A DNA stretch of 58,393 nt from Alphaproteobacteria bacterium RIFCSPLOWO2_01_FULL_40_26 (GTDB lineage Bacteria; Pseudomonadota; Alphaproteobacteria; Rickettsiales; UBA1997), in NCBI GenBank assembly GCA_001767955.1, contig MEMO01000031.1:50647-109039 (forward strand). The letters run 5' to 3'. The notes beneath the pieces were generated by a model. That model was not told where the DNA came from and did not search any database. It worked only from the letters and a program-made list of their open reading frames with translations. This document shows positions 1 through 58,393 of the stretch, one piece after another (positions within the stretch are counted from its first letter, which is position 1; each line of letters starts with the position of its first letter). The position numbers were made by a program, and so were the translations under genes.

Positions 1-88
1 GGAGACAAACTCTAATTCAAAGTTTATCTCCCAAAAATCACCCGTCATCGCACTTCGTGCGATGCCACCCTCTTTTTCAAAGAGGGTT
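1..88. repeat. Multi-hairpin composite repeat (family D), inverted copy of the unit at 58134-58393
   Basis: The reverse complement of 1-86 reads ccctctttgaaaaagaggg-tggcatcgcacgaagtgcgatg-acgggtgattt..gggagataaactttgaattagagtttgtctcc. This is nearly identical to 58271-58356. It contains three short stem-loops. Confidence 0.8.
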
Positions 89-98
89 TTATTTTGAT

Positions 99-884
99 AT
101 GCTTTCAACTAACGAAATTCGTCAAACATTCCTCGATTATTTTGCTAAAAATGGACATGAGATTGTGCCATCCAGCACGCTAATTCCACACAATGATCCC
201 ACTTTGATGTTCACTAATGCCGGCATGAATCAGTTTAAAAATTATTTTACCGGCGTCGAAATTCCGAAATTTAAACGCGCTGCCACTTCGCAAAAATGCG
301 TGCGCGCTGGTGGCAAACATAATGATTTGGACAATGTTGGCTATACCGCGCGCCATCACACTTTTTTCGAGATGCTCGGAAATTTTTCCTTCGGCGATTA
401 TTTCAAGGAAGAAGCGATTTTTTATGCGTGGAATTTGCTAACGAAAGAATTTGGTATCGCGGAAGAAAAGCTGTTAGTGACGGTTTATCACAATGATGAT
501 GAAGCCGCAAATCACTGGAAAAAAATCGCTAATTTATCGGAAGAAAAAATCATTCGCATCACAACCGATGACAATTTTTGGTCGATGGGCGATGTCGGTC
601 CCTGCGGCCCCTGCTCCGAAATTTTTTACGATCACGGCGATAAAATTTTCGGCGGTCCTCCAGGCAGCAAAGATCAAGATGGTGATCGCTTCATCGAAAT
701 CTGGAATCTGGTTTTCATGCAATTTGAAAAACAAAAAGACGGCAAAATGATCCCGCTTCCAAAACCATGCATCGACACCGGCATGGGTCTTGAGCGCATC
801 GCTTCAGTTTTGCAAGGCGTACATGACAATTACGAAATCGATACGTTCAAAAACCTTATCACCGAAATCAAAAAAATTATCTAG
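99..884 (+). pseudogene. alaS: alaS 5' fragment (alanyl-tRNA synthetase catalytic core only, about 261 aa of an expected ~880)
   Basis: [70 protein letters not shown] is unmistakably the AlaRS N-terminus. The frame stops at TAG 882-884, inside a CTAG that is also the lysS stop. The tRNA-recognition, editing and C-Ala parts are absent. ATG at 99 is preferred over the GTG at 57, which lies in the repeat. Confidence 0.8.
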
Positions 885-2479
885 AGCCTGTCTTCCACCA
901 ACTTCACAAAATTTTCCACACCAAAAAGCGCAATAAATGAACCCATTCTTGGTCCTTGATCCTGGCCGAGCAGGATTTGATAAAGCGCCAAAAACCATTC
1001 ACGCATTTTTTGTTCATAGCCGTGATTGCGGCCAACTTCAAAAACGATTTTTTGTAATTCATCACTGTCGCACTTCGCACTTCGCGCAGCCTGCGCTGAA
1101 CTTGTTTCAGTGTGTTTCGGAAGTTTTTCACAAAGTTCAATAAGAGCTGATTTTTCATCTTCCGTCGCCTTGCGGAATTTTTTATTTTTCCTGATGAAAT
1201 CGTTGTAATATCTGATTGCACAATGAACCATCTTGGCAAGAAGCGGTGAATTTTCTGGCGTTAGACCTTGCTGATATTTGGAAATGAAGCCCCACAAAAC
1301 CGCGTCATTTTCAGGATTGCAGGCGCTGGCAAGATTGAGCAATAGCGAGTAATTCAAATTAAAATTAATTTCCGGCACATTGCTCTTATGGATGTGAAAG
1401 GCTGGATTATCCAGCTTCGCTGACATTTCCTGCGTTGCAAAACTTTGCGCAAAAGCAAGATATTCATCCATCATTTTTGGAATCACATCGAAATAAAGCC
1501 GCTTGGCGGTTTTTGGTTTTTGATACATGAACAGCGCCATGGATTCAGATGGGGCATACTTCAACCAATCTTCCACCGAAATGCCATTGCCTTTTGATTT
1601 GGAAATTTTTTCACCGCTTTCGGATAAAAACATTTCGTAAGTAAAGTTCACCGGAGGTGTGCCGCCCAAGATTTCGCAAACTCGGCGGTAGATTTTTTCA
1701 TTGGGCTGATGGTCTTTGCCATAAATTTCATAATCAACATCAAGGCTATACCAGCGCGCACCAAAATCGATTTTCCATTGCAATTTGCAATTGCCGCCAG
1801 TCACCGGAACTTCTTTTTCATGGCCATTGCCATCAACATAAATCACCGTTCCTTTTGTTTTGTCGATACATTTAACGCCTTTATCAATCACTATTCCCGA
1901 CTCGCGATCAATTGGCATAAAGGGTGAATAAGTTTCCTGACGTTCAGCGCCAAGCGTTGGTAACATTAGCTCCATGAGCTCTTCATATTTTTCCAAAACG
2001 CGTAGCATGGTTTTATCAAACGCACCATATTTGTATTTCTCCGTTGCAGAAATGAATTCATATTCAAAACCAAAACCATCCAGGAATGAACGCAGACGCG
2101 CATTCATGTGATGTCCATAAGACTCGTGCGTACCAAAAGGATCGGAAACAGAAGTGAGTGGTTTACCCAAATTTGCCCGCAGCAACTCTTGCTGTGGCAC
2201 ATTTTCCGGCACTTTGCGCAGACCATCGATATCGTCAGAAACGCAAAACATTTTTGTTGGAATTTCCGGCGCGATCAGCTGAAAAGCATGACGCACAAAT
2301 GAGGTTCGCACCACCTCACCAAAAGTTCCAATATGCGGCAAGCCAGACGGGCCATAGCCAGTTTCAAACAGCACAAAACCTTTTGCCGGAGTTTTTCCAG
2401 CAATTTTTTTGTAAATTCTTTGCGCCTCTTCGAAAGGCCACGCTTTTGATTCGAGATAATGTTTATGAGAAATTGTCAT
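881..2479 (-). CDS. lysS: Lysyl-tRNA synthetase, class I
   Basis: 532 aa. It has the HIGH-like [10 protein letters not shown] motif and KISKSKGNG (KMSKS), with a length and N-terminus (WPFEEA) typical of class I LysRS of alphaproteobacteria, spirochaetes and archaea. Confidence 0.9.
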
Positions 2480-2536
2480 TTTTGTTTTATTTTATTTTTA
2501 GTGATTATCCCTTCGAGCCAAGTAATCCTAGGAATG

Positions 2537-2600
2537 GACCCCGTCATGAAGACGGGGTGACAACTCACTCTCGATGTCACCCCGTCTTCATGACGGGGTC
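2537..2600. repeat. Paired TGYCAY-hairpin module (gaccccgtcatgaagacggggtgaca ... tgtcaccccgtcttcatgacggggtc)
   Basis: Two inverted copies of a 26-nt unit. Each unit is itself a 7-bp hairpin flanked by TGACA/TGTCA. It lies between the lysS start and the mtaB-like stop. Confidence 0.85.
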
Positions 2601-2604
2601 TATT

Positions 2605-4032
2605 TCACAAATTTTTACCACTTTTACTTCCTTGCCATCCCTGCGAAAGCGGGGATCCAATCATAAAATTTCCTTCAACTCCTAAAGCCTTGATTTTCAA
2701 GATGTCGCCGGATTTTAAATTTTTAATTTCTCCGGAAATTTTCACATCCAGGAAATTTTCTGCCTTGCCGATTCCATCTTTTTCCACAAGCACTTTGAAA
2801 GTTTTTTCGACCTGTTTTTTAAGAAATTTTTGTAATTCCGCCTGCCCTGCTTCACGCAATATCCGCGCACGTTCTTTGACTATTTTACCATTAATTTGTG
2901 GCATTTTTGCGGCTGGTGTTCCATCGCGTTTTGAGTAAGGAAAAATATGGGTAAAAATTATTCCGGCTTGCTTGATTAGCTTCACAGAATTTTCAAACAT
3001 TTCATCAGTTTCAGTGGGAAATCCGGCGATGATATCAGCGCCGAAAGTCATATCTGACCTGATTTGGCGAGCTTTCTTGCAAAACTCCAAAACTTGCACG
3101 CAATTATGCCTGCGCTTCATTCTTTTTAAAATTATATCATCACCCGATTGCACACTCAAATGCAGATATGGCATGAAGCGCGGTTCGTTTTTGAGAATAT
3201 CAAAAAATTCTTCGTCAATTTCTGCAACATCGATTGAGGAAAGACGCAGGCGCGGCAGTTCTGGCACAAGTTTTAGCAGGCGTTTGATCATTTGCGACAG
3301 CGTGATTTTTATTGCCAAATCTTCGCCATAACTCGAAATGTCAACTCCAGTTAAAACAATTTCATGATGCCCAGCTGCAACCATTTTTTTTGCTTGCAAA
3401 ACAATCTCACCAAAGCTTACCGAACGACTATTTCCGCGGCCAAACGGGATCACACAAAAAGTGCAGCGATGATTGCAACCATTTTGAATTTCAAGAAAAG
3501 CGCGGGTTTTATTTTCAAAATAAGAGATGAGTTGCGGCGCAGTATCACTGACTGACATTATGTCATTAACCTTGATTTTGGCGGTTTCAAATTCATTTAG
3601 AAAAATTTGCGAGGATTTTTTTGCTTCAGAAAAAATGCGGTCTTTATGAACAATTTCATTGTTAGTGGTAGGTAAGTAGTAAGTGGTAAGGTTGTTGCTC
3701 TTACCACTTACCACTGACCACTTATCACTAAAATCATAACTCTCTGCTCTCGTCTTCTCAACATTGCCAACTACCAAATCCACCTCTTCCATCTTCGCAT
3801 ATTTCTGCGGATCGATTTGGGCAGCGCAACCTGTTATCACAATTTTTGCTTCAGGATTATTTTTTCGTGCTTTGCGTACAGCTTGGCACAACTGACGCTC
3901 AGCTTCAGAAGTAACGGCACAAGAATTGAAAATGATAAGATTTTTCTGAGCGGTTTTTTTTAGAACTTCTTTTATGCCTTCAGATTCATAGGCATTTAAG
4001 CGACATCCAAATGTGATTACCTGATTAGACAC
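2605..4032 (-). CDS. mtaB: Radical-SAM methylthiotransferase, MtaB-like (MiaB/RimO family)
   Basis: 475 aa. N-terminal MTTase motif ITFGCRLNAYESE, radical SAM box GCNHRCTFCVIP and a C-terminal TRAM-like region. GTG start. It contains an in-frame hairpin repeat, and its last ~17 codons are repeat-derived. Confidence 0.8.
   Translation of the reverse strand: MSNQVITFGCRLNAYESEGIKEVLKKTAQKNLIIFNSCAVTSEAERQLCQAVRKARKNNPEAKIVITGCAAQIDPQKYAKMEEVDLVVGNVEKTRAESYDFSDKWSVVSGKSNNLTTYYLPTTNNEIVHKDRIFSEAKKSSQIFLNEFETAKIKVNDIMSVSDTAPQLISYFENKTRAFLEIQNGCNHRCTFCVIPFGRGNSRSVSFGEIVLQAKKMVAAGHHEIVLTGVDISSYGEDLAIKITLSQMIKRLLKLVPELPRLRLSSIDVAEIDEEFFDILKNEPRFMPYLHLSVQSGDDIILKRMKRRHNCVQVLEFCKKARQIRSDMTFGADIIAGFPTETDEMFENSVKLIKQAGIIFTHIFPYSKRDGTPAAKMPQINGKIVKERARILREAGQAELQKFLKKQVEKTFKVLVEKDGIGKAENFLDVKISGEIKNLKSGDILKIKALGVEGNFMIGSPLSQGWQGSKSGKNL
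2633..2658. repeat. Single TGYCAY-hairpin unit (tgccatccctgcgaaagcggggatcc) inside the 3' end of the mtaB-like ORF
   Basis: Stem atcccc/ggggat-type with a GAAA loop. It has the same architecture as the units at 2575-2600, 42019-42044 and 55081-55106, and it encodes the tail ..GSPLSQGWQGS. Confidence 0.7.
3661..3730. repeat. Heptad hairpin, GGTAAGT type, in frame within the mtaB-like gene
   Basis: Left arm gttagtggtaggtaagtagtaagtggtaagg, loop ttgttgct, right arm cttaccacttaccactgaccacttatcactaa. It is translated on the minus strand as DKWSVVSGKSNNLTTYYLPTTN, between the MTTase and radical-SAM domains. Confidence 0.85.
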
Positions 4033-4185
4033 TGTTAGCTAATTATTTTTTTCGGGATTTTTCGTTAATTTTTAGCGACTTTTTTGAAGAATTTCGCCGC
4101 TGTATTAAACATACTGCAAGAAATTCTTCAAAAAAATGAGCAAAAATTTGCGGAAAAGCGCGGAAAAAATAATTAGCTAACAGTG
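4030..4185. repeat. Family A palindromic element (~156 bp), copy A1
   Basis: Outer inverted repeat cactgttagctaattatttttt / aaaaaataattagctaacagtg, inner inverted repeat gaagaatttc / gaaattcttc, apex gccgctgtattaaacatactgc. It fills the gap between the BON-gene stop (4187) and the mtaB-like start (4032). Confidence 0.9.
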
Positions 4186-4186
4186 T

Positions 4187-4819
4187 CTACCCGTGGCGGC
4201 GTCTGCTGTCATCTTCTAAAATCACATGGTTAACAACTTGATCGACACCGCGAATCCTTGATACGATTGATAAAACGCGACGCATCTCAAATTCATTATC
4301 GGCAACTCCAAGCAGATAAACTGTGCCATTCACTGTTGTTACCTGATAGTTGATCGAGGTAATATCGCGGGCAAAAAGTAATTTGGTTTCGACCTGCGCA
4401 GTGATTATGTAATCAAGAAAAACCGCAGAAAAATCATTGCGGCCTCCGGTATTATTTTTTGTGTTATTTTTGTCCTGATTTTCATTGGAGCGTGAATGGA
4501 TTTCGTTAATAACTTCCTTTACGCCATCAACCTTCCAGACTAATTCCTGCGCCAGAACTGACTTGCTTTCATCACGCACATTTCCGGTTAAAAGCACTCT
4601 GCCCTCATTCACTGTGATATCAACACAATTGCCGGGATTTTTCAGGCCATTGGCGATAAATTTTGTGCCAAGCTTGGTTGAAATCGCTATGTCTTTGCCA
4701 GTATCACTTAAACTTTTTTCACGCACTACAAGACCGGCTCCGGCAACTGACCCAACCACAATCGTTTCAACGCAGGAAGTTAACAAAAAAACCAAAGAAA
4801 AAATTACAAAAATTCTCAT
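4187..4819 (-). CDS. BON-domain (OsmY-like) lipoprotein
   Basis: 210 aa. Lipobox LLTSC, and two BON-like segments (ITVNEGRVLLTGNVRDE.. and VTTVNGTVYLLGVADNE..). Confidence 0.7.
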   Translation of the reverse strand: MRIFVIFSLVFLLTSCVETIVVGSVAGAGLVVREKSLSDTGKDIAISTKLGTKFIANGLKNPGNCVDITVNEGRVLLTGNVRDESKSVLAQELVWKVDGVKEVINEIHSRSNENQDKNNTKNNTGGRNDFSAVFLDYIITAQVETKLLFARDITSINYQVTTVNGTVYLLGVADNEFEMRRVLSIVSRIRGVDQVVNHVILEDDSRRRHG

Positions 4820-4922
4820 AGAAAGCCTGAAAATAAAGGATTGCGAAGTGATTGTGAAAGGTAATTTTTTGACTTCAACATTGCAAATTATTTTTCGTCT
4901 ACATAAGTTGCGCCGCTCTTTA

Positions 4923-4997
4923 GCGGGTGTAGCTCAGTGGTAGAGTGTCACCTTGCCAAGGTGAATGTCGAGGGTTCGAGTCCCTTCGCCCGCTCCA
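4923..4997 (+). tRNA. tRNA-Gly (anticodon GCC), CCA encoded
   Basis: gcgggtgtagctcagtggtagagtgtcaccttgccaaggtgaatgtcgagggttcgagtcccttcgcccgctcca. It has a cloverleaf with anticodon loop cuuGCCaa, a GGTTCGAGTCC T-arm and a 7-bp acceptor stem with one G-U. It is close to E. coli tRNA-Gly(GCC). Confidence 0.95.
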
Positions 4998-5026
4998 TGT
5001 TCCGCGTTAAATTTGCTTCGCAAATT

Positions 5027-5257
5027 TTATTTTTGACCTTCTGTCGAAGTCGAATAGTAAAACTCCTCTCCGGCTTTTATTTCTTCTCTTCCGTTTTTTA
5101 CTCTCCAGCTGTTGCTATCACGAAGTGAAAAGATACAGCCGCAATATTCCTGTTTGTAAAATTCTTCGCGTTTGGCAATTTCATACATGCGATTTGCGCC
5201 GCCATATTTGCGCCAATTGTAAGTCCCGTAAAGGGGATTCAGGAAATTTTCAGAACA
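5027..5257 (-). pseudogene. queH: queH (epoxyqueuosine reductase, DUF208) 3' remnant
   Basis: The minus-strand frame reads ..[38 protein letters not shown]. This matches the conserved C-terminal K.GG...........Y.Q.YCGC.fS of QueH. An upstream in-frame stop lies at 5261-5263 and the N-terminal ~2/3 is absent. Confidence 0.6.
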
Positions 5258-5259
5258 GT

Positions 5260-5370
5260 TTCAAGGTTTATGGACGGGAGAAGAAAAATTGTTTGCATTG
5301 TAAAAATACGATTAAAAGAATCGTACAAAATGGCCGTTCAAGCTTTTATTGCGAGCAATGTCAAAAATAA
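5260..5370 (+). pseudogene. mutM: mutM/fpg 3' remnant (zinc-finger tail only)
   Basis: [36 protein letters not shown] matches the Fpg C-terminal zinc finger (..VYGR.G..C..C...I......R..FYC..CQK). No glycosylase or H2TH domain lies upstream. Confidence 0.75.
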
Positions 5371-5768
5371 TTTCAGCATCAATTGTAATTCTTCTACTTT
5401 CTTCCTGTGTAAATTTTTTAGCGCAAAAAAATTTCATCCGGCCAGCTGAAATAGAAGTATCGCAAGATTTTGTTCAAGGCAGTGAAGACATACCATTGCT
5501 AATTGGAATGGAAAAAATTTCAGAGGAAAGTCTTGGTTTTGATTCCGCTTCCGGCAGTATAATTTCGTCAAGCTATACAACAAATCTGACAGAAAAACAG
5601 ATCAGAAATTTTTACCTCAAAACCTTGCCACAAATGGGTTGGGATATTGTTAAAAACGTTGAAAAAGGATCAAGTTTTAAAAGAGAAAATGAAAATCTTG
5701 AAATTGAATTCCTTCAGGAAAATAACAAACTGATAATCAGGTTTTTTATCTCATCAACATCAAATTAG
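5358..5768 (+). CDS. Hypothetical lipoprotein
   Basis: [17 protein letters not shown] has a lipobox. 136 aa with no recognised domain. The start is uncertain (TTG at 5349 or ATG at 5358). Confidence 0.5.
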
Positions 5769-6923
5769 CCGCATATTTCCATAATCCACATCGCGGTGAT
5801 ATTTTCTTTTCGTAAAAGCCAAAATCAGTCCAAAACAAACCGCCATCGCAATCATTGACGAACCGCCATAGCTGATAAAAGGCAAGGTCATCCCTTTAGT
5901 TGGAAGCAAGCGTAAACTAACGCCAACATTGATGATTGTTTGCACGATAAATTGCAGCATCAAACCGCAAAGCGAAAGATAGACAAACATATCTTCCTCC
6001 TCAAGCGCACGCCGGACAATTCTGGTGATCAGATAGGCAAAAATGATCAGAATCACGGCACAGGAAAAAATGCCATATTCCTCACCAATCACGGCAAAAA
6101 TAAAATCGGTATGGGCATCGGGAATAAATTTTTTCACCACACCATTTCCCGGGCCTTCACCAAAAAACGAGCCATTAACAAAAGCATCGAGAGATCTTTC
6201 AACCTGATAATTTTTTTCGCCGGAATCAAGAAAGCGGTTGATACGATCTTCGACATGAGGAAAAGCAAGATAAGCACTAACGCCTCCGACAACCACAAAA
6301 AACACCATCACCAAAATAAATGGCAAAGGCAATCCGTAGACAAAAAGTTGTGAAGCCCACAAAACCGCAAAAATCAGAGTCATGCCAAAATCCGGCTGCA
6401 ACAAAAGCAAAGAAGCAATGATAAAAAAAAGCGCGGCGGAAACTGAATATTTGATATACCAATCATGCTTGTGCAACTTGTGCAAAATGAAGGCATTGAA
6501 AACTATGAAGAATATTTTGGCAAACTCAGAAGGCTGTAGAGTGAAACCGGCAACAGAAATCCATCTTTTTGCGCCTTTGGTTTCTGAACCAAAAAACAAA
6601 ACCGCAACCAAAAGCACAATGGATCCTGTTAGACAAACCAGCGACAAAATTTTGATTTTTTCGTAATCGAGAAATGAAATCGCAATCAACAAAACCACGG
6701 CAATCATGGCAAAAACCGCCTGCTTTTTGAAAAAAAACAACTTCTCAACATTAATCTTTTTGGCAATCGCCGGACTAGCGCTAACCGTCATCATCAGCCC
6801 GAAAATGATGATGCCAAGCAGAATGAAGAAGATGATCTTATCAATATCAAGCCACCATTTTTTAAGAGGGTTTAGATAGCGGCGATCAAAGACAATATTG
6901 GATTTTACGCCCCAGCCATTCAT
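5760..6923 (-). CDS. ftsW: SEDS-family peptidoglycan glycosyltransferase, FtsW-like
   Basis: 387 aa polytopic membrane protein. It has ..MTVSASPAIAKK.. and a C-terminal LLPTKGMTLPFISYGGSS motif typical of FtsW/RodA. FtsW versus RodA is not certain. Confidence 0.75.
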   Translation of the reverse strand: MNGWGVKSNIVFDRRYLNPLKKWWLDIDKIIFFILLGIIIFGLMMTVSASPAIAKKINVEKLFFFKKQAVFAMIAVVLLIAISFLDYEKIKILSLVCLTGSIVLLVAVLFFGSETKGAKRWISVAGFTLQPSEFAKIFFIVFNAFILHKLHKHDWYIKYSVSAALFFIIASLLLLQPDFGMTLIFAVLWASQLFVYGLPLPFILVMVFFVVVGGVSAYLAFPHVEDRINRFLDSGEKNYQVERSLDAFVNGSFFGEGPGNGVVKKFIPDAHTDFIFAVIGEEYGIFSCAVILIIFAYLITRIVRRALEEEDMFVYLSLCGLMLQFIVQTIINVGVSLRLLPTKGMTLPFISYGGSSMIAMAVCFGLILAFTKRKYHRDVDYGNMRLI

Positions 6924-6925
6924 TA

Positions 6926-7005
6926 TAGATTTAAGATTTAAGATTTGGGATTTAGTATTTTTTTCAGCTCATAAATCCTAAATCCTAAATCCTAAATCCT
7001 AAATA
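6926..7005. repeat. Heptad hairpin, TAGGATT/TAAGATT type, filling the ftsW<>argH divergent intergenic region
   Basis: Left arm tagatttaagatttaagatttgggatttag, right arm ataaatcctaaatcctaaatcctaaatcctaaata. The intergenic region is 6924-7012. Confidence 0.9.
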
Positions 7006-7012
7006 ACTTTTC

Positions 7013-8407
7013 ATGTCAAAACAGTCAGTAAGCAAAATATGGGGTGGAAGATTTGATGCCGAACCTTCATCGCTGATGCAGGAAATCAATCAATCAATCA
7101 GTTTTGATTATAAGCTTTACAAGCAGGATATTCGTGGCTCAAAAGCACATGCTAAAATGCTGGAAAAAGTTGGGATTTTAAGCGCAAGTGAAGCAAAAAA
7201 AATTTGTGATGGCTTGAATAAAATCGAAAAGGAAATTGTGGCAGAAAAGTTCAATTTCAAAATCGAGCTTGAAGATATTCACATGAACATCGAATCACGC
7301 CTAAAGGAAATTATCGGTGATACAGCCGACAAGCTGCACACAGCGCGGTCGCGCAATGACCAAGTTGCGCTCGATTTGCGTCTTTTTGTGCGCGATGAAG
7401 TTGACGAAATTTTAAAATTATTAAAAGATCTGCAAAAAACTTTGGTGAAAAAGGCCGAAGAAAATCTCGATGTCATCATGCCCGGATTCACGCATTTGCA
7501 GGTGGCACAACCAGTTTTATTTTCGCATCATCTGCTGGCCTATTTTGAAATGTTCAAACGCGATATTTCACGACTTTACGATTTAAGAAAAAGAATGAAT
7601 GAATGTCCGCTCGGCGCTTGCGCACTGGCTGGAACTTCATTTCCAATTGATCGCAAAATGACAGCAAAAGAACTTGGTTTCGATGCGCCAACCGCCAATT
7701 CCATGGATTCAGTTTCAAACCGCGATTTCGCCATCGAATTTCTTTTTTGCCTGTCATTGATTGCGCTAAATCTTTCGCGCTTTGCTGAAGAAATTGTGAT
7801 GTGGATGAGCAAAGGATTTAAATTTATCACCTTGTCCGACGCCTTTACTTCCGGCTCTTCAATCATGCCACAGAAAAAAAATCCCGATGCCGCTGAATTG
7901 GTGCGCGGAAAATCGGGAAGAATTTTTGGCGCATTATTTGCATTGCAAACCACAATCAAATCGCTTCCTCTCACCTATTCAAAAGACATGCAGGAAGATA
8001 AAGAACCGATTTTTGACGCAACAGAAAATTCCAAACTTTGCCTACGCACAATGGCGGGGATGATTGCCGATATGAAGGTGAACAAAAAACAAATGCTGGA
8101 AATGGCCGGCACTGATTATTCCTGCGCCACTGATCTGGCTGATTGGTTGGTTAAAAATCTGAAAATTCCTTTTCGTAAAGCACATCACATCACCGGATCA
8201 ATCGTGAAAATGGCTGAAAATAAAGAATTGGAACTTCATGAATTAAAACTGACTGATCTGCAAAAAATCGAGAAAAAAATCTCGAAAAAAATTTTTGACG
8301 CTCTTTTAGTTGAAAATTCTATCAATAGCAGAACCTCATTTGGCGGCACCGCGCAACATCAGGTAAAATTACAAATCACAGCAGCAAAGGAATTTTTACA
8401 AAGATGA
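7013..8407 (+). CDS. argH: Argininosuccinate lyase
   Basis: 464 aa. WGGRFDAEPS.., fumarate-lyase signature GSSIMPQKKNPD. Confidence 0.95.
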   Translation: MSKQSVSKIWGGRFDAEPSSLMQEINQSISFDYKLYKQDIRGSKAHAKMLEKVGILSASEAKKICDGLNKIEKEIVAEKFNFKIELEDIHMNIESRLKEIIGDTADKLHTARSRNDQVALDLRLFVRDEVDEILKLLKDLQKTLVKKAEENLDVIMPGFTHLQVAQPVLFSHHLLAYFEMFKRDISRLYDLRKRMNECPLGACALAGTSFPIDRKMTAKELGFDAPTANSMDSVSNRDFAIEFLFCLSLIALNLSRFAEEIVMWMSKGFKFITLSDAFTSGSSIMPQKKNPDAAELVRGKSGRIFGALFALQTTIKSLPLTYSKDMQEDKEPIFDATENSKLCLRTMAGMIADMKVNKKQMLEMAGTDYSCATDLADWLVKNLKIPFRKAHHITGSIVKMAENKELELHELKLTDLQKIEKKISKKIFDALLVENSINSRTSFGGTAQHQVKLQITAAKEFLQR

Positions 8408-8433
8408 AAAAAGGCCATGTCGCAAATCAACTT

Positions 8434-8601
8434 TCTAGAGCCTGTTTTCAAACCCACCACATTTCGCTTTTGCCCAAATTTTGGCTCGTTTTTTGGCAAA
8501 ATTTTTTGCAGTATGCCAGATACAGCGGCAAAATTTTGCCAAAAAGTCGCACAAAATTTGGGCAAAATCGAAACGCGCTGGGTTTGAAAACAGGCTCTAA
8601 A
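8434..8601. repeat. Family A palindromic element (~168 bp), copy A2 (apex in opposite orientation)
   Basis: tctagagcctgttttcaaaccc ... gggtttgaaaacaggctctaaa, with inner ttggcaaaatttt / aaaattttgccaa and apex gcagtatgccagatacagcggc. It is nearly identical in design to 31714-31879. Confidence 0.9.
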
Positions 8602-8643
8602 AAATCTGAACCCTTGATTTACAAGGACTCCTCGAATTTAAAA

Positions 8644-8799
8644 ATGGTAAGAAATAGAAATTTGCGACAGTCGGGAAAAGGTTTTTGTTTTATTTTATTA
8701 TCACTTTTTCTTTTGAACTCCTGCGGCAGAAAAGGCGCTCTTGAATATCCAGGCGAACGTAAGCAGCCTAAATTTGAGAATGTGATTGATGAGAGTTAG
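8644..8799 (+). CDS. Small lipoprotein, LptM/YifL-like
   Basis: 51 aa. ..FILLSLFLLNSCGRKGALEYPGE.. resembles the L.GCG.KGPLY.P signature of the small lipoprotein commonly found downstream of argH. The 80 upstream codons of the track ORF (8404-8643) are a translation of repeat A2. Confidence 0.5.
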   Translation: MVRNRNLRQSGKGFCFILLSLFLLNSCGRKGALEYPGERKQPKFENVIDES

Positions 8800-8806
8800 A
8801 ACCTGT

Positions 8807-9703
8807 CTAAAATTTAACTGAATATTTCTTGCTCAAATAAGCTTCAACATCATCAATTTCTGACTGTCTCAAGGCGCGGTCAAAGATGATTAATTCAGAA
8901 AATTGGCCATCGAATTTTCTAGCGGTTAAAGAATCAAAAAGTGTGCCGATGACTAGCTGTAAACTAGCTTTATCAAAAGAGCCGGCACTTGCCGATGCCT
9001 GATTAATCTCAACTGCGTTATTTAGCCATAACGTTGCTCCCACTGTATAATTTCTTACATAAGAAAATATGTAGTCCTTTTTAGCCACAATATCAGAGCT
9101 GCTAACATTAGAGTTACCTCCGCTTGCTCCAGTTGGACCTCTGTGCAAAGCTCTAAATTTCGGGGTAGAGGAGTTAATTTGAAGATTAATACCATGTTCT
9201 CCACTTTCGTTTGTCCAATTTGAATCATTATCATAAAAGGCCCCCAACAGCGCAGACTCTGAAACGGTATCTGGTTTAAAAACCATAAAAATAGTATAGC
9301 TTGGCGAAGAAAAATAAATGTCTTTGCCATACAAAGGAGTTCCGGTCGAGCCGGAAAACTTGATTGATGGAATGCCTCCGATGCCTTCAGCAAGATAGGT
9401 TGGCCTGTTTCCCGATGAATCCTGAGAAAGATTAATTTTGTAAGAAGATTGAGGATTGATATCGTTCCATTTTGCCACCGCATCGCCATTTCCGAGATCG
9501 GAATCAAAGCTCGATTCAAGAGTTGGCTCAACCCACAAGATCAAATCTTTGATTGAATTAACTGGAGAACTTTGGGTTAATGATCTTGCCGAATTTAGGC
9601 GCATTTGCTTAACCAACCTGCTGCTTTGAGTAACGCCGGCAATGAGAATTCCGATAATTAAAATTACGATAGAAAGTTCGATTAAAGAAAAAGCGCGTTT
9701 CAT
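8807..9703 (-). CDS. Prepilin-type N-terminal methylation-domain protein with a C-terminal LamG/concanavalin-like domain
   Basis: MKRA|FSLIELSIVILIIGILIAG is a class III signal with Glu5. The C-terminal ..FDGQFSELIIFDRALRQSEIDDVEAYLSKKY is typical of LamG-type domains. It is a paralog of 48401-49291. Confidence 0.75.
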   Translation of the reverse strand: MKRAFSLIELSIVILIIGILIAGVTQSSRLVKQMRLNSARSLTQSSPVNSIKDLILWVEPTLESSFDSDLGNGDAVAKWNDINPQSSYKINLSQDSSGNRPTYLAEGIGGIPSIKFSGSTGTPLYGKDIYFSSPSYTIFMVFKPDTVSESALLGAFYDNDSNWTNESGEHGINLQINSSTPKFRALHRGPTGASGGNSNVSSSDIVAKKDYIFSYVRNYTVGATLWLNNAVEINQASASAGSFDKASLQLVIGTLFDSLTARKFDGQFSELIIFDRALRQSEIDDVEAYLSKKYSVKF

Positions 9704-9708
9704 GGTTT

Positions 9709-10323
9709 TTAAATTATTTTTTGAATTATTTGGTCAACCTTCTTACTAAAGCTTAACTTTGATAGCCTCTGATTATTATATAAAACAAAGTCAGATTCCG
9801 TGATTCGTTTCACATCAGGAAGTTGATTCGAAATAATTTGTTTAAATTTTTTTTCTAAATCGGAAATTTTTTGACACAAATCTTTTTTTCTTTCTCTGTT
9901 CAAAAAGCGTTCCTTACACAAATATTTTGGCGCTATTATTGCAACAACATAATCATATTTATAACCTTTGGTTTCCAAGAGAAGAGGAATATTAAGAACC
10001 ACAAGATTTGTCTTTTTTTTACGGCAATCTTGCAAAAATTTTTGATAATTTTTTCTAACCTGTGGATGAATAATTCTTTCAAGAATTTTTAATTTTTTTT
10101 CATCGGCAAAAACGATTTTTCCTAAAATTTTCCGATCAATTTCCTCTTTAATAAAACTTTCAGGAAAAATTTTTTTAACCTTTGAAATCGTTGATTTGTC
10201 TGAATCCAGCAATCTATGAACTTCCTTATCCGCATCAAAAATAACCGCTCCCTTTTGCGCAAAAATTTCAGCAACAAAATTTTTTCCGGAGGCAACTCCG
10301 CCGGTAAGTCCGATTATTTTCAT
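9709..10323 (-). CDS. coaE: Dephospho-CoA kinase
   Basis: 204 aa. The N-terminal IGLTGGVASGKN P-loop and the length fit CoaE. Confidence 0.85.
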   Translation of the reverse strand: MKIIGLTGGVASGKNFVAEIFAQKGAVIFDADKEVHRLLDSDKSTISKVKKIFPESFIKEEIDRKILGKIVFADEKKLKILERIIHPQVRKNYQKFLQDCRKKKTNLVVLNIPLLLETKGYKYDYVVAIIAPKYLCKERFLNRERKKDLCQKISDLEKKFKQIISNQLPDVKRITESDFVLYNNQRLSKLSFSKKVDQIIQKII

Positions 10324-11765
10324 TAATTCAGTTCTTCAGGAATTTTTACTTGGCAAAATTCCAGATTTTTACGCAGATTTTCTTTCAGTTTTTCCAGGTT
10401 TTTTTGTGAATTTGCCTCACATCTTGCCACTAAAACCGACTGGGTATTGGAGGCACGAATCAGCCACCAACCTTTATCTGTTGTGGCGCGAATGCCATCA
10501 ACATCGTTAAATTCCAAGCCGGATTTCTTGAGGTTATGTTTTAGATCATCAACGATTTTAAATTTTTTTTCTTCGTCGCATTCGATACGAATTTCCGGAG
10601 TGGAAAAAGTTTTCGGTAAAGATTTCCTCATATGAGCAAGAGAAAATTTTGAATTCTCAACAATGTCAATCAAGCGCACTGCGGCATAAAGCGCATCGTC
10701 AAAACCGTAATATTTATCAGCAAAAAATATGTGCCCCGACATTTCTCCGGCAAGGACTGCGCCGGTTTCCTTCATTTTGGCTTTGACAAAAGAATGACCG
10801 GTTTTCCACATCAAGGGATTGCCACCGGCTTTTGCTATTTCATCAAATAAAACATTGCTGGCTTTGACGTCGGCGATGATGGTTGCGCCTTTCTTTTCTT
10901 TCAAAATTTCACGAGCATAAAATACCATCAACTGATCACCAAAAATAATTTCACCTTCATTATCGACCACGCCAATGCGATCACCATCGCCATCAAAGGC
11001 GATTCCCAGATCGCAATTTTCTTCTTTCACAATTCCAATCAAATCCTGCAAATTTTTTGGCATTGTTGGATCGGGATGATGGTTGGGAAAATTGCCGTTA
11101 ATTTCTTCATAAAGCAGAATATGGTTGGCGGCAATTCTCTCGCTTAATTTTTTCATAATCACGCCAGCGGCACCATTGCCGTTATCCCAGGCAATTTTTA
11201 ATTTTTTCTTTGGCGTAAATTCATCGAGATCATCAAGCAGCGGGCTTTCACTTTCAGCCAAAACACAATTGGATAAAATGCGTTCAATATAATCTTCGCT
11301 AATATCGTGATTTTGTAGACTGCTTTCCCCCTTCACAGAGTCTTTCACAAAATCACCTTTTTTAGCAATTTCAGCGAGGTTTTTAATATCATCGCCAAAA
11401 AATGGGCGCTCTCTTAAAAGCATTTTAAAACCATTATGATCCTTGGGATTGTGCGATCCGGTGACCATGATTCCGGCATCAAGATCCAGATGATAAACCG
11501 AAAAATACAGCATCGGTGTTGGCCCCAAACCAACATCAAAAACTTCCAAACCGCAATCAAGCAAACCCTGAATCAGGCGCTCTTTTAGTATCGGCGAACT
11601 GATTCTGCCATCGCAAGCAACGGAAATTTTTTTCTTGTGATTTTGCCGCAAAAAACTGCCGAAAGATTTGCCGACAAAAAATGCGTCATTGTCAAACAGA
11701 GTTTCGTTGTAAACGCCGCGAATGTCATAGGCGCGGATGATTGAGGAATGAAAATTATGTTTCAT
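10323..11765 (-). CDS. Phosphomannomutase/phosphoglucomutase (alpha-D-phosphohexomutase)
   Basis: 480 aa. Active-site loop [14 protein letters not shown], Mg site FDGDGDR, sugar loop GEMSGH. Confidence 0.9.
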
Positions 11766-12538
11766 GAAATTTTTCCGGTTATTGGCGATGAGGGGGAGGC
11801 GAATTTTTTCTTTTCCATACGACCGGCGAGATAAGCGGCGCGGCCGGCTTCAATGGCAAGTTTCATGGCTTTTGCCATTAACACCGGATTTTGCGCTTTG
11901 GCAATTGCAGTGTTCATGAGAACTCCATCACAACCAAGTTCCATAGCAATTGCGGCATCGGATGCGGTGCCAACTCCGGCATCAACTAAAACCGGAACTT
12001 TTGATTGTTCGACGATAAATTCGATATTGAGGCGATTTTGTATTCCAAGACCAGAACCAATCGGAGCCGCAAGCGGCATGATGGCGCAACAACCAACATC
12101 TTCCAGTTCTTTGGCAATAATTGGATCGTCGGATGTATAAACCATGACTTCAAAACCTTCTTTAACCAGCAATTCCGCGGCTTTGATAGTTTCAACAACT
12201 TTTGGATAGAGTGTTTTTTCATCAGCCAAAACTTCCAGTTTCACCAAATTCCAACCACCGGCGGCACGCGCCAAACGCAAAGTGCGCACAGCATCTTCAG
12301 CGGTGAAACATCCGGCAGTGTTGGGAAGATAGGTATATTTTTTAGGATCGAGAAAATCCTGCAACATTGGCTCACCCTTGTTTTCAATATTAACGCGGCG
12401 CACCGCAACTGTCACAATCTCTGCGCCAGAAGCTTCGATTGCTGATGCTGTTTCTTGAAAATCTTTGTATTTGCCAGTGCCAACGAGGAGACGGGAGGTA
12501 AAAGTGCGACCGGCAATTTGAAGTGGATCTTTGTTCAT
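11762..12538 (-). CDS. thiG: Thiazole synthase
   Basis: 258 aa. ..[10 protein letters not shown].., [56 protein letters not shown]. It overlaps both neighbours by 4 nt. Confidence 0.9.
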
Positions 12539-13287
12539 CCGCCAAATTTATCAGAAAAAACCGTGATTAGGAAAAGAACTGTTGGCGCAACTAGCATCAT
12601 GCCATCCAAACGATCAAGCACGCCACCATGTCCGGGAATGATATTGCCACTGTCTTTAACGCCGCAAATGCGCTTAAACTTTGATTCGAGCAAATCGCTT
12701 GCCTGTTCAATAACGGCTAAAAAAGCGCTGATAAAAACAAAAAACAATACTCCACCGGCAAACATGAATGAGCTCATAAAACCAATCAGCATGCTGGCAA
12801 CAACACCGCCAGCGAGGCCAGACCAGGTTTTGTTCGGACTGATTGTAGGAGCAAGCTTGGCGCCGCCAAGACTTTTGCCGGCAAAAAAGGCAAAAATGTC
12901 GGTAGCCCAGATCACAGCAAACATCCAAAATAAAATATCGGCGTCATAAAGGCGGATTTTAATCACGGCATAAATGGGGAAAAGAATGTAGAAAAAACCG
13001 ATGATACGCCATTTTTTCTGATCGCTTTGGTTTTTGATCATATCAAGCCACTCGGAACTCATCATAATTGCAACGGCGATGGCAAGAAAGATAAAAAAAC
13101 CTTTGGAATAAAAAATCGCATAAAGCGCAATTGGAACCAGAATCAGCGCGCTAACAACACGTTGTTTGGTGTTTTCACGCGGATCGAGAAAATGAACATG
13201 GGAGATAATTTTGTTGAAACATCTAACCGCAAAATCCAGCGGTTTCTCAAAGATATTTTTTAATTTTTTTAGCTTATCTTGCACCAT
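12535..13287 (-). CDS. cdsA: Phosphatidate cytidylyltransferase
   Basis: 250 aa membrane protein with the C-terminal signature [17 protein letters not shown]. Confidence 0.9.
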
Positions 13288-14011
13288 AACGCCTCTCTCT
13301 TTGGTTAAAATTTTTTATTGCCGCAAGCAAATGTTTTTTGCTGAAATCTGGCCAATAAACTTCGGTAAAATAAAGTTCGCTATAAGCCAATTGCCACAGT
13401 AAAAAATTGCTGATTCTAAACTCGCCCGAAGTTCTGATCAAAAGATCGGGATCTGGAATTTTTGGCGGAATTTCCGGCTGATAAAGATTTGCGGCAAAGA
13501 ACTTTTCGTCAATTGCGTCAACGCTAATTTCACCTTTACTAACCGCAAGAGCTATTTTCTTTGCGGCATCAATGATTTCCTGCCTTGCGCCATATGAAAA
13601 AGCCACATTCAAAGTAAGACCAAAATTGTTTTTTGTCATATTTTGAATGTGATTAATTTTTTCTTTTAGCTTCACGGAAAGTTTTTCCAGATTGCCTGAA
13701 ATGACGATTCTAATATTTTTTTCCATCAAAGGTTTGGTTTCTTTTTCAAGATATTCCCCAAGCAGATTCATCAAATAATTTACTTCATCTTTGGGACGAT
13801 TCCAATTCTCGGAAGAAAAAGCATAGACGGTGAGAAATTTTACTCCAATTTCAAGACAGTTTTCAGAAATTTTGCGCAGATTTTCAGCGCCGGTTTTATG
13901 GCCAATCTGCAATGGTAATCCTTTTGATCTCGCCCATCTGGCATTGCCATCCATGATGATGGCTATGTGTTGCGGAATTTTTATTTTTTTTCTGCCGCAA
14001 AAAAACATCAA
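13274..14011 (-). CDS. uppS: Undecaprenyl diphosphate synthase
   Basis: HIAIIMDGNARWA, FSSENWNRP, RTSGEFRISNFLLWQ. Confidence 0.92.
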   Translation of the reverse strand: MMFFCGRKKIKIPQHIAIIMDGNARWARSKGLPLQIGHKTGAENLRKISENCLEIGVKFLTVYAFSSENWNRPKDEVNYLMNLLGEYLEKETKPLMEKNIRIVISGNLEKLSVKLKEKINHIQNMTKNNFGLTLNVAFSYGARQEIIDAAKKIALAVSKGEISVDAIDEKFFAANLYQPEIPPKIPDPDLLIRTSGEFRISNFLLWQLAYSELYFTEVYWPDFSKKHLLAAIKNFNQRERRYGAR

Positions 14012-14559
14012 ATCTTCATTAAATCCTTTTCTTTTGCCGCAACCGCATCATCAGTTTTTTTTACAAATTCATCAGTGATTTTTTGCACAATATCGGTGAA
14101 GGAATGGATTTGATCTTTGCCAATTTCCTTTTCGTGTTTTTTGAATTCGTCGAGAATGTCGCGACGGATATTGCGTAAAGCGATTTTTTTATCTTCACCA
14201 TATTTCTTCGCCAATTTTGCCAATTCATGGCGGCGTTCTTCACTCAATTTGGGAATTGCAATACGCAAAACCATGCCATCAACGGTTGGGTTAAAACCGA
14301 GATTAGAATTGATGATGGCCTTTTCCACCGCTTTCACATTTTCACGATCCCAAACCTGGATTGAGAGAGTTGTGGACTCTGGAACAGAAATTGAAGCAAG
14401 TTGTGAAATAGGCATAAAAGTGCCATAGACTTCAACCTTAATCGCATCGAGTAAATTTGGATTAGCGCGTCCGGTGGAAATGGAATCGAGATCGCGCTTA
14501 AGCGAACTCATGGTTTCTTCCATTTTGTGGCGCGCTTTGTTAGCTAAATCATTAATCAT
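14008..14559 (-). CDS. frr: Ribosome recycling factor
   Basis: 183 aa. ..[14 protein letters not shown]...P..Q.A.I.. pattern and conserved synteny pyrH-frr-uppS. Confidence 0.92.
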
Positions 14560-15281
14560 AAGCTGATAATTGTAAATTTACCTCTGCCGACAACCACTTC
14601 CTGCAATGCATTTTCTTCTTTGATTGAGAAAACCACGATGGGAAGTTTATTGTCTTTGGCAAGAGTGATGGCGGTTTGATCCATAACGCGCAAATCCTGT
14701 TTGATTACGTCAAGATATTTCATTTTTTCATAACGAGTGGCGTTTTTGTCAAGTTTGGGATCGGCCGAATAAACACCATCAACTTGAGTGCCTTTCAAAA
14801 TGGCATCGCAATTCATTTCAATTGCGCGAAGCACAGCTGCAGTATCGGTGGTAAAAAATGGATTACCGGTTCCGGCAGAAAAAATTACCACACGATTTTT
14901 ATCGAGATGACGCGCGGCGCGGCGTTTGATGTAAGGCTCACAAACGCTGTTCATATGAATTGCCGAAAGCATACGCGTATCAACATCACTTTTTTCAAGA
15001 GCGCTTTGCAATGCGAGCCCATTAATGCAGGTGGCGAGCATGCCCATATAATCAGCGGTCACTCTTTCCATACCTTCTGCGGCTTTGGAAACACCGCGGA
15101 AAATATTGCCGCCGCCAACGACAACGCAGATTTCACAGCCAAGTTTGTGAGCAGAAATTATTTGATTGCAGATTTTGGTAATTGCTTTGGTGTCATGTCC
15201 GAAAGGCTGATCTCCCATCAAAGCTTCACCGGAAACTTTGAAGAGAACGCGCTTAAACTTTAAACCGGACTTGTCTGGCAT
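14556..15281 (-). CDS. pyrH: UMP kinase
   Basis: 241 aa. [34 protein letters not shown]. Confidence 0.93.
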
Positions 15282-15283
15282 GA

Positions 15284-16189
15284 TTAATTTTTTGTCATTG
15301 ATGCCACTTCGGCGGCGAAATCATTTTCCTTTTTTTCAATGCCTTCTCCAAGAACAAAAAGTTTGAAAGCGGAAATTTTAGTTTCGCCATTTTCTTTGGA
15401 AAATTGTGCCAACAAATCTTTGATTTTAACTTTGTCATCCATGACAAAATTTTGCTCCAGCAACACCACTTCTTCGTGGTATTTTCTGATGCGTCCCTGA
15501 ATCATTTTTTCGATGATATTTTCTGGCTTGCCGGAAGCGCGCGCCTGCTCTTTAAAAATTTCGCTTTCACGCGCCAATTTCGCCGGATCAACATTTTCAA
15601 CCGAGAGAGCATCAGGCTTTGCCGCTGCGATATGCATCGCTATTTGTTTGCCAAATTCCTGTAATTTTTCTTGCGCAACTTCTTTCACAGCTGGCGATTC
15701 AAGCGCAACCAAAACGGCAATTTTGCCCATATTTTGAGCTATTGCATTGTGAATGTAGTTAACAATCACGCCATTGGAAACCGCAAGAGAAGCAATGCGG
15801 CGGATATTGATGTTTTCTCCAATAACGCCAATTTGAGCTTTTACCTCTTGATCTTTTTCTGCCTGAAATTTGGCAATATCATCGCCAAAAGCCAAAGCCT
15901 CTACGGAAATTTTAGTAACAAACTCCTGAAATTTTTGATTGCGCGCCACAAAATCGGTTTCGGAATTAACCTCAATTACAGCTGCTTTACCGCCTTCAAT
16001 TGCCACGGCGACAACACCTTCAGAAGTCACGCGTCCTGATTTTTTTGCTGCTGATGAAAGGCCTTTTTTACGCAGCCAGTCAACGGCTTGCTCAAAATCA
16101 CCGCCGGTTTCAGCCAGGGCTTTATTGCAATCAGCAATACCACAGCCGGTGGTTTCGCGTAGTTTTTTTATAAGAGATAGATTCGACAT
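15284..16189 (-). CDS. tsf: Elongation factor Ts
   Basis: 301 aa. [19 protein letters not shown]-like N-terminus and rpsB-tsf synteny. Confidence 0.93.
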
Positions 16190-16196
16190 GATTTAA

Positions 16197-16356
16197 GAAA
16201 CTGTTTATAATCTTTTTTAACCCCAGATTTTACCCTGTTTTTGCTTATTTTTTGACAAAATTACTCACCGTATTTCCAGATACGCTTCGTAATTTTGTCA
16301 AAAAAGCGCTAAAAACATGCTAAAATCTGGGGTTAAAAAAGATCATAAACAGTTTC
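16197..16356. repeat. Family A palindromic element (~160 bp), copy A4, occupying the rpsB-tsf intercistronic gap
   Basis: gaaactgtttataatcttttttaaccccagatttta ... taaaatctggggttaaaaaagatcataaacagtttc. Inner gacaaaattac / gtaattttgtc, apex ccgtatttccagatacg. The stems differ from A1-A3 but the architecture is the same. Confidence 0.9.
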
Positions 16357-17372
16357 TAAGATTTTGCAGCCTTTTTTGTCGGCTTTTTTGTTATCACTTT
16401 TACTGCCGGTTTTTCTTTTTCAGACTTTTTAGCGACTGATTTTTTGGCAGGTTTTTTATCTTCAGATTTTGCAATGGATTTTTTGACCGGCTTTTCTTCT
16501 TTTTGTTCTTCTTTTTGTTCTTCTTTTTGTTCTTCTTGTTGCTCTTCTTGTTCTTCATCTTCTTTTTTCTCTTCTTGTTGTTTCAGCGGTTTTTTTGCTT
16601 CTTCCTTTTTCAGATTACCAGCATTTGGCAATTCACCTTCACCAAATTTGCTAATATCAATACCAGACAAAGCCATGTTCTCCTTGATTCCGGCAATTAT
16701 GGCATCGGAAATCAGTCGACAAAAAATCTTGATTGATTTTGCTGAATCGTCATTTCCTGGAATCGGAAAAGTGATTCCATCAGGATTGCAATTGGTATCA
16801 AGAATGGCCATGATTGGAACATTAAGCTTTTTTGCTTCAGCAATGGCGATGGCTTCTTTGTTGGTGTCAATGACAAAAACCAAATCAGGATAGCCACCCA
16901 TATTTTTAATACCGCCTAGAGCCTGTTCGAGTTTTAGCCTTTGTCTTTCGAGCACCAACTTTTCTTTTTTGTTATAGCCAACTTCAGTGTCAGACAATTG
17001 TTCTTCGATTTTCTTCAGGGTTTTGATTGATTGCGAAACGGTTTTCCAGTTGGTGAGCATGCCTCCAAGCCAGCGGAAATTGACATAATATTGCCCACAT
17101 CTTTTCGCTGCTTCGGCAACGGCTTCAACAGCTTGTTTCTTGGTTGCAACAAAGAGAATACGGCCATTATTCTTGGCGATTTCTTTGACAATTTTTAACG
17201 CGTTATGAAGAAGATTTGCGGTTTTGTTGAGATCGATGATGCTGATACCGTTGCGGTTAGCATGGACATATTTCGCCATTTTGGGATTGCGACGCATGGT
17301 CTTGTGACCAAAATGCACTCCTGCTTCAAGCAATTGACGAATGGAAAAATTTGGAAGTTCGGTTTTTGACAT
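16356..17372 (-). CDS. rpsB: 30S ribosomal protein S2 with a ~85-aa Lys/Glu/Ala-rich C-terminal extension
   Basis: The N-terminal 250 aa are canonical S2 (LLEAGVHFGH.., WLGGMLTNW). The tail is ..EEQEEQQEEQKEEQKEEQKEEKPVKKSIAKSEDKKPAKKSVAKK.. and is encoded partly by a 12-nt tandem repeat (16494-16556). Confidence 0.93.
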   Translation of the reverse strand: MSKTELPNFSIRQLLEAGVHFGHKTMRRNPKMAKYVHANRNGISIIDLNKTANLLHNALKIVKEIAKNNGRILFVATKKQAVEAVAEAAKRCGQYYVNFRWLGGMLTNWKTVSQSIKTLKKIEEQLSDTEVGYNKKEKLVLERQRLKLEQALGGIKNMGGYPDLVFVIDTNKEAIAIAEAKKLNVPIMAILDTNCNPDGITFPIPGNDDSAKSIKIFCRLISDAIIAGIKENMALSGIDISKFGEGELPNAGNLKKEEAKKPLKQQEEKKEDEEQEEQQEEQKEEQKEEQKEEKPVKKSIAKSEDKKPAKKSVAKKSEKEKPAVKVITKKPTKKAAKS

Positions 17373-17521
17373 TTTTAAAAATTATTTGGTTAGTTACCAA
17401 AAGAAAGCTAATCAGCCCGCAAAACCTGTTTGCAAGCCAACACCAAATTGCTATCTTTTGTGAAATTAAAAAGAATTAAAAAGAGGAGGGGCGCGCTTTC
17501 TAAAAACTAACAAGGCAAAAA

Positions 17522-18646
17522 TCAAGCCGGTCTTTTTGGAATTTTTCTCAACGCTTCCGCCAAATCGGCAATTTTATTTTCTTCGGCAAATTGCAGCAAA
17601 GTTTTTTCAGTTTTTTTGATCAAACCAAAACTTTGCTTCAAAGCCAAAATTCCGTAAGCATTAAACGAAACTTCCGGAGAAATGATTATCTTTGCTTCGC
17701 CAAGATTATTTTGATCAAATTTTTCCAGAATTAAAATCAGATTTGGCGCAAAATTTTTGAGCCATTTTGCATCAAACAAATTTTTTTTCGCTTTTACGTA
17801 AAGCTCAATTTCCTTTACCACCTCTTCAGCTTTTACCTGTTTGGCAATTTTCAAAGCCTCTTCCATTTTTTGCGCGCCCCATGACAATAAAATAAAACAT
17901 ATTTTTGCGTGATTGATTTTTGCTGCCATTTCAAGCGTATTTAAACTCTGATCGGTTTCCTTATTAACATCAATTCCGGCATCAAGCAGCAGAAGCAAAA
18001 CATCGATATGATTACCGATGGCGGCATAATGCAAAGCATTCATGCGATGGTTATCTTCAATGGTTTGCACATTTTTATCGGCGCCGATTTTTAGCAAAAA
18101 TTCGACAAGTTTTGCCTGCCCGAATTCTGCGGCAATCACCAGAGGCGTAAGACCAAATCCGGTTTTGGTTTCCTTATCAACGCCACTTTCAATCAAAAAC
18201 TGCGCTATCTCAACATAGCCAAATTGCGATGCGTAATGAATCGGAACCCATCCTCTGTTTTCCTGCGAGGCTTGCGGATTTTTGTCGCAACCGGCATCAA
18301 GCAAAATTTTTACCACCGCAACAGCGCCGCTTTGCGCGGCGATATGCAAAGGTGTAAAAAATCCGTGATTTCTGGAATCGAGATAGTTTTTATCATTGCC
18401 GGCAATCTGTAAAATTTTTGTCACCGAAACATCATCAAAAAATTTCGCCGCCAAATGCAAAATGTTGTTTTGCAATACGCCAAATTTAAATTCCAAAAAA
18501 ACTTTTTTCTCTTCCGCATCTTGTAAAGACTCAATCTCACCAACCATATCGGCAATTATTTTTTTCGTCTGCGCAATTTCTTCAGCAGAAATTTTGTTTA
18601 ATTTTTTGTCGGAATTTTTTTCAAGAAGATCGAGATGTTCTTGCAT
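17522..18646 (-). CDS. Ankyrin-repeat protein
   Basis: 374 aa. Several consecutive 33-aa repeats with the ..TPLHIAA..G....V..LL..GAD.N.. pattern (for example FTPLHIAAQSGAVAVVKILLDAGCDKN and MNALHYAAIGNHIDVLLLLLDAGIDVN). Confidence 0.85.
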   Translation of the reverse strand: MQEHLDLLEKNSDKKLNKISAEEIAQTKKIIADMVGEIESLQDAEEKKVFLEFKFGVLQNNILHLAAKFFDDVSVTKILQIAGNDKNYLDSRNHGFFTPLHIAAQSGAVAVVKILLDAGCDKNPQASQENRGWVPIHYASQFGYVEIAQFLIESGVDKETKTGFGLTPLVIAAEFGQAKLVEFLLKIGADKNVQTIEDNHRMNALHYAAIGNHIDVLLLLLDAGIDVNKETDQSLNTLEMAAKINHAKICFILLSWGAQKMEEALKIAKQVKAEEVVKEIELYVKAKKNLFDAKWLKNFAPNLILILEKFDQNNLGEAKIIISPEVSFNAYGILALKQSFGLIKKTEKTLLQFAEENKIADLAEALRKIPKRPA

Positions 18647-18679
18647 AAGGAATTGCTAAAAATTGCGTTTACCTTCCCA

Positions 18680-19183
18680 TCACCTTCCACGGGCATGCTG
18701 CCTTCCGGCCGCACGTTCTTTGGCTTCAACCATACTGGCCCAAAAACCTTTGTCACCGCGTTTGTTGAGTATGTGAGCTGATTGAATGAGATAGGTAAGT
18801 TTCTGACCCAAAATCATTGCTGTCCAAAAACCAATTGGTTTAACGAAATCAACAATTTCAGTTTGATTCATTTGACGTTTGCTTTCTTCCTGCTCTTTTG
18901 AAGGAATCAACTCGTAAGTTCCGGATTGATCTTGGCCAATTTTGCTTTTTATCTCTGCTTTAAGAGCTGAATGGGCGCGGGGAATTTCAAGCTTTCGCAG
19001 CAATTCCTCTTCCTCTTTTTCATATTTTTTCTGATTGCGTGGTAAAATTTTTTTACTGATTTTTTTGAGCTTGAGATAGCGCTTATAAGCTTGATTGATG
19101 AGGAAAAGCAAAACCACGCGAATCAAAAAGATTAGCGTTAGAATTATACAAAAAATTATCGCTAGAGTGCCAACTATCTTCAT
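18680..19183 (-). CDS. Hypothetical membrane protein (one N-terminal TM helix, charged middle)
   Basis: 167 aa. MKIVGTLAIIFCIILTLIFLIRVVLLFLI is a TM segment. No domain recognised. It overlaps the upstream gene by 4 nt. Confidence 0.45.
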   Translation of the reverse strand: MKIVGTLAIIFCIILTLIFLIRVVLLFLINQAYKRYLKLKKISKKILPRNQKKYEKEEEELLRKLEIPRAHSALKAEIKSKIGQDQSGTYELIPSKEQEESKRQMNQTEIVDFVKPIGFWTAMILGQKLTYLIQSAHILNKRGDKGFWASMVEAKERAAGRQHARGR

Positions 19184-19668
19184 CTCAAATCCTCACAAAC
19201 TTCCTTAAGCTTGCGATAGCTTGCGGCAAAGCCAATTAGGGAGTAAGTATCGACCGCAATTTTGCCATCGCGCGCAATGCCGGTGATGATCATATCGCTG
19301 CTTTTTTGCATCTCCTTTATGATGTCAATATCGTCATTTTTATCATTAGCCCAAGCCATGGCTTTGTAGGGGAAAAGGTAGAATTTTTTTGTGGCAAATG
19401 AAACTTCAACATTGGAATTCTGATTGTAAATAAAACCGGAAGAAGCGCTGATTTCGTCGGCATCATCTTCGATATTAGTGACAAGAAAAAACGGTTCGCC
19501 GCGCTTGTCATAATTGCCTTCACGCTTGGTTGGGGTTGATGCTGTATAACAAACAATACGATCGCCTCTTTCAGACTTGAAAACATTCCAATCGTGAAAT
19601 TTTTCAACTAACTGCTGGGCAAAAATATTTTTTGAAAAAAGCAAAAATAAAATTAGCCAGAATCTCAT
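19180..19668 (-). CDS. Secreted protein, IalB-like (invasion-associated locus B family)
   Basis: 162 aa. Signal peptide MRFWLILFLLFSKNIFA, then a ..W.V......DR.VCY.. pattern and a size typical of alphaproteobacterial IalB-family proteins. The assignment is tentative. Confidence 0.5.
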   Translation of the reverse strand: MRFWLILFLLFSKNIFAQQLVEKFHDWNVFKSERGDRIVCYTASTPTKREGNYDKRGEPFFLVTNIEDDADEISASSGFIYNQNSNVEVSFATKKFYLFPYKAMAWANDKNDDIDIIKEMQKSSDMIITGIARDGKIAVDTYSLIGFAASYRKLKEVCEDLR

Positions 19669-19725
19669 AACTTGACTTTTGTCCGTCTAAAAATAGCTTG
19701 CCGCGCCTCTTTAAATCCTACCAAA

Positions 19726-20478
19726 ATGCAAGAAAATAATAACGCGGAAGGGCATAATCCTTTGGCACAATTTGAAGTCAAAAAAATTGTTGATCTCAAA
19801 ATTGGCAATATCGATTTAAGCCTCACCAATTCTGCACTTTACATGATGATTACCACTTTTCTTATCATCGCTTTCATGCTTTTTGCAATACGCAAAAAAT
19901 CACTTATTCCATCACGTTTGCAGGTAATTGCCGAGAACATGTTCAGCTTCATCAGCAACATGCTTGAAAGCAGCATTGGCAAAGAAGGAAAAAAATTCTT
20001 TCCTTTGGTTTTTAGTCTCTTCACCTTCATTTTGCTTTGCAATATTTTGGGTATGACGCCTTACAGCTTTACCACAACCAGCCAAATTATTATCACCTTT
20101 GCTTTAGCCATGACCGCATTTTTAACCGTAACAATTTTTGCCATCATTCGCAACGGCATCGGCGGATTTTTGCATATGTTCCTACCAGGCGGAGTGCCAC
20201 TTTGGATGGCGCCAGCAATTTTTATCATCGAGCTTTTTTCATTTTTGATTCGTCCAATTACACTCTCAGTTCGTCTTTTCGCCAATTTGGTTGCCGGCCA
20301 TGTTTTGCTTAAGGTAATCGCCGGTTTCATCATCTCGCTTGGCATAATTTTTGGCATTTTTCCATTTCTATTCGCCATCGTCATGACCGGCTTCGAACTT
20401 TTCGTCGCCGTGCTTCAAGCCTATATTTTCGCCGTTCTGGTTTGCGCTTATTTGGGTGAAACGGTTAGAGAACATTGA
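19726..20478 (+). CDS. atpB: F0F1 ATP synthase subunit a
   Basis: The polytopic membrane protein includes ITLSVRLFANLVAGH (conserved Arg) and sits upstream of the c, b' and b genes. ATG at 19726 is preferred to TTG at 19672. Confidence 0.9.
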   Translation: MQENNNAEGHNPLAQFEVKKIVDLKIGNIDLSLTNSALYMMITTFLIIAFMLFAIRKKSLIPSRLQVIAENMFSFISNMLESSIGKEGKKFFPLVFSLFTFILLCNILGMTPYSFTTTSQIIITFALAMTAFLTVTIFAIIRNGIGGFLHMFLPGGVPLWMAPAIFIIELFSFLIRPITLSVRLFANLVAGHVLLKVIAGFIISLGIIFGIFPFLFAIVMTGFELFVAVLQAYIFAVLVCAYLGETVREH

Positions 20479-20554
20479 ATTTGACCTACTCCCATCGGGT
20501 CAAACACTCCCTCCCTATGGGTTTTTTGATGGGTAATTTAACTTTAAATCAATT

Positions 20555-20806
20555 ATGCAAGAAACAGCTTTAGAAGTAGCAAAAAACTACGACACTCTCA
20601 AATATATCGGCATCGGTTTATGCTCAATTGGCATGGCTGGAGCTGCGATTGCCATCGGCAATATTTTTGGTTCATTTTTCAATAGTCTGGCACGCAATCC
20701 CTCTGCCGCTCCAAAAATTGAAAAATACATTTACATCGCTGTTGGCCTTGCCGAAGCAATGGGCATTTTCGCCGTGCTTTTGGCATTCATGATCATGTTT
20801 AAGTAA
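20555..20806 (+). CDS. atpE: F0F1 ATP synthase subunit c
   Basis: 83-aa two-helix hairpin with ARNPSA loop and GLAEAMGIF (essential Glu). Confidence 0.9.
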   Translation: MQETALEVAKNYDTLKYIGIGLCSIGMAGAAIAIGNIFGSFFNSLARNPSAAPKIEKYIYIAVGLAEAMGIFAVLLAFMIMFK

Positions 20807-20813
20807 ATTGCAT

Positions 20814-20858
20814 CAGACCGCTTGAAAGCGATTTCAAGCGGTCTGAGAACATTTTTTT
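20814..20858 (+). terminator. Stem-loop after atpE (possible partial terminator or attenuator)
   Basis: cagaccgcttgaaa-gcga-tttcaagcggtctg is a 14-bp perfect stem. It is followed by agaaca and then ttttttt, so the T-run is offset by 6 nt and the structure is not canonical. Confidence 0.45.
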
Positions 20859-20861
20859 CAA

Positions 20862-21293
20862 ATGCCTCAATTTGATTTTACAACCTACAGCTCACAAATT
20901 TTCTGGTTTTTGCTGTGCTTCATCACGCTTTATTTAACTACCTACTTCGTCATTCTGCCAAGAATACGCGATATCATCGCAAAGCGCAGGGAAACTGTCG
21001 ATTCTGATATTTTATCAGCAAAAACATTTGATGTTCAAATCGAAGAAATCCATGGCACAACCACAAAATTACGCAAAGAAGCGCAGGAAAAATATCAATC
21101 CCGCATTGAAGAAATCGCCCGCAACCAAGCAAAAGAACGTGAAAAATCCATAGAAGAACTGAAGGAAAAAATTGACGAAATGACAAAAAAATCACGTCAG
21201 GAAATCAAAGATTTCACTGCAAAAGCGCAAGCGCAGGGAATTGCTGCTGTACAAAATCTGGTCCACTTAATCAAAGCAAAAATTTCAAATTAA
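20862..21293 (+). CDS. F0F1 ATP synthase subunit b'
   Basis: 143 aa. N-terminal TM helix followed by a long charged helix, in the first of two b-type positions as in alphaproteobacterial atp operons. Confidence 0.75.
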   Translation: MPQFDFTTYSSQIFWFLLCFITLYLTTYFVILPRIRDIIAKRRETVDSDILSAKTFDVQIEEIHGTTTKLRKEAQEKYQSRIEEIARNQAKEREKSIEELKEKIDEMTKKSRQEIKDFTAKAQAQGIAAVQNLVHLIKAKISN

Positions 21294-21770
21294 ATGTTTC
21301 ATTTCGACGAAAAACTTTGGCTGGCAATTGCGTTTTTTTCCTTTCTTGCGCTAATAATAAAATATGTTTGGCCTTTGATTGCCAAGGCTTTGGACAATAA
21401 ATCAAAACAAATTGCCGAAGAAATTTTACAAGCAAAAGAAATGAAGCAAAAAGCAGAACAACTACTCGCTGATGCAAAAAAATATCACCAGGAATCAATC
21501 ACATTTGCAGAAAAATTATTGAAAGATGCAGAAATTGAGGCGCAAAAATTAATCAAAGAAACAGAGCACGTCCTCAAAGAAGAGCTCAAGAAAAAAACCA
21601 ATGCCGCACAAGACAGGATCAAAACCGAACAGGAATCAGCAATTCGTACGATCAAAAGCAAAATCATTCTTGACGCCATGTCATTGCTTTCAAAAGATCT
21701 TGGCATCGACCAAAATGGTCATGAAAAACTGACCGAAAAGTCACTCAAGAATTTTGAAACAATACATTGA
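21294..21770 (+). CDS. atpF: F0F1 ATP synthase subunit b
   Basis: 158 aa. TM helix plus a coiled charged helix, in the second b-type position. Confidence 0.75.
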   Translation: MFHFDEKLWLAIAFFSFLALIIKYVWPLIAKALDNKSKQIAEEILQAKEMKQKAEQLLADAKKYHQESITFAEKLLKDAEIEAQKLIKETEHVLKEELKKKTNAAQDRIKTEQESAIRTIKSKIILDAMSLLSKDLGIDQNGHEKLTEKSLKNFETIH

Positions 21771-24169
21771 AATTCGCCCTCTCCTCTCTCAAAGAATATC
21801 TCGAAACATCAGCCTCACTTGAAGAAATTTGTCAAACCCTCACCAACATTGGGCTTGAGGTTGAATCGGTAGAAGATAAAGCAAAAATTCTGGCGCCATT
21901 TTCCGTAGCAAAAATCCTCGAAGCAAAACCGCATGAAAATTCCAACAAACTGAAAATTTGTCTGGTTGAAACTGCAACACACGAAGCACGAAGCACGAAG
22001 CACGAAGCACGAACAACGACACCATTGCAAATCATCTGTGGCGCTGCAAATGCCAGAAGTGGTTTGAAAGTGGCTTACGCACCAATCGGATCGGTAATTC
22101 CGGCAAATGGCATGTTGATTAAAAAGGCCAAAATCGCCGGAGTTGAAAGCAATGGCATGCTTTGCTCTGCACGCGAATTGGGGCTTGGCGATGAAGATTC
22201 CGGCATCATCGAAATCGATGAAAAATGGGCAATTGGCACAAAAATCACTGAAGTTTTTGGGTTAAATGATGCAGTAATTGAGATCAACGTCACACCAAAC
22301 CGAGGTGATTGCCTTGGAGTTTATGGCATCGCTCGCGACCTTGCTGCTTCTGGCATCGGACAATTAAAAAATCCTGAAATCAAAAAAACGCAGGCGAAAT
22401 TTCCATTTCCATTTGAAGTCAAAAATGAGTCAACACAGCTCTGCAGCTACGCCGCTTTTCGCATAATCAAAAACATAAAAAATTGCGAATCACCAAAATG
22501 GCTAAAAGACAAGCTGCAAGCCGTTGGCATTAATTCAATTTCTGCCATCGTTGATGTGACAAACTACATCATGCATATTTTGAACCGTCCGATGCATGCT
22601 TATGACGCCATTAAAATCAACGCTCCACTCACAATTCGTCTTGCAAAAAAAGATGAAAAATTTGTCTCGCTAAAAAATGAAGAATTTATTTTAGATGAAA
22701 AAATTTTGGTAATTTCCGATACAAAAAAAGCGGTTGGAATCGCTGGAATTATTGGCTCTGCAGATTCTTCCTGCGATTTAACCACAACTGAAATTCTACT
22801 TGAAGCAGCATTTTTTGCACCATCGGCAATCGCCTATTCCGGCCGCAAATTAAACATCCTATCCGATGCCAGACACCGTTTTGAACGCGGCGTTGATGAA
22901 ACAACATGTGAACAGGGAATTGATCTTGCCACTCAACTAATCCTTGAAATCTGCGGCGGCGAAGCCAGTGAAGTGAAATTTGTCGGAACAAAATCAACAA
23001 CAAAAGAAATCGCCTTCGACATCACAAAAATCAAAAAACTCATCGGCATCGAAATCGCCGAAGAAAAGGTTTGGGAAATTTTAAACAAACTAGAATTCCG
23101 AAGCACGAAGCACGAAGCACGAAGCACGATCCAAATCCCCCCACACCGCCATGATATTTTCTCGTCAGAAGATTTAGTCGAAGAAATAATCCGCATCCAT
23201 GGCTACAACAAAATCCACTCCCAAACATTGCCAGATGTTAACTACCCGCTACCCGCTACAGACTGCAAATTAACCAAAACCCGCCTACATCTTGCCTCCC
23301 TCGGTCTTACCGAAATAATTTCCTGGTCTTTTGTTAATTCAAAACTGGTCGAAATTTTTGGCGAAAAAAATGAAAAGCTGATTTTGGCCAATCCGATTTC
23401 TTCCGCAATGGATCACATGCGCCCTACTCTGGCAATTGGCCTAATTGAATCATACCAAAAAAATTCTCTTAGAAATTTCTGCAATCTCTCGCTCTTTGAA
23501 ATCGGAAATGTTTTTATTGGCGAAACACAAAAGCTGATGATCTCTGGCTTGAGAGCCGGCAAAAACAAAGAACAAAATCATTATCACGATGAAAGGGATT
23601 TTGATGTTTTTGACGTCAAAAAAGATTTTTTTGAAGTGGTAGAAATTTTTGGATTACGTGCTGAAAGCCTGCAAATCATCACTTCTGAAGCGCCAAAATA
23701 TTATCATCCATATCGCAGCGCAACTTTGAAACTGGGAGAAAATATCGTCGGATATTTCGGTGAAATTCATCCGGCAATTACAAAAAAATTTGATCTAAAA
23801 ACTCGTCCAAACCTTTTCGAAATTTTTGTTGATGCATTGCCTAATCAAATAAAACCAGCTTCCCACAAGACATTTGTTCTGAATGATTTACCAATTGTCG
23901 AACGCGATTTTGCTTTTATTGTTGATAAAAATCTGGCAGTTTCGGAATTGCTAAAAACCATCAGCAACACTGAAAAACAGCTGATCCGTGAAGTTAATAT
24001 CTTCGACATTTTCACCGGCAAAAATATCGCTGGAGACAAAAAATCCGTGGCTTTGCGCGTCAAAATTCAACCACAGGAAAAAACTCTCACTTCCGCAGAA
24101 ATTGACGCAATCAGCAAAAAAATAATTGATTCTACAATTGCCATTCACGAGGCTTCATTGCGCGAATAA
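21767..24169 (+). CDS. pheT: Phenylalanyl-tRNA synthetase beta subunit, carrying two in-frame heptad-repeat insertions
   Basis: 800 aa. It has the N-terminal tRNA-binding OB domain (..LQIICGAANA..GVESNGMLCSARELG), the B3/4 and B5 domains (..PPHRHDI..) and a C-terminal anticodon-binding-like domain. TTG start overlapping the atpF stop. No pheS upstream. Confidence 0.92.
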   Translation: MKFALSSLKEYLETSASLEEICQTLTNIGLEVESVEDKAKILAPFSVAKILEAKPHENSNKLKICLVETATHEARSTKHEARTTTPLQIICGAANARSGLKVAYAPIGSVIPANGMLIKKAKIAGVESNGMLCSARELGLGDEDSGIIEIDEKWAIGTKITEVFGLNDAVIEINVTPNRGDCLGVYGIARDLAASGIGQLKNPEIKKTQAKFPFPFEVKNESTQLCSYAAFRIIKNIKNCESPKWLKDKLQAVGINSISAIVDVTNYIMHILNRPMHAYDAIKINAPLTIRLAKKDEKFVSLKNEEFILDEKILVISDTKKAVGIAGIIGSADSSCDLTTTEILLEAAFFAPSAIAYSGRKLNILSDARHRFERGVDETTCEQGIDLATQLILEICGGEASEVKFVGTKSTTKEIAFDITKIKKLIGIEIAEEKVWEILNKLEFRSTKHEARSTIQIPPHRHDIFSSEDLVEEIIRIHGYNKIHSQTLPDVNYPLPATDCKLTKTRLHLASLGLTEIISWSFVNSKLVEIFGEKNEKLILANPISSAMDHMRPTLAIGLIESYQKNSLRNFCNLSLFEIGNVFIGETQKLMISGLRAGKNKEQNHYHDERDFDVFDVKKDFFEVVEIFGLRAESLQIITSEAPKYYHPYRSATLKLGENIVGYFGEIHPAITKKFDLKTRPNLFEIFVDALPNQIKPASHKTFVLNDLPIVERDFAFIVDKNLAVSELLKTISNTEKQLIREVNIFDIFTGKNIAGDKKSVALRVKIQPQEKTLTSAEIDAISKKIIDSTIAIHEASLRE
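21978..22016 (+). repeat. Tandem (AGCACGA)n, about 5 units, in frame in pheT
   Basis: cacacgaagcacgaagcacgaagcacgaagcacgaacaa is translated as THEARSTKHEARTT, inside the OB domain just before LQIICGA. Confidence 0.9.
23098..23129 (+). repeat. Tandem (AGCACGA)n, about 4 units, in frame in pheT
   Basis: ccgaagcacgaagcacgaagcacgaagcacga is translated as RSTKHEARST, in the B5 region just before IQIPPHRHD. Confidence 0.9.
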
Positions 24170-24180
24170 CCTTTCAAACC

Positions 24181-32633: not shown

Positions 32634-34624
32634 GTCAGTTTGAAATAAAAGGTGCGGCCAACTTCGGTCTTTCTGTTGTAAAGAGCGGACTTGAATTCCT
32701 GATGACGCTGATCGAATAAATTTTGAATGCCGAGACTTAAATCAAGATTATCGGTGGCGAGATAGCCAAGTCTGGTATCGAATCTTAAATAGGAAGGAAG
32801 GCCTTTGGCACCATGAGTTGAACCGGCTTCGGGAAGATTATCGACATACATTGCCATATTGTCGAATTGGAGTTCGGGGGTGAGATTGTAGAAGGATTTT
32901 AGTTTTAGCTGGTGTTGGGGAGTTTGGCCTTCGGTCATTTCCAAAGCATCTCTTTGTCCCCTATAACTCAAACGATCTGTTGAATTGTCGCTGATATGCA
33001 AATCAATATGAACAAAATCATAACTTGCTTCCAATTTTAATCTATTGGTTGCCTGCCATTTGCCATTGATTTCGAAGCCGTAAGATTCGCCGAAACCGAG
33101 ATTTGCGGTTGTTGGTATTGTGTTATCTGGACCAGTAGCTTCGTAGGTTCGTAGCTTTGAATAATCATCGTAGAAAATTGTAGCATCAATTAAAGTTCTT
33201 TGAGTTGGTCTTACTCTATATCCAATCTCGTAAGATATCAGTTGCTCTGATTCATAAGTGGTACTGCCTCTACTTAAAGTATCAGCTTTATTTGTAATCT
33301 TGAGATCAAGACTCCCACCTTCTCCCATGGTTGGAGTTCTAACCGATCTTGAAATCGCCGCCCAAACAGTTTGGTTTGGAGTTGGATAATAAGATAATCT
33401 GGCATTTGGCTGATATTCAAAACCGGTGAGGTCATTATGTTCAAATTTTGAGCCGATAGTTAGATATAATTCATCTGGAATTAGGCCAATTCTATCTTGA
33501 ATGAAGGCGGTAAAAAGCTGGTCATTTTCATGATTAGAAGAGTAATAAATCGGAATTGCGCCATTTGCAGTAGTACCAAAATCTCTATCATAAATTATCT
33601 GCCTATAACCAACTCCCCAAATGAATTTATTATTTTTGGATAAGTCGTAGAAGTGCTGAAAATCGACATCGAAAATTTTTTCGTCTATCTGAAGAATTGG
33701 AACATCAATTTTGTTATAGGTAAAATAACTGCGTAGGTTAAGATTTGATTTTTTAGAAATTCTATTTTCCCAACTAGCCATAATATTTCCACCGGTGGTC
33801 GAAATATTATTTTTCTTCGGATTATCCAATTGCGTAAAATAATTCTGCGCCACATTGTGAAAAACATCGCCATGAATCGATAAACTTCCATCGTCAAAAG
33901 TTTTTGTATCGTAGCGGAAGCCGGACATTTCAGTTCTTAAGCCATCATCATTTCTGGTTTTGGTGTCATATCTATCTACTCCATCCCTTAATACTCTTTT
34001 AGCATAAAGACGGTAATAATCCTTACCGGCAACTTCTCCTCCATATCTTGCCTCTGTAATTGACTGATCTTGATTACCAACAATTTGCGAAACATAAGCG
34101 CCGCTGGTTTTAATTGCGCTTTTGGTGATGATATTAATTACACCATTAACCGCCCCAGCCCCCCAAATGGCGCCACCGGAACCTCTGATTACTTCGATGC
34201 GATCGATGTCTTCAAGAACATAATCGTAGATATGCCATGGCACACCAAATAACGGGCTGTAAATTGTTCTGCCATCAATCAGAACCAGAATTCTATTGGA
34301 ATATTGGCGGTTAAAACCGCGAATAGTTATAGCATAGCTATGGCCATTAAGACGCGAAACCTGCACCCCCGGCACCAAACGCAAAGCTTCGGGAATTGAA
34401 GTAGCGCCAGATCTTCTGATTTCTTCCGAGCTTAAAACATAAACAGCCGATGGTAAATCAAAGGCATTTTCTCTCTTTTTTGATAGGGAAAAAATTGGTA
34501 AAGACTCAAATTCTTTTAAAATATCATTGATTGGCTTTGAATCATTTTTGGTATCCTGTTTGGAATGTGCAGTCGCACAGGAAAGAAAAAGCAATATGAC
34601 AACTGCGTTTATAATCTTTGTCAT
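32621..34624 (-). CDS. TonB-dependent outer-membrane receptor, copy 1
   Basis: 667 aa. Signal peptide, plug (..IRRSGATSIPEALRLVPGVQVSR..ITIRGFN..LVLIDGR..), a long beta-barrel and a terminal ..FYFKLTWQY aromatic residue. No FecA-type N-terminal extension. Confidence 0.9.
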   Translation of the reverse strand: MTKIINAVVILLFLSCATAHSKQDTKNDSKPINDILKEFESLPIFSLSKKRENAFDLPSAVYVLSSEEIRRSGATSIPEALRLVPGVQVSRLNGHSYAITIRGFNRQYSNRILVLIDGRTIYSPLFGVPWHIYDYVLEDIDRIEVIRGSGGAIWGAGAVNGVINIITKSAIKTSGAYVSQIVGNQDQSITEARYGGEVAGKDYYRLYAKRVLRDGVDRYDTKTRNDDGLRTEMSGFRYDTKTFDDGSLSIHGDVFHNVAQNYFTQLDNPKKNNISTTGGNIMASWENRISKKSNLNLRSYFTYNKIDVPILQIDEKIFDVDFQHFYDLSKNNKFIWGVGYRQIIYDRDFGTTANGAIPIYYSSNHENDQLFTAFIQDRIGLIPDELYLTIGSKFEHNDLTGFEYQPNARLSYYPTPNQTVWAAISRSVRTPTMGEGGSLDLKITNKADTLSRGSTTYESEQLISYEIGYRVRPTQRTLIDATIFYDDYSKLRTYEATGPDNTIPTTANLGFGESYGFEINGKWQATNRLKLEASYDFVHIDLHISDNSTDRLSYRGQRDALEMTEGQTPQHQLKLKSFYNLTPELQFDNMAMYVDNLPEAGSTHGAKGLPSYLRFDTRLGYLATDNLDLSLGIQNLFDQRHQEFKSALYNRKTEVGRTFYFKLTWQY

Positions 34625-34663
34625 GAGTTTCCTTGTTTAACCCAAATAATACACATTCTATCA

Positions 34664-35012
34664 ACGCCAATTCCGGATAAGAACCTGCCTAAATTTTTCT
34701 CGATCTACTCCCCTCTCCCCTTGTGGGAGAGGGTTGGGGTGAGGGGTAAATTTTAAAACATCAATTCAGAAATTTTGGAAAGAATCGATTAAAAAAGTTA
34801 ATACCCCTCACCCTAACCCTCTCCCACAAGGGGAGAGGGAACTAATCGAGATTGGCTTGATGCCTTATCCGGAATTGGCGTTATCAAAAATTTACCCCTC
34901 ACCCCAACCATCAGACACAAGGAGGAAGGGAAAACCGAGGTTACGACGCCAAAAACGTGTGTTTAGCACGTCTTCTTCCCTCTTGCGTACGAGGCTGGTG
35001 GTGGGTAACAAT
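34664..35012. repeat. Large palindromic repeats of the ccctctccccttgtgggagaggg / ggggtgaggggt type (family F)
   Basis: 34664-34881 is a ~218-bp inverted repeat (acgccaattccggataag...cttatccggaattggcgt) with internal hairpins. A second, more degenerate inverted pair lies at about 34886-35012. Its translation gives the spurious PLPLWERVGVRG peptide. Confidence 0.85.
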
Positions 35013-35116
35013 TTCTAAAAGTTTTAAACCTTTTTCTCAAATAGCGCGACAAGCAAGACAGGAGTTATATTTCTTAAGCGTTATTGAAGCAATTAAGCAT
35101 TTAACTCATCCCAAAT

Positions 35117-35503
35117 TTAACTCATCCCAAGCAGCTCTTCATTGATAAAATCAAGCACATAGCGGAATTCATCTCTGATTTCTTGCAGCATTGCCTTTTT
35201 TTCTTCCGCAGTGGCATCTTGACGTTTTTGCGCCTTTTCTAAAGCTTTGGCAAGATCAAAAGCGCCAATCGAAGCGGAAGCTCCTTTGAAAGCATGCGTT
35301 GCCATGTACCACCCATTATTATCGTTATTATTAATGCATTCCTGCATTCTCACCATATTGCGATGGGCATTTTCACAAAAAATATTCAGCAACTCTTTTT
35401 CAAATTGCTTATCGCCATCAATGATGCCATGCAGAAAAGTGGCATCAACCCCAACTTTGTAGGTTGGAATGGTAGTGGTAGTTTTATTATCGTTTTTATT
35501 CAT
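35117..35503 (-). CDS. Stand-alone Hpt (histidine phosphotransfer) protein
   Basis: 128 aa. ..MATHAFKGASASIGAFDLAKALEKAQ.. carries the H.lKGsa..lGa phosphohistidine motif of Hpt domains. Confidence 0.8.
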   Translation of the reverse strand: MNKNDNKTTTTIPTYKVGVDATFLHGIIDGDKQFEKELLNIFCENAHRNMVRMQECINNNDNNGWYMATHAFKGASASIGAFDLAKALEKAQKRQDATAEEKKAMLQEIRDEFRYVLDFINEELLGMS

Positions 35504-35518
35504 AGCTTAAAATTTAGG

Positions 35519-35983
35519 TTAGTTAATAACCAAAGTCACAAATGTTGAATTTAGCTTGACGCTAAAATCTTTTGCGGTTTTGGAGTTCATTGTGATTTCA
35601 AAATCACGACGTCCCAACTCAACTCGGAAAGTGCCGCCACCTTCAACAAAATTGTCAAAAACGGCGATGGTTGGAATTCTTTTTTTGTTAAATTTATCAA
35701 CTTCAATACGGAAGATTTTTTTAATGTCCTGTGCCAAATAGACCACTTTACAATGGTCATATTTTTTTGGGTTAACATCAATATTGTCGTTAACAAAAAA
35801 TTTAGAAACTTCATCACCACCAACAATACAAAATATTTTATTTTTTTCAGTTTCAGCGCTATTGGCCATTTTCTGAATAAAGACGGCATAAGCTTTTGCT
35901 TCGTCATAACCGGCAATTTCTGCCAACGCATTGCAAGCAAAAAAGATAACAAAAAAAAAATAAAAAATTACGTAACGCATCAA
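35519..35983 (-). CDS. YfiR-like periplasmic protein (DUF4154 family), copy 2
   Basis: 154 aa. Signal peptide ..FACNALA. ..IFCIVGGDEV.., ..CKVVYLAQ.. and ..IPTIAVFDNFVEGGGTFRVELGRRDFEITMNSKTAKDFSVKLNSTFVTL. Paralog of 32118-32633. Confidence 0.7.
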   Translation of the reverse strand: MMRYVIFYFFFVIFFACNALAEIAGYDEAKAYAVFIQKMANSAETEKNKIFCIVGGDEVSKFFVNDNIDVNPKKYDHCKVVYLAQDIKKIFRIEVDKFNKKRIPTIAVFDNFVEGGGTFRVELGRRDFEITMNSKTAKDFSVKLNSTFVTLVIN

Positions 35984-36016
35984 AACTCTTTCGCCCTAGA
36001 AGTTTGTTTTCAAACT

Positions 36017-37996
36017 CTAGTATTGCCAAACCAGTTTAAAATAAAATGTTCGGCCAATTTCGGTTCGTCTATTGTAAAGAGCTTTCTTAAATTCCGAGTG
36101 ACGTTGATCAAGTAAATTTTGAATGCCAAAACTCAAATCAATGTTTCGCGTTGGAAGATATCCTAATCTAGTATCAAATCTGAAATAAGAAGAAATACCT
36201 CTATTGCCAATCGTCTCACCAGAAGCGCTTGGTAGATTGTCAGCATAGTACAAGATATTATCAAACTCAATCTTTGGGGTAATGTTATAGAAAGATCTGA
36301 ATTTTATCTGATTCTGTGGAGATTGGTCTTCTGCCATTTCTAATCTATCACGGATACCAACTATCGTAGCATTTTGATCAGTAGAATTATCACTAATGTG
36401 TAAATTTGATTTTAAATATTCATAACTCGCTTCCAACTTCCAATCACTATTCACCTGCCATTTACCATTTATTTCAAAACCATATGTTTCACCATGACCA
36501 AGATTTTGAGCGGTTGGACCGCTACCAGTCTGCTCAAATGTTCTTAGTTTTGAATAATCGTTATAAAATGTTGTGGCATCAATTATGAGTTTGGGGTTTG
36601 GTTTAATTCTATAGCCGAGTTCATATGCTAATAAATTCTCCGATTCATATGTGTCGCTTCCTCTATTAATTGTTATGGAAGTATTGTCTGCTTTTAAATC
36701 AATATCATCTTCTGCTCTAGTGGGAGTTCTAACAGCTCGAGAAGCTGATGTCCAAATAGTCTGGTTGCGCGTTGGATAATATGCTAACCTAGCATTTGGC
36801 TGATATTCAAAACCGGTAAAATCATTTTTTTCAAATTTAGAACCGAGCGTTAAGTACAAACTTGGCGTAAGCTCCATTTTGTCTTGGATAAAAGCTGTAA
36901 ATAATTGATCATTTCTTTTATCAGGAGAATAATTAATCGGAATAGACCCGTTTAGGGTTGTACTTTCTACTATATTGTCCTCTATCTGCCTGTAACCAAT
37001 ACCCCAAATGAAATCATTACCTTTAGAAAAATTGTAGAAATGCTGAAAATCAATATCTAAAGTTTTGGCACTTCTTTCTAAAACTGGAATATCAAATTTA
37101 TCATAGTCCAAATAGGTATTTAACATTATACTTGATTTATTTGATATCTTTTTACTCCAATTAGCTATTATGTTGGCCCCAACCGACTCTTTATCATTTC
37201 GATTAGGATTATTAAGGGAGGTAAAGAAATTTTGCGCTTTACCACTAAACACATCACCATAAATCGATAAAGCATTATCCTTAACTGATGTCATATCATA
37301 CCTAAAACCAGCCCTCTCCTGTTTATTACCATCACGATTTTCAAACTTATTGTCGTATTGATCAAGACCTCCTCTCACTGATTTTTTAGCATATAATCTG
37401 TAACTATCTTTATTAAAATTTTCACCACCATAACGTACTTCGGTAATAGACCTATCTTGATTTCCAACAATCTGAGAAAAATACACACCTTGTGTCTGAG
37501 CAGAATTTTTGGTAATAATATTAATTATACCATTAACAGCATTTGCACCCCAAACTGTTCCTCCTGGACCTCTGACAACCTCTATTCTGTCGATATCTTC
37601 AATGACATAATCATGAATATCCCAAGCTACACCGGAAAAAAGAGTGGTATAAACAGTTCTGCCATCAATCATTACCAATAATTTATTGGAAAACTGACGG
37701 TTAAAACCACGAATTGTAATAGCATATGTATGACCATTCATCCTTGATACTTGAACTCCTGGAATTAAACGTAATATTTCAGGGATAGAAGTAGCGCCAG
37801 ATCTCCTAATATCTTCAGATGATAAGACATACGTTGCGGACGGCGCATCAAAAGCGCTTTCTTTCTTTTTTGACAATGAAAAAATTTGCGGATCAAAACC
37901 AAATTCATCTTCTTCCGCGCCTTTATTTGCAGCATGTGCTGAACCTAATAACAGAAAAAACAGAAGTAAAAGTGATCTTGATATTATTCTAATCAT
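36017..37996 (-). CDS. TonB-dependent outer-membrane receptor, copy 2
   Basis: 659 aa, colinear with copy 1 (for example IRRSGATSIPEILRLIPGVQVSRMNGHTYAITIRGFNRQFSN.. and the terminal GRTFYFKLVWQY). Confidence 0.9.
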   Translation of the reverse strand: MIRIISRSLLLLFFLLLGSAHAANKGAEEDEFGFDPQIFSLSKKKESAFDAPSATYVLSSEDIRRSGATSIPEILRLIPGVQVSRMNGHTYAITIRGFNRQFSNKLLVMIDGRTVYTTLFSGVAWDIHDYVIEDIDRIEVVRGPGGTVWGANAVNGIINIITKNSAQTQGVYFSQIVGNQDRSITEVRYGGENFNKDSYRLYAKKSVRGGLDQYDNKFENRDGNKQERAGFRYDMTSVKDNALSIYGDVFSGKAQNFFTSLNNPNRNDKESVGANIIANWSKKISNKSSIMLNTYLDYDKFDIPVLERSAKTLDIDFQHFYNFSKGNDFIWGIGYRQIEDNIVESTTLNGSIPINYSPDKRNDQLFTAFIQDKMELTPSLYLTLGSKFEKNDFTGFEYQPNARLAYYPTRNQTIWTSASRAVRTPTRAEDDIDLKADNTSITINRGSDTYESENLLAYELGYRIKPNPKLIIDATTFYNDYSKLRTFEQTGSGPTAQNLGHGETYGFEINGKWQVNSDWKLEASYEYLKSNLHISDNSTDQNATIVGIRDRLEMAEDQSPQNQIKFRSFYNITPKIEFDNILYYADNLPSASGETIGNRGISSYFRFDTRLGYLPTRNIDLSFGIQNLLDQRHSEFKKALYNRRTEIGRTFYFKLVWQY

Positions 37997-38004
37997 AAAA
38001 GTCC

Positions 38005-38844
38005 TTATTTAAGTCGAGAATACATAGGAAACATAGAGGCAAAATTATATGTTGTCTTCTGTTTCCATGGATAATTGATAAATATTTCTACATCATATCC
38101 GAGCTTTCTCAATGTCTTACGATCACTTCTGCACACAGCTGCAACGGCAACTGCACAGACATATTGACAACCTTGTAGCACAGATTCTTTAAATGCCATA
38201 TCCATCATTAAAGTTGCAATTTTTGTATCCCTTTTACCACTTTTCACAACAAGAGCAGAAATTTCTCCTATTATTAGATCATTTCTACAATCATATTTTG
38301 CAATTAGTTTTTTATATTCAAATTGAGTTCCGGGAATTTCATTAGATAAATATTGACATTTATTTGAAAACATGACGCGTATACCACCTATTACCTCGTT
38401 ATCTTCAATAGCAACAATAACTCTTCCGTTGGTATCATGTTGACTTTCTGACCCATCATAATTTTGCCATCCATTTTCATTGCAATAAGTTTCGTGACGC
38501 AAATTGTAATACTCTTTCAAAAATTTTTTATCCTTCGTAAAAAACACTTCAACCTCGCTATACTGCTTTTGCCTAGTTTCTGGAAAATCAATTATTAGAG
38601 GTTGGTTGCGCGGATTAAAATCATCAGCTACTACATTTTCTAGCAAATTATCTACCGCCAAGTCAGATTTATTTTTATTAAAATTGAGCTTACCAAGAAA
38701 ATCAAACTGACTTGCACCAGAACCAGCATGTTTGTTTAACCCATAACCATACACTTTCCCTTTACTAATCAGCACCACCCCTTCAACATCCAAACAACTC
38801 GGGCTGCTTCCTACCATTTCAGACTTAAATGGCACATTCTCCAT
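38005..38844 (-). CDS. GNAT-fold N-acyltransferase, LuxI/FeeM-like (putative N-acyl signal synthase) with a ~100-aa unknown N-terminal region
   Basis: 279 aa. The C-terminal ~170 aa show ..YYNLRHETYCNENGW.. (compare R..VF...LGW of autoinducer and N-acyl amino acid synthases). They also show SESQHD.., VIGGIRVM and GEISALVV (compare E.SR), followed by a GNAT-like helix. Confidence 0.55.
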   Translation of the reverse strand: MENVPFKSEMVGSSPSCLDVEGVVLISKGKVYGYGLNKHAGSGASQFDFLGKLNFNKNKSDLAVDNLLENVVADDFNPRNQPLIIDFPETRQKQYSEVEVFFTKDKKFLKEYYNLRHETYCNENGWQNYDGSESQHDTNGRVIVAIEDNEVIGGIRVMFSNKCQYLSNEIPGTQFEYKKLIAKYDCRNDLIIGEISALVVKSGKRDTKIATLMMDMAFKESVLQGCQYVCAVAVAAVCRSDRKTLRKLGYDVEIFINYPWKQKTTYNFASMFPMYSRLK

Positions 38845-39034
38845 AAAACCTCCTAAATTTTAAAACCAAAAACCATTTGACACCGCTTGGTCGCAAAATA
38901 AAAAGCGCGCAAACTTATGTCATTTGTTCATGCACAAAAGCACCTGTCCCAAAAAGAGACAATGGTTAAAATGGCTTAATTTCAGGCGAAAATTGATCTG
39001 TCTCAAAATGATACAGCAATGTTAACCATTTAGC

Positions 39035-41875
39035 ATGCTTAATTTAAAACCAAAGATCGCAATTCTACGAAAAAAGATAAAAAGCCTTATCTTCGCCAAA
39101 GTCAGCAGATTCTTCTATTACCTCGCAATATTACTTTTCGGACGCAACGAATATTACCATAATAAAATCACCCAACGCAGCAAAATTGATCCGACTTATC
39201 CGGCACGTTTCAGAAAGCTTCGCAAAAGATATGAGAAAATTTTCGGCGTTCGCGTCAATGTGAAGAATGTTGATTTGAGGCACTCTTATAACATTCTTTC
39301 TCGCGTTATCTTTGGCCTGATATTTTTTTGGAGCCTGATAAATCTGTTCATGGTCTGCCTCAATTTTTATCAAACCACTATTTATAAGATTAAAGTCCAA
39401 AGCAGTGTAATTGAGAAAGGTGTTACCACCTTGATCAGCTCGATCAATAGTCATCTGAATTACATGGGAGATCGTCTGCTGGTTCTAGGACAACAGGATG
39501 ACATGCGCATTATCGCCAAATTTCTGGCAAGAGTACAAAATAGAGACATAGACCGTCTCAATGTAGCTTCATGGCTGATGATTGATTTTGTAGTTGACGA
39601 AGAAATTGTTGCCACGCGCAAAGAGGGATTATTGAAAAAACCACATGATTTATCTGACCCCTATAAATTAACGGTAAGAGCAGCTGTAAACAAAGCCTGG
39701 TCAATGAAAATCGGTAGCAAATCACGATTTGAAAATGAAATCACCGCTTTCGACATGTTCCCAGTTGCTCTCTACATTGACACCGATGATTTCAAACCAA
39801 TAGGCAGCTTTGTCACACAATTGCCATTTGATGTAATCCAACGACAAATAGATTGGGTTTTCAATGATGAAGCTATCTGCTTCATACTCATCGACAAAGA
39901 TCAGAATTTAATTGCCAATTCAGAAAGTTTCCTACGCGAAAATTATGACAAAACAAAAATACAAAAAAGCGGACAAGTTGGATATATCGACGATTTCTAC
40001 ACTTATCCAAGCGTGGCACAGCCTTTGCCAAAAAATATCGGTCTTGGCGGATGCCACTTTACCCATTTCATCAAATCCGATGAATATAAGCTAGCCATAC
40101 TAACCGGATATCCGGTTGGAAAAGCCATCAAAAATCTGCTATTCCAACTGCTGGTAACATCGGGACAGGCTTTGGGAGTGGCCGGAATTTTTGCGGTTAC
40201 GCTTCATTTCTTTCGCAACATCAGAATTAATCCCTTTCTGCGCGAACTGGTGCTTGCAAAAGAAGGTGCCGAAGCGGCGAACGTTGCCAAAAGCCAGTTT
40301 TTGCGCAATATGTCGCATGAAATCAGAACACCGATGAATGGTGTAATCGGCATGAGTCAGGCTTTGCGCGATTCAGGAAAACTGGAGGCAGAAGAGCTCG
40401 ATCAGGCTGAAACCATATATCGTTCGGCTGATGCTCTCATGGTGATTTTAAATGATATTCTAAATTTTTCCAAAATCGAAGCGCGAAAAATTACCATTGA
40501 GAATGTAAATTTTAACCTGTGCGATCTGGTTGAAGATGTGGCAGAGCTGATGTCTGGTAATGCCAACAGCAAAAATATCGAAATTATCACCTACATTGAT
40601 AAAGCAATTCCACCTTCCGTGATCTGCGATCCGTCAAGAATAAGACAGGTGATGACCAATCTGATCAACAATGCTATTAAATTCACCTATCACGGACAGA
40701 TTTTTGTTGAGATTCTGCTTGAAAGAACAGAAGGCGATAAACTTTTTGTCAATTTCAACATCAAAGACAGTGGTATTGGCATTCCGCAGGAAAAATTGCC
40801 ATCAATGTTTTCCGCCTTTACCCAGGTTGATATGTCAACTACACGCAGATTCGGCGGCACTGGACTTGGCCTTTCAATTTGCAAAGAACTGGTTGAATTA
40901 ATAGATGGCGAAATCGGAGTAAAAAGCAGTCAAGGTGAAGGATCAAATTTCTGGTTCACCATTCCGATGAAAAAATCGAACATCATCGAACCGAATATTT
41001 ACGAACAACAAAAGCAGGAAATTGCCGGCAGAAAAATTGCCTTCGTTGAAAACAGTAAAACTTCAGCATGGGTTTTCGGAGAATTTTTTGACAATCTGCA
41101 ACTTAGAACCAGCTTAGTCGCAGTATCGCAAGATATCATAAAGATAACAGACATAGCAAAATCAGTAGTTAAACAGCTGGAAAAACTGGAAGACATAAAC
41201 GCAATTCTGGTCAGCAATAACATTTATCTCGGTATGGATGCTATTGTGGTTGTGGAGCATATCAAACAAAGTGAGAAACTCAAAAATATCCCGCTGATAT
41301 TGATGATGTCATTTCATGAAAAAATCCATGTTCCGCAGGAAAAACTCAAACTCTTCAACCGCATCGTAATCAAACCGGCAAGAAGAAGTCGCCTGATGTT
41401 GGCATTGTTCTTCGTGCTCAAAATCACCTATTATGAAGAAGAAGGATCTCTGATTGAAAAAGGTGAAGTTAAAGAAGAAAAGCTTGAGCGCAAAGGCATG
41501 AAAGTTTTGCTCTGTGAAGATAACGAAGTGAATATGAAAGTTGCTCTAACAATTTTGCGACGCTTCGGATTTATCATCGAGACCGCTGAAGATGGTCAGG
41601 AAGCCGTCAATAAATTCATCCACAATCGCTTCGATTTTATTTTGATGGATTGCATGATGCCGATAATGGATGGCTTTGAAGCAACGAAAAAAATCCGCGA
41701 GCTCGAAAAGAAAAATGAAAACAAAAAATCAATACTGATTTTTGCCCTAACTGCCAATGCCGGCAACGATGATCGCGACAAATGCCTTAACGCCGGAATG
41801 AATGATTTCATGTCAAAACCAATTAAACGCGAATCAGTAGAAGAGTTGCTTGGTAAGTGGTTTGGAACCAGTTGA
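39035..41875 (+). CDS. Hybrid sensor histidine kinase (TM - periplasmic domain - TM - HisKA - HATPase - degenerate REC-like - REC)
   Basis: 946 aa. H-box [17 protein letters not shown]-box [11 protein letters not shown]-boxes DSGIGI / GGTGLGLSI, and a C-terminal receiver [34 protein letters not shown]. Two TM segments bracket a ~270-aa extracytoplasmic region. Confidence 0.9.
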
Positions 41876-41877
41876 TG

Positions 41878-41928
41878 TTCGTGCTCCGTGCTCCGTGGTT
41901 TTAAAATTACCGAAGCACGATGCACGAA
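41878..41928. repeat. Heptad hairpin, AGCACGA type (degenerate), just after the kinase stop
   Basis: ttcgtgctccgtgctccgtgg - ttttaaaatta - ccgaagcacgatgcacgaa. Confidence 0.8.
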
Positions 41929-41933
41929 ATTTG

Positions 41934-42079
41934 GGTTGTTATCAAAAATATTGTGTCTCTAAAAATAGATCCTGAAACAAGTTCAGGATGACATGTTTTG
42001 GAACCATCTTTCCCTAATTGTCATCCTGAACTTGTTTCAGGATCTATTTTTTCTGGACACAAAATTTTAAGAACAATCC
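41934..42079. repeat. Family B nested palindromic element (~146 bp), copy B1
   Basis: ggttgttatcaaaaatattgtgtc..gatcctgaaacaagttcaggatgaca..tgtcatcctgaacttgtttcaggatc..gacacaaaattttaagaacaatcc. Nearly identical to 54996-55140. Confidence 0.92.
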
Positions 42080-42095
42080 TTTTTTAGACAGGTTC

Positions 42096-42386
42096 TTAAA
42101 GCGGTATTGCTTCACTTAAAATGAAAGGCTTAAACTCATTTCTGATCGCTCTATCTGAAATCACATCAACCTTGCACTTAAGCAAATCGCACAAATCAAT
42201 ATCGAGCCCGGATTCATCAAACAATGACGCGCCCTCTTTAAAGTGCACAAGGAAATCAATATCGCTATCAATCCTGTTATCACCCCTGACAACAGAACCA
42301 AAAATACGAACATTTTCAGCTTTGTATTTATTCGCAATCTGTAGGATCCGATCACGATATTTTGTGCGCAAAATTTCCATATCCAT
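42096..42386 (-). CDS. Minimal nucleotidyltransferase (MNT-type, pol-beta superfamily), no HEPN partner
   Basis: 96 aa. ..RIFGSVVRGDNRIDSDIDFLV.. is the GS.(9-11).D.D nucleotidyltransferase motif. The start lies 2 nt after the aroQ stop. Confidence 0.8.
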   Translation of the reverse strand: MDMEILRTKYRDRILQIANKYKAENVRIFGSVVRGDNRIDSDIDFLVHFKEGASLFDESGLDIDLCDLLKCKVDVISDRAIRNEFKPFILSEAIPL

Positions 42387-42388
42387 CG

Positions 42389-42820
42389 CTAAATCATGCT
42401 ATTCATCGCAAGCAGCGCAATGGTATAACCTTGCACGCCAAGGCCTGATATTGTTGCGTCGACAACATCACTTAAAAACGAATGTTGGCGGAATTCTTCG
42501 CGTTTGAAGATGTTGGAAATATGGAGTTCGATTTTTGGTTTGGAAAAAATTTCCAGCGCGTCGCGTATGGCAATGGAAGTGTGAGTATAAGCAGCAGCAT
42601 TGATGATCAAACCGTCAAATTCTTCGGCAGCATTTTGAATGATATCAACCAATTCGCCCTCATTGTTTGATTGTTGAAATTCAATTCTAACGCCAAGTTC
42701 TTTGGCAAGTTTTTCACAATCGGCGGCGATTTTATCGAGCGAGATATCGCCATAAATCTTCTTATCGCGCTTATGCAGCAAGTTCAGATTTGGACCGTTA
42801 AGAATTAGAATTTTTTTCAT
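42389..42820 (-). CDS. aroQ: 3-dehydroquinate dehydratase, type II
   Basis: 143 aa. ILILNGPNLNLLHKRDKKIYG, ..NEGELVD.., ..INAAAYTHTSIAIRDAL. Confidence 0.92.
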   Translation of the reverse strand: MKKILILNGPNLNLLHKRDKKIYGDISLDKIAADCEKLAKELGVRIEFQQSNNEGELVDIIQNAAEEFDGLIINAAAYTHTSIAIRDALEIFSKPKIELHISNIFKREEFRQHSFLSDVVDATISGLGVQGYTIALLAMNSMI

Positions 42821-43592
42821 GAGATAATCCGATTTTTATATAAGCAAAAATTGTGATGGGAATTGAAATTGCGTAAGTAATTCCAAGCACTGCCAGTGCA
42901 ATCCATGGTTTGATAATCAAACCAATGATGAATGAACCGAGAATCAACAAGGTGAGATAGGCATAATCATTTTTGATTGGAATTTTTTTGATGGAAATTG
43001 TTGGCACGCGGCTGGCCATAAGCACCGCAAGCACGCAAACATAGGTGATTACGGTGATTGGATTGGAATAAAATCCGTTGCCAAATTCATAAAATAAAAC
43101 CATGGGAAGCATTGTCATTGCTGCTCCTACGGGAGCTGGAATGCCTTTAAAAAAATATTTTTCCAACAACGGATTTTGTGCCTCACGACCCAAATCAACA
43201 TTGAAACGCGCCAGACGAATCGCACCACAAACAGCAAAAAACAAAACCATTGCCCAATTGAGACCACGCACATCGAGGTAGGAATTAACCCAAGAATAAA
43301 CTACAAAACCTGGAGTCACGCCAAAATTTACAAAATCAACTAACGAATCAAGTTGCGCGCCGAAATCGGAAGAAGAATTGAGAAAGCGCGCGAGACGACC
43401 ATCAACACCATCCATAAAACCAGCAAGAAGAAGAAAGGCTGAAGCTTTGACAAAATCACCATGGAGTGAAAAACGAATTGCTGTCAGCGCAATGCACAGA
43501 CTGGTTAATGTCACAAGATTCGGCAACAGCCTGAATAAAGGAAAATAGCCGCCTTCGGCATATCTGATTTGATGAATAATCTGTTTTGGCAT
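42798..43592 (-). CDS. pssA: CDP-diacylglycerol--serine O-phosphatidyltransferase
   Basis: 264 aa membrane protein with the CDP-alcohol phosphatidyltransferase motif DGVDGRLAR..(8)..GAQLDSLVD. Confidence 0.85.
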   Translation of the reverse strand: MPKQIIHQIRYAEGGYFPLFRLLPNLVTLTSLCIALTAIRFSLHGDFVKASAFLLLAGFMDGVDGRLARFLNSSSDFGAQLDSLVDFVNFGVTPGFVVYSWVNSYLDVRGLNWAMVLFFAVCGAIRLARFNVDLGREAQNPLLEKYFFKGIPAPVGAAMTMLPMVLFYEFGNGFYSNPITVITYVCVLAVLMASRVPTISIKKIPIKNDYAYLTLLILGSFIIGLIIKPWIALAVLGITYAISIPITIFAYIKIGLSHEKNSNS

Positions 43593-43654
43593 AGAAAATT
43601 TTTGCTTTAATCACAAAGCAAATTTAGTTTTTAGACATCAAACATTTCTTCTCA

Positions 43655-45568
43655 ATGACAAAAACTGATCTTTCCAATTGCATCCGCTTTTTATCGGCTG
43701 ATGCCGTTGAACGCGCTAATTCAGGCCATCCGGGGATGCCGATGGGCATGGCTGATGTCGCCACAATTCTGTTTTTAGAATTTTTAAAATTTGATCCAAA
43801 AAATCCCAAATGGCTTAATCGCGACCGTTTTGTTTTATCGGCTGGACACGGCTCGATGCTGCTTTATTCGCTACTTTATCTCACTGGTTATGAGGATATT
43901 ACACTCGATGATCTAAAAAATTTTCGTCAGCTTCATTCCAAATGTGCCGGCCATCCGGAATTTGGACATCTTGCCGGAATTGAAACCACAACCGGTCCAC
44001 TGGGACAAGGCCTTGCAAACGCTGTTGGCATGGCAATTGCTGAAAAAATTTTAGCAGCACGTTATGGAAAAATTTTCGATCACAAAACTTACACAATCGT
44101 TGGCGATGGCTGTTTAATGGAAGGAATTTCGCAAGAAGCAATCTCTCTTGCCGGACACTTAAACCTCAACAAACTCGTGGTTTTGTGGGATAACAACTCG
44201 ATTTCAATCGATGGTAAAACTTCGCTTACAACTTCCGAAAATATGAAGCGCCGCTTCGAGGCTTGCGGTTTTCGCGTTTTGCAAATTGACGGCCATAATT
44301 TCGACGAAATTCGCACAGCGCTAAAAAAAGCAAAAAATTCCAAAAAACCGCTGATGATCGATTGCAAAACCACTATCGGTTTTGGCGCGCCAAACAAGGC
44401 TGGAACAGAAAAATGCCACGGCTCGCCTCTTGGTGCAGAAGAAATCAAAAAAACCCGTGAAAAACTGGGCTGGCAATATGAGCCATTTGCGATTCCAGAT
44501 CACTTGCTTGCTGAATGGAGAAAATGCGGAATAAATTCAAAAAACTGGGAAAGAAAATTTAAAAAATCAGGAATTTCATTGGCAACAAATCCACTACAAA
44601 ATATCGATTTGTTCAGGCAAAAAATACTGGATGAAAAGCAAAAACAGGCAACGCGCAAATCCTCGCAGCAAATTCTGGAATTTTTAACCGCACAATTGCC
44701 AAACCTGATTGGCGGCTCGGCCGATTTGACTGAATCGGTCCTAACTAAAACCTCACACAGCAAAACAATTTCCGCACAGGATTTTTCTGGTTCCTATATC
44801 CATTACGGCGTGCGTGAACATGCCATGGCAGCAGCGATGAACGGCATTGCGCTGCATAGCAATTTCATTCCTTACGGCGGAACTTTTCTGGTTTTTTGCG
44901 ATTATATGAAACCGGCAATCCGCCTTGCCGCTTTGATGAAACAACAGGTGATTTACATCTTCACTCACGATTCCATCGGGCTTGGCGAAGATGGTCCAAC
45001 ACATCAGCCAGTCGAACATTTGGCAATGTTGCGCGCCATCCCGAATCTCAATGTTTTACGCCCTTGCGACATGGAAGAAACTTTGGCCTGTTTTGAATTG
45101 GCTTTAGCGGCAAAAAAAACACCATCGGCAATCGTGTTAACACGCCAAAATCTACCATTTTTAAACAAGGATTCGCAAAATTATCACCGTGGCGGCTATG
45201 TGATTTCAGCATGCGAAAATCCTGATGTCGTCATAATTGCAACCGGCTCGGAAGTGGTAATTGCAATGGAAGCGCAGGAAAAATTAAAACAGCATCAAAT
45301 CAATGCCCGCGTGGTTTCAATGCCATGTTTTGAAATTTTTGAACAGCAGGATGAGATTTACAAACACTTGGTTTTAGGTGATAAAAATATTTTACGCGTC
45401 GGCATAGAAGCCGCAATTTCACAAGGATTTGAAAAATATTTAGGCTGCAATGGAATTTTCATCGGCATGAATGATTTCGGCGCTTCGGCAAAAGGCGAAG
45501 ATTTGTTCAAACATTTCGGAATTACCGCTGATAATGTGGTTGAAAAAGTCAAACTAAAAATAAATTAA
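43655..45568 (+). CDS. tkt: Transketolase
   Basis: 637 aa. RFLSADAVERANSGHPGMPMGMADV, GDGCLMEGIS, ..HDSIGLGEDGPTHQP. Confidence 0.95.
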   Translation: MTKTDLSNCIRFLSADAVERANSGHPGMPMGMADVATILFLEFLKFDPKNPKWLNRDRFVLSAGHGSMLLYSLLYLTGYEDITLDDLKNFRQLHSKCAGHPEFGHLAGIETTTGPLGQGLANAVGMAIAEKILAARYGKIFDHKTYTIVGDGCLMEGISQEAISLAGHLNLNKLVVLWDNNSISIDGKTSLTTSENMKRRFEACGFRVLQIDGHNFDEIRTALKKAKNSKKPLMIDCKTTIGFGAPNKAGTEKCHGSPLGAEEIKKTREKLGWQYEPFAIPDHLLAEWRKCGINSKNWERKFKKSGISLATNPLQNIDLFRQKILDEKQKQATRKSSQQILEFLTAQLPNLIGGSADLTESVLTKTSHSKTISAQDFSGSYIHYGVREHAMAAAMNGIALHSNFIPYGGTFLVFCDYMKPAIRLAALMKQQVIYIFTHDSIGLGEDGPTHQPVEHLAMLRAIPNLNVLRPCDMEETLACFELALAAKKTPSAIVLTRQNLPFLNKDSQNYHRGGYVISACENPDVVIIATGSEVVIAMEAQEKLKQHQINARVVSMPCFEIFEQQDEIYKHLVLGDKNILRVGIEAAISQGFEKYLGCNGIFIGMNDFGASAKGEDLFKHFGITADNVVEKVKLKIN

Positions 45569-45637
45569 AAAAAGACCAAAGGAACCGAGAAAGACGGTTT
45601 TTCAGAGGTTCCAAAATTAAAAGGCCGAGAGCAGATA

Positions 45638-46690
45638 ATGAACGCGGATAGAAAAATTTCCAAAGCAAAGCTCTTATTTTTACTCTTTATTCTAACCTCA
45701 TGCCAAACCACACCAGACAAGATTCCCTATTATTCCGGCTCAAAATCAAATCACTTTGATGGTAAAAAATTCATCCCCGAAACCAAACAACCAAACTTTT
45801 GGCAACATTTGCGCTTTGTTTTCAGCATTAAGGATTATTGGGGAAATGAGCATGATGAAATTTTACCAGTCAGACTTAATGAATTTAAAGAAATCAATCG
45901 CGCCCGCATCACTTTCATCGGCCACTCCACTTTTCTAATCCAAGTTCCAGACATCAATATTTTGACTGATCCAATTTGGTCAAACCGCGCCGGACCAATT
46001 CCTTTGCCGGTTTTTAGCACCAAACGCCAAAACCATCCCGCGATGAATCTTGAGGATTTGCCGCGCATTGATTTTGTTTTCATCAGCCACAATTCCTATT
46101 ACCACATGGACATTCCAACCATCAAAAAACTGCAGGAAAAATTTCAACCGAAATTCATCACCGGACTCGGAAACTGCTATTATCTGCAAAAGGTGAAAGA
46201 GCTTGATATCAGCTGTTTTGAGCTTGATTGGGATCAGAAAATAAAATTACAAAATGGCATAGATTTTTATTTTGTAAAAACCAAAGGCTGGTCAAAAAGA
46301 TCGTGGTTTGACACTAACAAAACTTTGTGTGGATCGCTTTTGATCACAACTCCGCGCATTAAAATTTACTTCGCCGGCGACACCGCCTATTCACAACATC
46401 TGCGCGAGATCGGCAATAAATATGGCCCGCTTGATGTAGCACTTTTGCCTATCGGCGCTTATGAACCAAGATGGTATCTCAAAGAATATCACATGAATCC
46501 GGAAGAGGCAGTGAAGGCTCATATTCTGCTTAACACCAAAAAATCCATCGGCATGCATTTTGACACTTTTCAAACCACCAATGAAGGATATCTCGAAGCA
46601 AGAATTGCACTTTCGGAAGCCAAATTAACCTATGGCTTAAGCAAGCTTGAATTTGTGGCCCCAGGATTTGGGGAAAGTTTTGAGTTTTAG
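45638..46690 (+). CDS. MBL-fold (Lactamase_B_2 / NAPE-PLD-like) lipoprotein with a degenerate metal motif
   Basis: 350 aa. Lipobox FILTSC. ITFIGHSTFLIQ and ..DFVFISHNSYYHMD.. sit where this family normally has SH.H.DH. Confidence 0.65.
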   Translation: MNADRKISKAKLLFLLFILTSCQTTPDKIPYYSGSKSNHFDGKKFIPETKQPNFWQHLRFVFSIKDYWGNEHDEILPVRLNEFKEINRARITFIGHSTFLIQVPDINILTDPIWSNRAGPIPLPVFSTKRQNHPAMNLEDLPRIDFVFISHNSYYHMDIPTIKKLQEKFQPKFITGLGNCYYLQKVKELDISCFELDWDQKIKLQNGIDFYFVKTKGWSKRSWFDTNKTLCGSLLITTPRIKIYFAGDTAYSQHLREIGNKYGPLDVALLPIGAYEPRWYLKEYHMNPEEAVKAHILLNTKKSIGMHFDTFQTTNEGYLEARIALSEAKLTYGLSKLEFVAPGFGESFEF

Positions 46691-46740
46691 CAAACATACC
46701 TATGCACGAAGCACGAAAATATAGTTTTTCATAGACTCAC

Positions 46741-47622
46741 CTAACATGCTTCCAAATCTAATACCATGTTCATCAACAACGCTGCATAGCCGTTTGTTTC
46801 TTCACCAAAATTTTCCTTCGAGCCAATCAAATCAAGAATCATGAATTTGAGATGATAATTTTGCGCCAATTTTAGCGCAGAGTTTTTTTCATCCAGAGTT
46901 TCACCAAAAATACATTTTATTTTTCCCGCTTCAGCCATGTCGGCAAATTCGCGCAAATCTTTGATGGCAAGCTCTTTGGTATGATCATTGGTCATGATTT
47001 TTGCCGGTTTAATATCAAAATAATCTTCAAAATATTGATAGCCATCATGATAAAAAACCGCCTGTGAGACATTGATTTTAGCCAGTTTTTCAGCAATTAT
47101 TGTTTCGGTTTTGGCGATTTCTTTTTTAAATTTTTCAAAATTATTGCGGAATTTTTGGCAATTTTTTTGATCATTTTCACAAAGCCTTGCCGTCATAAAT
47201 TCAGCAATTTTTATGCCATTTTGCGGATTCAACCAGAGATGGGAATCAAGTTGTTTTGAATTTTGTCTGCGCGGCAAAAGCTTGATACCGCTTATTTGCG
47301 AAAGGGCATAAGATTTCTTTTCCAGATGCAAATTTTTGATCAATTTGGGAAAATTTTTTTCCAGAGAATCATCAACATAAAAAACCAAATCAGCCTTGGC
47401 AAAAGCAGTAATATCATTTTTTTTTAGCTGATAATTATGCTCGGAAACATTGGGAGAAATGATTAAAATGCTGTTGTTTTTATCTGCACTAATCGCCAAA
47501 AGGATTTGATAAATTGGGTTGATTGAAGCGATATTTGCAGCATTTGCATGATTAAAGATAAACAAAAAAAACAGAATTATCCCAACAATTTTTCCGTGCT
47601 TCGTGCTTCGTGCATCGTGCAT
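46741..47622 (-). CDS. znuA: Metal (Zn/Mn) ABC transporter substrate-binding protein, ZnuA/TroA family
   Basis: The start is moved to ATG 47622 (MHDARSTKHGKIVGIILFFLFIFNHANA signal). It has ..DSHLWLNP.. and ..VFYHDGYQYF.. motifs and lies divergent to an ABC ATPase. The first residues are encoded by the heptad repeat. Confidence 0.7.
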   Translation of the reverse strand: MHDARSTKHGKIVGIILFFLFIFNHANAANIASINPIYQILLAISADKNNSILIISPNVSEHNYQLKKNDITAFAKADLVFYVDDSLEKNFPKLIKNLHLEKKSYALSQISGIKLLPRRQNSKQLDSHLWLNPQNGIKIAEFMTARLCENDQKNCQKFRNNFEKFKKEIAKTETIIAEKLAKINVSQAVFYHDGYQYFEDYFDIKPAKIMTNDHTKELAIKDLREFADMAEAGKIKCIFGETLDEKNSALKLAQNYHLKFMILDLIGSKENFGEETNGYAALLMNMVLDLEAC

Positions 47623-47667
47623 CGTTATTGAGTTTACGAAGCACGAAGCACGAAGCACGAAGCACGA
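47594..47667. repeat. Heptad hairpin, AGCACGA type, in the znuA<>znuC divergent region
   Basis: ccgtgcttcgtgcttcgtgcatcgtgcatcg - ttattgagttta - cgaagcacgaagcacgaagcacgaagcacga. The left arm overlaps the first codons of the znuA-like gene. Confidence 0.92.
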
Positions 47668-47684
47668 TTTTATATTACACATAA

Positions 47685-48380
47685 ATGACATTGATTGAGC
47701 TAAAAAATATCGGATTTGAAATCGCACATCAGAAAATCATCAACAAAATTTCACTGCAACTGCAAAAAGGCAAAATTACCACTTTGATTGGTCCAAATGG
47801 AGGTGGAAAAACCTCACTGGCACGCATTTTGCTTGGTATTTTAAAACCAACCACGGGTGAAATTATAAAAAATCATCGGATAAAAAAAGTCGGCTATATG
47901 CCGCAAAAAATTGAAATTGACAAAACCATTCCGATGTCGGCACGCGATTTCATTTTGCTATGCGGCAATGAAGTTGATAAAACTCTGACAACGCGCCTCA
48001 ATGTTGAAAAAATTCTCGATAAACAAATTCATGATCTCTCCGGCGGACAAATGCAAAAAATTCTGTTTTTACAGGCGATTGCTGGAAACCCGGAATTGCT
48101 TGTTCTAGATGAGCCAACGCAATATATGGACATCGCCGGAATTCAGGATTTTTATAAAATTATCGAAGAAATCAGGGAAAAAACCGGCTGCACCATTTTG
48201 CTAATTTCACATGATTTGCATATGGTCATGCAAAAAACCGATCTGGTTTTTTGTATCAATCACCATGTTTGCTGCCATGGCGCACCAGAGGATATTAATC
48301 AACATCCGGAATATCTTTCACTATTTGGAAACCGCAGCGTTGTCACGCTTTATCAGCATCATCACGATCATAAGCACTAG
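47685..48380 (+). CDS. znuC: Metal ABC transporter ATP-binding protein, ZnuC-like
   Basis: 231 aa. Walker A GPNGGGKTS, signature LSGGQMQK, Walker B LLVLDEP, and the His-rich tail LYQHHHDHKH. Confidence 0.8.
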   Translation: MTLIELKNIGFEIAHQKIINKISLQLQKGKITTLIGPNGGGKTSLARILLGILKPTTGEIIKNHRIKKVGYMPQKIEIDKTIPMSARDFILLCGNEVDKTLTTRLNVEKILDKQIHDLSGGQMQKILFLQAIAGNPELLVLDEPTQYMDIAGIQDFYKIIEEIREKTGCTILLISHDLHMVMQKTDLVFCINHHVCCHGAPEDINQHPEYLSLFGNRSVVTLYQHHHDHKH

Positions 48381-48400
48381 TAAATACAGGTTCTTAGATC

Positions 48401-49291
48401 TTAAATTCCCCATTTTTGTTCGAGATATTTTTCAATTGAGTCTCTTTCTTCTTCTTTGAGATAACGATCAAAAATTATCACTTCGCCAATCTGGCCTAAA
48501 TAAGAATCTCCCGCACCGGGAGTAGCCCAACAACCAACGGAAAAATTAGTGGTAAGATTAACTGGCATTTCTGTTGTATTGTTAGAATCGCTGGCAAGAG
48601 TGGTTCTATCAACTCTCAACGTTATAACATCATTTGTGCCACCGCTGGTGTCCTTTTGTCGAACCACGGAAACAATGTGCGGAACACTATAAAAATCGGT
48701 TGGAGCTGCGGCGCTAATTCTAGAACTACAACAAGTTCCAGTATGAAGATCGGCATGAATATTTCCAGCATCCGGTAAATGCATGGTAAATCGTCTGGTA
48801 CTGCTATCAGTAAAAAATCCAATATTGGAAACTTCTCCAGGGCCACTAGCGCCATATCTTTGAACGATGTAAAGCGACACTTCTCTTGCCGAAAAAATTT
48901 CATCACCCTTCGTGCTTGCTCTTTGCAAACAATCCAAACCATCAAAATCAGCCGCAGGCAGACCATTGATACCTTTGGTTAGATATTTCGGTTGTTCTGT
49001 GCCAGAGCCTTGAATGATAGTAAAAGCAGAAGGCGATTGAGGATTAATGCTAATCCATTGCGTAATCGGATCATTATTGTCCAAATCACTGCCGAAGGAT
49101 TTTTCCGATATTGAATCAAACCAAACAGTAAGCCCATTCATTCCCGCAACCGGAGAGCTCTGCGTTAAAGAACGCGCAGTATTTAGTTTCATCGCTGAAA
49201 CCAACCTGCTTGATTGGGTGATGCCGGCAACCAAAATTCCAATGATTAGAATTACGATTGATAACTCAATTAAGGAAAAAGCTCTTTTCAT
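48401..49291 (-). CDS. Prepilin-type N-terminal methylation-domain protein with a C-terminal LamG-like domain (paralog 2)
   Basis: MKRA|FSLIELSIVILIIGILVAG.. The first ~48 aa are almost identical to 8807-9703. The C-terminus is ..YLGQIGEVIIFDRYLKEEERDSIEKYLEQKWGI. Confidence 0.75.
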   Translation of the reverse strand: MKRAFSLIELSIVILIIGILVAGITQSSRLVSAMKLNTARSLTQSSPVAGMNGLTVWFDSISEKSFGSDLDNNDPITQWISINPQSPSAFTIIQGSGTEQPKYLTKGINGLPAADFDGLDCLQRASTKGDEIFSAREVSLYIVQRYGASGPGEVSNIGFFTDSSTRRFTMHLPDAGNIHADLHTGTCCSSRISAAAPTDFYSVPHIVSVVRQKDTSGGTNDVITLRVDRTTLASDSNNTTEMPVNLTTNFSVGCWATPGAGDSYLGQIGEVIIFDRYLKEEERDSIEKYLEQKWGI

Positions 49292-50082
49292 AAAATTTTA
49301 TCTGAGATTTGTTTAAAGATTGTTGAAATTTGAGGATGTTTTGAAACTGCAATTTCATGATTTTCAACTGTCATGGAAATTTCCAGCATCAGCGGCAATT
49401 CCCCTAGGAAATCGATGGCGATTTTTTTTGCAAGTTTTTTTGCGCCATCTTCCCCAAAAACAAATTTTTTCTCGCCGTTAATTTCGAGATACGACATGTT
49501 TTGAATCAAACCAAGAATCGGGATTTTTAATTTTTGAAAACAATCAACAGATTTTACAACATCAATCACGGCAAGGCTTTGCGGCGTTGACACAATAACA
49601 ACTCCGGCAAGCGGAAATTTTTCGGCGATACTCAAATAAACATCACCGGTGCCGGGTGGCATGTCGATTAACATCACATCAACTTCCTTGCCATCTGCTT
49701 TCCAATTTACTGAACGAATGAGCTGATAAAGAATTTTAGTCACCATCGGTCCGCGCCATACACCAGCGGCGCTTGCATCAATCATCGAGCCGATAGAAAT
49801 GCATTTCACGCCATGCGAAATCAACGGCAAAATCAGATTATTTTTTTGTTCAGGCTTATCTCGCAGATTCATTAGATGCGGAACCGAAGGGCCATAAATA
49901 TCAGCATCAACCAAAGCAACATTTAAACCGTTTTGATGCATACTAACCGCCAAATTACAGGCAATTGTCGATTTACCGACTCCACCTTTTGCCGAGGCAA
50001 TGGCGATGATTTTTTTGACACCAGAAACCGGGAGAATTTGCGGTCTTATGAAGTCGGATAAAGTTTTTTTATCATCTAGCAT
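49288..50082 (-). CDS. apbC: Fe-S cluster carrier ATPase, Mrp/ApbC/NBP35 family
   Basis: 264 aa. IIAIASAKGGVGKST deviant Walker A, ..DADIYGPS.., ..DMPPGTGD.. Confidence 0.88.
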   Translation of the reverse strand: MLDDKKTLSDFIRPQILPVSGVKKIIAIASAKGGVGKSTIACNLAVSMHQNGLNVALVDADIYGPSVPHLMNLRDKPEQKNNLILPLISHGVKCISIGSMIDASAAGVWRGPMVTKILYQLIRSVNWKADGKEVDVMLIDMPPGTGDVYLSIAEKFPLAGVVIVSTPQSLAVIDVVKSVDCFQKLKIPILGLIQNMSYLEINGEKKFVFGEDGAKKLAKKIAIDFLGELPLMLEISMTVENHEIAVSKHPQISTIFKQISDKIL

Positions 50083-50085
50083 AAA

Positions 50086-50154
50086 TTTAGGATTTAGGAT
50101 TTAAGATTTAGGATTTAAGATTTAGGATTTAAAATCCTCGCTAAATAAAAATCT
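50086..50154. repeat. Heptad repeat / asymmetric hairpin, TAGGATT/TAAGATT type, filling the apbC<>hflK divergent region
   Basis: tttaggatttaggatttaagatttaggatttaagatttaggattt, followed by the degenerate inverse aaaatcctcgctaaataaaaatct. Confidence 0.88.
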
Positions 50155-50162
50155 CAAACAAA

Positions 50163-58393: not shown

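Follow-up and report, generated by a model that had tools for sequence, protein, structure and literature searches.

Heptad hairpins, inverted repeats whose arms are tandem 7-nt units, occupy spacers between divergent gene pairs in the window (the whole 58,393-nt stretch of DNA analyzed here), and they are best explained as heptameric long simple-sequence repeats (LSSRs) grown in place, being neither inserted elements nor purpose-built regulatory devices. We put the probability of this reading at roughly 55%. Tandem heptamers pose three puzzles: why the period is 7, why each genome has its own units, and why the arrays are so often paired in inverted orientation. The lineage offers a natural time series at one orthologous junction, where different members have no hairpin, a proto-hairpin, a full hairpin, or a hairpin of changed unit, and the same repeats also lie within its essential genes. 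The growth mechanism, and the question whether repeats of this kind can stand in for promoters and leaders, become amenable to comparative and reporter tests.

Architecture of the Heptad Hairpins

The spacer between ftsW and argH (89 nt, 6924–7012) is, as the original prediction held, almost entirely one hairpin with tandem-heptad arms (6929–7004). The left arm (6927–6954) begins 3 nt beyond the ftsW start codon (6923, minus strand) and consists of four heterogeneous heptads (TAGATTT, AAGATTT, AAGATTT, and GGGATTT). The inner stem and loop (6955–6971) are unique sequence, with 6961–6972 unpaired in the predicted fold. The right arm (6972–7004) contains 4.7 fully homogeneous copies of AAATCCT (100% matches), as expected from recent slippage, and stops 8 nt upstream of the argH ATG (7013). 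The RNA fold has a predicted energy of −25.3 kcal/mol on the plus strand and −28.4 kcal/mol on the minus strand (z = −5.0 and −6.7), which none of 200 shuffles equals, and the DNA fold reaches −14 kcal/mol (z = −4.0).

The same design had been proposed for three further divergent junctions, and it recurs at two of them, phoU–purD and znuA–znuC, while apbC–hflK carries what is essentially a direct array. The phoU–purD hairpin (56769–56855; TTTAGGA/TTTAAGA facing AAATCCT/AAATCTT) starts just past the phoU start (56768, minus strand), ends 7 nt before the purD ATG (56863), and folds at −41.2/−39.5 kcal/mol (z = −9.4/−11.7). The znuA–znuC hairpin (47595–47667) pairs CGTGCTT/CGTGCAT with 4.6 copies of AGCACGA and folds at −54 kcal/mol (z = −12.4/−10.2); it overlaps the coding sequence, since znuA most likely starts at an in-frame ATG within the left arm (47622, minus strand). 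The apbC–hflK array (50085–50138, with 6.7 units of ATTTAGG/ATTTAAG at 50085–50131) begins 2 nt past the apbC start (50082, minus strand) and closes with a 7-bp inverted end (AGGATTT A AAATCCT). At −13 kcal/mol (z about −2), it falls short of a full hairpin. Convergent paired arrays in the window thus comprise three intergenic hairpins, one hairpin in miaB, and one 3′ of a gene. The original prediction had four of five full hairpins at divergent junctions; the count is three of five, with a direct array at a fourth, and the window has seven to eight divergent junctions.

Turnover at Orthologous Junctions

The ftsW–argH hairpin originated in place. In two relatives (L192 and L193), the spacer is 58 nt long (GAGATTTAGATTTTGGATTTAAT...GGAATCCTAAAAC) and aligns with the window's left arm, its loop, and one right-arm unit: the left arm is homologous to the proto-hairpin GAGATTTAGATTTTGGATTTAAT, and a single AATCCTAAAA stands in place of the right arm. 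This 58-nt proto-hairpin does not fold above chance (z = −0.8). A full hairpin with a different unit (TTTACGA/AAATCGT) occupies the junction in L131, and no heptad hairpin is found there in L128, L130, and L191.

At phoU–purD, orthologous hairpins with other unit numbers and unit variants occur in five relatives (L132–L136) and are absent in seven more (L137–L143). Unit-number polymorphism, which the original prediction suggested seeking in related strains, is present here: strains of 97.6% and 93.4% identity (L133, L135, and L136) differ by a 7-nt unit indel and by AAG/AGG unit changes. The spacer measures 94–96 nt with the hairpin and ~78–112 nt in most relatives without it (182 nt in L139). 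Because its length stays similar in either state, the hairpin took the place of the ancestral phoU–purD sequence; the ancestral spacers replaced by hairpins are AT-rich and of similar length. Relatives have no array at the apbC–hflK junction.

Repeats of this kind might arise artificially when short metagenome reads are assembled across low-complexity sequence, and two Logan unitigs do break within the ftsW–argH right arm. The chance of this is negligible, considering that five assemblies, made from different samples with different pipelines, agree fully in the sequence, that independent metagenomes contain orthologous hairpins, and that reading frames run intact through the in-gene arrays. 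The host is an uncultured groundwater alphaproteobacterium. Its five assemblies are clonal consensus sequences with at most one base difference in 17 kb, and all carry the same unit numbers, an agreement that among clones has no power as a test of repeat-number variation. Slippage, raised in the original prediction as a means of tuning both genes at once, is upheld as evolutionary turnover, through the 7-nt indel and unit changes at 93–98% identity; phase variation gains no support.

Unit variants tend to be mirrored between the arms in L132, L139, L131, and L128, with a combined p of about 0.03; the test is weakly significant because each arm has only 4–5 units. In E. coli genetics, quasi-palindrome template-switch mutagenesis copies changes from arm to arm in imperfect inverted repeats. 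Such template switching would account for the mirrored variants.

Heptad Arrays within Genes and 3′ of a Gene

Several sites had escaped the original prediction: arrays inside miaB, pheT (twice), and lysS, the overlap with the znuA start, and a hairpin 3′ of a histidine-kinase gene. The miaB hairpin (3662–3731, minus strand, GTAAGTG/CACTTAC family) is translated in frame and adds 15–19 aa to the linker that joins the UPF0004 and radical-SAM domains, relative to L130 and L131, which have no hairpin there. L128 miaB has a hairpin at the matching place with the unit GTAAGTC/GACTTAC, a variant that avoids an otherwise in-frame TAA. Two arrays lie on the plus strand of pheT: (i) 4.9 copies of CACGAAG (21980–22013) encode THEARSTKHEAR, which adds 12 aa to a loop of the tRNA-binding domain when compared with solved PheT structures; (ii) 4.4 copies of CGAAGCA (23099–23129) encode RSTKHEARST, within a variable stretch of the B5 domain. 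The lysS array (1063–1085, minus strand, CACTTCG × 3.1) lies within the class-I lysyl-tRNA synthetase ORF. Lastly, a small hairpin (41878–41928, plus strand, CGTGCTC × 2.6 facing GCACGAA/GCACGAT; −24.4 kcal/mol, z = −3.9) sits directly 3′ of a hybrid histidine-kinase ORF (stop at 41875). It alone is 3′ of a gene, the three intergenic hairpins described above each sitting between two start codons. A 145-nt palindromic repeat adjoins it.

The distribution of units follows the reading frame. AAATCCT, AAATCTT, and AATTCTT have stops in six of six frames and are exclusively intergenic; AGCACGA and CACTTCG, free of stops, and CTACCCG, free of stops on the coding strand, occur in ORFs.

Repeat Statistics and Genomic Placement

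The window is strongly enriched in period-7 repeats. The heptad pattern has 16 matches against 0.01 expected, and period-7 runs number 10, against 0–2 for any other period in the range 4–12; the TRF arrays have 4–6.7 units with 83–100% matches. In 120 loci from many phyla, 233 period-7 arrays were found, compared with 0–20 for other periods, and about a third (79 of 233) have an inverted partner, compared with 13 for the control. A genome-collection scan located AAATCYT arrays in over 120 stretches distributed among many phyla. On viral contigs, AAATCCT arrays matched 21 times and AGCACGA arrays 4 times; two control heptads of matched composition scored 11 and 8, and the AAATCCT unit is thus nothing out of the ordinary. 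A mobile element shared across phyla was considered and rejected: arrays of such control heptads are roughly as common, so the broad distribution of AAATCYT arrays is no evidence of transfer.

A preference for divergent junctions, suspected in the original prediction, is present in the window and its relatives and is not general across phyla. Arrays occupy 4 of the 7 divergent spacers that measure 40 nt or more and 1 of the 12 other spacers (Fisher p = 0.038; p = 0.12 when full hairpins alone are counted), and four of the five intergenic heptad sites are divergent junctions abutting start codons. Every intergenic array found in relatives sits at a divergent junction, for instance queH–fpg (L128), upstream of polA (L139), and MFS–hslV (L049, to which L065 seems orthologous, judged by gene sizes), as well as in L014; three further relatives examined for junction statistics have no heptad arrays. 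Among the intergenic arrays of the 120 loci, 125 are co-directional, 33 divergent, and 23 convergent, for spacer lengths of 55, 27, and 13 kb, respectively, which gives no enrichment at divergent junctions. Arrays elsewhere fill spacers up to coding boundaries (25th-percentile distance of 1 nt to a stop and 6 nt to a start), and in co-directional spacers of other phyla they show no preference for the start-proximal or stop-proximal side (61 vs. 64). The divergent preference holds in the alphaproteobacterial lineage, on small numbers. Co-directional spacers of the lineage have longer palindromic repeats instead of heptad arrays.

Mobile palindromic elements (MITE, REP, or RPE-like) could instead have inserted as ready-made hairpins, also in frame into genes. 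Such an origin would fit the in-frame insertions in miaB and pheT, the presence of one unit at several loci, the abundance of other dispersed palindromic repeats in the genome, and the label 'Rickettsiales bacterium' that relatives of this MAG carry in public records. However, the heptad sites have no common loop, end, flank, or length, their loop sequence is not conserved, no target-site duplication was seen, and there is no REP/BIME-like conserved sequence beyond the local unit. The arm-homologous proto-hairpin in relatives, the change of unit at a fixed site, and the behavior of the control heptads point the same way. We regard insertion as very improbable and largely refuted. True MITE-like families occur elsewhere in the window and do not look like the heptad hairpins.

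Possible Promoter and Leader Signals

That both divergent genes see an identical sequence 5′ of their start codons, as the original prediction stated, is true by hairpin symmetry. It is unremarkable for ribosome binding because the genome hardly uses Shine–Dalgarno (SD) sequences: SD-like motifs are rare across the window. A missing SD sequence beside arrays was weighed as a special trait and rejected, as most window genes have none. The spaced pattern TTTAGG-N17-TAAGAT, put forward as a weak promoter-like signal in register, exists at 50093 and 56772 and not within the ftsW–argH hairpin. The match of the heptads to the promoter consensus is weak (about 7/12 by our count), and a sigma-70 consensus scan returned nothing above chance. 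No terminator-like site was detected in ftsW–argH and phoU–purD, and Rfam 15 gave no gathering-score match in the whole window except one tRNA (4923–4994). The heptad hairpins may have a promoter or leader role.

In its fullest form, this role would make the hairpin a bidirectional promoter and leader module that drives both genes, with unit number tuning both. The arm read towards the loop (TTTAGGA/TTTAAGA) would offer weak −35/−10-like boxes in every register and drive the far gene, whose start site would lie near the loop; read outward, the arm would serve the near gene as a leader, (AAAUCCU)n, free of structure, rich in A/U, and without an SD sequence. In favor of this are the two in-register sites above and, in our reading, both TTTAGG-N17-TAGGAT on the minus strand of ftsW–argH and TAnnAT-type hexamers aimed at the loop (e.g., TAGGAT, TAAGAT, TACGAT, TATGAT, and TAGAAT) in the AT-rich divergent hairpins examined in the lineage. 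Likewise, hairpins took over the complete ancestral spacer of two housekeeping genes that come first in their operons, with its length unchanged, the genome uses A/U-rich leaders and lacks SD sequences, and the lineage's intergenic arrays lie at divergent junctions. Nevertheless, besides the weak consensus match, the znuA–znuC hairpin, built from AGCACGA, lacks any TA-containing (−10-like) box, two face-to-face promoters would each transcribe through the other, and close relatives do without hairpins at the matching junctions. The same architecture is found elsewhere in co-directional spacers and inside ORFs, and repeat-number switching does not typically act on housekeeping genes. We consider such a module unlikely. 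It is more doubtful still that the lineage's hairpin is a self-renewing symmetric expression module, each arm serving as a weak promoter of the far gene and an SD-less leader of the near one. If it were, a repeat built by slippage and template switching would have taken over the control region of housekeeping gene pairs, and its unit number would set both outputs.

The recurrence of units raises another candidate. Within 58 kb, three junctions share AAATCYT, and AGCACGA is found at three sites, with the variant CGTGCTC/GCACGAA at a fourth. A sequence-specific enzyme or binding protein may explain why the same one or two heptads appear at unlinked sites of one genome. In a related proposal, the arrays would be binding sites for a heptad-recognizing factor, acting on RNA or DNA beside start codons, with the hairpin sequestering or exposing them. 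One or two preferred units per genome are also seen in Xanthomonas (GGGAATC) and Beggiatoaceae (TAACTGA; PMC4692102, PMC4679880), and the window's arrays end 2–17 nt from the starts of ftsW, argH, apbC, phoU, purD, and znuC. Against a dedicated factor, the unit at one junction differs among relatives (AAATCCT vs. AAATCGT at ftsW–argH and GTAAGTG vs. GTAAGTC in miaB), arrays within ORFs are translated, and no candidate protein emerged. The flanking genes (ftsW, argH, phoU, purD, znuA/C, apbC, and hflK), whose identities agree with Pfam, are housekeeping genes with no functional tie among them. We find this proposal improbable.

Proposed Growth in Place

The preferred reading, growth in place, can be rationalized as follows. 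A short AT-rich quasi-palindrome between opposed start codons, with GATTT-type motifs on one side and AATCC on the other, would be enlarged by replication slippage in 7-nt steps. Complementarity of the arms would be kept or made by cross-arm copying (intra-strand template switching), by selection for pairing, or by both. If growth were halted only by coding boundaries, the hairpin would fill its spacer from start codon to start codon. Selection would act as a filter: units with stops in all six frames would survive between genes only, and units stop-free on the coding strand would survive in genes as well, as in-frame loop or linker insertions. Divergent spacers would keep only AT-rich units resembling native leaders, which are A/U-rich and lack SD sequences, and weak TAnnAT boxes, and through this resemblance, we propose, expression of both genes could be kept. 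The structure, the excess of period 7, origin and turnover in place, the in-frame insertions, the filter by reading frame, and the divergent preference confined to the lineage are observed; we infer slippage and template switching as the mechanisms, and suppose that the hairpin retained the function of promoter and leader.

Three observations weigh against growth in place. The recurrence of units at unlinked sites is not predicted by independent nucleation from random seeds and speaks for something that the in-place model leaves unnamed: a bias towards particular sequences, a source common to the sites, or a common function. A neutral space-filler should ignore orientation, yet the lineage's intergenic arrays avoid co-directional spacers. 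Finally, very clean hairpins (z down to −12) and the overwriting of promoter-bearing spacers of housekeeping genes suggest that the repeats themselves carry needed signals. If the hairpins are merely tolerated filler, they caution against inferring regulatory design from symmetric repeats, and gene callers should beware of repeat-derived start codons and short peptide insertions.

Comparison with Known Repeat Systems

Rickettsia palindromic elements (RPEs) are families of ~100–150 nt, presumed mobile and sharing a conserved consensus, that occur in frame in conserved alphaproteobacterial genes. The heptad hairpins resemble them in being palindromes tolerated as in-frame insertions in conserved genes (miaB and pheT), but nothing in their sequence is conserved apart from the local unit, and they arise in place. 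Quasi-palindrome template switching, by comparison, is a mutational mechanism and not a sequence family.

The closer parallels are heptamer repeats. In Xanthomonas campestris and X. axonopodis, inverted GGGAATC pairs typically have about 4 units (Rehm et al. 2015, PMC4692102); Xanthomonas genomes contain 70–75 convergent inverted heptamer pairs each, whose length, but not type (single array or inverted pair), varies among related species (PMC4692102). As in the window, two nearby heptad arrays converge, can form a stem-loop or cruciform, and are mostly intergenic; one dominant unit per genome is a further likeness. In contrast, Xanthomonas units are G-rich and quadruplex-capable, whereas those of the window are AT-rich or AGCACGA, without G-tracts except for a single GGG in one unit. 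Xanthomonas pairs mostly lie just 3′ of ORFs, with 7–8% between divergent ORFs, whereas the window's hairpins fill divergent spacers and also occur in ORFs.

Direct TAACTGA repeats precede start codons in Beggiatoaceae, cyanobacteria, and some Bacteroidetes (MacGregor 2015, PMC4679880), and S1, a cold-shock protein, or a CsrA-like protein has been proposed as the factor for those of Beggiatoaceae (PMC4679880). Both systems have start-proximal arrays (2–6 units for TAACTGA), some in ORFs, without a canonical ribosome-binding site. However, TAACTGA repeats are direct (1 inverted in 170) and of fixed unit, whereas the window's arrays are mostly inverted and their unit differs by locus and by relative.

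Heptamers are the most abundant class of long SSRs in many bacteria, for which polymerase slippage has been proposed (Mrazek 2007, as cited in PMC4679880 and PMC4692102). In the accounts of heptameric LSSRs and cyanobacterial heptanucleotides given there (Mrazek et al. 2007 and a Calothrix report), period 7 is over-represented, the repeats are mostly intergenic, and slippage is invoked; hairpin architecture and divergent placement fall outside the LSSR description as cited. The window's arrays have the defining traits of LSSRs, i.e., tandem 7-nt units beyond chance, a period-7 excess, and unit-number change between relatives. The heptad hairpins are a local form of the bacterial heptamer-repeat phenomenon known from Xanthomonas, cyanobacteria, and Beggiatoaceae.

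Heptad hairpins between genes

The heptad feature is genuine and far exceeds chance: its pattern matches 16 times in the window against 0.01 expected, and period 7 is the sole over-represented repeat period (10 runs, against 0–2 for each other period). The 89-nt spacer between ftsW (5760–6923, minus strand) and argH (7013–8407, plus strand) is one single hairpin, with a left arm (6927–6954) of four unlike heptads (TAGATTT, AAGATTT, AAGATTT, and GGGATTT) and a right arm (6972–7004) of 4.7 AAATCCT units with zero mismatches. Its RNA fold reaches −25.3 kcal/mol (z = −5.0) on the plus strand and −28.4 kcal/mol (z = −6.7) on the minus strand; phoU<>purD reaches −41.2/−39.5 kcal/mol (z = −9.4/−11.7) and znuA<>znuC about −54 kcal/mol (z = −12.4/−10.2), where <> marks a divergent junction. 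DNA folding parameters gave identical structures. The original prediction had named four divergent spacers as heptad hairpins; it holds for these three, but apbC<>hflK has its 6.7 units in a direct array, with an inverted part of just 7 bp and a weak fold (z about −2). The flanking products, by Pfam, are FtsW, ArgH, ZnuA, PhoU, and PurD, together with an ABC ATPase (ZnuC-like), an ApbC/Mrp-type ATPase, and a Band-7 protein (HflK-like). A small heptad hairpin directly 3′ of a hybrid histidine-kinase gene had been overlooked.

The long ORF that starts at a GTG and crosses the znuA<>znuC hairpin is implausible. Reading in frame, the first ATG (47622) falls in the left arm, so that this hairpin overlaps coding sequence; from that ATG, znuA reads MHDARSTKHGK, then a signal-peptide-like stretch, then the ZnuA domain.

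Arrays inside genes

Heptad sites inside miaB, pheT, and lysS had likewise escaped notice. The miaB hairpin (3662–3731, unit GTAAGTG/CACTTAC) is translated, giving 15–19 extra residues in the window and in L128 relative to L130 and L131 (L-numbers denote other genome stretches compared with the window), all in the linker joining the UPF0004 and radical-SAM domains. L128 has its hairpin at the matching place, built of GTAAGTC/GACTTAC, and one variant unit abolishes an otherwise in-frame TAA. Two CACGAAG arrays lie in pheT, the first adding 12 residues to a loop of the tRNA-binding domain by reference to solved structures, and one CACTTCG array lies in lysS. Units located in ORFs leave the coding strand free of stops, and AGCACGA and CACTTCG lack them in every frame; between genes, AAATCCT, AAATCTT, and AATTCTT place stops in 6/6 frames. 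Such a pattern marks a repeat that can arise at any site, with selection filtering it afterwards.

Origin of the hairpins in relatives

Synteny of ftsW and argH is retained in relatives of 78–84% ArgH identity; the closest ArgH proteins bearing names belong to MAGs labelled ‘Rickettsiales bacterium’ or ‘Proteobacteria bacterium’. The window sequence is contained in contig MEMR01000020.1 (assembly GCA_001768015.1). Unit numbers are equal in five assemblies with identical ArgH; with no more than one base difference from the window over 17 kb, these assemblies are uninformative on polymorphism. In L192 and L193, a 58-nt spacer (...GAGATTTAGATTTTGGATTTAATGTTTTTGGAATCCTAAAAC...) aligns to the window's left arm and loop, has one right-arm unit only, and folds no better than chance. 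L131 carries a 90-nt hairpin of another unit (TTTACGA/AAATCGT; −36.6 kcal/mol, z = −9.7), and the spacer is free of heptads in L130 and in L191 (214 nt, with a different GC-rich palindrome instead) and interrupted in L128 by an insertion with a GIY-YIG remnant. From these states, the window hairpin appears to have expanded from a short quasi-palindrome in an ancestor, the right arm being, to judge by its units, the most recent expansion. The L128 spacer (9476–9976, 501–525 nt) holds a 67-aa ORF covering the N-terminal half of a GIY-YIG nuclease domain (E = 5.5e-9) and bordered by small palindromic motifs; it looks like a decayed homing-endonuclease-like insertion.

At phoU<>purD, among relatives of 65–74% PurD identity, L132/L134, L133, L135, L136, and L074 have hairpins running from 1 nt past the phoU start to 7–10 nt before the purD start. 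In L137/L138 and L140–L143 the spacer is plain and AT-rich and its fold is not above chance, and L139 has no hairpin there. Spacers measure 94–96 nt with the hairpin and about 78–112 nt without it (L139, 182 nt), and these similar lengths argue that the repeats replaced old sequence and were not added to it. The variation in unit number among related strains that the original prediction had anticipated is found here: L133 and L136 (97.6% identical) differ by one 7-nt unit. L133 and L135 (93.4% identical) differ in the sequence of several inner left-arm units. At apbC<>hflK, relatives have no array.

Within one genome, units recur at unlinked sites: AAATCYT (AAATCCT/AAATCTT) at three, AGCACGA at three, and a variant of the latter (CGTGCTC/GCACGAA) at a fourth. 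Since the 64 kb of L191–L193 (78–81% ArgH identity) contain no period-7 runs, against ten in the 58-kb window, heptad proliferation is sublineage-specific, a pattern that may point to some genome-level cause, for example differing repair or hairpin processing. We favor, at a probability of about 0.55, growth in place: slippage together with copying between arms would build the hairpins, and selection would then act as the filter.

Preference for divergent junctions

Among window spacers of at least 40 nt, arrays occupy 4/7 divergent, 0/9 co-directional, and 1/3 convergent ones (Fisher's test, divergent versus rest, p = 0.038; p = 0.12 counting full hairpins alone). With search anchors left out, arrays in relatives are also divergent (queH<>fpg in L128; upstream of polA in L139), as they are in other freshwater alphaproteobacterial MAGs (MFS<>hslV in L049, with an apparently orthologous array in L065, judged by gene sizes; and L014). 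Arrays of the window lineage avoid co-directional spacers. The preference proposed earlier stands for the window and its relatives but is not general: across 120 loci from many phyla, taken from an AAATCYT-array scan that found the array in more than 120 stretches, 125 intergenic arrays are co-directional, 33 divergent, and 23 convergent (spacer totals of 55, 27, and 13 kb), and inverted partners accompany 44, 11, and 11 of them, respectively. In co-directional spacers of these loci, placement near the stop and near the start is equally frequent. Two opposed A/U-rich leaders, a natural inverted repeat, could seed the divergent preference, or negative supercoiling between divergent promoters might favor hairpin extrusion. 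One of the divergent junctions counted originally is a protein gene facing a tRNA gene (4923–4994, plus strand), in the long spacer from a BON-domain gene to the next ORF.

Possible function

A promoter or leader role of the hairpins is a possible but less probable reading. Consensus scans of the ftsW<>argH and phoU<>purD spacers found no promoter or terminator above chance, and the proposed TTTAGG-N17-TAAGAT, a weak consensus match, is present at 50093 (toward hflK) and 56772 (toward purD) but missing from the ftsW<>argH hairpin; the AGCACGA unit offers no match. Shine-Dalgarno-like motifs are rare upstream of window starts (about 14/51 genes even with a loose pattern), which suggests that initiation may be largely SD-independent, and native leaders are A/U-rich, so an (AAAUCCU)n leader would not be out of character. 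The best argument for function, an indirect one, is replacement: the whole control region of genes heading transcription units has been overwritten with its length kept. Either the repeats supply expression signals or promoters sit inside the neighboring ORFs.

Other repeats and genes in the window

Most window spacers of at least 80 nt contain some hairpin-forming repeat. Its co-directional and convergent spacers hold longer dispersed palindromic repeats instead of arrays. A repeat of about 170 nt (70-nt arms, 24-nt loop) has three copies, 76–87% alike, at 4026–4189, 8432–8603, and 31715–31878; one lies within a 131-aa ORF (8404–8799) that has no match in Pfam and is possibly spurious. A 145-nt repeat with GATCCTGAAACAAGTTCAGGATGACA has two copies, 94% identical, both in convergent spacers (41934–42078 and 54996–55140), and a similar motif, CCCGAAACAAGTTCGGGATGAC, borders the L128 insertion. 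Further palindromic families occupy co-directional spacers at 16191–16362 and 26994–27074; at 1–86, 58177–58234, and 58311–58368; and at 34706–34932; one is G-rich (GGGAGAGGGTTGGGGTGAGGGGTA). A gene pair is duplicated in tandem (32118–34624 and 35519–37996, about 3.39 kb apart, 73–84% identical in repeated stretches), each pair comprising a small ORF (at 32118–32633, a DUF4154/YfiR-like protein) and a TonB-dependent receptor of 667 or 659 aa. Ribosomal protein S2 (16356–17372, minus strand; 338 aa, Pfam domain at residues 14–228) has a long C-terminal extension with a 12-nt tandem repeat of 7.2 copies (16494–16579).

Comparison with known heptamer repeats

The 120 loci contain 233 period-7 runs, against 0–20 for other periods; 79 of these runs are paired with an inverted array no more than 120 nt away, compared with 13 in a reversed-unit control; examples from Patescibacteria and Cyclobacteriaceae have a like architecture. 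Wide AAATCYT spread as a shared element was rejected: viral contigs gave 21 matches, and composition-matched control heptads 11 and 8. AGCACGA arrays had 4 matches on viral contigs. In an unrelated genome (L117, 6600–6760), the loop of a heptad hairpin with nine AGATTTA units per arm contains a GC-rich stem-loop (GTAGAGGGGACC...GATCCCCTCTAC), as though the heptads had lengthened an existing hairpin outward.

The heptad hairpins are a lineage-specific variant of a known phenomenon. Among the long simple repeats of many bacteria, heptamers are the most abundant, with slippage the proposed cause (Mrazek 2007, as cited in PMC4679880 and PMC4692102). Heptamers upstream of ORFs are on record: in Beggiatoaceae, cyanobacteria, and some Bacteroidetes, TAACTGA arrays directly precede start codons (PMC4679880), and one upstream of an ORF varies in unit number among Coxiella strains (PMC4990558). 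Xanthomonas genomes carry about 185 GGGAATC arrays each, 70–75 convergent inverted pairs among them, chiefly 3′ of ORFs and differing in length among species (PMC4692102).

What the first reader, a model, noticed from the sequence alone, without database searches (positions are those of the whole stretch)
16197..16356. Family A ~160-bp palindromes: conserved apex, covarying stems, inserted flush between cistrons
There are four full copies (4030-4185, 8434-8601, 16197-16356, 31714-31879) and one half copy (27002-27072). They share one architecture: an outer ~20-35-bp inverted repeat, an inner ~10-13-bp inverted repeat and an apical mini-hairpin GTAT-N5/6-ATAC.

The stems differ completely between copies while keeping their pairing. 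The inner stems are gaagaatttc/gaaattcttc, ttggcaaaatttt/aaaattttgccaa and gacaaaattac/gtaattttgtc.

This copy fills the rpsB-tsf gap exactly. It touches the rpsB stop and ends 7 nt from the tsf start, so it must be transcribed inside a highly expressed ribosomal operon.

Covariation with a conserved apex argues for selection on structure. The structure could be an RNA processing or stability element, or a protein recognition hairpin for a REP/RAYT-like or MITE mobilising system. This argues against simple decay of one mobile sequence.
Basis: partly seen in the sequence, partly recalled or inferred. Interest (0 to 1): 0.65.

Follow-up and report, generated by a model that had tools for sequence, protein, structure and literature searches.

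The report
160-bp palindromic mini-transposon (IS5-type MITE)
The "Family A palindromes" are copies of a small, non-coding jumping-DNA element (a MITE with IS5-family ends) that prefers T-A/T-A sites such as TAA stop codons, so one copy sits exactly between rpsB and tsf; it is a new family of a well-known kind of element.

Summary
The window holds four full copies, each exactly 160 bp (4028-4187, 8438-8597, 16197-16356, 31717-31876), and one half copy (26994-27071).

They are MITEs. They have 20-24-bp terminal inverted repeats (GA[GA]CCTGT..ATCTTTT), 3-bp TNA or 2-bp TA target duplications, and tens of copies. Identical copies lie at different loci, and orthologous sites in relatives are empty.

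The same termini and TNA flanks bound 830-870-bp IS5-family insertion sequences (IS427-like, two frameshifted ORFs, NCBIfam NF033580) in other bacteria. One partial, degenerate copy lies in a relative of the host.

The rpsB-tsf copy is lineage-specific. It inserted into the rpsB TAA stop and rebuilt a stop codon (TA + terminal G). Stop-codon hits recur at 16 of 54 testable element sides.

Covariation between the arms is real and strong: 95.7% paired, and 40 of 66 pairs carry double changes. It is Watson-Crick only, and orientation relative to the incoming gene is unbiased, so it cannot by itself indicate an RNA function.

The REP/RAYT reading is not supported. An RNA role could not be tested because no RNA data exist. 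No cognate transposase was found in the host lineage itself.

This is a new member of a known kind, of modest interest.

The parts
16197..16356 (+). Full 160-bp MITE copy (subfamily g7) between rpsB and tsf. The model orientation is on the + strand. It is transcribed as its reverse complement with the minus-strand operon.
16194..16196 (.). Left copy of the 3-bp target-site duplication (TAA).
16357..16359 (.). Right copy of the target-site duplication (TAA). Its TA plus element base 16356 forms the present rpsB stop codon TAG on the minus strand.
16197..16220 (+). Left terminal inverted repeat (GAAACTGTTTATAATCTTTTTTAA). The family consensus is GARCCTGTYYWRRATCTTTT.
16333..16356 (-). Right terminal inverted repeat.
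16270..16283 (+). Apex GTAT-TTCCAG-ATAC. TAT/ATA is invariant in the family, and the outer pair covaries G-C/A-T.
16356..17372 (-). rpsB (Ribosomal_S2, 338 aa with a charged C-terminal tail). The third base of its stop codon is the terminal base of the element.
15284..16189 (-). tsf (EF-Ts). Its ATG lies 7 nt from the element (4 nt plus the 3-nt duplication). No Shine-Dalgarno motif lies upstream.
4028..4187 (+). Full 160-bp copy (subfamily g12, a singleton) with TA at both flanks. It inserted into the TAA stop of the BON-domain gene, which is now TAG at 4187-4189. It cut off the first 8 codons of the overlapping miaB-like gene. An in-frame GTG lies inside the terminal repeat at 4030-4032.
8438..8597 (+). 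Full 160-bp copy (subfamily g11) with TA flanks, lying between the convergent argH and a pilin-like gene.
31717..31876 (-). Full 160-bp copy (subfamily g11, opposite orientation) with TA flanks, lying between the divergent ispH and the next gene. The same exact sequence occurs with 4 different flanks in the data set.
26994..27071 (-). Half copy (g7-like), running from the apex to one terminus and followed by TTA. The last codons and the TGA stop (27001-27003) of the 940-aa ORF 24181-27003 lie inside it.

Best explanation
Family A is a family of 160-bp non-autonomous DNA transposons (MITEs).

Shown:
- Each copy ends in 20-24-bp inverted repeats (GA[GA]CCTGT..ATCTTTT, or variants).
- Each copy is flanked by a duplicated TNA (3 bp) or TA (2 bp, in a YTAR context).
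- The family is present in tens of copies in the source community and in related uncultured Rickettsiales-labelled bacteria, at non-orthologous sites.
- Identical copies occur at different loci, and empty orthologous sites exist.
- The same termini and TNA flanks bound complete 830-870-bp insertion sequences. These encode a two-ORF, frameshift-type IS5-family DDE transposase of the IS427-group type.

Inferred:
- Such a transposase moves Family A in trans.
- The preferred target T(A/T)A includes the TAA stop codon. Insertions into coding sequence are purged, so survivors are often flush with the end of a gene. There the element's terminal G (or the duplicated TAA itself) restores a stop.
- This is how the copy at 16197-16356 came to fill the rpsB-tsf gap. 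The pre-insertion sequence reconstructs as ...AAA TCT TAA ATC ATG.

The end-to-end dyad symmetry is real and maintained by paired changes in both arms. I attribute it to DNA-level processes in a mobile element:
- both ends must fit one transposase;
- subfamilies exchange central blocks;
- hairpin-templated correction of quasi-palindromes acts on the arms;
- lineages whose copies fold or bend compactly may be favoured.

I do not attribute it to a host RNA function. Co-transcription of a roughly 80-bp stem inside rpsB-tsf is a consequence, and its effects are unknown.
For: Boundaries and target duplications:
- 105 delimited copies, 88 of them exactly 160 bp.
- Flanks TAA/TAA 17, TTA/TTA 16, TGA/TGA 3. 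The remainder are largely YTA...TAR, that is a TA duplication (59 of 105 share TA).

Copy number and mobility:
- Element k-mers are at 393-580x (single contigs), up to about 2000x summed, against 23x for the flanks in the source metagenomes.
- 159 places were found in 2.4 Mb of loci, at 82 distinct sites.
- 5 exact sequences occur at 2-4 different flanks.
- 27 of 46 partial copies lie at contig ends.

Empty sites:
- None of 33 relatives has Family A in the rpsB-tsf gap, and 10 have gaps of only 9-34 nt.
- The BON/miaB junction is empty in L007.

Autonomous relatives:
- The terminal pattern hits more than 116 loci in many phyla.
- Ten-plus full elements of 828-868 bp carry the same 20-24-nt termini and TNA flanks.
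- The fused ORFs match NF033580 IS5-family transposase at 245 bits over full length, plus DDE_Tnp_1 and DUF4096.
- A partial copy lies in L229, a contig with 57% aa identity to a window gene.
- The IS427 group in Alphaproteobacteria is 832-865 bp, makes a 2-bp duplication and has two frameshifted ORFs (PMC3281130).

Stop-codon targeting:
- Of 54 element sides with an incoming ORF of at least 100 codons, 11 have the stop formed at TA|G and 5 have the stop equal to the duplication.

Symmetry:
- 95.7% of cells are paired, against 79.3% in shuffles (0 of 500 as high) and at most 52.5% when partners are slid. 40 of 66 pairs carry double changes.
- Within subfamilies there are 87 Watson-Crick double changes against 4 non-Watson-Crick.
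- Orientation relative to the incoming gene is 24 versus 30.
Against: - No cognate transposase gene was found in the 58-kb window. None was found in about 2.4 Mb of loci from relatives, except terminal fragments in L229, L188, L150 and L156. The L229 copy has an in-frame stop and looks degenerate.
- No close copy is present in the groundwater runs.
- Only the 20-24-nt termini are shared with the full-length insertion sequences. The interior is unrelated.
- Three of the four terminal-repeat types (GACACTGTTAGC.., GAGCCTGTCTTAAAACCC.., GAGCCTGTATTCAAATTC..) were not matched to any full-length element.
- A DDE transposase needs only the ends. It does not explain the interior palindromy, the fixed 160-bp length or the phased A/T tracts.
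- No read or contig with an empty rpsB-tsf site was seen in the source population. Current activity there is therefore not shown.
Confidence: 0.8

Rival explanations
1. Family A is primarily a host cis-acting RNA element. It would be a long hairpin selected for mRNA processing, mRNA stability, or translational coupling between cistrons such as rpsB and tsf.
For: - It forms a very stable hairpin in the transcribed sense.
- Two of the four full window copies lie inside operons.
- The stem base brings the rpsB stop and the tsf start within a few nucleotides of each other (sequence).
- There is precedent: Correia/NEMIS hairpins are RNase III targets, and ERIC affects mRNA stability (PMC2229807).
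- Selection for folding in both orientations would also demand Watson-Crick pairs only. The rarity of G.U therefore does not exclude this reading.
Against: - The rpsB-tsf copy is absent from all 33 relatives examined.
- Copies also lie in convergent and divergent intergenic regions.
- There is no orientation bias.
- Target duplications, terminal repeats, identical copies at different loci and contig-end truncations show mobility.
- There is no Rfam family at gathering score.
- No RNA data exist.
Confidence: 0.1
2. Family A is a REP-like element mobilised as a single-stranded hairpin by a RAYT/IS200-type tyrosine (HUH) transposase.
For: Only the palindromic shape and the conserved apex hairpin.
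Against: - REPs are short and G+C-rich (PMC3184786, abstract) and, from general knowledge, lack terminal repeats and target duplications.
- Family A is 160 bp and AT-rich.
- It has 20-24-bp terminal repeats identical to those of DDE (IS5-family) elements, and 2-3-bp duplications.
Confidence: 0.02
3. Family A is a divergent member of the Rickettsia palindromic elements (RPE/WPE), inherited within Rickettsiales.
For: - The host's nearest relatives are labelled Rickettsiales.
- RPEs are palindromic repeats of 100-150 bp (105-146 bp) with terminal repeats, some with TA at the termini (PMC2229807).
Against: - Pattern scans with the Family A core and with its termini hit no bona fide Rickettsia or Wolbachia genome.
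- The RPE hallmark of in-frame insertion inside conserved ORFs is not seen in the window.
- The ATGAC motif typical of RPE-4/6/7 (PMC3767692) is not a feature of the family consensus.
- No RPE model or sequence was available for a direct alignment.
Confidence: 0.05
4. The subfamilies with a 2-bp TA duplication (g11, g12, g1, g2, g9, g10, which include three of the four window copies) are moved by a TA-specific IS630/Tc1-mariner-type transposase, not by an IS5-family enzyme.
For: - They make a TA duplication.
- RUP, a bacterial MITE with TA at its termini, is attributed to IS630-Spn1 (PMC2229807).
- No full-length element with these exact terminal variants was found.
Against: - Their termini begin with the same GAGCCTGT/GACACTGT motif as the TNA subfamilies.
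- Their interiors are homologous mosaics of the TNA subfamilies.
- IS427-group IS5 elements themselves make 2-bp duplications (PMC3281130).
- The YTAR context resembles IS5-family targets. This last point rests on my own knowledge and was not tested.
Confidence: 0.08

Closest known systems
Bacterial MITEs of the Correia/NEMIS, ERIC and RUP class
   Same: - Under 200 bp and non-coding.
- Terminal inverted repeats, and TA at the termini or a TA duplication.
- Many copies, mostly intergenic.
- They fold into one long stem-loop and are often co-transcribed with neighbouring genes (PMC2229807).
   Different: - No sequence similarity was found.
- Family A is palindromic over its whole length, has a strictly conserved length (88 of 105 copies are 160 bp), and shows strong arm-to-arm covariation across at least 12 subfamilies.
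- Its termini match an identifiable IS5-family insertion sequence.
- Its hosts are uncultured Rickettsiales-labelled bacteria from groundwater and lakes.
IS5 family, IS427 group insertion sequences (e.g. IS1248 and ISPpa2 of Paracoccus)
   Same: The full-length elements that share Family A's termini are 828-868 bp. They have two overlapping ORFs that fuse into an NF033580/DDE_Tnp_1 transposase, and they make 2-3-bp duplications at T(N)A (PMC3281130).
   Different: - Family A has no transposase.
- It shares only the terminal 20-24 nt.
- Assignment to the IS427 group rather than the IS1031 group rests on architecture, not on a phylogeny.
Tourist-like MITEs of plants (PIF/Harbinger superfamily, e.g. 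mPing)
   Same: They make a 3-bp TTA/TAA target duplication, are hairpin-prone small elements near genes, and use a transposase superfamily related to bacterial IS5. These points rest on my own knowledge and were not tested here.
   Different: Tourist-like MITEs are eukaryotic. There is no sequence relationship. The Rfam matches are far below gathering scores and reflect only hairpin shape.
Rickettsia palindromic elements (RPE)
   Same: Palindromic repeats of 100-150 bp in Rickettsiales with terminal inverted repeats.
   Different: - RPEs are known for in-frame insertion inside conserved genes and have no known transposase.
- Family A sits at gene ends, has clear target duplications, and has an identifiable insertion-sequence partner type.
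- Pattern scans with the Family A core and termini hit no true Rickettsia genome; no direct alignment with an RPE model was possible.

Membership tests
MITE (miniature inverted-repeat transposable element) | Small size and no transposase gene | tested here: met
   88 of 105 copies are 160 bp, and the range is 149-178 bp.
MITE (miniature inverted-repeat transposable element) | Terminal inverted repeats | tested here: met
   GA[GA]CCTGT...ACAGG[CT]TC and variants are present at both ends of all aligned copies.
MITE (miniature inverted-repeat transposable element) | Target-site duplication | tested here: met
   36 of 105 copies have identical 3-bp TNA flanks, and 59 of 105 share TA.
MITE (miniature inverted-repeat transposable element) | Multiple copies at unrelated loci, with occupied and empty orthologous sites | tested here: met
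   There are 82 distinct sites. Identical copies occur at up to 4 different flanks. The rpsB-tsf gap is empty of Family A in 33 relatives. The BON/miaB junction is empty in L007. Element depth is 17-80 times the flank depth.
MITE (miniature inverted-repeat transposable element) | Termini shared with an autonomous element that can supply transposase | tested here: met
   The same 20-24-nt termini and TNA flanks occur on 828-868-bp transposase-encoding insertion sequences.
MITE (miniature inverted-repeat transposable element) | Observed mobilisation | not testable with these tools
   This needs a transposition assay or time-series genomes.
IS5 family / IS427-group derivative | Duplication of 2-4 bp at T(N)A, and a partner of about 830-870 bp with two frameshifted ORFs | tested here: met
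   compared with PMC3281130.
IS5 family / IS427-group derivative | Cognate transposase present in the same genome or lineage | tested here: inconclusive
   None is in the window or in most loci. One partial, apparently degenerate copy lies in a relative (L229). A protein-guided scan found no further relative. Complete genomes were not available.
REP / RAYT system | A short G+C-rich stem-loop (PMC3184786). The 20-40-nt size, conserved 5' tetranucleotide and lack of terminal repeats and target duplication come from my own knowledge. | tested here: not met
   Family A is 160 bp, AT-rich, and has terminal repeats plus a duplication.
REP / RAYT system | An associated RAYT (Y1 HUH transposase) gene | not tested
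   Only 10 of the window's ORFs were scanned against Pfam.
Rickettsia palindromic elements (RPE) | Sequence membership in RPE families, and occurrence in Rickettsia or Wolbachia | tested here: inconclusive
   Core and terminal patterns hit no bona fide Rickettsia genome. No RPE model was available for a direct comparison.
Rickettsia palindromic elements (RPE) | In-frame insertion within conserved protein genes | tested here: not met
   Window copies lie at gene ends or in intergenic DNA. Across the data set, 13 of 54 incoming ORFs run a few codons into an element.
Curated structured RNA family (Rfam) | A match at the family's gathering score | tested here: not met
   The only match in the window is a tRNA. 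With a relaxed threshold only generic long-hairpin models (plant MIR families) match, at 26-57 bits against thresholds of 90-330.

The most novel reading that the evidence does not exclude
The full-length dyad symmetry, the fixed 160-bp length (about 15 helical turns) and the A/T tracts phased at 10.5-11 bp may be selected design features of a 'self-insulating' mini-transposon.

- As DNA, the curved symmetric body would bring the two ends together for an IS427-type transposase.
- As RNA, in either orientation, the element would fold out of the message. A stop codon and the next start codon (rpsB TAG and tsf AUG) would then stay a few nucleotides apart at the stem base, and operon expression would survive.
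- The two arms would be kept complementary in situ by hairpin-templated correction.
Probability: 0.2. Interest if true: 0.55.

Novelty: new member of a known kind. Interest (0 to 1): 0.3.

Why it matters
- For annotation: these 160-bp palindromes should be masked as MITEs, not called as RNA genes or regulatory hairpins. ORF callers are misled around them. Examples are the spurious ORF 8404-8799 through one copy, the altered miaB-like start, and the 940-aa ORF that ends inside the half copy.
- For biology: the family gives a clean bacterial example of a transposon whose target (TWA) coincides with the TAA stop codon and whose terminal base restores a stop. That explains the 'flush between cistrons' placement without invoking function.
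- For method: strong Watson-Crick covariation in a palindromic repeat is not evidence for a functional RNA.
- As an open question: the strict length, the phased A/T tracts and the concerted evolution of the two arms could be tested with a transposition assay.

Tried and rejected
- RNA evidence: no RNA run holds the locus, so processing and stability could not be examined.
- Empty-site search in the source metagenomes: contigs of four runs show the element in place and no joint that skips it.
- Transposase partner search:
  - tblastn of the IS5 ORFs against the window and all 333 loci gave only terminal fragments in L229, L188, L150 and L156.
  - Groundwater contigs laid on the L229 insertion sequence gave nothing beyond chance.
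  - The last genome scan, with the L229 OrfA read through its stop, returned only itself and distant hits in other phyla.
- Plasmid collection (blastn, distant mode): no match.
- Interior homology between Family A and the full-length insertion sequences: none beyond the 20-24-nt termini. The 'simple internal-deletion derivative of a sampled IS' reading was therefore rejected. A genuine deletion derivative of that kind does exist elsewhere (L161).
- Outward promoter or terminator in the element: one promoter-like match that is not conserved among copies, and no terminator-like site.
- In-situ compensation between orthologous copies: only 4 informative pairs and one mirrored double change. This is too few to decide.
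- The original RPE paper (PMC186582) is not held.
- An Infernal model and R-scape were not run. nhmmer plus count of structure pairs answered the question, and no phylogeny-aware covariation test is available here.

Full report
**1. Observation**

Their arms are 70-83 nt and 84-86% complementary. A profile of the four copies finds exactly these plus the half copy at about 26994-27071 and nothing else in 58 kb.

The rpsB-tsf copy folds at -98.3 kcal/mol as RNA in the transcribed sense (z = -12.9). As DNA it folds at -53.7 kcal/mol (z = -15.8).

The five sequences align as homologues. The stems are variations on one theme, not unrelated sequences.

Exact limits come from a comparison of 19, and later 105, copies. 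All four full copies are 160 bp: 4028-4187, 8438-8597, 16197-16356 and 31717-31876.

**2. Host and neighbours**

- The flanking genes are rpsB (16356-17372) and tsf (15284-16189), both on the minus strand.
- Other neighbours of copies are a BON-domain gene and a miaB-like gene, argH and a pilin-like gene, and ispH.
- The closest Tsf relatives (up to 82% aa identity) are uncultured freshwater, wastewater and groundwater MAGs. They are labelled Rickettsiales, or implausibly 'Rickettsia typhi' and 'Rhizobium'.
- The window itself is held by groundwater and soil metagenome runs. No RNA run holds it.

**3. It is a mobile element**

*Ends and duplications.* Copies end in GA[GA]CCTGT...ACAGG[CT]TC and are flanked by short direct repeats.
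- Of 105 delimited copies, 88 are exactly 160 bp.
- 36 have identical 3-bp flanks: TAA 17, TTA 16, TGA 3.
- The remainder are largely YTA...TAR, that is a TA duplication in a YTAR site; 59 of 105 share TA.

*Copy number.*
- In the source metagenomes the flanks have depth of about 23x. Exact element k-mers reach 393-580x, and all words at least 90% similar sum to 940-2080x.
- 159 places were found in 2.4 Mb of fetched loci, at 82 distinct sites.
- Five exact sequences occur at 2-4 different flanks, including the sequence of the window copy 31717-31876.
- 27 of 46 partial copies sit at contig ends, as repeats do.

*Empty sites.*
- None of 33 relatives has Family A between rpsB and tsf. Ten have gaps of only 9-34 nt. 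The others hold different small palindromes.
- The BON/miaB junction is uninterrupted in L007.

**4. Which transposon**

- A scan for the terminal 20-mer (GARCCTGTYYWRRATCTTTT) hit more than 116 loci in many phyla. Many hits lie at contig ends.
- Ten-plus of these are complete elements of 828-868 bp with the same 20-24-nt termini and TNA flanks. Each has two overlapping ORFs.
- The fused product matches NCBIfam NF033580 (IS5-family transposase) at 245 bits over its full length. It also matches Pfam DDE_Tnp_1 and DUF4096.
- This architecture is that of the IS427 group of the IS5 family in Alphaproteobacteria: 832-865 bp, mostly a 2-bp duplication, and frameshifted ORFs (PMC3281130).
- The same termini also bound other MITEs. 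These include 144-177-bp full palindromes in Clostridia and Gammaproteobacteria, and an ordinary deletion derivative in Parachlamydiales.
- Family A shares only the termini with these elements, not the interior.

In the host lineage I found only one partial copy, which has an in-frame stop. It lies at the end of contig L229, whose other genes resemble those of the window (57% aa identity) and of MITE-bearing contigs. No other copy turned up. Mobilisation in trans by an IS427-type transposase is therefore inferred, not shown.

**5. Why it is flush with the cistrons**

On the minus strand the junction reads ...GCA AAA TCT TAG|AAACTG...CAGTTTC|TTA AATC ATG.
- Removing the element and one copy of the duplication gives ...GCA AAA TCT TAA ATC ATG.
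- So the element entered the rpsB TAA stop, 3 nt upstream of the tsf start. The present stop TAG is TA of the duplication plus the element's terminal G.
- A relative (L043) ends rpsB with the same ...AAA TCT TAA.

The copy at 4028-4187 did the same to the BON-domain gene (TAA changed to TAG at 4187-4189).
- That stop lay inside the 5' end of the overlapping miaB-like gene, so the first 8 codons of that gene were cut off.
- An in-frame GTG inside the terminal repeat (4030-4032) is now the first possible start. Whether it is used is unknown.

Across 82 distinct sites, 54 element sides have an incoming ORF of at least 100 codons.
- In 11 the stop is formed exactly at the TA|G junction.
- In 5 the stop is the duplication itself.
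- In 13 the ORF runs into the element.

The flush placement therefore follows from the TWA target preference plus purging of disruptive insertions.

**6. Covariation**

On 71 distinct copies from 12 subfamilies (alignment A2):
- 95.7% of cells form standard pairs. This compares with 79.3% in column shuffles (0 of 500 as high) and 35-52% when partners are slid.
- 40 of 66 pairs carry changes on both sides, in 774 cells.

The collection pattern forced part of the inner stem. It did not force its two R/Y positions, which are complementary in 71 of 71 and 66 of 71 copies. It also did not force the outer 44 pairs or the apex.

Within subfamilies there are 87 Watson-Crick double changes, 4 non-Watson-Crick doubles and 98 single changes.

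Three further observations qualify it.
- The changes are nearly all Watson-Crick to Watson-Crick, including many A-T/T-A and G-C/C-G swaps. G.U is rare.
- Subfamilies are mosaics of outer and inner modules. Exchange of one contiguous central block swaps both arms at once.
- Orientation relative to the incoming gene is unbiased, 24 versus 30.

This is the signature of a DNA palindrome carried by a mobile element. It does not exclude selection for RNA folding, because an element that inserts in both orientations would need Watson-Crick pairs anyway.

Candidate causes, all inferred:
- both ends must fit one transposase;
- subfamilies exchange central blocks;
- template-switch 'correction' of quasi-palindromes acts during replication (established in E. 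coli genetics; cited from my own knowledge);
- lineages whose copies are least harmful are favoured.

One mirrored double change between orthologous copies (L311 versus L238) hints at in-situ correction, but only four such pairs were informative.

**7. Other anatomy**

- The columns invariant across all subfamilies are mostly T-tracts in the left arm and A-tracts in the right arm.
- Their spacing gives a sharp spectral peak at 10.5-11 bp, with z of about 16 against run-shuffled controls. The z is inflated by relatedness. This suggests intrinsically curved DNA.
- With the fixed 160-bp length (about 15 turns), curvature could help a short element synapse its ends. This is inference.
- Five of 19 internal partial copies, including the window's half copy, break within a few nucleotides of the dyad centre. 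That is compatible with hairpin or cruciform-stimulated deletion.

**8. Consequences for rpsB-tsf**

These are inferred only. The operon transcript must contain a stem of about 80 bp. The tsf AUG lies 7 nt from the stem base and has no Shine-Dalgarno motif.

Precedents exist for RNase III cleavage of Correia hairpins and for ERIC effects on mRNA stability (PMC2229807). No RNA data exist here.

**9. Comparison and verdict**

Family A meets every sequence-testable criterion of a bacterial MITE. Its termini and target duplications are those of IS5-family, IS427-type elements.
- It fails the REP/RAYT criteria.
- It shows no detectable relation to Rickettsia RPEs, although no RPE model was available.
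- It matches no Rfam family.

It is a new family of a known kind. Its notable features are the strict length, the whole-length symmetry with concerted arm evolution, and the stop-codon targeting.

Noticed in passing
window 41961-42051 and 55029-55107; L060/L061 rpsB-tsf gap; L021 6569-6656: There is a second, unrelated palindromic repeat family (arms AGATCCTGAAACAAGTTCAGGATGACA, 27-33 nt, 100% complementary). It occurs twice in the window. The same family fills the rpsB-tsf gap of two relatives.
   Followed up: partly
rpsB-tsf intergenic region in loci L038-L072: The gap is a hot spot. Only about 10 of 33 relatives have a short gap (9-34 nt). The rest carry hairpins or palindromes of 65-286 nt from several unrelated types, most of them immediately after the rpsB stop. 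Four of these have a TAG stop.
   Followed up: partly
window 4025-4035 and 4187-4215: The insertion at 4028-4187 separated the first 8 codons (ATG ACA GCA GAC GCC GCC ACG GGT) of the miaB-like gene from the rest. A GTG inside the element's terminal repeat (4030-4032) is in frame with the remaining gene.
   Followed up: partly
window 24181-27003 and 27085-30732: Two large ORFs (940 and 1215 aa) have no Pfam match. The first ends at a TGA inside the half MITE, so its C-terminus may have been altered.
   Followed up: no
window 8404-8799: A 131-aa ORF reads straight through the MITE copy 8438-8597, so that copy is open in one frame. It has no Pfam match and is probably not a gene.
   Followed up: no
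alignment A2 (71 copies), all window copies: A/T tracts are phased at 10.5-11 bp, and they are the most conserved columns of the family. This suggests intrinsic DNA curvature.
   Followed up: partly
window 26994-27071; L329 5853-5943; L312 954-1046; L239 7862-7945 and 10846-10929: Half copies recur and tend to break at the dyad centre (5 of 19 internal partial copies). Hairpin or cruciform-stimulated deletion would produce this.
   Followed up: partly
window 16150-16400: With a relaxed threshold the element's best Rfam matches are plant miRNA-precursor families (MIR821, MIR7996, MIR1435 and others). All are far below gathering score, so this is a generic long-hairpin resemblance only.
   Followed up: yes
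window 2533-2604, 34663-34930, 47595-47667, 56769-56855, 58132-58355: Further repeats lie here: a 30-nt-arm palindrome, a nested G+C-rich palindrome cluster (CCCCTCTCCCCTTGTGGGAGAGGG...), and short tandem or inverted heptamer-type repeats.
   Followed up: no
loci L005, L008, L010, L021, L023, L036, L037 (CAMDJN, CAMAXU) and L007, L026, L028 (CAYSUM, CAYUSO, CAYVKI): Public MAGs that carry Family A are titled 'Rickettsia typhi' or 'uncultured Rhizobium sp.'. Two of them (L007, L010) share about 77-81% nucleotide identity in genes with this 40% G+C window. The names look like mislabels.
   Followed up: no
window 16356-17372: RpsB is 338 aa. It has a long C-terminal tail rich in Glu, Gln and Lys (…EEKKEDEEQEEQQEEQKEEQ…KKPAKKSVAKK…) beyond the Ribosomal_S2 domain.
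   Followed up: no
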